Shown here: positions 1-64,000 of the stretch, piece by piece
Layout: each line of letters starts with the position of its first letter
How positions within the stretch are numbered: position 1 is the first letter of the stretch
Origin: Tricharina praecox
Taxonomy: Eukaryota
Reading direction: 5' to 3'
Length of the DNA stretch: 64,000 bases
Assembly (NCBI RefSeq): GCF_024521635.1
Contig: NW_026250433.1
Coordinates: forward strand, 186,001 to 250,000
Notes under the pieces: model-generated
The model's input: the letters and a program-made list of their open reading frames with translations, nothing else
Told to the model about the DNA's origin: nothing
Databases searched by the model: none
Made by a program: the position numbers and the translations under genes

Positions 1-346
1 GCAGCTGAGCAGTGAGGACCGGAAACCCGCGGCAGGAGCAGGTAATACCGTACTCGTCAGCATCGGGTCATCTACTTATACCGTAGGCGTAGCTGATCAC
101 CGGAACCTCGCGGCAACCGTAATATCGTACTCGTCAGCACCGTGCCACAACCTACACTGTAGATATACCGATAAACGCAGCCGAGTTGAGGCCGGAAACC
201 TGCGGAAGGCGTAACTACATAGCAGGTACTCGTCCACATCGTGGCATACCGTACCGTACGCAACCGGATCACTAATACATAGTAAACCCGCACCGGGGGT
301 AGATAAACAATAAAACCCAAAGTGGCGCAACCTTAGCCTCGATCTA

Positions 347-395
347 AAGACCGAAGACCGAAGACCGAAGACCGAAGACCGAAGACCGGACCGCA
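347..395. repeat. (AAGACCG)n heptanucleotide microsatellite, about 6 units
   Basis: Direct reading: aagaccgaagaccgaagaccg... Confidence 0.9.
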
Positions 396-3350
396 AGACG
401 AGATCCGTCACAAACAGAACAACGCGGACTGACTCAGTAGTTACCGTATGGGAGGCGTGCCGCAGGACCTGCTTCCGAGGCTACATAAGCCCGGCCCCAT
501 AGTCACTCTTTGTCCCATCCTCAATGTAGATGGAGCATTCTCCGGGGGCGAGGCAGTGGCTTATGGGAGTGATCTGCTGGATCACAACACATCAGCTCGC
601 CCGTAGGCTGTAGGCTGTTGATCCGAACCGGCCGTATGTACTACCAATAATGCAAAGCTGACCGCGGCGGGAATCCGATGTCGTACCTACATACCCGAGT
701 GGCGATGAGCAAAGCTTTGAACTCGAAAAGACCAGTCACCAAGTCTTACCTACCGTGAGCGCGAGATGCTTAGGCCTTTTCTTTGGCTACTATTATAGAC
801 TCGACTCCCTCCCCACTGGGCTTAGTTATGACCAACCCTATATTCGCGGTTTACAGAGTACTCCAGCTCGAGCTATGTACATAGCAATAGGCCTTTCTAC
901 TAGGCACCTCTCTTTCCTTGGGACACCTACCCTTTTTTTCCCGCACGATGCTACCTTTTTGGAATCCAAAACCGAGTGATGGTCTATGAACATATTGCCG
1001 CAACCTCCCTTCATCATTCACGAATCATGACTGTCCGGACTCCGATATAACTAGCCACTATCTGCATCAAGGCCCATGTTTACTGTAGCTTCATTGGCCC
1101 TTCGGGGGCGGGGGGGCTAAGGTGCCTCGCTTATATAACAGGGAATGATATATATGAGGGGATTAACAGGTTATGTAACTGCGCTCTGAGGCTTGACAAC
1201 TGTTGCTTCAAACTGTTTTTTTCCGGTGAATGAGGGTATGATACATAGTAGGTAGTGATCTGTGCCCCGAGGGATGGATAAGATGGATTGGATGGTCTAT
1301 GTACGCTGCTACATCTCTCTCTGCGCGGTCGAGATGAATCAGTACCGGTAGGTATACGAACGAGTGCGGACTCGCTGTTTGCGATATTAACCAGCCAGCA
1401 ATGGTCCATGGATCAACAAGCCGGCGCCTATATACAATACTAGTTGGATGTACCTATGCCCTCGATAGGTGTCTCTCCATGTCACTCTCGTTCCTAGCTA
1501 CGGCACCCATGTAGCATAATAGGGAAATAGTAACGCGGCCATGACCCGGCGGACTTATCTCTTGAGCCATGGAGCCCTGCCATGCCCATCGCAGTATGTA
1601 GATAGGTGGGGGAAACACAGTAAGATTTTGAGCGGGAGGCCGTAGGCCCGTTACCCGTAGTAATCCTCCCGCCCCCTACGTACGAGAATACCTACTACAT
1701 ACCCTACCCTACGCACTCAGTGCTCACAACCTGGTGTCCGCTCACGAGTGTAGGTAGTAAACCCCAGTAGCTACTACATACTACTAGGTAGTAACTGGTA
1801 GCCAGCCAACTACTAACCGGACTGTGCCAGCCGGGTCTGCAATATCTGTCTCTCTCTCTCTGTTTTTTCCCTGCTCTCCAAGCGCCCAGGGCCCAGGCTG
1901 GAGTGCAGGAAAGACTGTGACGAACGAAACAATGCATATATCACCTTGGGGGCGGCGGATTGATGGGCGTTTGCCACCGGCCAGCACCCCACCAGCCAGA
2001 TCATTCGCCGCTGAGATGTGGGGGTGGGAGGGAGGGAGCGCGGGTGCGGGTGCGGGTGAGGTGGGGGGAAGGGGAGATAAGCGGACGCCCCAAAATCGAC
2101 GGGGCATGGTGGTGGCATGGATTGGATTGATGAACTTTGAGGGTTTAAGCAGCAGCTTGGGGGAACTTCCCCATCAAGCCATACCTCCCCCCCTCGATGA
2201 ACCTGGAACTGGGGATTTGGTTAGCTCAGGAGGATTGGCATGTGGAAGAGTGAGATATCTACCCATCTGCACAGTGACCCGCGGAGTTTTTTTTCTCCTC
2301 TTCCTTGTAACTATGTCTGTCTGCGTGGTGTACGTAAGTGTGTTCAAAACACTCTAGATCTGCCAGATAGGCTTTTTGCGGGCAGCGGCGGGCGGGATCA
2401 ACCGTGGTCGTGCAGAAATATTCATAGGAAGGAAGGAAGGAAGGAAGGCACAGGGAACAATGGCTGGAACGAACGAACGCGGAACGACGGAAAAATATGC
2501 CTGCCCTGCCCGTCTCTGCTGGCTCCGTCCGGAGCGAGCGAGGACGGAAGAACCCCCCTCCCCCCAGGCAGGACGGAACCGCCCAGTAGGTGGTAGACGA
2601 CAGCGGCAGTCAGAAGTATATTGGACAGCTGGCCGGTGCTAGTGCTGGCTGGTGGCATGGTTTCCGGGACGAGCGAGATCACGGCTATGGATCCAATTGA
2701 ACGAATCCTTCCCGCCAGCCAGCCAGCCAGCATGCAACTGCATGTCCCAGATAACCGCTCCCCCCGGACCCCCCAGACGAAGAACAGGTGCGAAACGTAA
2801 ATTTCCCAGAGATGGTTTTCCGGAGCCACCAGACTCCATGTCGAATGTATGTCTGGTGCCTAGGTAGGTAGTTAACGGCGCATCCCGCGTCGGAAGACAG
2901 TAGAAGCATCCCGAATACCTGCCTTCCCACCCATAGAGTCAGCACCACCACCACTTCGTATGTACCTTACTGTACGAGTACACTGCCAACTAGCTCCCCT
3001 CTTGGGCGAAAACGGGTCTAGAATGTGAGCGAATGGAGAGTCGTAACGTACTTGCGACCCAGATGCAAGAAACTGCCGACCCTAAATGCAGGCGGCGGTT
3101 CAGAGATTATGCAAACACACTCGCCTCCCTGCTGCCTCGAAATACGCTGCTGGCGAGCCAGCCGGGTATAGGTAGGTGCGCCGGGATGGGAGTTTGCTAC
3201 CTGTCGTTCCTTACCCACCCGTTGGTTGCCTGGACTGCTAGATACGAAGGCCTCCGTCACGTGCACCCGGCGCGGCACCACCAGGGTCGTTTTTTGTTCG
3301 TTGTTGACAGCTGTCGTCGTTATTGTTGTTTTCGTCGTTGTGTTGTTGTT

Positions 3351-3351
<1 letters not shown>

Positions 3352-3418
<67 letters not shown>
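3352..3418. repeat. (TTG)n trinucleotide microsatellite, about 22 units
   Basis: Uninterrupted TTG tract; it explains the poly-V, poly-L and poly-C spurious ORFs. Confidence 0.95.
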
Positions 3419-5161
3419 CGTTGTTGTCGTTGTGTTGTCGTCGTCGACGTCGGCGGTGTTGCGGTCGCTCAGACGTTTATCCGCTCACCGGAGGTCGAGC
3501 ACATAGGGTGGTACCTAAACTCACGGAGGAATGCGCCGCATACTCCATGTATGTATGCACAGTAGAGTATGTATGCACAGTAGAGTAGATATGCGCATAG
3601 ATTAGGTACGCTGATGCTAGGGCGCATCGTGCATACACGCCCTTCTGCAGACGCAGATCTCGAAACGGATGTGTCCTGCCGCCCGCGCTCAAATATCTGT
3701 TTTCCCCCTCCCCGCACTGCCCCAGACCCGGACCAGAACCCTCAGACGATGGGCGATGACGCTGATGTGCTGATGATGATGATGGTGCGGATGATTCAAC
3801 GGATGGGGTGCGTTCGATACAACACGCAATCTGTATCATAATAGATATCTGAATCCCGCAAACAGGCAATACGGTATGGTAGGTACTATGCACCGCCCCC
3901 CCCCCCCCCCCCCCCCCCCTCCCGACTGCAGACGTTCGTCCGTCGTCTCAAGAGGTAAGAGAACTGCAATCATGAGATATTGTTTCTGCAGCGTCTCGAC
4001 TTCCCCCCGCCCCGCACCGCAATCCTCAAGTTCAAGGGTCCAACAACACCGGCACCACCACCACCACCACCACCCACCGCTCCCCCTCCGGATCCCTCCT
4101 TCGTGAGCAACTTTTTATGTAAGCCCAATGCAGGGCCGAGATTACCGCACATGCGTGTCCAGACTCCAGACTCCACTGTCCAGACGTGAGTGAACGTGCA
4201 AGTAAAAGAAACAGACAAAGAGGAAAAAAAACACACACACTGCACATCCCACCCAGGCCTCAATATCAGCTTTCGTCACCGATGCCTATGTAAGTAAGTA
4301 TCTACCCTAGGTATGAAAGTACTGATAGTGGGCCCTTTGTGCCATCGTTAATCAAGCCTCACGCCCCCCTCCAGGCTCCCGCCGTGGCTGGCAGAGACGG
4401 AGATCCGGAGACGGCTTGCGGGTGGCGATACTATAGTGTTTCGCATGCCCCCGTCTGTCTGACTGACTGAGTGACTGACGTCTCGCGGCATTTACATACC
4501 AAAACGTCTCGCAGAGTCGCAGGCGGGCTCGAGATCATTGCTGCTGCAGTGTGCACTGTGGAATCTGGACGCATAGGGAGGGGGGTTCGCTGGGAGCGAG
4601 CATCACTTCCCCGAGACGGACCCATCACCATCACCATCAGCGGACGTTTGTTAAGATATACAGACTTGCACACACACTTAGACAACCCTCATGGACCTCC
4701 CCCGCGTGCAAACCCCGAAAACGAAATCGTGTGTGGTGTCTGTGTGTGGTGTGTGATGTGTGTGGGTGTGTGTGTGTGGGTGTGTGTGTGTGGGTGTGTC
4801 AAACAAGGGAAGAAAGAAAAGAAACATGGTGGTGTCCGTGTATATGATAGCGATCGAGCGAGCGGCGAGCGCAAACTGCGGTGCGCTGAGAGGGGAGATC
4901 ATGGAGATCATGGATATCTGGATATCTGAATATCATTGCTGTCAGATGCTTCAAGTCTTCGAGGCTTCATTGGCCGTGGACCGTACCTATGATACTGACC
5001 TACTGACCGTAGGATCGCACCTACTCACTTGACTTGACTTGCCTCCTACCTGCTAGTAGTGCTATGCGTTTTTCTGTTCAGTGAAGCGGTGTCCATGTGT
5101 AGCCAGTAGGTAGCTAATAATGCTAATGTTCCTTCTTTTTTTTTGAGAAGAGAAGTGAAAA

Positions 5162-5275
5162 GGCAATTGCAATGGCAATGGCAATGGCAATGGCGAATCG
5201 AAGTTGCCCATTGCCCAATAATGCCCAATGCCCAATGCCCAATGCCCAATGCCCAATGCCCAATGCCCAGTGCCT
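5162..5275. repeat. (GGCAAT)n followed by (TGCCCAA)n microsatellites
   Basis: Direct reading. Confidence 0.9.
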
Positions 5276-8200
5276 ACCGATGACATGTATGATGGAGAAC
5301 CTGGAGGTTGGATCCCTTGGGCCTTGGCAGCAGACTCCCACCATCCCCCCTCTCTTCCGGTATTACTTACTCAATGTACGTCTCCGTAGAGTATGTAGCC
5401 GCGCAAACAGGTGCGTACGTAAGTACGTACTGCTCCAGAAGTCCGTACATACCTATGCGCCGTGCGCCTCCATTAAAGTAGGTAGATGAAGCCCACGCGC
5501 GGAAGCAGTCGATGTCGACGTCGCGCGAGTGATCAGCCGTGCGCCGGTCTAGCTAGCTACAACTAGGTAACTAGCACCATGCGATAAGGCTCTTCTGTGG
5601 TGCTTTCGGGGCGGGAGGGGAGGGCGGGAGGGTCGAATGATACCCAAGTGAAACCGCTCTGTTCCCCCCATCGAGTTTCACGGTGACGGCAGCCATACTC
5701 GAGCTTTATGTAGGAGTAGGTAGTCCAGGGCGCACCAATATTTACTTTCACCGCCCCGTGGTCGGTCGGTCGACTCCGCTGTCTACATACACATTTACCG
5801 CCGCTGACGCCGCCGAGTCGCCGACCCGTCACGAGAAACGGAACGACCCTACACGGAGTACCTCCCTCTCTCGTATATTGTACCAAGTATGAATCTACTC
5901 TAAAAAAGCAGCTGTGAGTGAGAAAAGAAAAAAGGAAGAAAGAAAAAAACAAAACAAAACAAAACAAATGCCGGCCTACTAGCCATCTGCAGGCCCAGCT
6001 GTGGACTTGTGGTGCCCGTGGCTGGTAGGCAGGTAGACAGGCAGGCCGTGTGCGTACGCGCCCCCTCTCCTCTCCTCTCGCTCTCGCGTCGCCTACATAT
6101 CATACCTACACAATTCGAAAGAGCAGAAGCAGGAGCAAGAGCCAGAGCAAGCAAGAGCTGGCGGGGCGGGGCATGGGGGGCATGACACCGACACCGACCC
6201 GACGGCCTGACCTGGGATGATCCGAGTGTGAGCGCTCCAGCTCCAGCAGAATTCCCTCACGAATAACTACCATACCTACCATACCTACCATACCTACCAT
6301 ACCTACCATGCCTACCATGCCTACCAGGAAACGGAAACGAGATCTAAAGCACGTATGTAGAGTAGGTGGAGTAGGTAGAGTAGGTAGAGTATGTAGAGAG
6401 ATATTTGGTCGCTGGTCGGTGGTTCTCGCTCTGGTTGATTGGTTGGTTGGCTGGGAGATGAGTGTATGATAGACCTTCCTTCTTACTCGAGCTCGAACCG
6501 AACATACATCATACATCATACATCACACATATGTACATGGACCGACACCGACACCGACACCGACACCGGACACGATAAAAAAGTCAGACGATGCAGACGA
6601 TGACTTGGGGTTTTTTGTTGCGCGTCTGGCTTTTCTTTCCTTCTTCTTCTTCTTCTTATTCTTGTTCACATCCGACTTCGCGATCCAGGGCGGAGGGCGC
6701 GGGGTCTGCTATGTAGAGTACGGTATGTATGATAAGTGTGAGAAGAAATGACCCGAAGACGGAGACAGACCGCAGGCAGGCAGGCAGCAAGGGGGAAGGG
6801 AGGGAGGGAAGGAGGTTGACTGGCGGCGGTGAGAGGACCTACATACTGCCCTGCAAGCCCCATGTCGTCAGAACTCGGTCTCTGATGTCATGATGTGCTG
6901 TATGTAGGGGGGACAGACATGATACATGATACATGTATCATGTATCATGTATCATGTATCATGTGTGTGTGTGTAAGTACGAGAAGTGGGGGTTTTTTTT
7001 CTTCTCTGCTGCAAATGCAGAGAGCGGGTACGAGAGAGAGAGAGAAGGGGTGGGACGCATGCGAAGGGGAATACCGACCGGTAGTTAGATGGATGGATGG
7101 ATGGCTGATGCCCATGCTGATACATATACCTTCACACAAATAGCAGAGTCGAGTGGCTGTGGGTACACTGTGCACTGCGCGCGCCTCGGAAACACAGCCT
7201 TGAATCCGACGAGGTTCTAGACATATCGACATACCCAACCTACATACGCGTATATAACTACGGGGATGCATATCAACGCGAGAAGGTGGAGTTGTCCCCG
7301 GTGGGGGTGGGGGATGGGGGGCTATGTGTTCGTTTATCGCTCTTGCGAACCATGGCGGCCAGCCCCCCGGCCGGTATCAACATCCAGCACCACCAACCAC
7401 CAACCCACCACCACCACCCACGGGCCCAGATCCCATCGTCTCGTCTCAAATTCTGCAGCAGTGTAAGAAGGAAGAGAAAAGAAAGAAGAAAAAACATTGA
7501 AATTTTCGAGAGAGAGACCGCACACTCGAATGCCCAGCGCCCTGCACTCTGCTCTGCCTACATGTGCTCCATGCCGATTTCGGTGGGCCGGCGACCGTTC
7601 CGTGCCGGGATTGGCGGGTACTCTACTCTACCTACTCTACAAAGTGAAGTGACGATGATTGATATCCCAAAAGTCCTCGTGCTTTCTGCTGCTGCGTCGT
7701 CGGCCATCACCACCACCACCACCACCACCCACAACAACCACCACCACCACAACCACCACAACCACCACAACCACCCACACTTTATTTCACTCCCTCCCTC
7801 ATTCCTTCCGCACCCACCGCCCGCCGCCGCACTCCTCCGCTAATCGACACGCACACGGGGCGAGCAAGGAAGTCCCTGCTTGAGTGCAGCAGCAGCAGCA
7901 AAAGGAAGGAAGTGTGGTGGGTGTCGCTGGCTGCCTCGCAGTGGCTACCACCTACGGTAACTACTATCTAACTACCAGCGTGCGTGCCAGTTGTGCTGCT
8001 GTGCTGTGCTGTGCTGTGGGTGGAGTAACTATGGTCCACCTATGTACGAGCAGTTACTCCAAGTATCTCTCTAGCCATGTATGATACAGTACACACATGC
8101 TATATCGCAGCCCCCACTCACTTTCTTCTTCTTCCTCCCTTTCCCTACCTCTGCCTCCCCCCCACACACACACCCATACAGGCACACTCACTCTCACCCC

Positions 8201-11200
8201 CATCTCTTCGCTCCGCTGCATATACGGCCAGCAGCCAGAGAATGCGGACTCCGGATACCTATGTCTCGATGCAAGACCCACCGCAGCCGGGAGGGGGGAA
8301 CAGATCCTCGTTGCCGCCTCCGGCAGGGCGAATGTAGCCTCCCAACGTCTCAGCTCTCAGCGTCTCAGCGTGCCGAGAGTGCCGAGAGTGCCGGGAGCAA
8401 CATTGAGCTTTGAGCATCATACATAGACCCCATACCGTATCGTCTCGGTGATGGTCGATTCCTTCCACGATCCACAATCCACAGTCCACGGCATCCAGAG
8501 ATCTTGCCGGACTAGACTCGGAGCGAATTCTCGGGAGCGAGAACGTCCCGTCGCACGGCGAAACGACGGGTGCATTGCAAGCTAGCTCGCGGGGCCATTG
8601 GAATATAGTATATAGCATTGTAGGTATACCTAAGGTAGTACGGTACTCCAAGTCGTTGATTTGGTGCAACTCAACTCACACGCAATCATTCGGTTCACCG
8701 TTCACCTTTCGGCGGCCAACCAGCTAACCAGCCAAGTTCCAACAAGCCCAACGCATCACTGCGGACGGGATTGGGGTCATCTGCGATACCTACCTGTGAA
8801 GAAACAAAATCTCAAAAAAGTTCAACGGATCGGGTGGCTACGAGACCACGAGACTTGGTGGTCCAAGACACCGAACGATGTCCAACGGGCAGACAGCTCC
8901 TCCAATGTCGAGGTGAATTCAGCCATGTATGTATATACATACCGGTACCTCCGTGACCCCGTGCCTCCATCCGACGACTGCGGCTGCCGTAGAGCCGTAG
9001 AGCCGTAGAGCCGTAGATATACCGGTACCGGTACCGGTATTTCGGCATCGATGCTTCGGCGGGGTGATAGGTACCTACTTCAAGGGAGTGGCGGTGTATG
9101 TAGGGCAAGGTGCTAGTACCTATGTAAGTAGCACACAAAAGCAATAGGTAAAAGCAATGGGCACGGTACCTATTCTACTAGGTAGTATCTATATGCCCAG
9201 AGGTCTCCTGTTCAAAGCTCAAATAATTACCTACTAGTATCTACATATCAAGCTATTAGGTACGTGATCTTTCCGTCGAGTAGGCTTGTATGTACGGTAA
9301 GTACCGGTAGGTCCATACGCCACTCCAGAATCCAACGGCGCCCTCCCTGAGTCTCCCTCGTGAGCCGTGCATGGCCTGGCCTGGCCTGGCCTGGCCACAT
9401 GGGCACCGTACCGTACCGTAGGTATGTACAAGTTACAACGGTTAACTACGGACTGACGGTAGACCTCTCCCACCTCCACCTCCACTTCCACGACCTACGT
9501 ACTAACCAACCTATATCTTCCGAAGTTCCGAGACCTTTCCTACACACTCTACCTCCCGGCGTCTCCGCGGCTCCGCGCCGCGCACTTCCAAGTTCCCAGA
9601 GTGACAGTTCCAACAGGTGATCCGGACCCCTTGCCCCTTGATCCCTTGCCCCTTGTTTTGCAACCGAGATCGTCGGTCTATCGGTCGGGCGGTGGGTTGG
9701 TCGGTCGTGCTCAAAGCTCACGTTGTCCTGGCGGCGGCGGCGGGCGGTCAGGGCTCACGAGCCCTGCTATGTGCTATGTATACATATCATACAGGCGAGT
9801 CCCTGGGTACATAGCTTGGGGGCGCGCGCGTGCCCTTCGCCATCGCCGTCATGACGCAGCACTCGGGCGGGATACTGGCGACGACTATCTGCAGGGTCTG
9901 TGGTGCTGAAGTATCACCTGTATCCGCCCGCCAGCCACCCGTGTGGCGAGGTTGGGCCCTTTCCCGCCGTTGCTCTCCTCCCTGAGCCCGACCTCCCTCG
10001 CGACCTCCGCCTTAGCCACACTGCACTCTGCACTGCACTCCTGGCTGGTACATATGGTGGCCACCGACCGACCGAGTACCTACAACTAGTACTAGCAGTA
10101 GTAGCAGCAGAGTAACACCGCTGTCTGTCGGACTCATGTAGCATACCAGTTACTACGGTATGCTTACGACATGATTGGCCCGGACCCATGCCACAGCAGC
10201 ATCGAGCCCAGACTCCGTATGTGTGTGTATGTGTGTGTGTGTGTGTGTGTGAAGTAGCACGCCGTTGCAGCTCGCAAGCAAGCATCAAGTCCCCAAGTCC
10301 CCAAATAAATAAAAAACTGCGCGGCGGCGCGCGCGAGCGAGCGAGCAGGGTCATGCCATTCATGTAGTACTCTATGTACTCTCTTTTTGGTTTTTTTTGT
10401 GGTGGGTGGGTTGGATGGATGGGTTAGGTGGGTGGGTGCACTGGGTGGGTGGGTAGGCACTCGGAGTTTTGCGGGGGGGGACGGAGGCGACCAGGCAGCT
10501 CAACCAACCAATCGACCTATCGCGTCACCCATAGATGGGGGGAGGGACCTATCCTATCCCTTTCAACCCATTCAATCTGCCCAACAAGAAACTTCCAAGT
10601 TCCACCCCCCGACCGACGGGACATGAACCGACAGGGCTTGGAGGAGGAGGGGGCGGCGGTGGGAGGGGGGAGGGGGAGGGAGAGGAGAAGAGAGGAAACT
10701 GACCGTCCTGTATGATGTACGCCCAACTTACAGAACGGGGGTGGTTTTTTTGGCAGTGTGCGCACGCGGTTCTGTGACGATATGATCGAAGGAGGGTGGA
10801 GAGGGTGGAGCCGGCACGGTGCGGAGGGCAATTCGGTTAACCCCATGAGGCGAAAAGAGAGAGAGGCAAGAGATGTGTGTGGACTCTTGCTCGCTCGCCG
10901 CTCGCCTTCGCTCGCTCTCTCCTTCGCTCCCTCCCTCGGTCTCGCAGCTCGCTCGCTCTCTTGCTCTCTCTTCGGAAACCAACGAGATGGACTCGGAGGC
11001 GAGGTGAGGCGAGGCGAGTCGAGTCGTCTAGAGTATGTACTCTACTCTACCTACCGGTAGTCTATCTGCCTGCATCTCCCAGAGAAACACACAGCCTGCC
11101 GGGTACTTAGCAGCGATAATGGCCACGTCCCATGAGAAGGATTCCCACCGGGCAGGTTCATTTATCACTCAACGACGACGACAGCAACAACGGCGACGAC

Positions 11201-12780
11201 GACGACGATGACGGCACTAACCGTGGATTGGCAGCCTTGAGGCGACTGACTGACCGTCGATGACAGAGTACCGTAGTTGGCCAAGGTACAGCTTGCAACT
11301 TGCAAGCAATATGACATGGTGATCCGCGACTGTGCTATAAGCTGGTGACCAACCGCGAACCGGAGAGGGAAGGGAACACCGATAAACCAAGATCATACGG
11401 CCGCGAGTGGTAGATAGACTGGGCGTCGATCGGGGGGAAGGAATTGGAAGGACGGAGAGGGGAGGAAGGAGGGGGGGAGAGAGAGTGAGCAGAGAGGAGA
11501 GAGTAGAGAAGAGAAAGGAGGGAGGAGGAGGAGAAGGGCGGAGGGACGGGAGAGACACAATTGCCGCGTAAGAATCTTGGTGACGATGCAGGCTGTTGTT
11601 GATGATAGATGGGTGCGAAGATCCGAAAGGCTTCTTTCCGACCGATCAGGCGTTTCCTGCTGCCGCCGTCCGTCGTCGGGACGAGGCATCACTATGGCAA
11701 AAGGGCCGTATGTATGTAGACCAAAGTACTGGCGCCCAGTGGCCTGGAGGGAGGGCACTCGATGGAGAAGTCCGCAAGAATTCAAGGCTGCGTAACTACG
11801 GGCAGAGGGTACATGGAGCTACCTCCCGGGGTGGCTGTAGGTACTACGTCCGGTATGCGGAGTGCTCACCATCTCGCTCGCTCGCTCGCGCGCTCGGTCG
11901 TCTCGCTGCTTTCCTGCTTTCCTGGCTGCGCAACAACAATTACCACCACCACCACCTCGACCACCACCACACCTACCACCACCACTTCCTCCACCACCAC
12001 CACCTTCTTGCTCCCACCTCCCACTTCCACCACAATTCCTCCTCCCATCCTCCCACTACGCACAACCCCCCCTCCCTCCCCTGCCTCCTCCCCCACCAGT
12101 GCTCCCAATACGTCCAACAGGAGAGAAAAAAAAGAAGTGCGTGAAGAGAAAGAATAGAGGGAAACATACCGTGAAAGCGACTCGGACTCAGCGATTCTTC
12201 GCCGTAAATCCTCTAACCCACCCCCTCCCTCCTAAATTCTTTTCTCCCACCCTCCACCCTCCACCACCACCCCCCCAACCACCCCGACAGCGTGGCCCTC
12301 TTCGAGAGATAACGTGGAGCGCCGCCGTACGGGTCCTGTACATACCACACACACACTCTCACACACACTTACACTTACACTCGCACACTCTCACACACAC
12401 GCACACACACACTCTTGCCGTCTGCGCTCATACTCTCGCCTTCTGAGATATACGGTTGCTGCACGCCCGACACATATTGCCCTCTCTCTCTAGCTGCTGG
12501 CCCTGTCCTCCTTCAACCCTCCGAGATTCTTACAAAAACGACTGGTCGAAAAAGGGTGTGGATCTGTCGACTCCTGCTTCTGCCTGCCTGCCCGCTTGCC
12601 TGCCTGCTTGCCGACTTGCCTGCCTGCCCTAGCAGCGGAGGGAAACTTTACTATATTCAGCCCCTACGTTATATACCATCCACCTCGACCACCTTTCTGC
12701 GATCTCTGCGATATCTCGATCTATCCTCACTCCAACCTTTATTTGGATTCAAAGTGTGCCTCTGTCCCACTCTATCCTTG

Positions 12781-15627
12781 ATGCAGCTCCAGATGCAAAG
12801 TCAACGTTATGATAGACAGCAACAGCAGCAACAACAGCAGCGGTCCGAACGAAGCCCAGAACGAACACCTTCCCTGAACACGGACTACCACTTCGACCTT
12901 GCCACGGAGATTCAAGCACGATATCAGCCTCAACATCAGCAATACCAGCACCAGCACCAGTTCCAGAGTCCGAGCCAGAACCAACACCACCAACAGAGAG
13001 CCAGAGACAGGGACGACATGTCGATGGCGGGAGCGCGCAGGACGTCCATAAACGGAGGCAGCACAAACGGCGGTAACAACAATAAGGACTCGTATCGCGC
13101 GCGAGACGATGGATGCCGGCTTCGTTCCCCCCCTTCGTCACCACGGCTACAGCCGACGACGACCGCGACCCCGAGCGCAAACACAACCCGGACAACCACA
13201 CCGCGGAATGGACGAAATGAACACCGATTGACCCTGCCGATTTCAAGGCGATTGTTACGGAGCGACTGGGTGAACCTGGAGGGACTGGTTCAGTGCGCCT
13301 TGGGATGCCTCGGAAAGGAGGAATGCACAGGCATAAGCGAGCTTGGTACGTTCCATTTTCCTTCACCGCTTCAACTTTTTCATTTCGTCGGCAATTTCCG
13401 CCCGTTTTACTTTACCCGATCACATTACTTGTGAAGTCCGGGATGTACTTAGTCATGCTTTATTTGCGTTGAGGTTGTGGTTCAACTGTCACGATAACCG
13501 ATTGCGTGGACGGGGGAGGAGGAGCGGGGGTGTTGTACTCGGCGGGAGGGGGGGGGGGGGGGGGGGGGGGATTGTGGGTGGGTGCACGTGGACAGTGTGG
13601 GGAAATGTTTTGGGCATTGACTTGCAGCGATCGACGTCCGAAACAAAGTACTTGTGTACTTAACATCCTCCCGTCCTCATCCTCGTCCTCCCTTATCCCC
13701 TTCCCTTCTTCTTTTTCTTCTTCAACTTCAACTTCAGCTATCCGCTGGGGTTGAAGGGCACGGCTGCATCTGAGACCATCCAAGGCGCCCTATAACCGGG
13801 TTTGTCTGAGGAACCAGAGCCAGAGTGTCGGGGTCTCCTTGACCATTACCCCTCCCCAGTCTTGCATTTCCTTTACCTACATCCAACATCCCCTCATGTC
13901 TTTGGTCTCGCATACTGGAATCGGGGCGGTAGAATAATATTCTCATCAATGCGCGGAAAAATGGATCGTCTCTCATGTCGTCATGTTGTCATTCCGGATT
14001 TCTGTCTTTTTCTGCTTGACCTCCGGCTTGAAGGCTGTCAACCGCAGTCGCTTCAGCCTGAGGGAGAGGGAATGTTTACGCATTGCATCTCTTGTGCCAC
14101 TCAGTACATTTCCAAAGATTCATGGCTGACGGTTTCACTTCAGGTCGTGGATCGCACAATTCGTTATACGAAGTTCGGTTTTCCGATGGTACATCATGCG
14201 CCGCTTCGATATCGAATTCGCCACCGCAATTCTTCTCGGCGGACGCGAAGAGGTCGGAAATAGCCACCATGCGATACATTCACTCTTCACCACTATACAA
14301 CATCCCGATACCGCGAATATACGGCTGGGATCTGACATTCGATAATCCTGTTGGCGCGCCATACATTCTTCGGGAGTGCGTCAAAGGAACGAACCTTTCG
14401 ACCGACGGGCGCTTTTACGGATTAAGCCCCGAAAATAGAATGAAGGTCATCAAGCAGCTCGCATTTGTGCAGGCCGAGCTCTCCAAGCCTTCGGAGTTCA
14501 AACAGCTTGGATATATCTATCAGCGGGAAGAGAACGAGAACGAGTTTTACGTCGGAAAGATCGCCGCTTTGCCGTCAGGATGCCCGGAGGAGGATGCGCG
14601 GCAAGAACCATACCTCGGGCCGTACGATTCACTGCCCGAGCTCTGGGAAGCTCGGATAGATAGGGAGACGTTGTCGGCTATCGGAAACTGGTCGCAGTTG
14701 CCATCGGACTCGTCGCTTCCTTCCCACCTCGGGCCTCCGTCGAAGGCGAACCCCCAGGAATTCGGCGAGCTCCTGCAGCTATTGGCGGGATTGACGAACG
14801 TGTTCAATCCCCCGGCGCAATTGTCCACTCTTTGCATTCACCACTCTGATTTCGCGCTCCGCAATGTGCTGTTCGACGAGAAGACCATGAAGATTTCCGG
14901 AGTTATCGATTGGGAGTTCGCTTCAGTGATGCCGCTATGCATCACCGGAAGGTTTCCCAATGATCTGGGTTGGGAAGGAAACGAATTTGCGAAGTCGATG
15001 GGGAAACTAGGAAAAGAAGCCGACGTGTTCAACCACCATTACTACGACTGGACCTCCCTGAGCGGGGTTGCTCCGCCGCCCAGGGCTCGAGGAGATATTC
15101 CGAGTCCGCCTGCATCTCCCGCCCACCCAAACATGCGAGATGAAGATTATCTGACATCTCCGAATGCTTCGGCGAACGGATGCATGGGCCGACTTCCCGA
15201 CTCGGAATACTTCGGTGATGAGGGCGTGCCATCACCGCCGTCGCCTCCTCTGCCCCCACCACCAACCTGCGAAACCTCGCAGCAAGAGGTCGAAACACGC
15301 GCGTCGAATCTGATCCAACTCTACTACTACCGCAAGTACTATGCGTCTCGAGTTGCGTTCCACGATTTCGGCTTGACACGACTGTTCATGGACTCGGTAG
15401 CGTACATCAAGTTCAACGAAATCGTCACGGGAGGCGCCGAGAAGTGGTTCGGAGCGGCCGATTGGATTAAGGAGCTGTTCTTCAGGTTCCAGGCTCTTGA
15501 CCGGAGTGTCAGGGACGAACTTATGGCGGGCAAGGGGGTTGTGCGGGTGCCCGAGCGGTTTGAGTACGAACGAAGGGTTGAGGTAGATTTGGGGGAGTTG
15601 GAGAAGCGTCCGGGATGCCTGCGGTAG
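12781..15627 (+). CDS. APH/choline-kinase-like phosphotransferase family protein, about 682 aa; exons 12781-13345 and 14144-15627
   Basis: Donor GTACGT at 13346, branch GCTGAC and CAG at 14143 join ELG|RGSHNSLYEVRFSDG (Gly-rich loop). Also SEIATMRYI, PIPRIYGWD, VGAPYIL, catalytic HSDFALRNVL and metal-binding VIDWE. Start codon uncertain (12781, 12793 or 13018). Confidence 0.85.
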
Positions 15628-16583
15628 CGGGGCATCAGCGGGATGATGCCTTATGAAGAGATGTAAACGTATATGGCGATGAATTTTCTTGGTTATGGCG
15701 TCACAAACATATGGTATGGTTGGTTTGGGGGGAGGATGGGGGTGGATGGGCTGGGCTGGGTCTCTTACAAAATCTTTTATGGTTGGGGCATTTTGGTAGG
15801 CGTTTTTGTTTGTTTTCTCTTCTCTACGTTTTTTTCTCTTTTCGTAAGATATTTTTCACTTCCTGTTTTTTTTGCTCATTCTGTTGCATTTGTGCGCAAT
15901 TGCGATGCGATGTGATGTCTTCATACCCACTCAGAATGGTTCTGGCTGCTTTCCGTTTTTTTTTTTGCTTTCCGGTAGTAAATTACTCCTGTCTATATGT
16001 AATTTTTTCCCTCCTCTTGCGTTGTATGTAGCAAAATTGTATCTATCAGCATGTTTCACGTATGTATGTCCTGGCCTGTGTCGATTAGAGTAGTAGTATG
16101 TAGTAGTGGTAGTGGTAGTGGTGGTGGTGGTGGTGGTATGTAGATGAGCTGAGTTCAGCTGAATTCAAACTGAATCCGAACTCGCTGCCTTTCGGTTCAT
16201 TTTGTGTGGGTTACCGTACCGTGTTTCTAGAGGGGGTGAAGAATTGTGGTATCACAGTGCTACAATTCCCAACGAGATGGCAGGGACGTATGGGCATCAA
16301 CACGGCAAGATGTGTGTTTTTGATACTCGGATACGATATCAATATCTGTTCAGCGGGAAATGGCGCTTTGTATCTCCCTTGAGCTATCCTGGGAGCATGC
16401 GCAGTGGTGTTACATACACAGAGTACCTACCATACGCCAATACTATGGCATGCGGCTCAACTGGCAACGGCAAACTCCATCCCCCGCGTCGATAACCCCA
16501 CCAGCAACCAACTTACCCCAACATCTCAATCCGCCCAGCTCCCCACCAGCGACCACCACCTCCAACAAGCAACGTTAGACAAG

Positions 16584-17421
16584 ATGGACATCCGCCTCCT
16601 CCGGGCGTCCGACATCCCGCACGTGCAGAAGACGAACATCACGAACCTGCCAGAGAACTACTTCCTGAAGTACTACCTGTACCACGCGCTCTCATGGCCG
16701 CAGCTCTCGTACGTCGCTGTCGACCTGAGCCACCCGCCCAAGTACCCCAACGAGCCGCCAAAGATCGTCGGCTATGTCCTCGCAAAGATGGAGGAGGAGC
16801 CTGCCGATGGTGTTCAGCACGGTCATATCACGAGTCTTAGTGTTATGCGCACGCATCGACGCCTAGGGCTCGCGGAGAAGTTGATGCGACAGTCGCGTAT
16901 GATCCCCCCTCCCCTCCCTAGCCGTGCAGTGGCGATTGTGATAGATAGGGGGCAGATAGCTAATCCCGACGAATTGAACTACAGAGAAAGCGATGGTAGA
17001 AGCGTTCGGGGCGAAGTACGTCTCGCTGCACGTGCGAGTGAGCAACATGGCGGCGCTGCACCTGTACCGGGACACTTTGCAGTTCCTGGTGGAGAAGGTG
17101 GAGGCGAAGTATTACGCGGACGGCGAGGACGCGTACTCGATGAAGAAGGACCTCACGTTTCTCGAGGAGCAAGAGGAGTCCGACGATGACGACGAGGGCG
17201 CCGAGCATGGTCATGGCGATGGCGCTTGCTGCGATCATGATCATGACGATGGGAAGGCGGGTGGTCATCATCATCATCACGGTCATGGACATGGACATGC
17301 CGAGGTTGATGGTGATGTCCCGACTGCTAAGGAGAAGGAGAAGTTGAAGACTGTGAGGGTCGGAAGGATCCTGGGCGTGAGTGATCTGAAGGAGGTGGAC
17401 GGAAGGAGTGGCGGTGCTTAG
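16584..17421 (+). CDS. ARD1: NatA N-terminal acetyltransferase catalytic subunit, 249 aa; intron 16897-16984
   Basis: [74 protein letters not shown]...GCTAAT...CAG intron restores the frame. Confidence 0.97.
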
Positions 17422-20400
17422 ATGCGGAAGAGAGAGGGGCGCTGGGAACATGTCTAGATACGATACCTACCCGCCGGCAGCGTGTGTGTGAAGCATGCGC
17501 GCACGAGCGAGTAACAAAAAGTTTATGGTTCGGGGTCGGGGGTGGGGAGGGGCGGTGATTTTTTTGTTATTAATTTGCACCGTCACATTTGGGGGCGTCG
17601 TCTTTCGATCTGTTTTTCCTCTTCTCTCTTCTCTGCTCTTCCGAAAAGGAAAGTATTCTCCTTCGGTAGAGAGGATCCGACGGAGCAACCAGTCAAAACT
17701 GCGATTCCGATGGATTGAACAGCACAGCACAGTGGGTGGGCCCATGATCCATCATCAGGAATACTGCCCGAGGATTTGGCCGCTGCAAAAAAAAAAGGAA
17801 GAAAGCCATCGTTTGCGCTGCGATTGCAATTGCCATTAATGATTGATCTGATGATTGATCTCTCTCCCATGTGTATGTCTTATCTCCGATGGCATCGTGT
17901 TGCTACCCAGAAAGGAACGCTGCTCACCCCGTTTGCAACACAACATCGCCCACCAAAAGCAAAGCGAAGCAATATCCGGACATTAAATCGCGAAGATTCA
18001 GCCCAAACCTTACATAGAGTACTCTACATCATAGCTCGCTCGATCCAAAGGAATATGAAGAAACGGGCGTGATTTGATTCATCGTGCTAACATAACATCG
18101 ATAGCTACATCCTACATATCGGCGTAGGAGAGCGTAGGATCGCAGGATCCAAGAAAAGAAGAATCGGCCCAACACTGTTCGGTGACGGACCTGACCTGAT
18201 CTCTATTTTCTTTTCCGAAGCCCAACTCTGTTCCCAGTTAAGTACCAACCAATACCTATGCCCCCCTCCCCCGAGCCATCCACCATGAATGACGTCGTAC
18301 CAACACACCCGGGGGGGCGGGGCGGGGGATTCGATGATCGACTGCAGAAGCAGAAGCAGAAGCAGAGGGCACGCACCGCACCGAAACCGAAGAAGTAAAA
18401 AGAAAAACATACACAATACACATACACAAAACACAAAACCCCGTCCGACGTTACATCGTTACTCTACATCTTCACGGTAGATGATCGCTGGTCCCGGGGG
18501 GAGTGGAGTGGTGATGATGGTCCATGGATGGGTAGTGGATGGTGGATGGGTGTGGCGTGGCGTAGCGGTGAGACTCGGACTGTATGTACTGCACTGCGCT
18601 GCATCCACGGGCCACAAATCCCCGGTAGGTAGGTTGATACTTACATCTATGTAGGTGTGTAGGTGTGTAGGCATGATCTATCCAGCCAGCCAGCCAGCGA
18701 GTAGTGAGCACAGTGGCTGGCTGAAGAATGCTTTTTCGGGCTGTTTGATGGAGGTTTTCCCACGTAACATTGTAGGTGCGTAGGTAGAGTAACGTCACTA
18801 CGCCTCGGTGACGGGCCCATGGGGTCAGGCCGGCAGGCAGGTAGGCAGGCAGGTAAGGCAGGAAGAGATCGATCGCATGCATATAGCCAGCCGGTCCGGC
18901 TCTTCCCCACAAAACCACAAAAGGCCACAAGAAATCGGGGACGGGGAGGGGGGGGTGCGAGATGCGAGGTGGGACGCCGGCTTGCAACAGGGAAGGAAGG
19001 AGATGCTGGGCTACAACTTCGATTCCATCAACCCAAACGTTGCAGTTGCTTTTTTGGACTCCGATCGATAGATGGCCGGTAGGTAACTACGGTATGCTCT
19101 GCTGGCAGGGGGGGCGAGCGAGGGGGGAGGGGGAGGGTAGGTAGGGGGATGCAGGGCATCGGGAGATTTTGGGCCACTGCCACCTGGGTGGTGAGGTGAG
19201 GCGCATGCGGGCGAAGCTTTCGACCGCCGACCGACCGACCTCGATGATGCTGCTGATGATGATGTTGGCATCGTGAGCTTTAGGTACTCTACTGGTAGTC
19301 TGGGCCGGGATGGGGGGGAGGGGGTGGACGGACTAAGTACTGGTACTGATCCCGTAGGTCAGCGAGACGGGATACTGGATCGGGTGGGGTGGGGTGGGGT
19401 GGGGTGGGAAAGACGGCGCGGCGCGGCGCGGGCGCAGGGAAGGGGAGCGGAGGTTGCTGTAGTTACTTAGCGGCGGCAAGGCGGCGGCGGTACATATGTA
19501 GGACGTATGTATGGAGAGTACATATATACGACAGACGCGGGAGGATCGCATCCAGACTACCGCGCATGGTGGTGCCCGAACGGGGGTTTTGCTGATTGAG
19601 TTTCGTCGGCGGTCGTCGGTCCCGTCCCCATTGAGCACGCAGCGGCGGGATTGTCCGCTCTCGCTTCGCAAAGCGACGCATTGGCCCAATCGGCAGTCCG
19701 GGGATGAGGGAAGGGAATGGCAAGAGTGAGAGCGGGTGCTTGGCTGGCCCCACTGCCGCACTCTACGAATGGGCCTGGCACGCCGTCTGTGGCACAGAGG
19801 ATTTCGAATCGAGCTGCATAGCTTACCCACCACCACCACCACCACCACCACCACCGCCGCCGCCGCCGCCGACACCACCGACATCACCGACACCAACACC
19901 ATCATCACCACCACCACACCAATGCACCGACAGGCTTCCACTACCGTACTCTACGGACATTCTGCTGTGGGTGTCCACGTTGCTGCACTGCGTTGTACTT
20001 TATTTCCTTTTGCACCCTTCGGGTATAGAATCGCGTGTTCTACTGTCGTAGGTAGAGCAGGACCATAGGTACGTACCTTCCAGGTCTCGTGAGCAGCCGT
20101 GCAAGCTAAGGTACATCCACTATGTATAGTCACCGGGTTTCCGGCAGGCTCACAGCAAGCACGTGGTGACAGCGGGTTCTTCTGGTGCGATGGGTGGTAC
20201 ATAACTAGATGGACGGGTGTATGCGTGAGATGGCAAGGCAGGCATGCATATTCGGCAAGTAGGCAGCGTGCGTGTCTGGGGCTGTGGATAGTTACATACA
20301 GACCAGAGTTCTCCGCTGCGTAACCATCGCGGGTGTGGTAGGTGGAATGCAGGTGGCCGCCACGCCACGCCGCGGGCCCGCTCCACCCGCCCACCCGCTT

Positions 20401-21521
20401 CGCGCCGGTCCGTACCCGTACATACATACATACCGTTCCGCATACGTACTTCCTACTCGGCATGCGGTTATCTAGCCTATGTATCCCCCACCACCACCAT
20501 GCGATTCGTCCGACTCGGCCAGCAGACACGCCTTCCAACCAGTGGCGAGCCGCCGCCGCTCGGACCCTCTCTCTCTCTCTGCGCTTGCTTTGCTTCCCAC
20601 ACCGCACCCCCTGCCCTGCAAAAGGGATGCAACACCACCACCACCACCACCACCACCACCACCACCACCCAGACCGAGTGGGACGCACCTAGGTAGGAAG
20701 ATATGCAGGCACGAACGAGTCCGGATCGAGCTGGCCACGATGTGTGTGTGAGCATGTGTGTGCGTGTGCCTGTGTGTGTGAGCATGCGTGTGCCTGTGTG
20801 TGTGAGCATGCGTGTGTGGTGTGTCTGTATGCGTGCCTACCATACCTACTTTTTCTTTCTTTTCGGCCGGAGTGGGGGGGTAGGAAGGGCCGATCTGGGC
20901 TGGACTCCTGCACAAAGCATCACCCGCACCCGCACTCCCGCCCCGCTGATAGGTAGGTTGGCAGTTGTGTGTATGATATGTATGATATGTATGTAGAGTA
21001 GATGGCTGGAGCACGACCCGGTAGATCTAGAACCTACTGGACTGGGGGCTGGACGGGACGGGAAGGGGCTGGGTCTCTGTGTACTGTACAATACTGTACC
21101 TGGGTGCCTGGGTACCTGCAGTGCAGGATATGCCATGGGGCGGGAGTATCTATCGGGAATATGATTTTGGCCTTTGGGTGGGTGATAAGGGGATCCAGCA
21201 TCCACCGGGAGGGGATCATTTGCTGTCACTCAGATGTCCCCACTCTATGTACTCTACCCAACCGCCCGCGCGGGCCGGCCCAGCGATAAGATTGACAGAC
21301 GTCGATGCTGTGTATCGTTCCGGATACCTATTCCTGGGGTAGTTGGATGCGGACGGGGTGCCTAATTCCTACCCAGATGGGCGGGCGGAGAAGGACGAGT
21401 GGCGCGTGGCGCGTCATGGGGTCTCACCCGTGATCTTCCGATCTGGGAAGGGGTTTCATCGGATAGCACTCACTCACTGCCTGTCTTCCACATTGATAAT
21501 GATATCTGCATACGACTCCCA

Positions 21522-21575
21522 TATCTTCCGTGAATATCTTCCGTAGATATCTTCCGTAGATATCTTCCGTGGATA
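21522..21575. repeat. 13-bp tandem repeat (TATCTTCCGTRRA) x4
   Basis: Direct reading. Confidence 0.85.
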
Positions 21576-23667
21576 TATGGCGCAATCACGATTCCACCGT
21601 TACATGCAAGCAAGCATTATCCTCGTACATAAATACCCGTAAAAATAAAAATGGCGGCGCACAAAGATAACAATAGCGGTTGATAACCCCCTCGACATGC
21701 ACATCACACATCACCCATCACCCATCATAACCTCCAACCACCACTACTACCACTACTACCACCACCGACCTCGGTTGGCCCCAGGGCGTGACTTATACCC
21801 GCCCTGCCCCTCCTCTTCACCCTCTCGAGCTCCGCCCTAACTACCATCCCATCCTATCTAAGCCTACGATATGTGCGCCGGCCCAGCCGTTCACTCGAAT
21901 CGTGCTTCACCGTTTCCACAGCCGCGCAATGGCCTGCCTCTGCGAACCGGGCCACCTCCCTCACTTCGTGCCGGTGCAGCATTCGAAATACCTTCAGCTT
22001 CTCGCGAAACGGGCACTACTTCATATTCGCGTGAACGATGGGATCCAACACTGGGCTACGGAGAAGCACTACCAGGGTCCTCATCCGCAGACTTCGGACT
22101 TCGGCCTTGGGGAGGGGGAGGGGGAAGGGGGTAACGTCAGAATCGAAGCGGATGGATTGACAGCGGAGCTTCTTGGGCCAGGGGGAAGGGGACCTACCTA
22201 CCAGTCACCAGTCACCAGTACTTGCGTCAAGCACTCCACTCCGGGCGGTGCATGAATGATGAACGATGACTGCGTGTATTTCCCCCTGCTTTCTTTCGGG
22301 GTGGGTGCCGGAAACACCCATCCACAGGCACACACAAAAACGCGGAACGGTGCCAGCAGCCATATAAGTGAATGGCACCTTCCTTCTCGCTCCACCCTTC
22401 TCACCTCGCCAGCCACCGCCAATCATTGCATCGCGTTCTCTGTATGATATGTACATATCCAGAGCGGCTGCCGCACACACGCACGCAAGCACACCAGCGG
22501 ATCATCACCACAATCATCGCCGAGAGAGGAACGAACGAACGCACGAACGCCGTAGGGTCGGCACGATTGGCTTCTCTCCCTTTCCTGGATAAACTCACGT
22601 GGGCTAGGGACTAGGGACCTGGCGGAGAATGTTATTTTTTTTCGGATCGGATCGGTGGGAAAAGAGTGGGAAAAGAGATGAGTCGGACAGAGGTGACGGC
22701 ATCTTCCCCCCGTGCGTATCAGATCGTTGGACTTCCGACTTCGAGTAGTATGCACTTACTGCCGGAATTCATTGCTGCCCTGATGATTCAGCACCGCGGC
22801 TGGAGTGGCTGGAGTAAGTATACGAGCGTGTAAACCGTGCGTAGACAGAGTGCTGCGGGATGGATGTAGATCGACTCTCCACAGAGTTTCTTCTTCACAC
22901 ACACACAAAAGACATACCGATCTGATCCGCACCCTAAACACCCAAGTAGATATCTCTCCTTACTAAAGCTGTCGAGACGATGTGTGATGCAGGTATGTGG
23001 GTACCAGGTAGGTAGGTACCTATATATTTCGAGTGGGAGTATACTAAAACACGTAGCCTCAAAGCTGGCGTAGCTCAATGGTGTGTATCTCAGGCTGGTC
23101 AATGAAGAATGTCGGTCGTTGGAAACGCTGCTTCATCACATATGGCCCGAGGCGCCAGATCCAGCTTACTTAAGTCGGTATGGTGCCTCCGCTCAAAAGG
23201 GCAATCTTTTTGGGGTTCTTATTTCAAGCCAGCTAGCAGCCCGAAGCAGATATGAACTCCCTGGAGTCGGAAAGGCACGAGTTATGTGCCCCCCTGTCTA
23301 TGAATTTAGATTCATGGTCCGATGTTGGTGTGAAGTTCTTTTATAAGAAGAAAAACCAGGTTTTGTATAGAGATCATGCCCGAGTACACTAAACTCTCAC
23401 GAGTGGCAACTGATTTCCACTCTAAAGTTAAATATAGTGGAAATGGACGGGTGTACACCAGTCATCGCCAGGTGGTGATGCGGCATGTTCGAGAGTGGTC
23501 AGGCGATCTTTTTTTGTTCTTTTTGGTGAGGTCGACTGTTGCCATGTAAACTTTCCAGGTGCAGAGCTAAAAAAAAACCACTGTGCTGTTCTAGACCGCA
23601 GGCACCATACTTTCACGGTGGAATTTACGTCTTTGTCGCGAGGAGCTTTCACGGCATGGTTCGACAA

Positions 23668-24130
23668 GATGGGACCGAGATATTGTGGATCAAGCTGTCT
23701 GAATCCACACAGGACCCTAACTATAGGTATCTGTACCTACAATGTACGAAACAAAAACAAAAACAAAGAAGCACAAAGTAGGTACAACTACTTACTTAAA
23801 AACCTCCTTGATGGAGATGGACCGAGGAATCGTGGTTCAAGCGTCTCGAATCCCTAACAAGACCCTATAGATCTGTATGAAGTAGGAAACAAAAAACAAA
23901 AGAGTAGAGTAGAGTATGTACGAAACAAAAACAAAACAAAGAAGCACATACATAGGTGCAACTGCGTACTTGCAAACCTCCTCGATGGAGATGGTCCGAG
24001 GAATCGTGGTCCAAGCAGTCTGAATCCCTACATACAAGACCCTAGTTATATCTGTAGGAAGTATGAAACAAAAAAAAACAAAAACAAAGAGGCAGATACA
24101 ACCACTCGATAACCTCCCCGATGATGATGT
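23668..24130. repeat. Degenerate tandem repeat, 3 units with periods of about 148 and 174 bp
   Basis: Shared blocks GATGG.CCGAG..AT.GTGG..CAAGC..TC.GAATCC...GACCCT and GAAACAAAAACAAAA..AAAGA start at about 23668, 23816 and 23990. Confidence 0.85.
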
Positions 24131-24180
24131 GTGTCAACTCAAGACAGCGCCCAACCACTTGACAGCCTCCTTTATGCGCG

Positions 24181-25541
24181 TCAACCCAAGACAACGCCCA
24201 ACCACTGCTTAACACCCACTCTCTGAGCCGCCTGCTGCTGCTGCTCCCAAATACTCTTCAACCTCTCGATCTCAGCCCTGCCATCCTCCTCGACCCACGA
24301 CATATGAGTCGGCGTGATCTTCGGACTGAGCTGGAGCGCCTTACGGAGGCTGTAACGTTCGGCCTCGGTGAAATCGGGCACCTCTCCGTGGCAGCCCTTG
24401 GGGCACGAGCACGGGCTCTGCTGGGGACACTGGCCTTCGGCGTAGTCGTGGAAGCTCGAGATGTGCTCGTGCATCCGCTCCTTGGTCTTGCGCAGGAGTC
24501 CCTCGAGACTGGGGAGGCTGCTGGTGAACTCGTGCGATGGGCTGAGCGGCACCGTGTGGCGCAGCAGAACTTTGTAGGCTTCGTCGGAATTGGGGGGCTT
24601 GTGCCACTCCGGGATCTCCCGCGAGCGCAGGTTCTTCGGCGGATCGGCAGGCGCGCATGGTGACCAGCGAGCGGTCGGGGTGTATGGCGGAGGGGATACG
24701 GTTGTGGCTGGCTCGATGGGCTGCGGCTTGGGGTTGCTGAACCTGGGGGGGGAATTCGCCTGGGCCAAATATGGCTCGATGGGTTCTGGCTTTAAGTTGC
24801 TGAACATGGAGAAAGAATTCGGCGGCGGGGTTGTGGTTGCAACCGGCTCCATGGGCTGTGGCTTTGGGAAGGAGATCTTGTTAGGATTCAACTGGAGTTG
24901 AGACAACGAAGGGGGATAATGGTACGGCGGGGTGAGGAGCGTGAGCGGTGGAGGAGTAGGCGGTAGGGTCGGCGGTAGGGTGGACGGCAGGGTGCGCTGT
25001 TCCATGGCGGGCAGCAACGTGTACCGCAGCGATGGTCCCGATGGTGAGTGCCGTGGAGTAGGTGGGGCTGGAGCTGTTGTCTGCAGCGGCTTCTCGAGAA
25101 CGTACGCCGTCTGCTCGATGCCGTGCAACGTCCAGAAGTTGTTGCTCGTGATAATCACTCCAGCATTCTCCGGAAACAGGAAAAGACACGCCCCTACGTC
25201 TGTCAGCTACGCTCACGAACCCCCAGAACCCCCATCAGCAGAGAATGGTATGGCATACGTTCGATCTCCCCAGAGATTTCCACCTCCGACCGCGGTGTGG
25301 GCAGGATATCGGTCTGCGCCATCGAAATGTTGTTCATCGTGATGTGCGGGCGTTCGTGCGGGCGTTCGTGCGGGTCCCCGTATGATCGACCGGTGCCCGT
25401 GAGTGTTCTGGCGATGAGTTCGAGGCAGGTAGTGGGATAAGCTCGACATAAGTTGCGAAAAAAAATGCGAATCGCGTCCTCACCAAAGGTTATTGATCTG
25501 GTCTGTACGAACTTAGATACGGACTGCAAAGCTTCTCGCAT
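24181..25541 (-). CDS. Hypothetical Pro-rich protein, at least 431 aa; intron 25194-25258; 5' end uncertain
   Basis: Two long ORFs are joined in frame by a GTATGC...GCTGAC...TAG intron (EISGEIER|ACLFLFPE). No recognisable family. Confidence 0.6.
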
Positions 25542-27964
25542 GTGGAGCGAGCGAAAACTTAGCGATCATGAAATCTCGAACAAGTTGATGTGAGCTGCTA
25601 GACGACATGAAGCTCAAAGGAAGGGGGTTTTCCTGTATGAACATACGGATAGATAATTCAAGTTGAGCTCGTAGCTCAATCCTACAGATATGCGAGTGAT
25701 CGAAAGCGTAAAAGCAGCGGACAATGGGGCCATGATCGCCGCCACCAACGATCGGAGAATACCAGTACTAGCAGTGACAGGCGGTGCTCGAGATGTAAAG
25801 AATCTACAGCTGCAGAGAAAGGGCATATTCGCCATCGCGGAGTTCATCCCTACATACACATAGGACATTTGCTATGATTCGCTACGATTCGCTTCCATTG
25901 GGCTCGCGTTCCGCAACCGGCCCCTGCCATCACCAAACGAACAAACAAACTGCAAGCGAACATCTTCCTTGATCTCCTCAGAGTGGTAATCACAACACTC
26001 TACACCCACATATGATACATATATGCAAGCAGGTAGGTGCGCTGCCGTCTCAGCCCACGAAGTTTCCGCTCGAGTTTGGTCATCGAAATAGTTACATACA
26101 TGCAGGTAAATCGCGGCAAATCGTTGCGAGGCACCTAGGTGCTAAGGGAGCGCGGGGGTCGAAGCGCCTCTGTGTTGCGGGGAGCGGGGAGCGCGGCATG
26201 AAGCGACCTGTGTGTTATGGCGGGTAGACCCGATGCGGTCGTTGAATGTTCAAATGTTTTCTGTTGCTGCTTTTCTAGGTATTCGGCTTGTTGGTCGGTC
26301 TCTTGTTCAACACATCAGACATTATCAACACCACAGATATCTAGGTTCGGCGTGGTATGTAGTATGTACCGGTATCTGCAAACAAAAACGGATGAAGTAC
26401 CATGACAAAAAGGATTGGACAAAGCCCGTTTTACATCAAAAATGCCCATTTTCAGGCAACCCAAACATATCCTCCATCTGGTCGAAAAAAATCGACTCCT
26501 TCACAGAAGCGTCAGAATCACAAGCTTCTTCATCAATAAAAACTTTGACGACTTTCATCACGGATTGGGGCTGAAAAGTGACATTACATTTTGTATGGGG
26601 CTTCCACTTGGCAACCATTAGCTTTTGCCCCGTTTGGTATTGCTCCACAACAACTCAGAACTCCGTGAGGAGTTCCTATATCGTTGTCGGTTTAGCTATA
26701 GAGGTCTCTGTGTACAAATGTTCATGCCTAGGCCTGTTTTTCTTGTTCTTTGCTTTTTCAATTGAATCACGTTCTTCTTTTCTCGTACCCGTCGGGGGCC
26801 TCTCAGCACTTACTTACACACATCCTATGCATCCAGGACGCCAACGTCGACGTTCCAAAGCTATGAACCATGGCACCAATTATGCGGCAGTGTAGCTTCA
26901 ATGCAAACCGTCAGTTGCCCCGTGACTTCTCACGAACAACCACTTACCTACATCTTAGGTACATTAGGTACTCAGAAGGCTAAAAAGTCATCGAGCCCAT
27001 ATGATTTGATGAGTGATCTCGATGTGTACAATTATACCCACGACAAAATCATATTTCAGCCCATATATAGAGTCATAGAATCTCTAATCTTATTATCTAT
27101 GTCTAGTCACGTGGGTCCAAAGACTTTCGGCCTTCCGAGTAACAACTCTACTCTTCATAGAAGAGTAGTGCGCCAAGATGGCGGACCGCACGAGACCGCT
27201 GTCCCTCGCCTCCACGTTTGCAGGACTTTGAATTCACGCGAGAGCTGAGAGTTGCATTTGGGTAGATACCGATAGCTACCTGCAGGCGATACATAACTGG
27301 CATGTCTCGTCTCGCCTCTCTTTTGCTGCCAACGCTTGCGGATGGCTGGTAGTTAGCGGCTGCCCCCAACGGTACCGGATAACCGAACGGCGACTGCCTG
27401 AACATCTCCATTTGACGAGCTGAAAGTTCAAAGGAGCTCTAGACGGGGCCGGAATGTCAGGCGACTCGCTCATGGAAGGAAAGCCCCTGGGCGCGCGCGG
27501 GCCTTGCCACGATCGAGCGGAGGGAAAAGAAAACGACGGAGAGTGATCCTTCCTTCCTTGTCTGTTATCGTCATTTGGCCCCCCTGCATGGCGGGTACCG
27601 ACGCTTACACTCGGCGGAAGACGACGAGGTGGCGTACTGTCAGATCTTTGTTTCCGTTCCCTTGGTAGAGGAAGTACGTACGTGCTCGGATTGATAACAA
27701 CGTCAACATCGGCCTTGCAGTACATACGGGTTCAGATATCGGCTGAAACATTCCATCGCCGACCCTCATATACGACTCTTCAGCGCTATATGGAGTACGG
27801 ATTGGGAAGTGGGGAGGCGCGGGAGTGGTAGGTACTGTCTTGGGGGAGCTTGATAACTATCGAGGTCGCCTGGATTGTACCGGTCTGGTTAGAAGGGTCC
27901 ACCGGCTCGGAAGTCGGAAGTCGGAAGTCTCAATTCAAAGCTAGGAAGCTGAATGTACTTTCTT

Positions 27965-28040
27965 TATATAAAAGTCACTGCCCCGTCGCAATGGCCGAGT
28001 GATTCATAAACATTGCCTCTGCACCTCTGCCTCTGACTCA
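27965..28040 (+). promoter_or_regulatory. TATA box (TATATAAAA) and a Gcn4/CpcA-type TGACTCA element upstream of the BCAT start codon
   Basis: TATATAAAA at 27965-27973, TGACTCA at 28034-28040, ATG at 28085. Confidence 0.5.
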
Positions 28041-28084
28041 CCATCATAACTCAATTCCTCCCCGTGGGCATACCTCATACCTCA

Positions 28085-29513
28085 ATGGCGCCTCCACCAG
28101 CAACAATTGTGGATCTGAACTCCACCGCCGTCAACGAGGTCCTCTGCAAGTCCAATGTCACCGCCTCCGCCGTTCCAGCAAGGCCCGTCACCGATGACCC
28201 AGTCCTGGCCGAGCTCGACGCCTCCAAGCTGAAGACTACCTTCACCAACTCGCCCAAGCCTTACTCCCGGCCGGAGTCCACACAATGGGGGAAGTCCGAC
28301 GCAACCACCGATCACTGGGTGACCGTCAGGTGGACCGATACCGTGGGCTGGCACGCACCAGAACTGCGTCCATACACTCGTATGGATCTCTGGCCCACCG
28401 CGTCGTGCCTGCACTATGCCACCGAGTGCTTCGAGGGATTGAAGGCATACCGCGGTTACGACGGCAAGATCCGCCTGTTCCGTCCGGCCAGGAATGCTTC
28501 CCGCTTCTTGCTCTCTTCGACCCGCATTGCGTGCCCGGATTTCCCCCCCCACGCTGTCGAAGAACTAATCAAGGCGCTGGTTTCCGTGGACGCGGATAAG
28601 TGGCTGCCGGAGCCCGGAACCTTCCTCTACATTCGACCCACTATGATCGGAACCGGCCGCGCCCTTGGTGGTAAGTTGTTCCTTGATGGGTCCCTAAATA
28701 TATTAGTTATAACTAACGGGATCTGCGTTCTTAGTGCAGAAGCCCCGCGAGGCGCTCCTCTACATCGTCATGGCGCTCTTCCCCAAGCTGGACGGTCCCA
28801 TGAAGCTCCTAGCTAGCTCGGAAGACAGCATCCGCGCGTGGCCCGGAGGATTCGGCTACGCCAAGGTGGGCGCAAACTACGGCCCCTCGCTGATGGCGCA
28901 GAAGGAGGCGCAAAGTCGGGGGTTCAACCAGATTCTCTGGCTTTTCGGACCGGACGCATCCGTCACCGAGGCTGGCGCCTCGAATTTCTTCTGCGTCATC
29001 CGCAACAGGGAGACCACGAAGCTGGAGCTCATCACCGCGCCGCTGGATGACAAGATCATCCTCGACGGGATCACGAGACGTTCGGTGCTGGAGCTCGCCC
29101 AGGAGCGGCTGTCGGAAGAGCTCGTGGTAGTGACAAAAAAGTACACTATGGCGGATCTGGCGTTGGCGCACGACGAGGGTCGTTTGATCGAGGCGTTCGC
29201 TGCGGGCACGGCATTCTTTGTAGCGCCGGTGACGCAGATTCACTTCCGGGGCAAGGATATTGCGCCCAGTAAACTCGGCGGTGAAGGTACCTACACCAAC
29301 AAGATCAAACAGTGGCTATCCGACATCATGTTCGGCAGGGCCGCTCACGAATGGGGGGTCGTCGTCGAGGAGAAGGGTTTCGAGAATGAAGTTGTCGATG
29401 AGGTTGAAATCGAAGAGATGATCAGGAAAATCAAGGAGCTCAAGCAGGGCAAGGCCTGGGAAGCTGCTTACGAGCGGGTCCGGAGCGAAGAGCTCGGAGA
29501 GGATACCGATTAA
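28085..29513 (+). CDS. Branched-chain amino acid aminotransferase (class IV PLP enzyme, BAT1/BAT2 family), 454 aa; intron 28671-28734
   Basis: LHYATECFEGLKAYR, LYIRPT, PLP-lysine motif GFGYAKVGANYG, EAGASNFF, ILDGITR, AGTA; GTAAGT...ACTAAC...TAG intron. Confidence 0.95.
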
Positions 29514-29883
29514 AAATGAAAGTCCGTAGATGGTAGAAGTGTTTCCGGAGAAGATTCCGTACGCACTGCCTAAGTAAGTGGGTACTGGGGCCTTCTCTAT
29601 GGGTGTTTTCTGCTTTAGATGGGAGGTGTTTGGTTTTTGGTTTTGGTCTTTGTTTATTTGTTCATTGCCGCTGTAACTTTGAGATCGGATTCTGCATACC
29701 TACTATAGTTGATTCTACAGTACATAAATCTTAGTTATATGGATCATATGGTTCTTGCAGGCGGAGAATGGCTGCGGAACATGTTTTATACCTTCCAGCT
29801 ATCATACCACTGTTCGGTCCCATACCTCGTACGTTCCTCGGATCCAGAACCGTGGGTTCCATGCTCACGTTTGTGGCGGTTAA

Positions 29884-31158
<1,275 letters not shown>

Positions 31159-32077
31159 GCGGGCATCGCTTGGCCTTATTGATGTTCTGGTTCTGATTTG
31201 CGTTGTGCGGTGTTGTGAAAAGTGAGAAAAGTGCGCAATTACGATGATGATTTGATGGATGGTGCATAAAGGTTCCGCTATCACAAAACAGGGGAGGGAA
31301 TCATACGCTTTGCTTCTTCACAAATTCTGTACTTTTCTGTTTCTGTGTTTAATGAGATCCCACCTTTGTTTTCTGTGATGTAAATCGGAATGGTAGTCTC
31401 ATTAACTTTCGCCTGACAACCACAGCCACAGCCATAGCCATCGTGGGCATCCAGGCCATCGTGACACAGCCGTAATCAATCATTTCCATCCTTCACCGCA
31501 TCTCTCAGCTGGCGACCTCAGTGGTAGAATCATCCAGCGAATCGTAAAGTGGCATGAGCTTGATTAAAGCAGGAAATTCACGGTATCACTGTACTAGCAG
31601 AGCACCGCATCCTATCCAGCAATCAGGTCAATGGCTGTGGATATGTTACACGCATGCACTCGGACTACATCGCCCATCTCCACGAGTGAGGACCCAGATA
31701 AGTATTTGGTATCAATCTCATCTTTGCACCGCTGCTGCAGCAACACGTGCGTCATTCGGGAGGTCAACCGACTAGTGTATTGTATTTCCGTATATGGCTT
31801 GGCGCGCTCAAACCCTAGGGTCGGTAGCGGCGAAGCGCACGCCAGTGAAAAAAGACGCTAGTGCGTGCGGGAGCTCGCGATTCCTGAATGACCTCAATTT
31901 TTTTGCTTCCCTTCCTCTCCTTCTTTTCTTTCTTCCCCATCGCTCCTGTTACTTAGCTTGCTAACCAACACGCCCGATTTTCGACATCGACCTCGAAAGC
32001 AATCTTGACTTCATCTCGAATACAATTTCCCCACTTCCTTCGACCTATCTAGAAGACACTTACAGCTTACTTCACGG

Positions 32078-32311
32078 GTGAGTGCTTCTTGGCTATCTTT
32101 ATCCCAACATTTTTCTTCCTATTCCTAGAGCTCGTCGCGTTCGCAGAACACCTGAGCTACAGCGGCGTCTTCTTAGACGCTGTTGTTTGCGCTGTGTGTC
32201 TGGTTGGTCGGCGGCGAGTTCCGCTCCGCCAACGTGGAGCCGCATCATCTTCCCCATCCTTGTCCACCCATCGGCATCAGCAAGACTGACTTTGATCTTG
32301 ATCGCGTCCAG
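32078..32311 (+). other. Probable 5' UTR intron of the 2035-aa gene
   Basis: GTGAGT donor at 32078, ACTGAC branch near 32285, CAG at 32311, 14 nt before the ATG. Confidence 0.5.
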
Positions 32312-32325
32312 TTAACCTTCACGCA

Positions 32326-35300
32326 ATGGAGCCGTCACGCTTCACACCCTTCGGCAAGAAGACGCCTACGCTCACGCCCGGCATCTCGAACACATCCGTT
32401 GGGAACGAGAACACACCTAACACAAACGACAACATGACGTCGCCTACTACACCTCCTACTTCAAGAATCGCGTCTACTGGCGTCGCGCCAACGACCCCTT
32501 TCACGACGAACACGAACAGCCAGAGGAATCTGAATGGAAGCAGTTCAAAGAAACGGTCGATCAGCCAATTCTTCAGTGACGTACCCAAGACCACCGCATT
32601 CAATTCAAGCGAGATGGCAACACCGAACAGAAGGCCCGGTCCTCCGCCCCGTCGTATCACCAAAGTCGAGAAAACGCCCGGCAGAGTTCGCCCGCAGCCC
32701 CCCAGCCTGAACAAGAGTATGGAATCGAAGGATTCACAAACCGAGCCTGAGGTTCCGGCACGTCGCCCGGTTTTTCCCTTTTCGACCCACCAGAACACGC
32801 TTCGCCAGAACACCTCGTCGAGGTCGTTTCATTACTTCGGGGAGCCGACGCAGATAGTTCCGCCCAGTGAGAGGAAGAACTTGTTTGGACAGAGGCTACC
32901 ACCCCTACCGCCACAAGCACAGTCAGAGCCAGTGCCTCCTACCCCGATGGCTAGTGCATCGTTTCCTACTGGACTCGTGAACCCTCCGAATACCGCGTCT
33001 CAGCTTAGAGATATCAAGAGTTTCTCCGGCGTTAGCGTTGCGCCGTCTACACCTAGCGCGGCCAGGCAATTGCCCCCTCTGTTACCTAAATCTGACTTCG
33101 CTTCTAAGTTGAGGAGCAAGATTGTGACAGCCGGCAAGAAGATACCACGAACGTTTCACAAGATCAACGAGCGTATGGCAGAGCGCGAGGCCACCAGGAA
33201 ACTCGAGATAGCTAAGGCTAAGCAGACGCGTGGAAATCCTCTCGAGAGTGTGGAGAAAGCCCGGACCATGCTGGAAGAAATTAAGGCAGAGAGAGAAGAA
33301 GAGGCTCGCATGGACTACTATCGTGCCAAGCGTTTGAAGGAAGCAGAAGAAGCGGGGGAGGAGACGCGCAACCGGGATCGCTACACGCAGGGCTTAGCGC
33401 CGTCCTCTTTCGTGGAGGAGTCGACTGAGGCAGATGAATCCGATATATCCGAATTTGACACTGGCTCCGAGGACGAGGGGTCTTTGAACGAGCAGCCGGA
33501 GGAAGCGCCGCCGTTTAATTGGGCATCTGCTTCGTACGCCCCAAGCGCCACCCCTGCCAAACAATCGACTTCGTCCAGAGGCCCGAAATCACCTGAAGTC
33601 ATCAACCTTATTAGCGATTCGGAAGATGCTGACGACGAGCCTGCTGAAAAAGCACCCACCATCAAGAAGAAAGTCTCGTTTTCTACGAACTCGGACGAAG
33701 ACGATGATACGACTCAGCGCATGGAGGAGGGTATCTTGCCGCATCGCGACTCGAGTCCAGTGGAGACTTCAGACGACGAAGACGAGGAGCTTGCTGAGAA
33801 AGCACCCACCATCAAGAAGAAAGTCTCGTTTTCTACGAACTCGGACGAAGACGATGATATGACTCAGCGCATGGAAGAGGGTATCTTGCCGCATCGCGAC
33901 TCGAGTCCAATGGAGACTTCGGACGATGACGATGACGAAGAGTCTGCCGAGAAGGCACCCACCAACAAGAAGAAAGTCTCGTTTGCTGAAAACTGGGACC
34001 AAAATGATGATACGACTCTGAGCATGGAGGAGAGTGTGTTTCCGCGTCGCGACTCGAGTCCGGTGGAGCTTTCGGAAGAGGAAGAATCCGACTCGTCCAG
34101 ACTGGAGGACTCGCACATTGACGAACCCGGCTCTTCTAGAGTGGAGCTCTCCTACAATGCAGAATTCGACTCCTCCAGAGTGGATCTCTCCGACAATGCA
34201 GAACTCGACTCGTCGAGAGTGGAGTCGGACGATGACGAATCGAACGTGTCCAGAGACTCTATTCGCAGTGAATCTTTCGACGTTGAGCCAGAATCCTACA
34301 ATCATGCGTCGGGTTGGCCTGGGTACGGTGATGTTTCGGGTTCGCCTGTGTATGATGTTTCGGGTTACAGCGATGACTCGGAAGACAACGAAACTTTACG
34401 GGAGGCGGAGGTATACTTGCCTAGTATGGGATCGGATAGTTCTCTCGCGTTCAATATGACGGAAGACGTTTCGGAAGACTTTTCGCAAGAAGAGGATGAA
34501 GAAGAATCACATTATGATGAAGTCGAATCGTCCAATGAAGAGTCTCACAACGCGGATACAAGACAAATGCTTCCTCGGGAGTTTCTTTCGTATTCGGATG
34601 AGGAGGATCTGGAGGAACCACCTGTCGCATCGTCAACGCCGTTGCGTAAGGCGGTCCTTGAGAAGGAATCTGCCACCGTTGTGGAAGCATCCGTCACCGC
34701 TACAGAGGTAGAACCCGAGGAAGGAGACGCGACAAGGAGATTGGATCAGGACAACTCTGTCGGCCACTTCACTGCCCTGGATCTTTCGCTGTTCGGGCCT
34801 GATGGTACACTCGGTGGTGCCAACCAGAATGAGGAAGATGAAGAGTCTGCCAAGGCGGATACAAGACAAATGCTTCCACGGGAGTTTGTCTCTGATTCGG
34901 ATGAGGAGGGCCACAATCAGGAGAAGAGTCCGCAGCAGACGATGCAAACGGAGACTACGATGGACGCTCAGCCATCCGAACAATTAACTGAGGAAGAGCC
35001 CAAAGAGGCAAATGAAGAAGAGTCCACCAGAATGAATAATGACAACACTGCCGGTCACTTCACCGCCCTGGATCTATCGCTGTTTGGGCCTAATGTCACA
35101 TTCGGTGGTTCCAACCAGGAGGAGAGCGACGAAAAGTTTCATAACGAGAATGACGAAGAGGCTCACGAGGAGGATACAAGACAAATGCTTCCACGGGAGT
35201 TTGTCTCTGATTCGGATGAGGAGGGCCACAATCAGGAGAAGAGTCCGCAGCAGACGATGCAAACGGAGACTACGATGGACGCTCAGCCATCCGAACAATC

Positions 35301-38300
35301 AACTGAGGAAGAGCCCAAAGAGGCAAATGAAGAAGAGTCCACCAGAATGAATAAGGACAACACTGTAAGTCACTCCACTGCCCTAGATATTTTGCTGTTC
35401 GGACCTAATGTCACTGGTGCCAACCAGGATGAGAATGACGAAGAGTTTGAAAACGAGAATGACGAAGAGGCTCACGAGGCGGATACAAGACAAATGCTTC
35501 CACGGGAGTTTGTCTCTGATTCGGATGAGGAGGGCCGCAATCAGGAGAAGAGTCCACAGCAGACGATGCGAATGGAGACTACGATGGACGCTCAGCCATC
35601 TACGCAATTAACTGAGGAACAGCCCAAAGCGGCGGTAGAAGACGAGTCGATGAGAATGAATAAGGACAGCTCTCTCCGTCGCTTCATCGCTTCCGTGGAT
35701 CATAGACTGCTAGGACCCCACGTCACATTCGGTGGTGACAACCCGGAGGATCAAAATGAAGCGTCTCACAAGGCGGATACCAGACAAATGCTTCCTCGTG
35801 AGTTTCTTTCGGATTCGGATGAGGGGGATTTGGAGGAACCACCTGTCGCATCGTCTACTCCGTTGCGTAAGGCGGTCCTTGAGAAGGAATCTGCCACTGT
35901 TGTGGAAGCACCAGTCACCGCTATAGAGGTAGAACTCGAGGAACCTCTTCGATTCGACGAGGTAGAGGAAGGAGACCAGACAAGGAGATTGGTTAAGGAC
36001 AGCTCTCTCGGTCGTTTCATCACTGCCCTGGATAATACGCTATTTGGACCCGATGTCACAACCGGTAGTGCCAACCCGGAGGATCAAGATGAAGATTCTC
36101 ACAAGGCGGATACCAGACAAATGCTTCCTCGGGAGTTTCTTTTGGATGAGGATGAGGATCGCAGTCATAAGAAGAGTACACAGCAGACGATGGAAACGGA
36201 GACTACGGTGGACGCTCAGCCTTTCCATGAAAATACCGATGAAGAGTATAATTCCGAAGATGTTCGCACAGGAAGTTACTACGAGGACTTCGGCGACATC
36301 GGCTCCAATTTGTCTGAAGCCGAACAGAAGAGGGAGCAACAGAGATTGGAGGAAGATTTCGAAAAGGAAACGGCGGCAGAGCGGGTATCCTCTTCGGGGA
36401 CGGAGGAGGTGCCACAGCCGAAACAGACTCCGGTAGATGATGAGGAGCTTGTGGACTTTGAGGGCTCAACCATGATGTCGCTTCCGGGGTACAGGTACCA
36501 GGAGCGGTCGAGAGCGCCAAAGGCCCAGACCAGTATGCCAATGCTGGAGGAGGCGGAAGAAGAAGAAGGGGAGCACGATATGAGGGAGCTTTCTGAGTAT
36601 GGAGACGCAGCGACATACGTGGAATCCAATTCCAGCTCAGAATACGAATATGAGCCCGACTCATTCGGAGAAGCTTCTATCGCGGACGATGAGGTCGACG
36701 AAGCCTCCAAGCAGATGTTAATGGAGATGTGCCTGGCGAAGGAGGCTGCTCCCGGCGAACCTCAGGGTCCCACTGCTCCGGAAGCCGATGGAGTGATCGA
36801 AGAGACCGTCAATGCTGTGGACTCTGTGACTACTGTCGAGACCGAGACTTGCGAGATTACCGAGCGCGTCGACGAAGATCCTACTGCTCCGGAAGCCGAT
36901 GGAGTGATCGAAGAGACCGTCAATGCTGTGGACTCTGTGACTACTGTCGAGACCGAGACTTGCGAGATTACCGAGCGCGTCGACGAAGATCCTACTGCTC
37001 CGGAAGCCAATGGAGTGATCGAAGAGACCGTCAATGCTGTGGACTCTGTGGCTACTGTCGAGACCGAGACTTGCGAGATTACCGAGCGCGTCGACGAAGA
37101 TCCTACTGCTCCGGAAGCCAATGGAGTGATCGAAGAGACCGTCAATGCTGTGGACTCTGTGACTACTGTCGAGAACGAGACTTGCGAGATTACCGAGCGC
37201 GTCGACGAAGATCCTACTGCTCCGGAAGCCAATGGAGTGATCGAAGAGACCGTCAATGCTGTGGACTCTGTGACTACTGTCGAGACCGAGACTTGCGAGA
37301 TTACCGAGCGCGTCGACGAAGAAGAGCGCGTCCACGAAGAGGAGCCCGTTAACAAAGAGGAGCCCGTGAACGAAGAGGAGACGGCCAAGGAAGAGGAGTG
37401 CATCAACGAAGAGCATGGCTCCAATGAAGTTGAAACCAACGAGCCTGTCAAGGAGGCAACCGAGGTGGACACCGAGGAGAACGTCAAGGTTGACACTTCC
37501 GAGATTGTCAGCAAGGGGCTCGCCACCCCGGAAACGTCCACCGCCGAGGCGGTGGACACTGACATCTCGGTGAAGGAGGAGCCTTCCGAGGCCACAGGGG
37601 TCGCTAGCGCCCCTGTCTATGAGGGCCGCGTTCTACGGAATCGGTCCATCACTCCCATAACTGGGCCCCCCGTGGCGAAAAAGCGGGGGGCGAAGCGCAA
37701 TGTGCCCCCAGTTGAGGGGGATCATGTGGAGGAAGGGGCCCCTTCCCCGCCAAAGAAGGCCCGCGTTGGCCGCCCTCGCAAGATGGCACCGGCGAAGGTC
37801 GAGCCACCGACCGAGGCCCGCAATCTGCGGCCTCGGTCAACGACCCCGCTTGTGCCAGCGGCGGTTCCGGTGGCTGCGCCTGCCAAGAGGGTGGCCAAGC
37901 GCAAGGCGGCACTAGTGGCTGATGGGCCCGCCGTCGAGCCCCGCAATCTGCGGTCTCGCTCGACGACGCCGTTTGTCCCCGCTGGTGTTCCAGCGGCTGC
38001 GCCTGCCAAGAGGGCAGGCAAGCGCAAGGCTGCCGCGATGGACGGTGAGCAGCCCGTGGCCGAGCCCCGCAATCTGCGGTCTCGGTCCACGACACCGTTC
38101 GTCGCGGCTGGTGTTGCGGTTGCCGCCCCGGCCAAGACGCCCACCAAGCGCAAGGCTCCGGCCAAGCGTACAACCAAGGCCTCCTCGGTGGCGGAAGCCG
38201 AGGAGGCCGCGGTTGAGGGGGGTGAGGAGGAGGAGAAGCCCCTCCCGATGGCCAAGGGGCGGCCGCGCAAGGCTCCGGCCAAGCGCGCGCTCAAGGCCTC

Positions 38301-38433
38301 CTCGGTGACGGAAGCCGAGGAGGCCGCGGTCTCGGGAGGGGAGGAGGAGGAGAGGACGACTGCGACGCCTGCAAAGGCTCGCAAGGGTAAGGCAGCTACG
38401 GCTGCCGCCCGCCGTTCTACTCGCTCGAAGTAG
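32326..38433 (+). CDS. 2035-aa predicted-disordered repeat protein with an acidic body and a basic tail; candidate chromatin-associated PP1 scaffold
   Basis: 6.1-kb uninterrupted ORF with in-frame internal repeats and a T-rich 3' UTR; KKKVSF x3, SIM-like VINLISDSED, GRPRK x2. Confidence 0.85.
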   Translation: MEPSRFTPFGKKTPTLTPGISNTSVGNENTPNTNDNMTSPTTPPTSRIASTGVAPTTPFTTNTNSQRNLNGSSSKKRSISQFFSDVPKTTAFNSSEMATPNRRPGPPPRRITKVEKTPGRVRPQPPSLNKSMESKDSQTEPEVPARRPVFPFSTHQNTLRQNTSSRSFHYFGEPTQIVPPSERKNLFGQRLPPLPPQAQSEPVPPTPMASASFPTGLVNPPNTASQLRDIKSFSGVSVAPSTPSAARQLPPLLPKSDFASKLRSKIVTAGKKIPRTFHKINERMAEREATRKLEIAKAKQTRGNPLESVEKARTMLEEIKAEREEEARMDYYRAKRLKEAEEAGEETRNRDRYTQGLAPSSFVEESTEADESDISEFDTGSEDEGSLNEQPEEAPPFNWASASYAPSATPAKQSTSSRGPKSPEVINLISDSEDADDEPAEKAPTIKKKVSFSTNSDEDDDTTQRMEEGILPHRDSSPVETSDDEDEELAEKAPTIKKKVSFSTNSDEDDDMTQRMEEGILPHRDSSPMETSDDDDDEESAEKAPTNKKKVSFAENWDQNDDTTLSMEESVFPRRDSSPVELSEEEESDSSRLEDSHIDEPGSSRVELSYNAEFDSSRVDLSDNAELDSSRVESDDDESNVSRDSIRSESFDVEPESYNHASGWPGYGDVSGSPVYDVSGYSDDSEDNETLREAEVYLPSMGSDSSLAFNMTEDVSEDFSQEEDEEESHYDEVESSNEESHNADTRQMLPREFLSYSDEEDLEEPPVASSTPLRKAVLEKESATVVEASVTATEVEPEEGDATRRLDQDNSVGHFTALDLSLFGPDGTLGGANQNEEDEESAKADTRQMLPREFVSDSDEEGHNQEKSPQQTMQTETTMDAQPSEQLTEEEPKEANEEESTRMNNDNTAGHFTALDLSLFGPNVTFGGSNQEESDEKFHNENDEEAHEEDTRQMLPREFVSDSDEEGHNQEKSPQQTMQTETTMDAQPSEQSTEEEPKEANEEESTRMNKDNTVSHSTALDILLFGPNVTGANQDENDEEFENENDEEAHEADTRQMLPREFVSDSDEEGRNQEKSPQQTMRMETTMDAQPSTQLTEEQPKAAVEDESMRMNKDSSLRRFIASVDHRLLGPHVTFGGDNPEDQNEASHKADTRQMLPREFLSDSDEGDLEEPPVASSTPLRKAVLEKESATVVEAPVTAIEVELEEPLRFDEVEEGDQTRRLVKDSSLGRFITALDNTLFGPDVTTGSANPEDQDEDSHKADTRQMLPREFLLDEDEDRSHKKSTQQTMETETTVDAQPFHENTDEEYNSEDVRTGSYYEDFGDIGSNLSEAEQKREQQRLEEDFEKETAAERVSSSGTEEVPQPKQTPVDDEELVDFEGSTMMSLPGYRYQERSRAPKAQTSMPMLEEAEEEEGEHDMRELSEYGDAATYVESNSSSEYEYEPDSFGEASIADDEVDEASKQMLMEMCLAKEAAPGEPQGPTAPEADGVIEETVNAVDSVTTVETETCEITERVDEDPTAPEADGVIEETVNAVDSVTTVETETCEITERVDEDPTAPEANGVIEETVNAVDSVATVETETCEITERVDEDPTAPEANGVIEETVNAVDSVTTVENETCEITERVDEDPTAPEANGVIEETVNAVDSVTTVETETCEITERVDEEERVHEEEPVNKEEPVNEEETAKEEECINEEHGSNEVETNEPVKEATEVDTEENVKVDTSEIVSKGLATPETSTAEAVDTDISVKEEPSEATGVASAPVYEGRVLRNRSITPITGPPVAKKRGAKRNVPPVEGDHVEEGAPSPPKKARVGRPRKMAPAKVEPPTEARNLRPRSTTPLVPAAVPVAAPAKRVAKRKAALVADGPAVEPRNLRSRSTTPFVPAGVPAAAPAKRAGKRKAAAMDGEQPVAEPRNLRSRSTTPFVAAGVAVAAPAKTPTKRKAPAKRTTKASSVAEAEEAAVEGGEEEEKPLPMAKGRPRKAPAKRALKASSVTEAEEAAVSGGEEEERTTATPAKARKGKAATAAARRSTRSK
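36769..37323 (+). repeat. Coding minisatellite, 111 bp (37 aa) x5, near-identical
   Basis: PTAPEA[DN]GVIEETVNAVDSVTTVETETCEITERVDED; units start at 36769 and 36880 and continue at the same period. Confidence 0.95.
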
Positions 38434-39053
38434 ACCCCCGGGGAGGGGGGGGAAGATGTGGGTGGTGTTTTTGGTTTTGTTTTGTTTTTGGTTTTTGTTT
38501 GTTTTTGTGTTTTTGTCAGTTTTTTTTTGTCTGTAACTAAAATTACGACTTTTTTTTCTGATTCGACTGTATTGTGTGTTTATGGGGGGCTCCTGGTGGC
38601 GTTTTGTGTTTTTTCCATCTTTACTCATTTGTAGTCATAGGGGGGGGTGCATCGGGAAGTGCGCATTTTGGTATCATTGTTATCTACAGTACTCCACGCT
38701 TGGGTATGTACTTTGTTTATTCGTAATATGAATGGGAATAGGTGGGGATCGTTGGGAGGAAGGGAAATCATAGATAGATAGGTAGACGGTTGCTAGTTAT
38801 GTTTTATTGCACATAAACTACTTGCTTACCTACTGGATATCGACGTGCTCGCTGGCTGTGGGTGAAATTGCCTGAGAACTTCTATTGAGTATCGACCGCG
38901 AGTCTGCGGTAACTACTACAAAGGTCAGAACCAGACCCACCTGCCCGGCCGAGCTGAGTTTCTGCCCAGCACTCGGCCCTACACATCAACCGCACCCATC
39001 ATAGGTAAATACCGCACCGACGCCGGCCCGCCGAAGCATCAGTCCGAGACCCT

Positions 39054-39911
39054 GAGACGCACTGTGAGCGTGAATGAGCGGTTGAGCGCTCATAGGTTGT
39101 CGTGGTCGAGTGAGGGTGAGGGAGACGCACTCTGAGCGTGAATGAGCGGTTGAGCGCTCATAGAGTCATAGGTTGTCGTGGTCGAGTGATAGGTAGGGTT
39201 GCAAGAACATGCGGCTGCGGCAGCGGTTGCGGTCGTTGAGCGCCCCGCGGCGGGGATGGCTCCTAGGAGTTCGGGATGGCGGGTCCGCCGGCCGGGCCGA
39301 GTTATCCCCTTCGTCTGGCCTACCTACCCAGGTCTCGGTGCGATGCCGATGTTGCCCGACAGATATATAGACAGACAGCCGGGCGGACGGAACAGGCCAA
39401 AGAACGAACCTGCGAACGAAAAAAGCAGCTCTTATTTATTGTGGGGGCTCGAGGAGTTGCGGTTTACATAGTCCTCGGTGATGCTCGGTGACGCTCGAGA
39501 CGCCGTTTTCCGCGGTGGGAGGCGGAATTAACTAGGTGGGTATGTAGCGGCCCGAGTGCTGCGAACACAACTTCCAAGGTGCGAGCACACGGGCGGAATA
39601 CTTACACGGGTGGGGTGGGGGGAGGGGGGAGACGCACTCTGAGCGTGAATGAGCGTTCGAGCGCTCAAAGGTCGTCGTGGTCGAGTGATAGCTTGAGTTG
39701 GAACGGGACGTTGAGTGTGGCTCACGACGGGGATGGTTCCTGTTCGGCATGGCGGGTTGGCTGGTCTGGTCGGGCCGAGGCGGGAGTGTCATTGATGGTT
39801 TCTTGGAGCTGTTATTCACTTCGCCTGGCCTCGGTGCGGCGCCTCAGTTGCCCGGCAGACAGGCAGACAGACGGAATAGGTAGACCAACGAACGAAAAGC
39901 AGCTCTTATTT
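39054..39911. repeat. Duplicated non-coding element: partial copy 39054-39112, long copies 39122-39437 and 39629-39911
   Basis: Shared start GAGACGCACT[CG]TGAGCGTGAATGAGCG, shared end AACGAAAA(AA)GCAGCTCTTATTT, colinear internal blocks. Confidence 0.85.
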
Positions 39912-40087
39912 CCAGGTCTAGAATGAACTCCTTACATTTCCCAACGCCCCGTAATCAAAGAAAGAGAGAAAACCATACCATTCCGATGAAAATATTAGAG
40001 TTGGAGATGTATAATACCCCGGAGAAAAGAAAGAAAGGAAAAAAGTAGAAAAAAAGTCTATCTATAACTACAAAGTACATCTAGGTA

Positions 40088-42408
40088 TCATAGTCCTAAC
40101 CCACGGACAATGACCCACACACCGACGGGCACCACCACATTATCATTAACGCCCGTCGCCGTAGCCTCGAGCATACTCCCCCACGCGCCCGCAAACAGCA
40201 GTTTCGCCCAGACCATTACCCCCCAGTCCCCCATGTCAGTGCCGACGATCCACAGTCTCGCCACGACCAGCCCGGAAACCACCGCTACCGTGAATGCCAG
40301 GCTGCCCTCCACGCTCTTCCCGCCTTTCCAGCCCCACTTGTGGCGGCCGAACCGGCGGCCGATGAGGGATGCCGCCGCGTCGCCGAGGCCAACGCACGCA
40401 ACGCCGGTGGAAAACGTGAGGGATGCGGGCTCTTCCCAGTCCCAGCCGCTCTGGCAGCGTGAGGCGAGGGTCAGCCACCAGCCCATGCCGGCGCCGACGA
40501 GGAGGAACACATGCGAGATGACCATGGGGCCCTTGAGGTCGCGGCCGTCAACGTATGGTTGCAGGAACCGGGCGATGTATTGACTAGCGGGGGGAAGTTG
40601 GCCGGCACGGATTAGGTCAACGAGTAGGAACAGGGCTACGGCAATGCTGAGGCAGAGGTGGGTGAACGGTGGGTCGAGCAGCCCAGGGATCAGAAACATG
40701 GGCACCACCATGCCGTGGAATATCTTGCGGCGGGTATCAACCTCCAGCTTGTGTGCAAATGTCGTCACCACGGTGAGTCCGATGGTGAGGATGACAGCCC
40801 AGAAGCCGACGATGCCTAGTCGCAAATTTGCCGCTGCCGTGGACCCAGCCGTTACGCAATATCCAGATCCGGGACTGAACCGGTCCACGAGTCGCTGATA
40901 CCAGCTCTGACCGCAGAACACGTAGCCAGGAGCCCATACAAATGGGTCCATACCGTCAAGGGCATGATCCCTGATGTAAGGCCTCAACGCAAAGAAAACA
41001 CTTCCCAGCACAATGCTGTATACACATGCAGTATATCCCAGCCGGCGCACCCTGGCTTGTTCCTTGGTGAGCGTAGCAAAATATGATCCCTTTCTGGGCT
41101 TGGCCTGCCGCCTGATGGGCGTGGTGATCTCCGCCTCGCTGTCGCTTGCTTGAGTGTACGTAGACCAAATGCCTTTCTCCAGTCCTGCCAACCTGCGCAG
41201 CCGACTGGCCCCAATGATGGCGTATCCGGCACGCCGAAAGCGGTGGATGGGAACACGGGCGAGCATAACATTCCATGAGATGACGTCTTCGCATAGAAGA
41301 AAAACAGCCACACCACCGCCCCATACCAGAGCCCTAAGGATGACAGCTTGCGGAGATGACGCATGGAAGAGAAGGTTGATCAGCGCCGACGAGAGCAGAC
41401 GCAGCTCGCTCGAAGTCAAGGATGGATGTAGGATGCTCGTCAGAGCAGAAGTTAAAGTTATATTAATGGGTGTGATGAGGGAGAGCGTGTCGTTGATTGG
41501 TATTTGGCCCTGATCCCACTGGGACGGCAGTAGTGGTAACAGCGACAAAAGCCACTGCAGGTTCCATGAAGACGCCAGTATAGGTGGTAGGTTGGAGATC
41601 GATAGGACCAGGTTAACCAGCAGGAACGGATTCGAAATGCCTGCTCCTACCGGTGTGAGGGACAGCGCGATGAGGACAGGAAATAGCGATGGATATAGCA
41701 ACGGCGAAGGATCAAGTGAGCGCGGAAGCTGCACGGTGCCGTCACGTAGCAGCACCCGGAAGGGATACGCGGCGACCAAGCCTAGATATGGAATCAACCA
41801 ACATATGACCTCTACGTAGCCATCAGCACCTAGAACTTCGAGCAAATCGACGCACACCATAAGGAACGGGGGTGGGCCGGCCGACCTTTCTTTCGGAGCA
41901 GCATCTCCCGCCAAGCTCTATTTTCCTGTCCCAACAGAGCGACAACAACCAGCACCAGCGACAGCGCAACCTCGATAGCCCTTCTGATGAAGGCGATACC
42001 CGCTCTCTTCTTTGGCCTTTCCGCTTTCGACGGAGCCCCATTGCGTTGTCGTCCCCTCCCCCTTAACCCGCTGCCGTCACGGTTCCAAACCTCATCCTCG
42101 GAGGAGATGCGCCTTAGCGCTGGGGGCGCCGGGAGTCTTCGCGTCAATTCATCGTCGGCCTCCGTGCCGGACTCGGAATAGCTAGATTTCTGGGGGGTTC
42201 CAGGCTTCGAGGACTCGGGAGACGACAATAGCGCTGGAGTCGGGGGGTAGGAGTGGTGTTGAAGCGCAGGTCTTTTGGACTCCTGTCGACGGCGGTAGGG
42301 GTGCGGCGAACGCGACGGTTGACGGTTGGCGACAGGAGAGGTGGAGCGGGAGATGTCCAGCGTCGTCGATGTCGGAACCGAAAGGGTCTCAGCCTCCAGC
42401 ACCGTCAT
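40088..42408 (-). CDS. SEC59: Dolichol kinase, 748 aa; intron 41812-41885
   Basis: Multiple hydrophobic segments; EVDTRRKIFH, DGRDLKGPMVISHVFLLVG, GLGDAAASLIGRRFGRHKW...KSVEGS, NDN; intron GTCGGC...GCTGAT...TAG restores the frame. Confidence 0.93.
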
Positions 42409-43859
42409 ACTTGGGGTGCGCGGAGGGGAGAGGGGGCCGTAGGTATCGCAGATGGTATTGTATATTTAGGCAGCTGAGACAAACAGCAGCTAATAGGAGG
42501 AGCTCTGTCTACGCGGCCACGCTTCGACTTTACTCTGGTCGCGAAGTAAAGTACAAAGCCGGTTGGTCGTTGTGGGGGGAAACAGAAAGGCAAACGTGTG
42601 GAGGTGTGTGGACGGACAAACTGGCTTCTGGTGACTTGGATGATTGCAGTGGGGAAACATCAGATTTCAAGATCAGCGTCTTTAGATCTTCAGCTGCAGA
42701 CGCCGAACAGTGGGCGTGGCATGGCATGGTACGGTGTGTAGGGGGATTATTTTTTGTCGCAACGGTGTCAGCACAGACGAACGACTGACGCGGAGCCTGG
42801 AGGAAATCAGAGGAAATCTAATTCTGGATCGGCACCGAGCATGTGGGTCTTGGAGACTTGGAGGCTTGGAAGTTGGACTCCTGGGAGTCGGGACAGTGGG
42901 AGGCTTTGTGGCGCGAGAGAGGGGGTTGCGCCACTGGCGCCATAGAGTATGATAGGCGGCAGGGAAGCGATAGGGGGCAGTCGTTGAGGCTGGGGTGGCG
43001 TGTGCAATGGCTGGTGATAGGACATGTCGGAGTGACTTGTGGAGTGTGGCGTGTGGAGTGTGGAGTGTGGCGCGCAGCTGTTGATGGCTATGCGATGGCG
43101 AGAAACACCAAGTCTTTAAAACCTGACAGATAACATTGAGATGGCGGTGTGTATGTCACCACTTGTAACTGAAGATCAACAGCATGCACTAATACTCTAT
43201 TACCCACCTACTTAGTTAGATACTCGGACCGGTGGATATTCAGGTTAATGGGTTAGGAGGGGAATCCTGAATGGCTCGCCAGCTTTTGGTTGGGTCGACA
43301 ACGCTGAGCGCAGATCCAGAAGCACATATGATGTATGTACTATGTACTAGCCATAGGTACCAGTCCTCTGGCTCTACTTACTCTCTTCATCTATAGACTC
43401 TAGCTACATACACCACTCCCGGCCCATCGATCCCGCATGCCATCTCCTAGTTCACTGCCCAGCGGCGGATTCTCTTCGGCACGGCCTACCAACTAATCGG
43501 ATCAGGTCAGTTCAGCTAACTTGACCGCCACACCATCCACGGCGTTCTACGTGGCGACTGCGAAGCCGAGCTTCCGATGCCTCGATAGCTTCGACACCAG
43601 CTTTGAGCGAACATGCCATTGCGTCCCGCTGTACTGTAGATCCCCTCTCTCGCGGTCATCTGTAGTGAGGTAGGGATCGCGGCGCCCGTCGGCGTGACGG
43701 TTGGTTACCTATACCTAAGAGTACATGGGCAGTCGAACGAGCCGTTGCGATGAAATGCCCAGGTGTCGGCTGCAATTTTCGGAATATTCCCACTCATCCG
43801 AACGGCTCCCCTCATCTCATCTCCGACCGCCAGACATTGCATTATTATCACCGCCGTTC

Positions 43860-44879
43860 ATGTCATTGTCCGTTTCCAGCATGCAGCGTGGGAACTCGTC
43901 AGATGCCGTAGAGCGGGGGAAACCCCTCAACCAACGGCGAAAGCCACCCTTCGAGAAGCGATTCTCGCTCCCGGAGCCGCACACCTCGTCGCCGACGTCC
44001 GCTGCGAAACCGGCCTCGTTCACCGATGATTCGATCCCGGGGCTGCCCATCGTCCCGCCGACGACCGTCGAGGGACACGCCGAGAAGGAGCTCTCGGTGC
44101 GTAGACTCGACGATGTGCACCTGCACCTGTGGTGGGCGGGACGACCAGCCAACATCCGGCCCTTGCATTCGCAGCGGATGATGAAGCGCGACATCGTTCC
44201 GTCGGAGAACATCGGTCTGCACCTGGTGTGGTTCGATACGACGTACTACGTCAAGCCGCTGCCGGAGTGGCTGCTCAACTGGGACTACTACGACGAGGTG
44301 CTGTGTGCAGACGAGCAGCTGTTCCGCGCCGCCAACGGCCTCCTCAGCACCTACACGAAGCTGGTGCAGCACCCGAGCGATTTCCGGATCGCGCGTGAGC
44401 TGGGACTATTTCCCGATAGCTTGGAGCGATGGGAGGACTGGAGCCGAATCGCGGCGTCCGTCCAGAGAGGCAACGGCATCGCGGACGGCAACGTGAGCGA
44501 GCGCTACCGCTACGGTGAGCTCCGTCTCCGACGCCTAAATCACATCTACCGCATCTTCCGACGAGAAAACTACCACTCGGTGTACGCCCAGTACGACCAG
44601 TTCTTCTCCAAGAACTTTGCCTGGCTCCTGCTGCTGGTGGTATATCTCTCTGTCATACTCTCGGCCATGCAGGTCGTCCTCAGCACCGCAATAGAGAACG
44701 TCCCGTTCGAGAATGTTTCCTATTGGGTCTCGATTGCGGCGCTGGTGTTCATCGGCGTCGTCATAGGACTACAAGTGTTCCTGTTCGTGGGGCTGTTCCT
44801 GTACCATCTGGTGTGTACGATTCTCAACCTGGAGAGGGAAAGGGTGCCGTGGGCGGGTCATACGAAGGGGGGGTCATAG
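43860..44879 (+). CDS. DUF6601-like fungal protein with two C-terminal TM helices; start uncertain (43725, 43860 or 43881)
   Basis: ELSVRRLDDVHLHLWWAGRP, RPLHSQ, LHLVW..YVKPLP, RYRYGELRLRRLN, ILSAMQV, recalled as motifs of this family. Confidence 0.75.
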   Translation: MSLSVSSMQRGNSSDAVERGKPLNQRRKPPFEKRFSLPEPHTSSPTSAAKPASFTDDSIPGLPIVPPTTVEGHAEKELSVRRLDDVHLHLWWAGRPANIRPLHSQRMMKRDIVPSENIGLHLVWFDTTYYVKPLPEWLLNWDYYDEVLCADEQLFRAANGLLSTYTKLVQHPSDFRIARELGLFPDSLERWEDWSRIAASVQRGNGIADGNVSERYRYGELRLRRLNHIYRIFRRENYHSVYAQYDQFFSKNFAWLLLLVVYLSVILSAMQVVLSTAIENVPFENVSYWVSIAALVFIGVVIGLQVFLFVGLFLYHLVCTILNLERERVPWAGHTKGGS

Positions 44880-45064
44880 ATTGGAGCTTTTATTTTGTTT
44901 GGAGGAGTGGCCGTTCCGGTATCCGGTTTCTGCGACGATGTATGCGCGCAGCATGTTTGTTTTCTTGTTTGTGTATACCATTTGCGTTTCAGATTAGTTC
45001 ATAGTCGTTTCAGGCAGTGACGTTTGGGTACGGAAACATGTATACTATGAAGGAGGGTATATGA

Positions 45065-45203
45065 CGGGGCAGGGCGGGGCAGGGCGGGGCAGGGCGGGGC
45101 AGGGCGGGGCAGGGCAGGGCGGGGCAGGGCGGGGCAGGGCAGGGCGGGGCAGGGCGGGGCAGGGCATGGCAGGGCAGGGCGGGGCAGGGCAGGGCGGGGC
45201 AGG
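45065..45203 (+). repeat. (GGGC[AG])n G-rich pentamer array, about 27 units
   Basis: Direct reading. Confidence 0.95.
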
Positions 45204-46487
45204 ACAATGGATGTTTTGTGGGTTATTGTTCCTATCAATCTGAGGCTCACGCGGGATGATACATAGATCACCTGGCTGCTTGGCTGTCCGGTTTCACATC
45301 GTTCCCGCAGATGTGTTCCCGCAAGTGTGTTTCTAATCGACGTCAAAACGGAAGTGACTCGATTCGGGGCGGTGGAGCGGGAATATTATCTATGTAATTA
45401 CGGGAAGTTGAGCAAGACGGCTTTTTATGCTTTTCCCCGTCGACGGTTCAACAGATTTTGCGGTCCGGATCCGTTGAGGAGCACAAGCCCGGCTCACCGT
45501 GCTCTCACGAGTCATGACTCTGCTCATTGCCGTTGCGCATAGGATGCTCTGCTCGCTGGCATCGCGCATAGGGTGCTCTGCGCTTTAGGAATCCCGGGTT
45601 ACGGATGGGCAATGACCCTGAGCAAGACAGAAGTCCTTATCCGAATCCATAGCCACCCCACCAACACCACCCCACCACCACCACCACCATTGAAGTTATG
45701 CGCCAGGGCACTCTGATGATCATTGATCACCAGTCCAAGGCATCCTCGCTTATCGTTTGCTGGGGCCAGGCGGCGTGGACGAAGGAAGTAACTGAATCCG
45801 ACGACTGGCGAGCGGGCAGTGTAGAGTAGGGAGAGTACTAGTTAGTAGATACTAGTAGAGGGTTCCAATCTAGCGGGTGATGAGATATCTGAGCACAGCC
45901 AGTCGCGGCTAGAGAGATAGCAGGCGGCTAGCCACGGTGTCTAGGGCGGTGATTTCCGCGATCCGTGTGCGCGTGGCCGGCGAGAACAAAGGAAACGAAC
46001 AGAGAAAGAACCTGAAAGTTGAGGACGAATAATGGCCCTACCGCGAGTAATTTGCGTGATCGTCGATGGGCGCCGTACCACGTGTGATGGCCTCGGCGGT
46101 GCAAACAGAGAGATGTGTTTTTTGTTTTTTGTTTTCGGTTTCGAGGGAATACCGTAGGTATCATCCTATAGCCACGGCGCGAATCAGAGTGGAAGTTGCG
46201 CGGTTGGCGGGTAATACAGGCAACACTGCCCGTGCCCATACCCTCGCATTAGAGTTGTAGATGGGAGTTGTACGCCAGAGTACCATGCAGTCGGAGCAAG
46301 CAGGAGCGAACACCCCTCATTCTACTTGAGCCCTCGATTCTATGCGTGTCCGCGTGCTCGTCAGGCACGGTTGAATGTGTCGCATCACATCTCAGTCTGC
46401 GCCTGCATCTCAATCTTATATCTTCCCACCTTCACACCCCTACTCCGGTCGGTACTGACGCCAACCTCCCTCGCATAAAACACCACG

Positions 46488-47628
46488 ATGATCAAAGAAC
46501 TTCTGACATACTTTGCCTTTCCCGGCGTCTCCAACCGGGATGCATCGCCATACATTCAGCGCCTCCGACGCACCGACGCAGTCGGCGAGATAGAATATGT
46601 TGTCTTGATGTAGCTTCCCTCAACCCCTCTCTTGCGATAGTCTGCTGACTCCTCCCCCCTTCAGCGCCCCTGAATCCCCCACCGTCGTCTTCGTCTCTCA
46701 CGGGCGCCTCCGGGCGCTCGACACAACGGGCGTCGAACAGTGGAAGTCTCTTGCCGGGAAGCGCGGGGTGTCGGTGGTGCTACACAACTACCCCGGATAT
46801 GGGGGCACGGCGGGCCCCGCCACGGAGGAGCGCCTGTGCGCCGATGCGCTGCAGCTGGTGACGTTCGTTATGGAGCTCAAATGGGCCGCCGGGAAGAGGT
46901 TGTGTTTACTCGGGAACTCGGTTGGTATGCTCGACATGAAGGGGGGAGCGGAGGGGAAAGGCGATGGTCCCGAGCTGATGGGAAACAGGTTGTGGTCCGA
47001 CTATGTGGTTGGCCGCCCAGCAGCAGTTGGATGCGGACCGGGTGGTGCTCGTCTCGCCATACACAAGTATCAGCGCACTAACGTTCGTCCCCCGCATTCC
47101 GCATTCCTCACACCTAGAGTACCAACTAACGCCCTACAGTCCCTTCTGGGTGCTCCTCTATCTCGCGAAATACCTCCACGTGTCGATCCCCACCTCATGG
47201 AAACTCTGGCTCGGCAGTCCCGCCCACCTGAAGTGGGTGCAAGGCGCCCGCTTCGATCCGTTCCCGCCGATCGCGCTGGCTCGGCGCCTGGCAAAGGGCA
47301 CGAATGTACTACTCGTCCACGGCGAGGACGATACTACCGTGCTCGTTTCGCACACCTACGTAACTTCCCCCCTCCCAACCCCGCCCCTTCCCCCCTCGCG
47401 CACGGCTAACACACAAGACAGGAACTAAACGCAGTCCTCCAAACCGTCCCCGCGGTGAACACTACAGTGTGTATAATACCTGGAACAGAGCACAAGGACA
47501 CACGACTGCGCGGCGACGACGCGATCTGGGCGTTCGTTAAGGGCCAGGATGCGGAGCTGCGGAGTGCGATCGATGGAATCGTGAAGGGTGGTGTTGTGAA
47601 GGTGGATAACGCAGTGGGAACGGATTGA
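46488..47628 (+). CDS. Alpha/beta hydrolase (ABHD12/13/17, Bem46-like), 300 aa; introns 46610-46664, 46925-46988, 47083-47139, 47360-47421
   Basis: Spliced product has VFVSHG, NYPGYGGTAGPATEE, nucleophile GNSVG, VSPYTS, VHGEDD (Asp) and IPGTEH (His). All four introns have GT, a branch point and AG, and the total length is a multiple of 3. Confidence 0.85.
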
Positions 47629-50621
47629 GTCCATTGGGCACAAATCGGTGGGGGCGTGGGGGCGGGGGATGGCGTTCCGGCTGGTACTTTGCTTTTTCTT
47701 TTCTTCTTTTCTTCTCTTTAGATGCGTGGAGTTGGGGGGTGCAGTTACCTACTTAGAGCGCTACAAGTTCGTAATGTGTATGTTTGTAATATGTTCGCAG
47801 AACTGTGGCAGGTGCACGCTGCATCGAGATTTTGCGGTTGCGGTCACTCAAGACTCATATTTTCTGCGCACCGTGAGGTCTGCCGCTATGCGCACACAAC
47901 CCGAGTGACTGGGCGGAGGGCGTAGTGGCCCATCAGGCCGAAGCGAGTCGGCCGTGCACTCGTCCACGCATTACCCATTATCCCCGCCGCGCATCGAAGC
48001 GGCACAGGCACAGGGCACACGCACAGGCTTCACCTCTGCAAGCGCAATCGCGCAATCGCGTGGAACCCAAGGTATCTGCCGTAACGTCGTTCTACTTCGA
48101 GTTAGGAATTACTCGAGCGGCTATGGCGACTGTGCTTTGGGCGCCGGGTGCTGGGCGCTGGGTCCACTGTATGCATACTTGACGCGGTGGTGGCTGCAAG
48201 GCTCAATGGTAAACTGGAAGTTTTAGTCAGCGGGCAGTGGGCACGGCGGTAAACTACGTGGAGGCGGGCATGGTATCGGGCGGTAGCGGGCGGCGGCGAC
48301 GGGGGCGACGGGGGCGACGGGGGCGACGGCGGTGACGGCGGCGGGGGCGGTTAGTTGGGACCCCCGGTAGTGATGCTTGTAGCGCTGGCGAGTAACTGTT
48401 GTTGTCACGGGTGACCGGGGTTTCTTTGTTCGGCCATGCCACACACACGCAGGAGGTGGCTGGGCTGGAAGAGAGAATAGGAATTAGTTTATTGTCTATG
48501 GCCTTTCTAGGCTCTCTCACATGCTTCCTATGCACACCTGAGGGTGGCTGGGGGAACGTTTCCGCAGCGGAGATGCAGCAGGTGCTGAGTGCGATACCAT
48601 GAGGCACCTTCTGCGCAACGCAACGTTGCAGCCTCACTGTCAGCCGTACAACATAGCCGCAGTCACTCTGCTACCTACTACTACCAGTAAATAGTACCGG
48701 TACTGTAGTAGTCGGTTAATACCGGTATCACCTATCACCCACCGTAGAGCACCGATGACTATCGCCGCACGTCTACTACACACACCCCCAAGTAGGTACT
48801 TACCTCCTATTTAGTAGGCAGGTAGGCATTTCATCCGTCCATCCGTCCACCGGAGCCCCCGAAGCCACCGGAGCCACCGGAGCCACCCTGGTTGCATGGT
48901 TGCGTGGTTGCGTGCTCCGTGGTTGCGTGGTTACTCGTTGCGTACAAATACAAACGACAGTGCGAATCCGCACCCCGGCGCCGGTCGGATTGAGTGTAGA
49001 GTACCAGTCCCACCTACCTATGCTACTGCACCCTACACCGGTAACTACGCAACCACGCCGATGGAACAAGACTTTTGCCGACAGCACCTCCCCTCCCCGG
49101 CGTCTCCGCCCCCATCGTCGGATTGGGAAAAGAGATTTCTATGTTACACAGGCAGTCGCCTACTTAGATATTTGGATATTTACCCCAGCGGATCCAACCT
49201 GCAACTCTCATACTTTGCAAGACGTCAGCACTCGGAAACGATCTGCATCAGCATGGCGGCGATGGCGGCGGGGATGTGATGTATGTATAGCAGACGAGGT
49301 GAGGTGAGGGGGGCATAATCGGCATTCTGGCGTAGTGACCGCGCTCACCGTTTCTTGCGCGACAAACAACCACCATCACTACCTGGTATGAAAGTAGGTA
49401 CGGCATGTACCGGCGTGATTTCCACCGCCAAGACCGTGAAGCTCACCAAGCAGCAAGCCCAAATCAGCCCCATAGGTGCATAACTCCCTTCACCTATGCG
49501 AGACTCGAGTGAGCGGGCGGGCGGGCGGGAGTCTGTGTACAGTGGCTATCCGAGTAGCTACCGGAGTAGAAACTACAGTTGCTATACATGTTGCACCGAT
49601 GTATACATAGATATACGTAGTACTTGCGTAACTACCCAGGTACCACCTACCTACTACCAACTTCCTATGCCGATAGACTCCTCCTCCTCCTCCTCCGGAG
49701 ATCGCGCATCCCCCCTAAGCACGGTATGCGTACTCTATGTAGAGTACTCGCCATACCTACTCTACCTGGATCTCCACTCCTGAGTCCTCACCGCACCTTC
49801 CACCAACTTCAGACTTCAGCCCCTGCGGCTGTTCAATCTAGCCAAACACCACCCATTCGCACATAGACGGCCCGGCACGGCTACCTCCGCTCTCCCTTCC
49901 CCCCTTCCCCCCTCCTCCCCCCCTCTATATACATACTACAATTGGACAATCTACAGTACCCTTCCAAACATCTCCTCCAGCGGCCCCCTCGCAAGTCGAG
50001 ACCCCCTAGTTTTGCATTGCATCCGTCCGCCGATGGGAAATCGGTGCCGCGGACCTGGACTCTTCACGGCGAAGCATCAAGCCACCCATGCACGTGTATT
50101 ACATGAGCACGCTTACATACTCTAACGACACGCCGGATCGGTAACGCTCGGCAAGTCACAACCCTCACCTCTACCACCACCGCCACTACGTGGGTCACAT
50201 TGGAGGTGATCGACATCGTATGTAACAGTTAGAACTCAGTGGTAGGTAACTTCCGCTTCCGGTGGCACATGGAGATGATCAGTAGAACTCTCAAATGACC
50301 GCTGCAAATCCATAGCTACTTTACTCTAGGTACTCTACTCTAGGTACATACATGCCAGAGGGGAGAAAGGAGAAGAAGAAAAGATACAAAAAAAAAGGAA
50401 ACTCCAGAAAGACCTGCCCAAAACCCAAGAAGAAAGAAAAAAGAGAAATCTGAAAATGTGCCGCTTTCTATGCTGTGCAGGAAGAACCCCCCCCTCCTCC
50501 GTTCTTCCAATATGTACAATGTATATGTGTTCGTAGCCTACTTCTAGAAGAAGGTTCCCCAGGACTAATAAAAAAAAGTTCGTTTCCGAGTGTCAGTAAG
50601 TGCTGAAATATCTTGAACCCA

Positions 50622-52227
50622 TTACCACCATTGCGGCACAGCAGTCTCAACCTTCGATTTTGATCCCTCGTCCTGCATGATGATATCCCAGACGCCGTCC
50701 AGCACCGCCCTCTCGGCCTCATTGATCGAGGGCCTCGAGTGAGGCAGCCATCCGTTCTCCTCGGGGCTCTCAACCACCCAGTGGCGGCCATCGTTGCCCG
50801 AGTCCGGTCGCGATTGTGTCATCGCGTACCCGTCCACCACGTAGATCCGCATGCCCTTGGCCCTCATCTGCTCGACAAGCTTGAGCGATGCCTCGCGCTG
50901 CTCGCTGATCACTCGGCGGGTCATGCCCTTGTCCGAGAAACACTGGATCATCGGCGCAACGTCGGTGGTCGTCCGCCAGACCACCGTGGCCTGCGGGAAC
51001 ATGTCGTACAGTTGCTGCAGGAATTGTTCGACAATGGCGGTGTACTGCTCAGTCGTGAACGGAGCCAGCCACAGTCCGAGGTTCGTGACGATGTGGGACG
51101 GCTTCGGCACGTTATTTGCGAGCTGTGCAACGCGCTCGTTGGGGTGGTCGTCCATAAACCTGAAGGACAGCCCGATCTTCTGTCCTTTCGGCGTTTCATG
51201 AACCATGTCCTTTGGCGCGACGTGATAGAGCATAGCGTCGTTGATGAACTGGCAGTTCCCGTCCGCCTTGCCCGACTTGGATAGCTGCGGCCATACCTGG
51301 GAGCAGAAAGCACCCCTCAACACGGAATCGCCGAGAAAGAGGATGTTCGTGATGTTTGAACTGCGATCGATATCCGCCGCGGTGCGGTGAGGCCGCTTGC
51401 AGCTGTACGGCTGGAAAATGTACTCCTGATTCTCGGGGAAGCTCCGGGCCCAATCCGACTGTCGGTACTGGCTCTGCAACGCAGACCTGGCGATCCACCT
51501 TCCCTGCGAACGTCCTACGGTCTCCGGACCACCGAGAACACAAGGCTCGAACCCATCGATGACCAACGGCCTGCCGCTGATCTGCACATGCGCCGGAGTT
51601 CCAATCACTTGCCCCCGGTTGATGGGATACGTCATGTGTTCTCTCCATTGCTTCGGACAGGTTTCAAAGTCTGGCCACGCATAGAGCTCATACTGCCCTG
51701 ACTCGGGCACATTGATCTCGACCGTGACCACCGACCCGTCGTTTGGATCTAGTTTCGACGTTTCGATCGAGGGCGCGTAGATCGTCGGGCCGCGGAGGAT
51801 AACAATGTAGCGCTTCGGACAGAGGTCGGCGACGTGCCATAGACACTTGAATCGGATTGTGAACGGCCCCGTGGGGATACGGTTCGGTAAAGGCGGATCG
51901 ATGATCCATGGACCTGTGCACCACGTACGAACGCAACGGTCAGCCAAACCGCCCCACCATCATCACCCCACCACCACACGACTACCAAGCTCACACCGAC
52001 TAACCTTTGCTGATACCCTCATTCTGGGCGACCAGATTACCATCTATAGGCGGAGCCCGGACATCTGATAGGAATAGTCCCGAACCGCTCTTCCCCCCGC
52101 CGTTCGCCGAATGGAATGTTGGAAACCGCAGCTCCTCGTTTCGGTGGAGGAGGTATATGACGGGGATAGCTAGTATCAGGCAAAGCTTGAAGAGGCTTCT
52201 GCGCATCATCGCGGAGGACGGCGACAT
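50622..52227 (-). CDS. Type II membrane SGNH-like protein (NXPE/PC-esterase/Cas1-N-like), 504 aa; intron 51914-52004
   Basis: N-terminal signal anchor RRSLFKLCLILAIPVIYLL; GRW; YIFQPYSC; ILFLGDS; NLGLW; VVWRTT; DGRH. Confidence 0.8.
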
Positions 52228-53427
52228 GAAGTTTTGTGACAGGTGAGTGAGTGAGAGTGAATCAAACGAACGAAGAGGTGGAAGCACGATGGACAAGAAT
52301 GGATATCCAGCGACCAGTCGTGGAGTTTATGTGTGTGAATAGGTCGGTAAGCAAGTAAGCAAGCAAGTAAGAAGGCGGTATGTAGCGGTGGGTGCTGGGG
52401 AAGAAGTGAGCGTGAATCGGGCTGGTGGGATGGATGAGCAAGGAAGTGGTGGAGGCATGTATAAATACAAGTTTGCGGGACAGCTTGGACACTTTGTAAT
52501 GCTTAAACCTGGGGGAAGGTTGGGTGAACAAGGTAAGGTCGGTCACTCACTAGCAATCCTTTAATTTGTGACAGCTAGGTAGCATACCTAGAGTACTTCT
52601 CCAGTTAGCACCCGGCGACACAAGTATCTGCCATCCCTAGTAGAGCACACCGATTGCGATCTGTTTCGGTTTCTTACGCGCTCGTCCATCTGGCTAAGCA
52701 GCCGGATACTCGTGCAGGTAACTAGCCGAACCCTCTCGCCATTTCTCCGGTTGCGATGCTCGTGAAGACTAGGAGCCGGTGAAGAAGTGGAGAACCGGTG
52801 AGGACTACGGTGGGTATGGGAGCAACGCGCTTCCATGAGCTCTAGAGTTAGATCCACTATCGGTACTCTAACAGCGCTTTACCGGCAGACTACACGGTCC
52901 TCTCCGGGATATATCATACGTTTCGGCCAGCAAAGATCTCTGAAGATCTCGCTTTCCCACCAGGCAAGTACCGTATGTATCTTCGCCCTCCTTTCCGAAA
53001 CCCACCAGGAGGAACGCCCTACTCACATCGCCTGTGGCTAGATGAAGCCCGCTAGGTGCTATACCCACATGTGGACGCCCCCTCAAACTCAATGGCGAAA
53101 CCGATGGAGATATAGATCACCGGAAGCTACTTACCTCTCTACAAATAATTCCCGCTGCAGAACTCACCGGGACCGGTAGCTGACTATTTATACTCACAAT
53201 TCTCCGGGCATCATCTTCGGGCGGCTTTTTCTCCCCAAGGACCTACATACCCAAGTAAGCAAGAGGTGTATACTTTTCTCTCCAAAGCCACGTTACGTCT
53301 AGGATTGGCGCGAAATGCTTGTCTTCACATGTAGTGCACTACAAACACTGTATCTAGATAGAGTAGACTTTTCCGGAGCTTGACAGGACCCAGGCCACCC
53401 GGCGGTCTTTTCGCCCTTCGCGCTTCA

Positions 53428-53479
53428 CCCTTTCCCTTTCCCTTTCCCTTTCCCTTTCCCTTTCCCTTTCCCTTTCCCT
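53428..53479. repeat. (CCCTTT)n hexanucleotide microsatellite
   Basis: Direct reading. Confidence 0.9.
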
Positions 53480-54889
53480 GTCTTCCTTTCTCCCTCCCTC
53501 TCCTTTCCCCTTGCTTGCTTCGCCACTGGGCAGTGGGCATTCCACCAAGTTCACGGCCCTACCAACACCCACCTGTTATGTACCTACTCTAGTTGCGTTG
53601 CTTAGTTAGTTAACCGCGGGGCGGAACTCCTTCCGCTGCCAAGACGCGGAGAAGAAAAAAGGAAAACGCAGCTGAAACGAACGCTGATCCCAAATATGGG
53701 TGGGGCGGCGGGCCCTATGTAGAGTACCTTTGTAGAGTACTGCCTCAAAGATATCAAAGATCAACAGGTCAGTCAAGTCAAAGGCTTTCTTCTCTTCTTT
53801 TCTTTTCGCATACATATGAGAGGTTGTCAGCTCGATAACTCTACCGGGCCAGCCAGTGGGCCGCTGGGCCAGGCTTGCCAGCAGGTGGTCGAGCAGCGCC
53901 GGCGCGTTATGGTGTCAGCTTCGCTTAGTGAATTCTTGGCGCGAATGATCGGGAGTGAGTCGTGAGTCGTGACGCTCGGTGGACGCCTTTGCAGAGTAGG
54001 TATACCTATAGTGTAGAGTACCCAAGTACTGGTAGGCAGATCCAGTATCTCGGTTGAGTTTCCATCCGAAGGGGTGCAACAGAGGGCACAGATTCATCCT
54101 CGAATACCAGTACCGTACTGGCAGTCGCAGCTAGGCATGTCCGTGCTTTATGCCCGCCGCCGCCGCGTCTGGCGAGCCCGCTCCAGAACTCGACCGAAGG
54201 CTGAAGGCTGAAGGCTGAAGCTTGGAAAAAAAAGAAAAACACGTAATTGGCCACCGTGAAACTCCCTACCGCCTCCACATGCTAGTATCTAGGCTTGGCT
54301 ACTGGGCATCCTCTCTACATACTGCGGGAGATCGTCGCACAACGCGCGTTCTGCACGTAAGTACTGGTATATGGGCTACAATTGAGGTGATTGGGGCTGA
54401 GTTGATTGTCTTGGAGTTGATTGGGCATGAGTGATGGGCAATGAAGGAAGGATGAGGTCGGAGGGAGACTGGTCACTGGCGATGAAAATATGCTCCATCT
54501 TCGAGATGTCTTTGGAACGTAGGTATCATACAGCGTCAATACCCACCTTTTCTTTGACCCCATAATTCACCATCGAAAAGACCAACTGCCGAATTGAACC
54601 TGATGGGAGGGAACGATTCACGAAGCTGCAGTAAGAGTTTGGTATATTTATCATCCCCTCCATCTCACAACAAAAGCAAATATAACTCGAAGAACGCAAC
54701 CAGCATCAAAAGAAGAGCTGGTCAAAACAAAAAACAAAAGCGCGAATCCAACCACTCACCACACACCACACCACAAAACTACAACGGTCCATTCGTCCCC
54801 TTTGATACCCCTCCCCACCACCTACTATGGCAATATCAATACATCACCGCCGCAACCTCCACCCTGTTGATACAAGGGCGTGGGGTAGA

Positions 54890-57576
54890 CTACTTCTCGC
54901 CCTCCTCTTCCAGCAGCAATTTGAAGCTGAAAGGCTCAAACGCCAGACCGTCTCCGATAAAGAATTTGCTCTGTTATAACCAGTCAGTTCGGGTTCAAGA
55001 TATAGACGGAGAGAAGAATAAAAGGGAGCTTACCATTGCCTCAACCCAATGCAGACGGAGCGAATGCAACATGGCACTGGTACCCTCAATGATAACGAGA
55101 ATAACGACGGTACAGCAGAACCACAGACCAAACAGGAAAACAGTCATGATAACACCGAGGGTGCCGGTAACTCCAAAGGCCAGTCCCAGCGTCATCGACC
55201 ACAGCACCGACGACAACTGCGCGTGAGCGAGCGACAAAGCCCACAGTCGCAGGTACGACGCGGTGTGCGAGACACAGTTGAGACAGAACTCGATGGTGTG
55301 GATGATCTGGTGGATCATTTCCTCGGCAAAGTCGAATTCGTGCTCTTCACCCATCTCCTCGGCGATGAGAGCGTGCGCGGAGCCATCGGTTTCAACGCTG
55401 TCACGGGCTCCCGAGGGCTCGTCGTCGTCGTCGTCGAGGGCGCTGACGCGGGTGACGGTACCACCGAGACCCTGGTAACCGGCGGCGTGATGCTTGTTGT
55501 GTTCGTAGCGCATCCAGAGAGGCTTCAACAGCAGCATCCAGGGAATGCAAATCACGGCGATAAGAGTGAGGAATAGCTGGATGGGCTTCTGGCCGGGGTA
55601 GAGTTCGTCCTCAATGGTACCGGGGGAGAGGAACATGTAAATGAGCATGTTGAGCAACGACGGGGCGGGCTTTCCAATCTCATTCCAGTCAACGGTCCAC
55701 TTGTAGAGGATGCACATGACGAGGTAGCCAAAGATCGACTGTAGGAAGAGCATGCCGGGAATGAAGTTGCCGAGAGTATCGATACGAGACTTGTAGAAGC
55801 GATGGTTGTACTGAGAGAGGCACAGCGAATAGGTCATATGAGCCCATCCGAGGCAGACAGACAGCTTCATCTTGTAACTGTTGGTGAACAGAAGCGCGTT
55901 GTCGGCTGCGTGCCATGCCCAGTCAAGCCCGAAAGGGTAGACGTAGCCAGGGATCTTGTGAGCTTCGAGGGCGTCTCCCGCGTTAAAATGCTCAGGCCAT
56001 TCCCAAGCGCTCGAAAACAGAGTGAGAGGTTTCGAGAAGATATCGTTGTAGATCAGACCGGTGTACATGGCGAAGATACCCATGAGCAACATGATATACC
56101 GACCGAAGAACGCCATGTCGAAGATCTCAAAGATCTTCTTGCCGATGAGTTTCTTCTCGTAGTAGATCATAACACACGCAGTCAAGAACATGATGAAGCC
56201 GTGCCCAAGATCTCCGAACATGACGGCGAACAGGAACGGGAAAGTGATGATTGTTGCCAGACCAGGGTTAACCTCGCGGTATTTGGCGACACCATAGGCG
56301 TTGACGATAGTTTGAAATCCCTCCGTAAACTTGTTGGTCTTAATGTAGGTCGGGGGAGTCTTGGTCGTCTTCAGCTCGTTGATGATGCTGGGAACCTGTA
56401 GGCGAGCCTGCTCGGTGACGTCCCGCAAGGTGGCCTGGATCAACGGCAGCGAGTTTGTCGGCAGCCATCCCTCGGCGACTAGGTACTTCCTTGCAGCATC
56501 GTAGTTGAATAGATTGAGCGTCTGGTAAACAGCCTTTTCCTTCTTGATGATGACCATCCAGCTAGCCAAACTCTGCGCAATCATTCTAAGCTCGCCATGA
56601 AGGGTGTTCTCGGTGTTCTGCAGGACACTCTGGAGGTCGTTGATGCGGTTATTGACTTCGTGAAGCTGGTCCCTCCTGAGGTTGGTGTCCTCGTCGACCG
56701 AGTACAGATCCGCACCGAGCGACTCGGAAATCTTCCTGATCTTTGCCAGAATCTCCTTTCCATGCGCAAAGATAACGAACACATTCTTGTCGACATTCTC
56801 TCCAGTAGCCGGATCCGTAATCGGTTCATCAATCTCCGACTGGTTCATGTAAAGATTACCCCTCAAGGTCCTCCACAAGATCCTCTCGAACGTCGCGATC
56901 CTGTCGCGGGGAATAACACCCGCAACGAACCCAATATTCATCGTTTGGAAGCTCATCTCGCCAGCATTCCCGCTGTTCGCCTGCGAAACGGAGTGCTCCA
57001 CATCCTCCAGTAGTGGCGCCTCGTCTGAGGAGTTCCTCCTTATATCATCGGCCTGATGATGAGCGCGATCGAAGAACCCTCCCGCCTCCCTCAGGACCCA
57101 ACGGTACTCGATGAGTTCTACCCAGCGTTTCTGCAGCGTCTCGTGGGACTGGTTGAGCTGGGAGATACGACCCTCTAGGGCCTGCGCGCGTTCCGAAAGG
57201 TTATCGATCTCAGCGGCGGAGGGGGCAGCGGTAAGGCTCGCGTTATTCTCCACAGGCCGGACCATAACTCCATTCTTCTCCATCTGCGCGCCGAAAAAAC
57301 GGAGCTGTCGCTCGACGTTGTCGAGGCGTCGGATCTCCTTCGTGAAGGTTCGCTGGAAGGCGGAGGTATCTGCGTTCAACTACACGCTGTCAGACCAACG
57401 TTGCCGTCACCACTCCCTCAAAAAGCTACACAGAGGGGGAAAACACGCACGTCGCGAAATTGCATCATCCCGACTTCTCCCAACGCGCTGACAGTTTCGC
57501 GTCCAATTTCCGTCGCCACGTACAGCTGTACGAGCGACATCTCCGAAGAGCGGAACATGGTGTCTGGCTGTCCCAT
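54890..57576 (-). CDS. VPH1: V-type H+-ATPase V0 subunit a, 850 aa; introns 57380-57450 and 54971-55033
   Basis: [51 protein letters not shown] (essential Arg), [16 protein letters not shown]. Confidence 0.97.
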
Positions 57577-58016
57577 CTCGCCGGCGTGCGTTTGTCCTTG
57601 TCGCAAGGTAGAAGAAGGTTCTAAAGAAAAAAGAAAGCGAAAGTGTGGACTCGGTGGGTTTAAGGTGCTCGAGAGGCTCTTGTTGTGGGTTGAGTGGAGC
57701 GAGCGATGACGATAAGTGATGAAGCTGGCGAGGCGGAAGTCAGGAACGTAACGTCCGGCTTGGCGCGAACTCAGTCAGGGATGTGGACATGATCACGTTG
57801 TGGCACAGCATCATCTTGATATCTATACGACTATAGTCAGGCGGCAACAGCGGGCAATCCCATTCGACCGCCATCTGCCATAAGATCTACATATGTAAAC
57901 TTCCTCCATAAAATGCACGCACGCACTCGTCATAAACCCTGGCAACATCTACCGCCGCTAAACAGACGCATGATCAACTGAAATCAAAGCATGTACAATT
58001 ACACGAATTGATCTAT

Positions 58017-60613
58017 CTAATACACCGACGACATATCCGACACTGCCCTACCAATGATACTCACAAACCTTCCCACACGGTCGTTCGTATCTTGTCTCGC
58101 CGTCTCTGCTGCCATCAAGATCTTCTTGATACCGACATTGATGCGCTTGGTGCGAGTATGCTCCTCAATCAGTTGCAATACTATCTGCTGTTCTTGCGGT
58201 GAGAAGAGCTCTAGGCTCCCAAGAACTGACTGAAGTTCTTCATGGTTTGCAACATTCGGCACGGCAATTTCGGCGTCAAAGTTGTTGAGCAAGTCGAGCT
58301 GGCTGAGAACGCTGCGTTCAGTGGATGTAGCCAGGATCAGGAGGCGTCGTCCCTTAGGGGGAGGTTTCCGAAGCAAGACGACCAGGGTTTGCAGGACCGC
58401 GTTCGAGAAGCGTGGGCCGATTGGCACCCAATCGATGATGCGCTCGATCTGGTCCACGACCACAATGTTGAGTGAACTCTTGTATGCGTCCGAGAACACC
58501 TTCGTCAGGTGCGAGATCTTATTCATTTCGTTGTAGCCTACCATGGCCTCCGGGCTAACTATCTTGATGAACGGGAAGTCGCTGGCCATGGCTATCGTAG
58601 CTGCCAGGGCAGTCTTTCCAGACCCTGGTGGGCCGTGCATGAGGACAGAGACCAGAGGCGTCTTTTCTGACTTCCGTACCTGTTCGACGAAGAGATGGCC
58701 CTCGGAGAGGATGCTCTCAATGTTGCGTGAGAACTTGATGACACCACCAGTGGTACACGCTTCGAACTCCTCTTCTGAGACACCAAAAGCCGGTCGCACT
58801 TCTTCAAGAGCCAACATGAAATCGGCACGGTTCACCTTCATGTTCTTGATATCCTTAGTGTCGATCTTTTCGCCAAACTTTGCGTGGCGGTTGAAAGCGA
58901 AACTAGTTGCACTCTTGACAAGACCGCCGATTTCTGCTCCGGAGAAATTTTTGGTCACTGAAGCCAGCTCGAAGATGTCGACGTCCTGGTCGAGAACGTT
59001 GTTGATCTTGAGTTCCTTGGTGCGGATACCGAGAATTTGTCGGCGACCATTCTCGTCTGGCAGTGCGATCTCGATATGGACTTCCAGACGACCAGGACGG
59101 AGAAGCGCCTCATCGATCATGTCTTTTCTGTTGGTCATACCGATGATCAGAACATTGTTGAGTTGGTCTACACCGTCCATCTACGTTTGACATTAGCCCA
59201 TAATGCTTGACCCCCCAACCAAGAAATACATACCTTCGACAAGAGCTGATTGACGACAGTATCTCCAACACCAGTACCATCGTTTTTGCTACCTCTTTGC
59301 TTGCAGATGGCATCCAGCTCGTCGAAGATGATGATATGAAGCCCACTCTCATCTCCCTTCTCCTTGTACTCCTTCTCTGCGTCTGCAAAAAGCTTTCGAA
59401 TGTTTTCTTCCGACTGACCGACGAACTTGTTCAGAATTTCAGGACCATTCACAATCTTCGGCTCACGAGAGTTCAGGGCCTTTCCGATTTGTCTCGCGAT
59501 CAAGGTTTTTCCAGTACCCGGAGGTCCGAAGAGTAGTATTCCCTTGACATGTTGAATCCCCATCTTCTCGATCAACCCCGGAGGGAAAATCCTAGAAGCG
59601 AAAGCTCTTCGGAAAATCATAGCAAACTCATCGTCCAAGCCACCGATTCCCATGCTCTCAAAGTTGAAATCTTGCTTGATGATATTGGTAGAGATGCGGG
59701 TACTTGAGGGTCGCACCCTGAGGTTCTGTCCGGATTTAGTGTGGAAGTTGATCAGAGTCTCATCGAATATCAAGCCTCGAGGCGCGAACTCCGTTGGCCG
59801 CTTGCGCGCCAACGAGTACTGCTGCACCGATGTAACCATAGCGATCAAGTCAAAGCCTTTGTACTTGATCGGAATCGCCAGACCCGAGCCAATAACTGTG
59901 TCCATGTATGCCTGTCCGGCCTGTAAGCGTCCATTCCCACGCCACACACACCGTGGCACAAACCTGTCTAAAAAACTCCTCCATTTCGTCCTGATCTAGC
60001 TCTAGCTGCGGTTGATCCGCATATTTCGCCGCCACGGCGGGACTATGCCATGCGATCTCGATATTGGCGCTGATGACATACTCATCCTTCTGATGCGGAT
60101 CGTACGGCTCCACGGATATCTGGTAGGGATGCTCATAGTTCCTGAGCGGCTGCCCAGTCGCTATCATCTTCTTCGCGGCCTCTTCATACGGTTGCACTCC
60201 CAGGTAATCCCTCAGGAAGCCTCCGAGCCCCAGAAACGGCCGCTCCGGCTGAGGAGGAAACGATTGCCCCGCCTGAGCGAACGGCCCCTTGTGCTGGTAG
60301 ATGGCTTGGGACAGTGGCTCAACGTTAATGACGTACTTTCCGTCGACGAGAGCGTAGCGCGCAGTGAAATCGCGGTCCTCGGTGATGGCTCTAAGGTACG
60401 ACAACACATCAGCTGAGCTCCTTCTATCTCTCCTTGACGCAACGCCGGAAGTGCGTACTTATTCCTACGAACAATCTCGGTGTGCGCATTCTTAACCACC
60501 GTGAAGAGCCGCTGTGTAGGTTTCTCAGAGGAATACGGCGTAAACTGCTGCCCGCTTTGTTGCGGGGGCTGTGATGCTGGATTGCCACTGCCGGGTCGGA
60601 GCCATCCTGCCAT
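58017..60613 (-). CDS. SEC18: Vesicle-fusing AAA ATPase NSF, about 807 aa; introns 60391-60458, 59912-59963, 59181-59233
   Basis: MGIGGLDDEFAMIFRRAFASR, GPPGTGKT, IIIFDELDAICKQRGS, second Walker A GPPGSGKT, PIGPRFSN. Confidence 0.96.
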
Positions 60614-61433
60614 GGTTTGAAGTGAGGTGGTAGATTGTTTGGTGAAGTTGCGGGGAGGACGATGCCGTGGGTTGGTTTGGAGGGGACGGTGAAGCTATCT
60701 AGTTTCGTGACAGGAGCTCACCCCTCGGTGTCTACTTAAGTAAGACCTTACGTACATCTTTAGCAAGGTACTTGTTTATTGTTACCACGCGCGTATTAGT
60801 GATATTGTCACGTGGAGACTTTCGATATTACAGGCGACCACGAACGCAACGACTGTTTGGGGATGTGGTTTCTCGCGCTTCAATTTCAGCACTGCAAGCC
60901 CACCATGGCCGGGGAAGTCGACTACTTCTTTGCCGCGAGTGGGCGTTAGTACCAAACTCATCAGGGCGGACTTCGTTCATGAAAAGCGGGTTGGCATTGG
61001 TAAATAACTAGCATCGGCATGATACTAAAGTTCGCGGGTGTTGGTATTGAAAGCTTTAAGAGCGTGTACTCGCTAGCAACCTCCGCTCTTTCCGGTCCGA
61101 AGGTTTGGTGCTTTTTGGCTAGCTTAAACTGAGAGATGGTTTCCGAAGATCACAGCACGGATTCCGCAGCCGGCGCTTCACCGGAGACGGAGCCATGATC
61201 AATGGACGCAGCGAGCGTCAAAAATTAGGGGACGGAGAGAGAATAGGACAGGGGGGTTCTTGGGTGCAAGCGGATTAGAGAATTTGGCGAGTCATGAGTG
61301 ATCATGCATTGGTGGTATCTACTGCTGCTAAGCTTTAGACGCACGCAGAGGAAGAACATCGAACTTACTACCACTTCAACAGCAATTACTGCGATTGCTA
61401 TTGCTACTGCTGCTGCTATTGCTACTGCTGCTG

Positions 61434-62751
61434 CTACTGTGGAACACAAAAATACACCCCATTGTCCTCGTTGGCGAGCACGATGTTATCCAGTGCAAAG
61501 AACTGCCCATACTCAATCTTCTCCCCCGTCTGCAAGTAGACGCTCCACCGCAGCCCTAGCAAGCCTTCCCCGAACCCATCCGTCGGCGGCATCAAAAAGG
61601 TAGTATACTTATCCCTTGTGATTGTCGTCGTAAATATAGCCACTTTTCCCTGCCCATACCCCTCTAGCCGCAACATACACTCCGAAGCCGTCGCTTGGTC
61701 TATCCCGCCACCACTTCCGGAATACGAGAAACATCCCGCGATCCGGAAGCTCAGCAGGCCAAACTTCTTTCCATCCCCCGAGGTGGCCCCGGGTACGGGA
61801 TTCGACAGGTGAGGGTTGAAGAAGATCGCGTTTGGGGACGATGGTGGCAGTCCTAGGGGGAGGGCACCGCCTTTGATTATTTGGAAGCTGGAATGGAAGG
61901 AGAGACCTCTGTAGATACTTGGGAGAGGACCGGCAGTGCTGACTGCCGTGAGATCGTCGAACTGATTCTGTTCAGTAGCTGGGGAAGAGGAGGGATGGGA
62001 AACCAACATGAAGGGTCTGCGTGGTTTTAGGGACTAGAGAAATGCTGCAGGTGCCTTTGCAGCCTGTTGCAGTTGGGAGAGACCCGGTGATAGTGGTGGT
62101 GACGGCTTTCTGGGAATGTTAGCGAGGATCATGCTGGAGAGTAGAGTAGGGGACTCACGGTTACCGTAGTAGTTGTTATGACCGGAGACGGGGTGAGGGT
62201 GGATATAGACACGGAAGTGGACGTCCGTGTGGTGGTCACAGTGGATGTATCTATGTCCGTCGTAGTAGTAATGATTGTGGCCGTAGACGTCGCGGTCTTT
62301 GTCGTAGTCGTCTTTGCCGTAGTCGTCTCCGTAGTCGTCTCCGTCGTGATCACTGGCGGCGGACACGGCGGCACAATCGTGACCGTTGTGGTGACTGTCT
62401 TACTCACCGACACCGTCGTGGGCTTGGTTGTCGTAGTTGTTGAAGTGGTTGTTAAAAACTCAATCCATGTCGTAATCGCAGTCGTAGTAGTGGTCAATAT
62501 CTCTGTCGCCGTCGTAGTCCCGGAGACAGTTGTAGTGATATCCGCTACCTCCCATCAGTTTTTCTCCCTAGTTATGAAGGAGTGGAAGTAAGTATCTCAC
62601 CCTTCTCGGGGCACTTGCATCCAAGTAAGACGCAGAGAGGGTTACATATCAGCGCGGCCGATGGTCCTCCTGAGGCCGGGGGTGCGGCCGCAAGTGCCAC
62701 AGTCGTCAATACTGACAAAAGGAATAGGAAGAAGATGGGGTACTTCTGCAT
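61434..62751 (-). CDS. Secreted Thr-rich (mucin-like) protein with a C-terminal globular domain, 388 aa; introns 62545-62600, 62110-62158, 61962-62007
   Basis: Signal peptide MQKYPIFFLFLLSVLTTVALA, short 4-Cys motif, Thr-rich stalk, then TLH|FDDL...YRGLSF...FALDNIVL; the splice model keeps the frame. Confidence 0.8.
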
Positions 62752-62903
62752 CGTTGAAAGATCGTATACTCCAATTATTGAGCTCACTTCTTACGGCTAC
62801 GAGGAGTGCTTATGTATGTATGTAGATATCTTAACTCGACTGAGGTGCTTAGCAGTGTGATTATGGGTTCGACTCGTGCACATATTCGAGTCCGCATCCG
62901 AGT

Positions 62904-62981
62904 ACACTCAACCCCAACTCCCGAGCCAGTTCACTCAACCCCAACTCCCGAGCCAGTTCACTCAACCCCAACTCCCGAGCC
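62904..62981. repeat. 27-bp tandem repeat x3 upstream of the secreted-protein gene
   Basis: CACTCAACCCCAACTCCCGAGCCAGTT units. Confidence 0.9.
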
Positions 62982-64000
62982 CAAAGTTGCCAGTCGTTCC
63001 AAGCGAATCTTTGACATGACGGGACCTTGCTTCCGTTGGCAAACTGTACATACCGGTACACCCGGTCTAGAGCAGTAGAACTGTGGTACCGGTACATCCG
63101 CTTTCCTGTGTCTTATCATCGGATCGGGGAATCTAGAACCCCATTAATGTACCTTTGTATAAACGTTTTTCTTGTCTTCTGGTGATGGCGGTGGCGGGCT
63201 ACTCTGCCTGGGAACCGATATCGATATTTATTGAAGGTTCGGGTGCATGTGATATCACTCGGCATAATTCCGAGTCAGGTGCAGTTGAAAGGCGCATTCC
63301 CGAGGCAACAGTCCGGCAGATGATTATCCAGATACAAGCACAGGTGACACGAGTGAAGCAGCTCATATCTCTGGGATAGCAATAATCCAATAGGTATGAC
63401 GGTATTGGACTCGGAAGATGGTTGTGAGTCCCCGCGAGTGCGCATGCAAAGATGAATTTGTGCTTCCAACTGCCCAATTCATGGCCACCATAGATTCTGG
63501 CCATTCTTGGGCCGGTAGGTTACTGCCATCCTCCAGGACCAGATACATGCGTGCACCGATGTGTATAAGGCTCGATGGTGAGAATTTTATGAGTACATAA
63601 CCATTGTTATGAGGATCGGACCAGGCACTTTTCTTGCCCTACTCTACTGGACCCGATTGGAGATGTCCTGATGATAGACCAAACGTCTGAAATGGGCTGG
63701 AAGCCAGGGAGTCTTGTGGATCGTGAAAGGGTTCCAAAAATATCCACCGACATGCACGTGGTTTTGACGGATTCCGGAACTTGGAACCTCACTGCAAAGT
63801 CGAATGCTACCATCAACAGTAGTTTCATCTTGTCCCAGCAGTCTCGATAACGCCCGTCTTCCACTTCTCTCCGAAGTTTCCCATGGCCCTTTAAATTTAA
63901 CAGAGATTGACTCTAGCTATGTTACAATACACATTCCGGAATCTGTATCCTTTCTAAGCCTATGGCTTCGGTGCCTGCCTCATCCGCTGCTTCCTTTCCC

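Follow-up and report, generated by a model that had tools for sequence, protein, structure and literature searches.

In Xenopus ELYS, an RRK stretch is reported at residues 2404–2406 of 2408 with an AT-hook about 70 residues upstream; both the AT-hook and the terminal Arg-rich stretch are described as necessary for nucleosome binding, the stretch sitting on the acidic patch (PMC6499780). Shorter nucleosome-binding motifs are listed for HMGN (RRSARLSA), Dsup (RRSSRLTS) and Dot5 (RRSARIAT), where arginines 1, 2 and 5 are reported to be required for nucleosome binding by Dot5 and three arginines to be essential in Dot5 and Dsup (PMC12487698, PMC13347269). The KSHV LANA peptide is reported to bind the H2A-H2B acidic patch via an anchor arginine, with contacts at M6, R7, R9, R12 and T14, and the same source describes Arg and Ser as enriched around the anchor arginine of acidic-patch binders (PMC10606924). 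Ki-67 is credited with a C-terminal Leu/Arg-rich chromatin-binding region and a brush-like extension from chromosomes (PMC8354752, PMC5005033), and the review among these sources describes it in vertebrates only (PMC8354752).

The locus compared here with these systems is a single large gene within a 64,000-nt stretch of DNA of the fungus Tricharina praecox (the window), defined by the following features:

32326..38433, + strand: coding region, one uninterrupted ORF of 2035 codons unspliced, giving 2014 aa once a 63-nt intron is removed
32077..32310, + strand: 5′ leader intron, 234 nt, GT..AG, with contigs of runs X1 and X2 joining 32076 to 32311
35365..35427, + strand: in-frame coding intron, 63 nt, GTAAGT..CAG, with the joint 35364 to 35428 in X1 and X2 contigs

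Runs X1 and X2 come from two studies, and contigs of both span both GT..AG introns. The spliced-out 63-nt segment encodes 21 residues, VSHSTALDILLFGPNVTGANQ, which make up a degenerate third LFGP copy; the annotated protein P0002 lacks the same 21 residues. The NCBI hypothetical protein BZA05DRAFT_421913 of T. praecox is 99% identical to the product. The single 2035-aa ORF, the two-run contigs across two introns and the NCBI annotation together indicated a real gene, coding for a very large protein that is predicted to be almost wholly unstructured.

Our analysis agreed with the initial annotation that this is a giant charge-polarised repeat protein with a basic, S/T-P-rich N-terminus. The net charge is +24 over residues 1–300, which contain 70 S/T and 44 P, −293 over residues 301–1750 (408 D/E vs 115 K/R) and +28 over residues 1751–2035. 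Five tandem arrays were found in the coding sequence (150 bp x2.9, 39 bp x3.6, 315 bp x2.6, 111 bp x5.0 at 98% identity, and 126 bp x2.8), the 315-bp array being part of six ~100-aa units and the 126-bp array lying in the tail. The main blocks are:

32326..33225, + strand: basic S/T/P-rich N-terminal region, aa 1–300, AF2 pLDDT mostly <50
33091..33369, + strand: predicted long helices, aa 256–348 (AF2 on alignment A1: helices 256–271, 273–302 and 305–348; block pLDDT 64–93)
33630..34076, + strand: 50-aa tandem repeat x2.9, bearing three KKVSF (RVxF-type) motifs
34549..36432, + strand: six ~100-aa acidic units, each with DTRQMLPREF followed by an SDSDEE-type run, five of the six with an FTALDxSLFGP-type motif
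36768..37322, + strand: 37-aa tandem repeat x5.0, with 98% DNA identity
37576..38430, + strand: basic Ala/Pro/Lys/Arg-rich tail, aa 1751–2035

The 37-aa array is a recent expansion. What is conserved of the ~100-aa unit is a two-part module, LFGP...(~25 aa)...MLP, also present in P0003, L004/P0015 and P0006. Acidic blocks of four relatives range from 421 to 1369 aa and from −71 to −281 in net charge, so that composition is kept in this block and sequence and length are not.

The product is predicted to be mostly disordered. AF2 returned a mean pLDDT of 50 for aa 1–445 (314 of 445 residues <50) and of 43 for aa 1280–2035 (591 of 756 residues <50), and every block fell on the disordered side of the boundary in a charge-hydropathy plot. 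No Pfam family matched the whole protein at E<=1, and on four protein pieces at E<=10 nothing came up to the curated cut-off. The earlier impression that no folded domain is recognisable thus stood as far as Pfam is concerned; it was qualified by the confident AF2 helices of aa 256–348 and by beta hairpins of low confidence (pLDDT about 50–73) over the 37-aa repeats. The highest 19-residue hydropathy in the protein is 0.8, and therefore neither a membrane segment nor a signal peptide is present.

A profile search of 1.84 billion representative proteins gave nine matches, all of them unnamed relatives; members occur only in one small group of cup fungi. The same two genes, BCAT and ALAD (HEM2), lie upstream of the relatives' genes, and the upstream order Aminotran_4 then ALAD is identical in the window and in L004/L005, by which the window gene and the L004/L005 relatives are orthologous. 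N-terminal identity is 46–67%; as only a few close relatives make up the family, part of the strong conservation could be due to a short divergence time. So narrow a distribution, the recent 98%-identical repeats, the decayed or rearranged copies P0005 and P0017 and the threefold variation in the length of the acidic block are what would be expected of a fast-evolving orphan of little specific function, whose large expressed ORF arose by expansion of repeats and drift of low-complexity sequence and whose motif matches are coincidental. We regard this as improbable, since the frame is open across 6.1 kb, the position next to ALAD is conserved, islands of invariant residues stand within otherwise unalignable sequence, and 22 copies of a tail motif are held at nine positions. 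Within this fast-evolving protein, conservation is highest in the tail motifs.

The Lys/Arg-rich tail had been noted at the outset for its AT-hook-like and RxLR[SNP]RS motifs, and both kinds were recovered, in two and four copies, together with a distinctive C-terminus:

37627..37659, + strand: tail motif copy 1, RVLRNRSITPI, R-x-L-R-x-R-S at aa 1768
37762..37782, + strand: AT-hook-type core RVGRPRK, GRPRK at aa 1815 (G66, R67, P68, R69 and K70 invariant in alignment A2)
37819..37851, + strand: tail motif copy 2, RNLRPRSTTPL, R-x-L-R-x-R-S at aa 1832
37942..37974, + strand: tail motif copy 3, RNLRSRSTTPF, R-x-L-R-x-R-S at aa 1873
38068..38100, + strand: tail motif copy 4, RNLRSRSTTPF, R-x-L-R-x-R-S at aa 1915
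38254..38271, + strand: AT-hook-type core KGRPRK, aa 1977–1982, GRPRK at aa 1978
38410..38430, + strand: extreme C-terminus RRSTRSK, aa 2029–2035, with an HMGN-like RRSxR core (R280, R281, S282, R284 and K286 invariant in A2)

The four observed R.LR.RS matches compare with a mean of 0.002 in 2000 shuffles of the protein. Extended to 13 residues, E-x-R-x-L-R-x-R-S-x-T-P-[FL], the motif occurs in 22 copies across five proteins, four of them in T. praecox. Its basic positions hold Arg in 20, 21 and 21 of the 22 copies and Lys in none; Leu and Thr occur in all 22, Ser and F/L in 21, Pro in 20 and Glu at −3 in 19. Such strict preference for Arg over Lys is of the kind that specific arginine contacts require; plain charge would not demand it. 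An AT-hook is defined by a G-R-P core with basic residues on its flanks, as found in both RVGRPRK and KGRPRK; GRPRK cores are conserved at two to six per protein in the family, and the Pfam scan of the protein pieces at E<=10 did not list AT_hook. RRS[TS]R lies at or near the C-terminus in seven of the eight family sequences that reach it. Searches with the tail gave no PDB match by sequence at E<=10 and nothing usable from the ESM Atlas. Classical NLS patterns are sparse, with two K[KR]x[KR] matches in the protein; this and the empty tail searches count against a chromatin tether.

These elements bear out the proposal of a chromatin-type tail, in that the AT-hook and terminal Arg-rich end match the reported ELYS pattern at the level of motifs and RRS[TS]R matches the reported HMGN/Dsup/Dot5 arginines. 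The T. praecox protein shares with ELYS its great length and a disordered C-terminus with an AT-hook and an Arg-rich stretch in the last residues, the candidate pairing consisting of KGRPRK 51 residues ahead of the terminal RRSTRSK, both conserved. It differs in having neither a beta-propeller nor the ELYS helical domain (no Pfam family, and no folded N-terminal domain by AF2), in lacking sequence homology, in its strongly acidic body and in its four extra Arg/Ser tail motifs, none of which is reported for ELYS. By sequence, the family's RRS[TS]R agrees with the HMGN, Dsup and Dot5 motifs at R1, R2, S3 and R5, which include the three essential arginines, and Dsup is likewise a highly charged disordered carrier protein limited to one lineage. 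In contrast to those motifs, the family core has no L/I after the anchor arginine and ends in S-K or A-K followed by the stop, where HMGN has L-S-A, so that it matches the HMGN 8-mer at four of eight positions; the T. praecox motif also stands at the extreme C-terminus. Most likely, the protein resembles ELYS and HMGN solely in the logic of its anchor. The LANA peptide, short and rich in Arg, Ser, Leu and Thr, resembles the T. praecox tail motif in composition alone; its arginines are spaced by two and then three residues, vs three and then two in the 13-residue motif.

The 13-residue motif is constrained at nine positions, more than known acidic-patch binders need, and this weighs against a nucleosome anchor; the motif could instead be bound by a kinase, by an import receptor or by some other reader. 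Within it, R-x3-P-[FL] might serve as a PY-NLS-like signal and R-x-x-T-P as a proline-directed kinase site. The protein might accordingly be a nuclear acidic chaperone or sink, its acidic repeats, with F/L motifs set in runs of D/E and phospho-Ser, binding histones or other basic proteins and its tail motifs serving mainly as import signals or phospho-regulated docking sites rather than nucleosome anchors. A net charge of −293 over 1450 residues, 16 CK2-type S[DE]x[DE] sites and conserved hydrophobic F/L motifs embedded in acidic context are consistent with such a role, as is the tight constraint on the motif itself. However, an import signal would not ordinarily be present in four to six copies, the AT-hooks and HMGN-like terminus point to direct chromatin contact, and Pfam searches revealed no likeness to any known chaperone family; we consider this role unlikely.

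The Ki-67/ELYS-like design had been read further as a PP1 scaffold, in which KKVSF would dock the PP1 catalytic subunit and the protein would bring PP1 to chromatin at mitotic exit in the manner of Ki-67 or RepoMan. Three such motifs are indeed present in the sequence:

33667–33681, 33817–33831 and 33970–33984, + strand: KKVSF (RVxF-type) motifs, aa 448, 498 and 549

Each is preceded by basic residues and followed by an acidic run; the RVxF core of Ki-67 is reported as RVSF, with its Ser an Aurora B switch (PMC5005033), and a chromatin-type tail is present here too. Three RVxF copies compare with a mean of 0.47, and at least one copy arose in 38% of 2000 protein shuffles; the three represent a single event, not beyond chance, because one motif was copied by tandem duplication. 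RVxF was found in none of five distinct relatives covering the region, the homologous segment reading TESF in P0003 and DVSF in P0008, both without the basic residue. The review describes RVxF as conserved in all Ki-67 orthologues (PMC8354752), and in this respect the family is unlike Ki-67. Neither a KiR-SLiM (no FD..LP[PA] match) nor a SILK motif occurs in the T. praecox protein. Broader likeness to Ki-67, as far as the latter is described in the sources cited, extends to giant size, disorder, tandem repeats carried by one exon and an RVxF-type motif, and L-R pairs in the four tail motifs recall, without homology, the C-terminal LR domain by which Ki-67 binds mitotic chromosomes; the N-terminal FHA domain and the Ki-67 repeats are absent by Pfam, and a brush would here be anionic. 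The design, a chromatin-type basic tail on a long acidic disordered body, stood, and PP1 scaffolding as a function of the family was not supported; we hold it to be quite improbable, and at best species-specific, through a gain of docking in T. praecox. Conservation of the motifs in orthologues, named beforehand as a test, thus gave a divided result, RVxF being absent from the relatives and the SUMO-interaction-type (SIM) and tail motifs conserved.

Further conserved islands and short motifs lie outside the tail:

32869..32895, + strand: ERKNLFGQR motif (R183, N185, L186, F187 and G188 invariant in A1)
33517..33555, + strand: NWASASYAPSATP island (W399 to P406 invariant in A1)
33598..33639, + strand: SUMO-interaction-type motif VINLISDSEDADDE, aa 425–438, with an hhXh core and then a run of Ser and acidic residues
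36703..36747, + strand: ASKQMLMEMCLAKEA island, in P0003 and twice in P0004 (AF2 short helix at local residues 180–187)

The SUMO-interaction consensus is given as an hhXh or hXhh aliphatic core beside acidic or phosphorylatable Ser residues (PMC8616421). The SIM-like motif already pointed out in the initial annotation agrees with it as a candidate, VINL preceding ISDSEDADDE; it is retained in P0003 (VVDL), P0004 (IIDV) and P0008 (VVDL) and lost in P0006 and P0005. As to ERKNLFGQR, Cip/Kip inhibitors carry an LFG-type cyclin-binding motif, and [RK]-N-L-F-G with the repeated LFGP could dock cyclins, making the protein a multisite CDK substrate, regulator or cyclin sink. KNLF (aa 184–187), invariant in relatives, is the one place in the 2035 residues that fits the common RxL consensus for cyclin docking, [RK]xLx{0,1}[FL]; AF2 shows a local confidence bump at aa 181–190, and the protein has 31 S/T-P sites. 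The strict consensus with its flanks is unmatched, and, even among strict matches, under 15% are reported to bind cyclins (PMC12356897, the source of both consensus forms). Moreover, position −2 of the repeated LFGP copies lacks the basic residue, the Pfam searches did not detect CDI, and BLAST only weakly paired the N-terminal motif with a tail motif (E 0.51), hinting at a diverged tail-type motif; a link to cyclin-CDK is very unlikely.

Taken together, we favour, at a probability of about one half, a lineage-restricted disordered nuclear protein whose basic tail would tether it to chromatin and whose ~1400-residue acidic repeat middle would project as a scaffold or brush bearing a few conserved short docking motifs. 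The layout of the protein, its pattern of conservation, its predicted disorder and its narrow distribution are what the analysis showed; that it is nuclear, binds nucleosomes and DNA, is regulated by phosphorylation and acts as a brush is inferred. The C-terminal tail would anchor the protein at several points: GRPRK AT-hooks would touch the DNA minor groove, and the four 13-residue motifs and the terminal RRS[TS]R would reach with their arginines into the acidic patch of H2A-H2B, as is described for HMGN, Dsup, Dot5 and ELYS. In every tail motif the invariant Ser and Thr-Pro probably act as phosphorylation switches, loosening binding. SUMOylated partners and others may be recruited through the conserved SIM and the two-part LFGP...MLP modules, and the acidic block would work mainly through bulk charge and length, both widely variable between relatives.

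A single open frame occupies window positions 32326-38433 on the forward strand; its 2035 codons encode a protein that shares 99% identity with BZA05DRAFT_421913, which NCBI lists as a hypothetical protein of the Pezizomycete Tricharina praecox. The initial annotation had described a charge-polarised protein carrying SIM-like, RVxF-type, R-x-L-R-x-R-S and AT-hook-like motifs; the polarity was confirmed block by block, and every motif was found at the positions below, together with five coding tandem arrays called with Tandem Repeats Finder.

Features of the open frame (forward strand; residue numbers of the 2035-codon frame)
aa 1-300: N-terminal block, net charge +24
aa 301-1750: acidic block, net charge −293 (408 D/E versus 115 K/R)
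aa 425-438: SIM-like motif VINLISDSEDADDE
aa 448, 498 and 549: KKVSF, three copies
aa 1751-2035: C-terminal tail, net charge +28
in the tail: R-x-L-R-x-R-S, four copies
GRPRK cores: two copies
tandem array 1: 150 bp, 2.9 copies
tandem array 2: 39 bp, 3.6 copies
tandem array 3: 315 bp, 2.6 copies, belonging to six ~100-aa units
tandem array 4: 111 bp, 5.0 copies, 98% identity
tandem array 5: 126 bp, 2.8 copies, in the tail

The same annotation recognised no folded domain, and this was essentially right by Pfam and by pLDDT, the single-sequence and three-sequence models being weak tests. The whole protein matched no Pfam family at E≤1, and four pieces of it together with three relatives, searched at E≤10, reached no curated cut-off. 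When AlphaFold2 was run on the N-terminal alignment, the mean pLDDT was 50 and 314 of the 445 residues scored lower than 50; helices at aa 256-348 were the sole confident elements. From the single sequence of aa 1280-2035 the mean was 43, with 591/756 residues below 50 and a helix near aa 1331-1352. Every block fell on the disordered side of the charge-hydropathy boundary, and a hydropathy scan of the protein found no hydrophobic segment. The five 37-aa repeats at 36768-37322, 98% identical in DNA, were modelled at low confidence (pLDDT 50-73) as stacked beta hairpins. The relative P0003 carries a V/E/T-rich repeat region of similar patterning, unlike these repeats in sequence.

Splice joints were read from contigs of two runs, whose library type is not on record and which we guess to be RNA. 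Both runs contain a joint from 32076 to 32311 with GT..AG ends and a second from 35364 to 35428, corresponding to a 63-nt in-frame intron (GTAAGT...CAG, 35365-35427) that excises VSHSTALDILLFGPNVTGANQ, residues also missing from the annotated NCBI protein P0002; the product is therefore 2014 aa long. P0002 (2054 aa) has its last ~16 residues swapped for an unrelated 35-residue end (window 38383-38433 and downstream). Because a single contig covering 37293-38787 crosses the stop codon without a break, and because each relative reaching the C-terminus ends in ...RRSTRAK as the plain frame does, the C-terminus of P0002 probably reflects a mis-called 3′ intron.

The surrounding genes, assigned by Pfam, include those below. 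The label HEM2 proved correct for the upstream gene, while the label SEC59 found no support for the frame at 40088-41917. Among the 43 other ORFs of the window, Pfam detected no histone, PP1 or SUMO gene.

Neighbouring genes in the window
14062-15624 (+): APH-type phosphotransferase
30241-31158: ALAD (HEM2; Pfam E 7e-114)
40088-41917 (−): 609-aa hydrophobic ORF, 0 Pfam families at E≤0.001
43719-44876 (+): DUF6601 protein
54998-57379 (−): V-ATPase 116-kDa subunit
58020-59995 (−): NSF-type double-AAA ATPase in two ORFs, presumably interrupted by an intron

A word-indexed protein search retrieved 3 proteins among 8000 scored candidates, and when 1.84 billion representatives were searched with an N-terminal HMMER profile, 9 proteins came back at E≤0.001, all family members and none bearing a name except the window's own NCBI 'hypothetical protein'. 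A tail profile, with 8000 candidates scored in each of the ranges 155-751 and 752-2145 aa, likewise returned nothing but family members, a weak indication that other architectures lack the tail module. As judged by protein searches alone, the family appears to be restricted. A metagenome scan yielded five loci, two of which (L004 and L005) carry the relative downstream of Aminotran_4 and ALAD in the gene order of the window, and these relatives are therefore positional orthologues. N-terminal identity among the relatives is 46-67%; since they are this close, conservation has been little tested by time. Two shorter proteins depart from the common layout: in P0005 (locus L002, 780 aa) the N-terminal region is duplicated, the acidic block is missing and the tail motifs are degraded (GCPRK, RNLRPRF), and in P0017 (514 aa) a decayed tail follows an N-terminus of unrelated sequence. 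Decaying paralogues or chimeric assembly may explain both. The literature searched held no mention of the locus tag or of three motif strings.

In BLASTP against P0003 the alignment was confined to the tail and to 400 N-terminal residues (50% identity); within the acidic body nothing but islands could be aligned. The conserved N-terminal islands are [RK]-N-L-F-G, ASASFPTG, a helical segment, FVEESTE.DESEF, NWASASYAP and the SIM. The last, with its hhXh core and acidic/Ser flank, agrees with the published consensus as set out in the available text of PMC8616421; it is present in P0003, P0004 and P0008 and lost from P0006 and P0005. An N-terminal segment, PPSERKNLFGQR (32869-32895), pairs weakly with the tail stretch PP..R.NLR.RS (37813-37851; BLAST E 0.51) and may be a tail-motif copy that has diverged.

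Across four relatives, the length of the acidic block ranges between 421 and 1369 residues and its net charge between −71 and −281. Its conserved unit is bipartite, an [FY]TALDxSLFGP-type motif followed ~25 residues on by D[TA][RK]xMLPxEF and an acidic Ser run. There are five such modules in T. praecox, one of them removed by the intron, four in L004, one in P0003, and in P0006 a complete module and a further two whose second half is degenerate. The 63-nt intron excises exactly the degenerate third LFGP copy, inside a tandem repeat; were it retained in some transcripts, one module copy would be toggled.

The proposal that the protein is a PP1 scaffold did not hold as a family feature. At least one RVxF match arises in 38% of 2000 shuffles of the protein, and a single tandem duplication multiplied one motif into the three KKVSF copies. 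None of the five distinct relatives covering the region (P0003, the P0004 cluster, P0005, P0006 and P0008) matches [RK][VI]x[FW], the homologous segment reading TESF in P0003 and DVSF in P0008. RVxF is conserved in all Ki-67 orthologues according to the available part of a review (PMC8354752), and in Ki-67 and RepoMan it is accompanied by the KiR-SLiM (PMC5005033, available part), which a motif search did not find in the T. praecox protein. PP1 docking is therefore not a feature of the family; T. praecox may have acquired it recently.

The tail elements are the most conserved and most repeated of the protein. R.LR.RS occurs four times against a mean of 0.002 in 2000 shuffles, and its extended form, E-x-R-x-L-R-x-R-S-x-T-P-[FL], was counted 22 times across five proteins. 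Its three Arg positions hold R in 20/22, 21/22 and 21/22 copies and never K, with L in 22/22, S in 21/22, T in 22/22 and P in 20/22. Each protein carries 2 to 6 GRPRK-type cores, and RRS[TS]R terminates 7 of the 8 sequences that reach the C-terminus.

Three of these tail features have tested precedents in other proteins. HMGN (RRSARLSA), Dsup (RRSSRLTS) and yeast Dot5 (RRSARIAT) are described as binders of the nucleosome acidic patch, with arginines 1, 2 and 5 essential in Dot5 (PMC12487698, PMC13347269); RRS[TS]R keeps exactly these arginines, without the hydrophobic residue after them. Xenopus ELYS requires an AT-hook together with an RRK stretch found among its last five residues, and that stretch lies on the acidic patch (PMC6499780); T. 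praecox likewise has KGRPRK, which precedes the terminal RRSTRSK by 51 residues. In acidic-patch binders, Arg/Ser enrichment is seen within ~5 residues of the anchor arginine (PMC10606924), in agreement with the composition of the 13-residue motif. A LANA match was set aside for its unlike arginine spacing, the resemblance being kept as one of composition only.

The strict preference for Arg instead of Lys speaks for specific arginine contacts. A motif fixed at nine positions could be the ligand of something else entirely; against a chromatin anchor, the tail matched 0 PDB sequences at E≤10 and had no usable match in the ESM Atlas, and PMC10606924 warns that similar acidic-patch motifs can bind differently. 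Under the anchor reading, which we favour, attachment would be multivalent: the AT-hooks would contact DNA and the arginine motifs the acidic patch; Ser and Thr-Pro, invariant in the tail motif, might serve as phospho-switches, and the acidic body would act by bulk charge and display the SIM and LFGP...MLP modules to partners.

Membership of the Ki-67, RepoMan or ELYS families was rejected, their defining domains having been searched for and not found. Shugoshin, CENP-C, INCENP, Nopp140/Srp40, FG-nucleoporins and Cip/Kip CDI were rejected for want of Pfam support, and what we take to be their defining domains are absent here. The likeness to Ki-67 is confined to overall design (repeats, disorder, C-terminal anchor), and the anchor logic would be closest to the ELYS C-terminus and the HMGN/Dsup/Dot5 motif.

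The protein is most likely a disordered chromatin-tethered scaffold. We give roughly a one-in-five chance to the fuller reading, that a small Pezizomycete clade, including the post-fire T. praecox, independently evolved a chromatin-coating protein whose multivalent nucleosome anchor (four to six copies of the new Arg-anchor motif, AT-hooks and an HMGN-like terminus) holds a ~1400-residue polyanionic brush. If the tail does not bind, the locus still shows clearly how, in one fungal family, tandem repeats and short motifs build an orphan protein of giant size. If it binds nucleosomes, the 13-residue motif would represent a new, repeatable ligand of the acidic patch or of chromatin, Dot5 being the sole case so far reported in fungi in the available text of PMC13347269. 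A chromatin-anchored polyanion of net charge ~−290 would also test whether the sign of the charge matters to surfactant or brush effects at chromatin; the Ki-67 review reports both a brush and a partial rescue by positively charged histones (PMC8354752). If real, the chromatin-coating protein would give the Ki-67 surfactant, or Dsup-type genome shielding, its first acidic counterpart.
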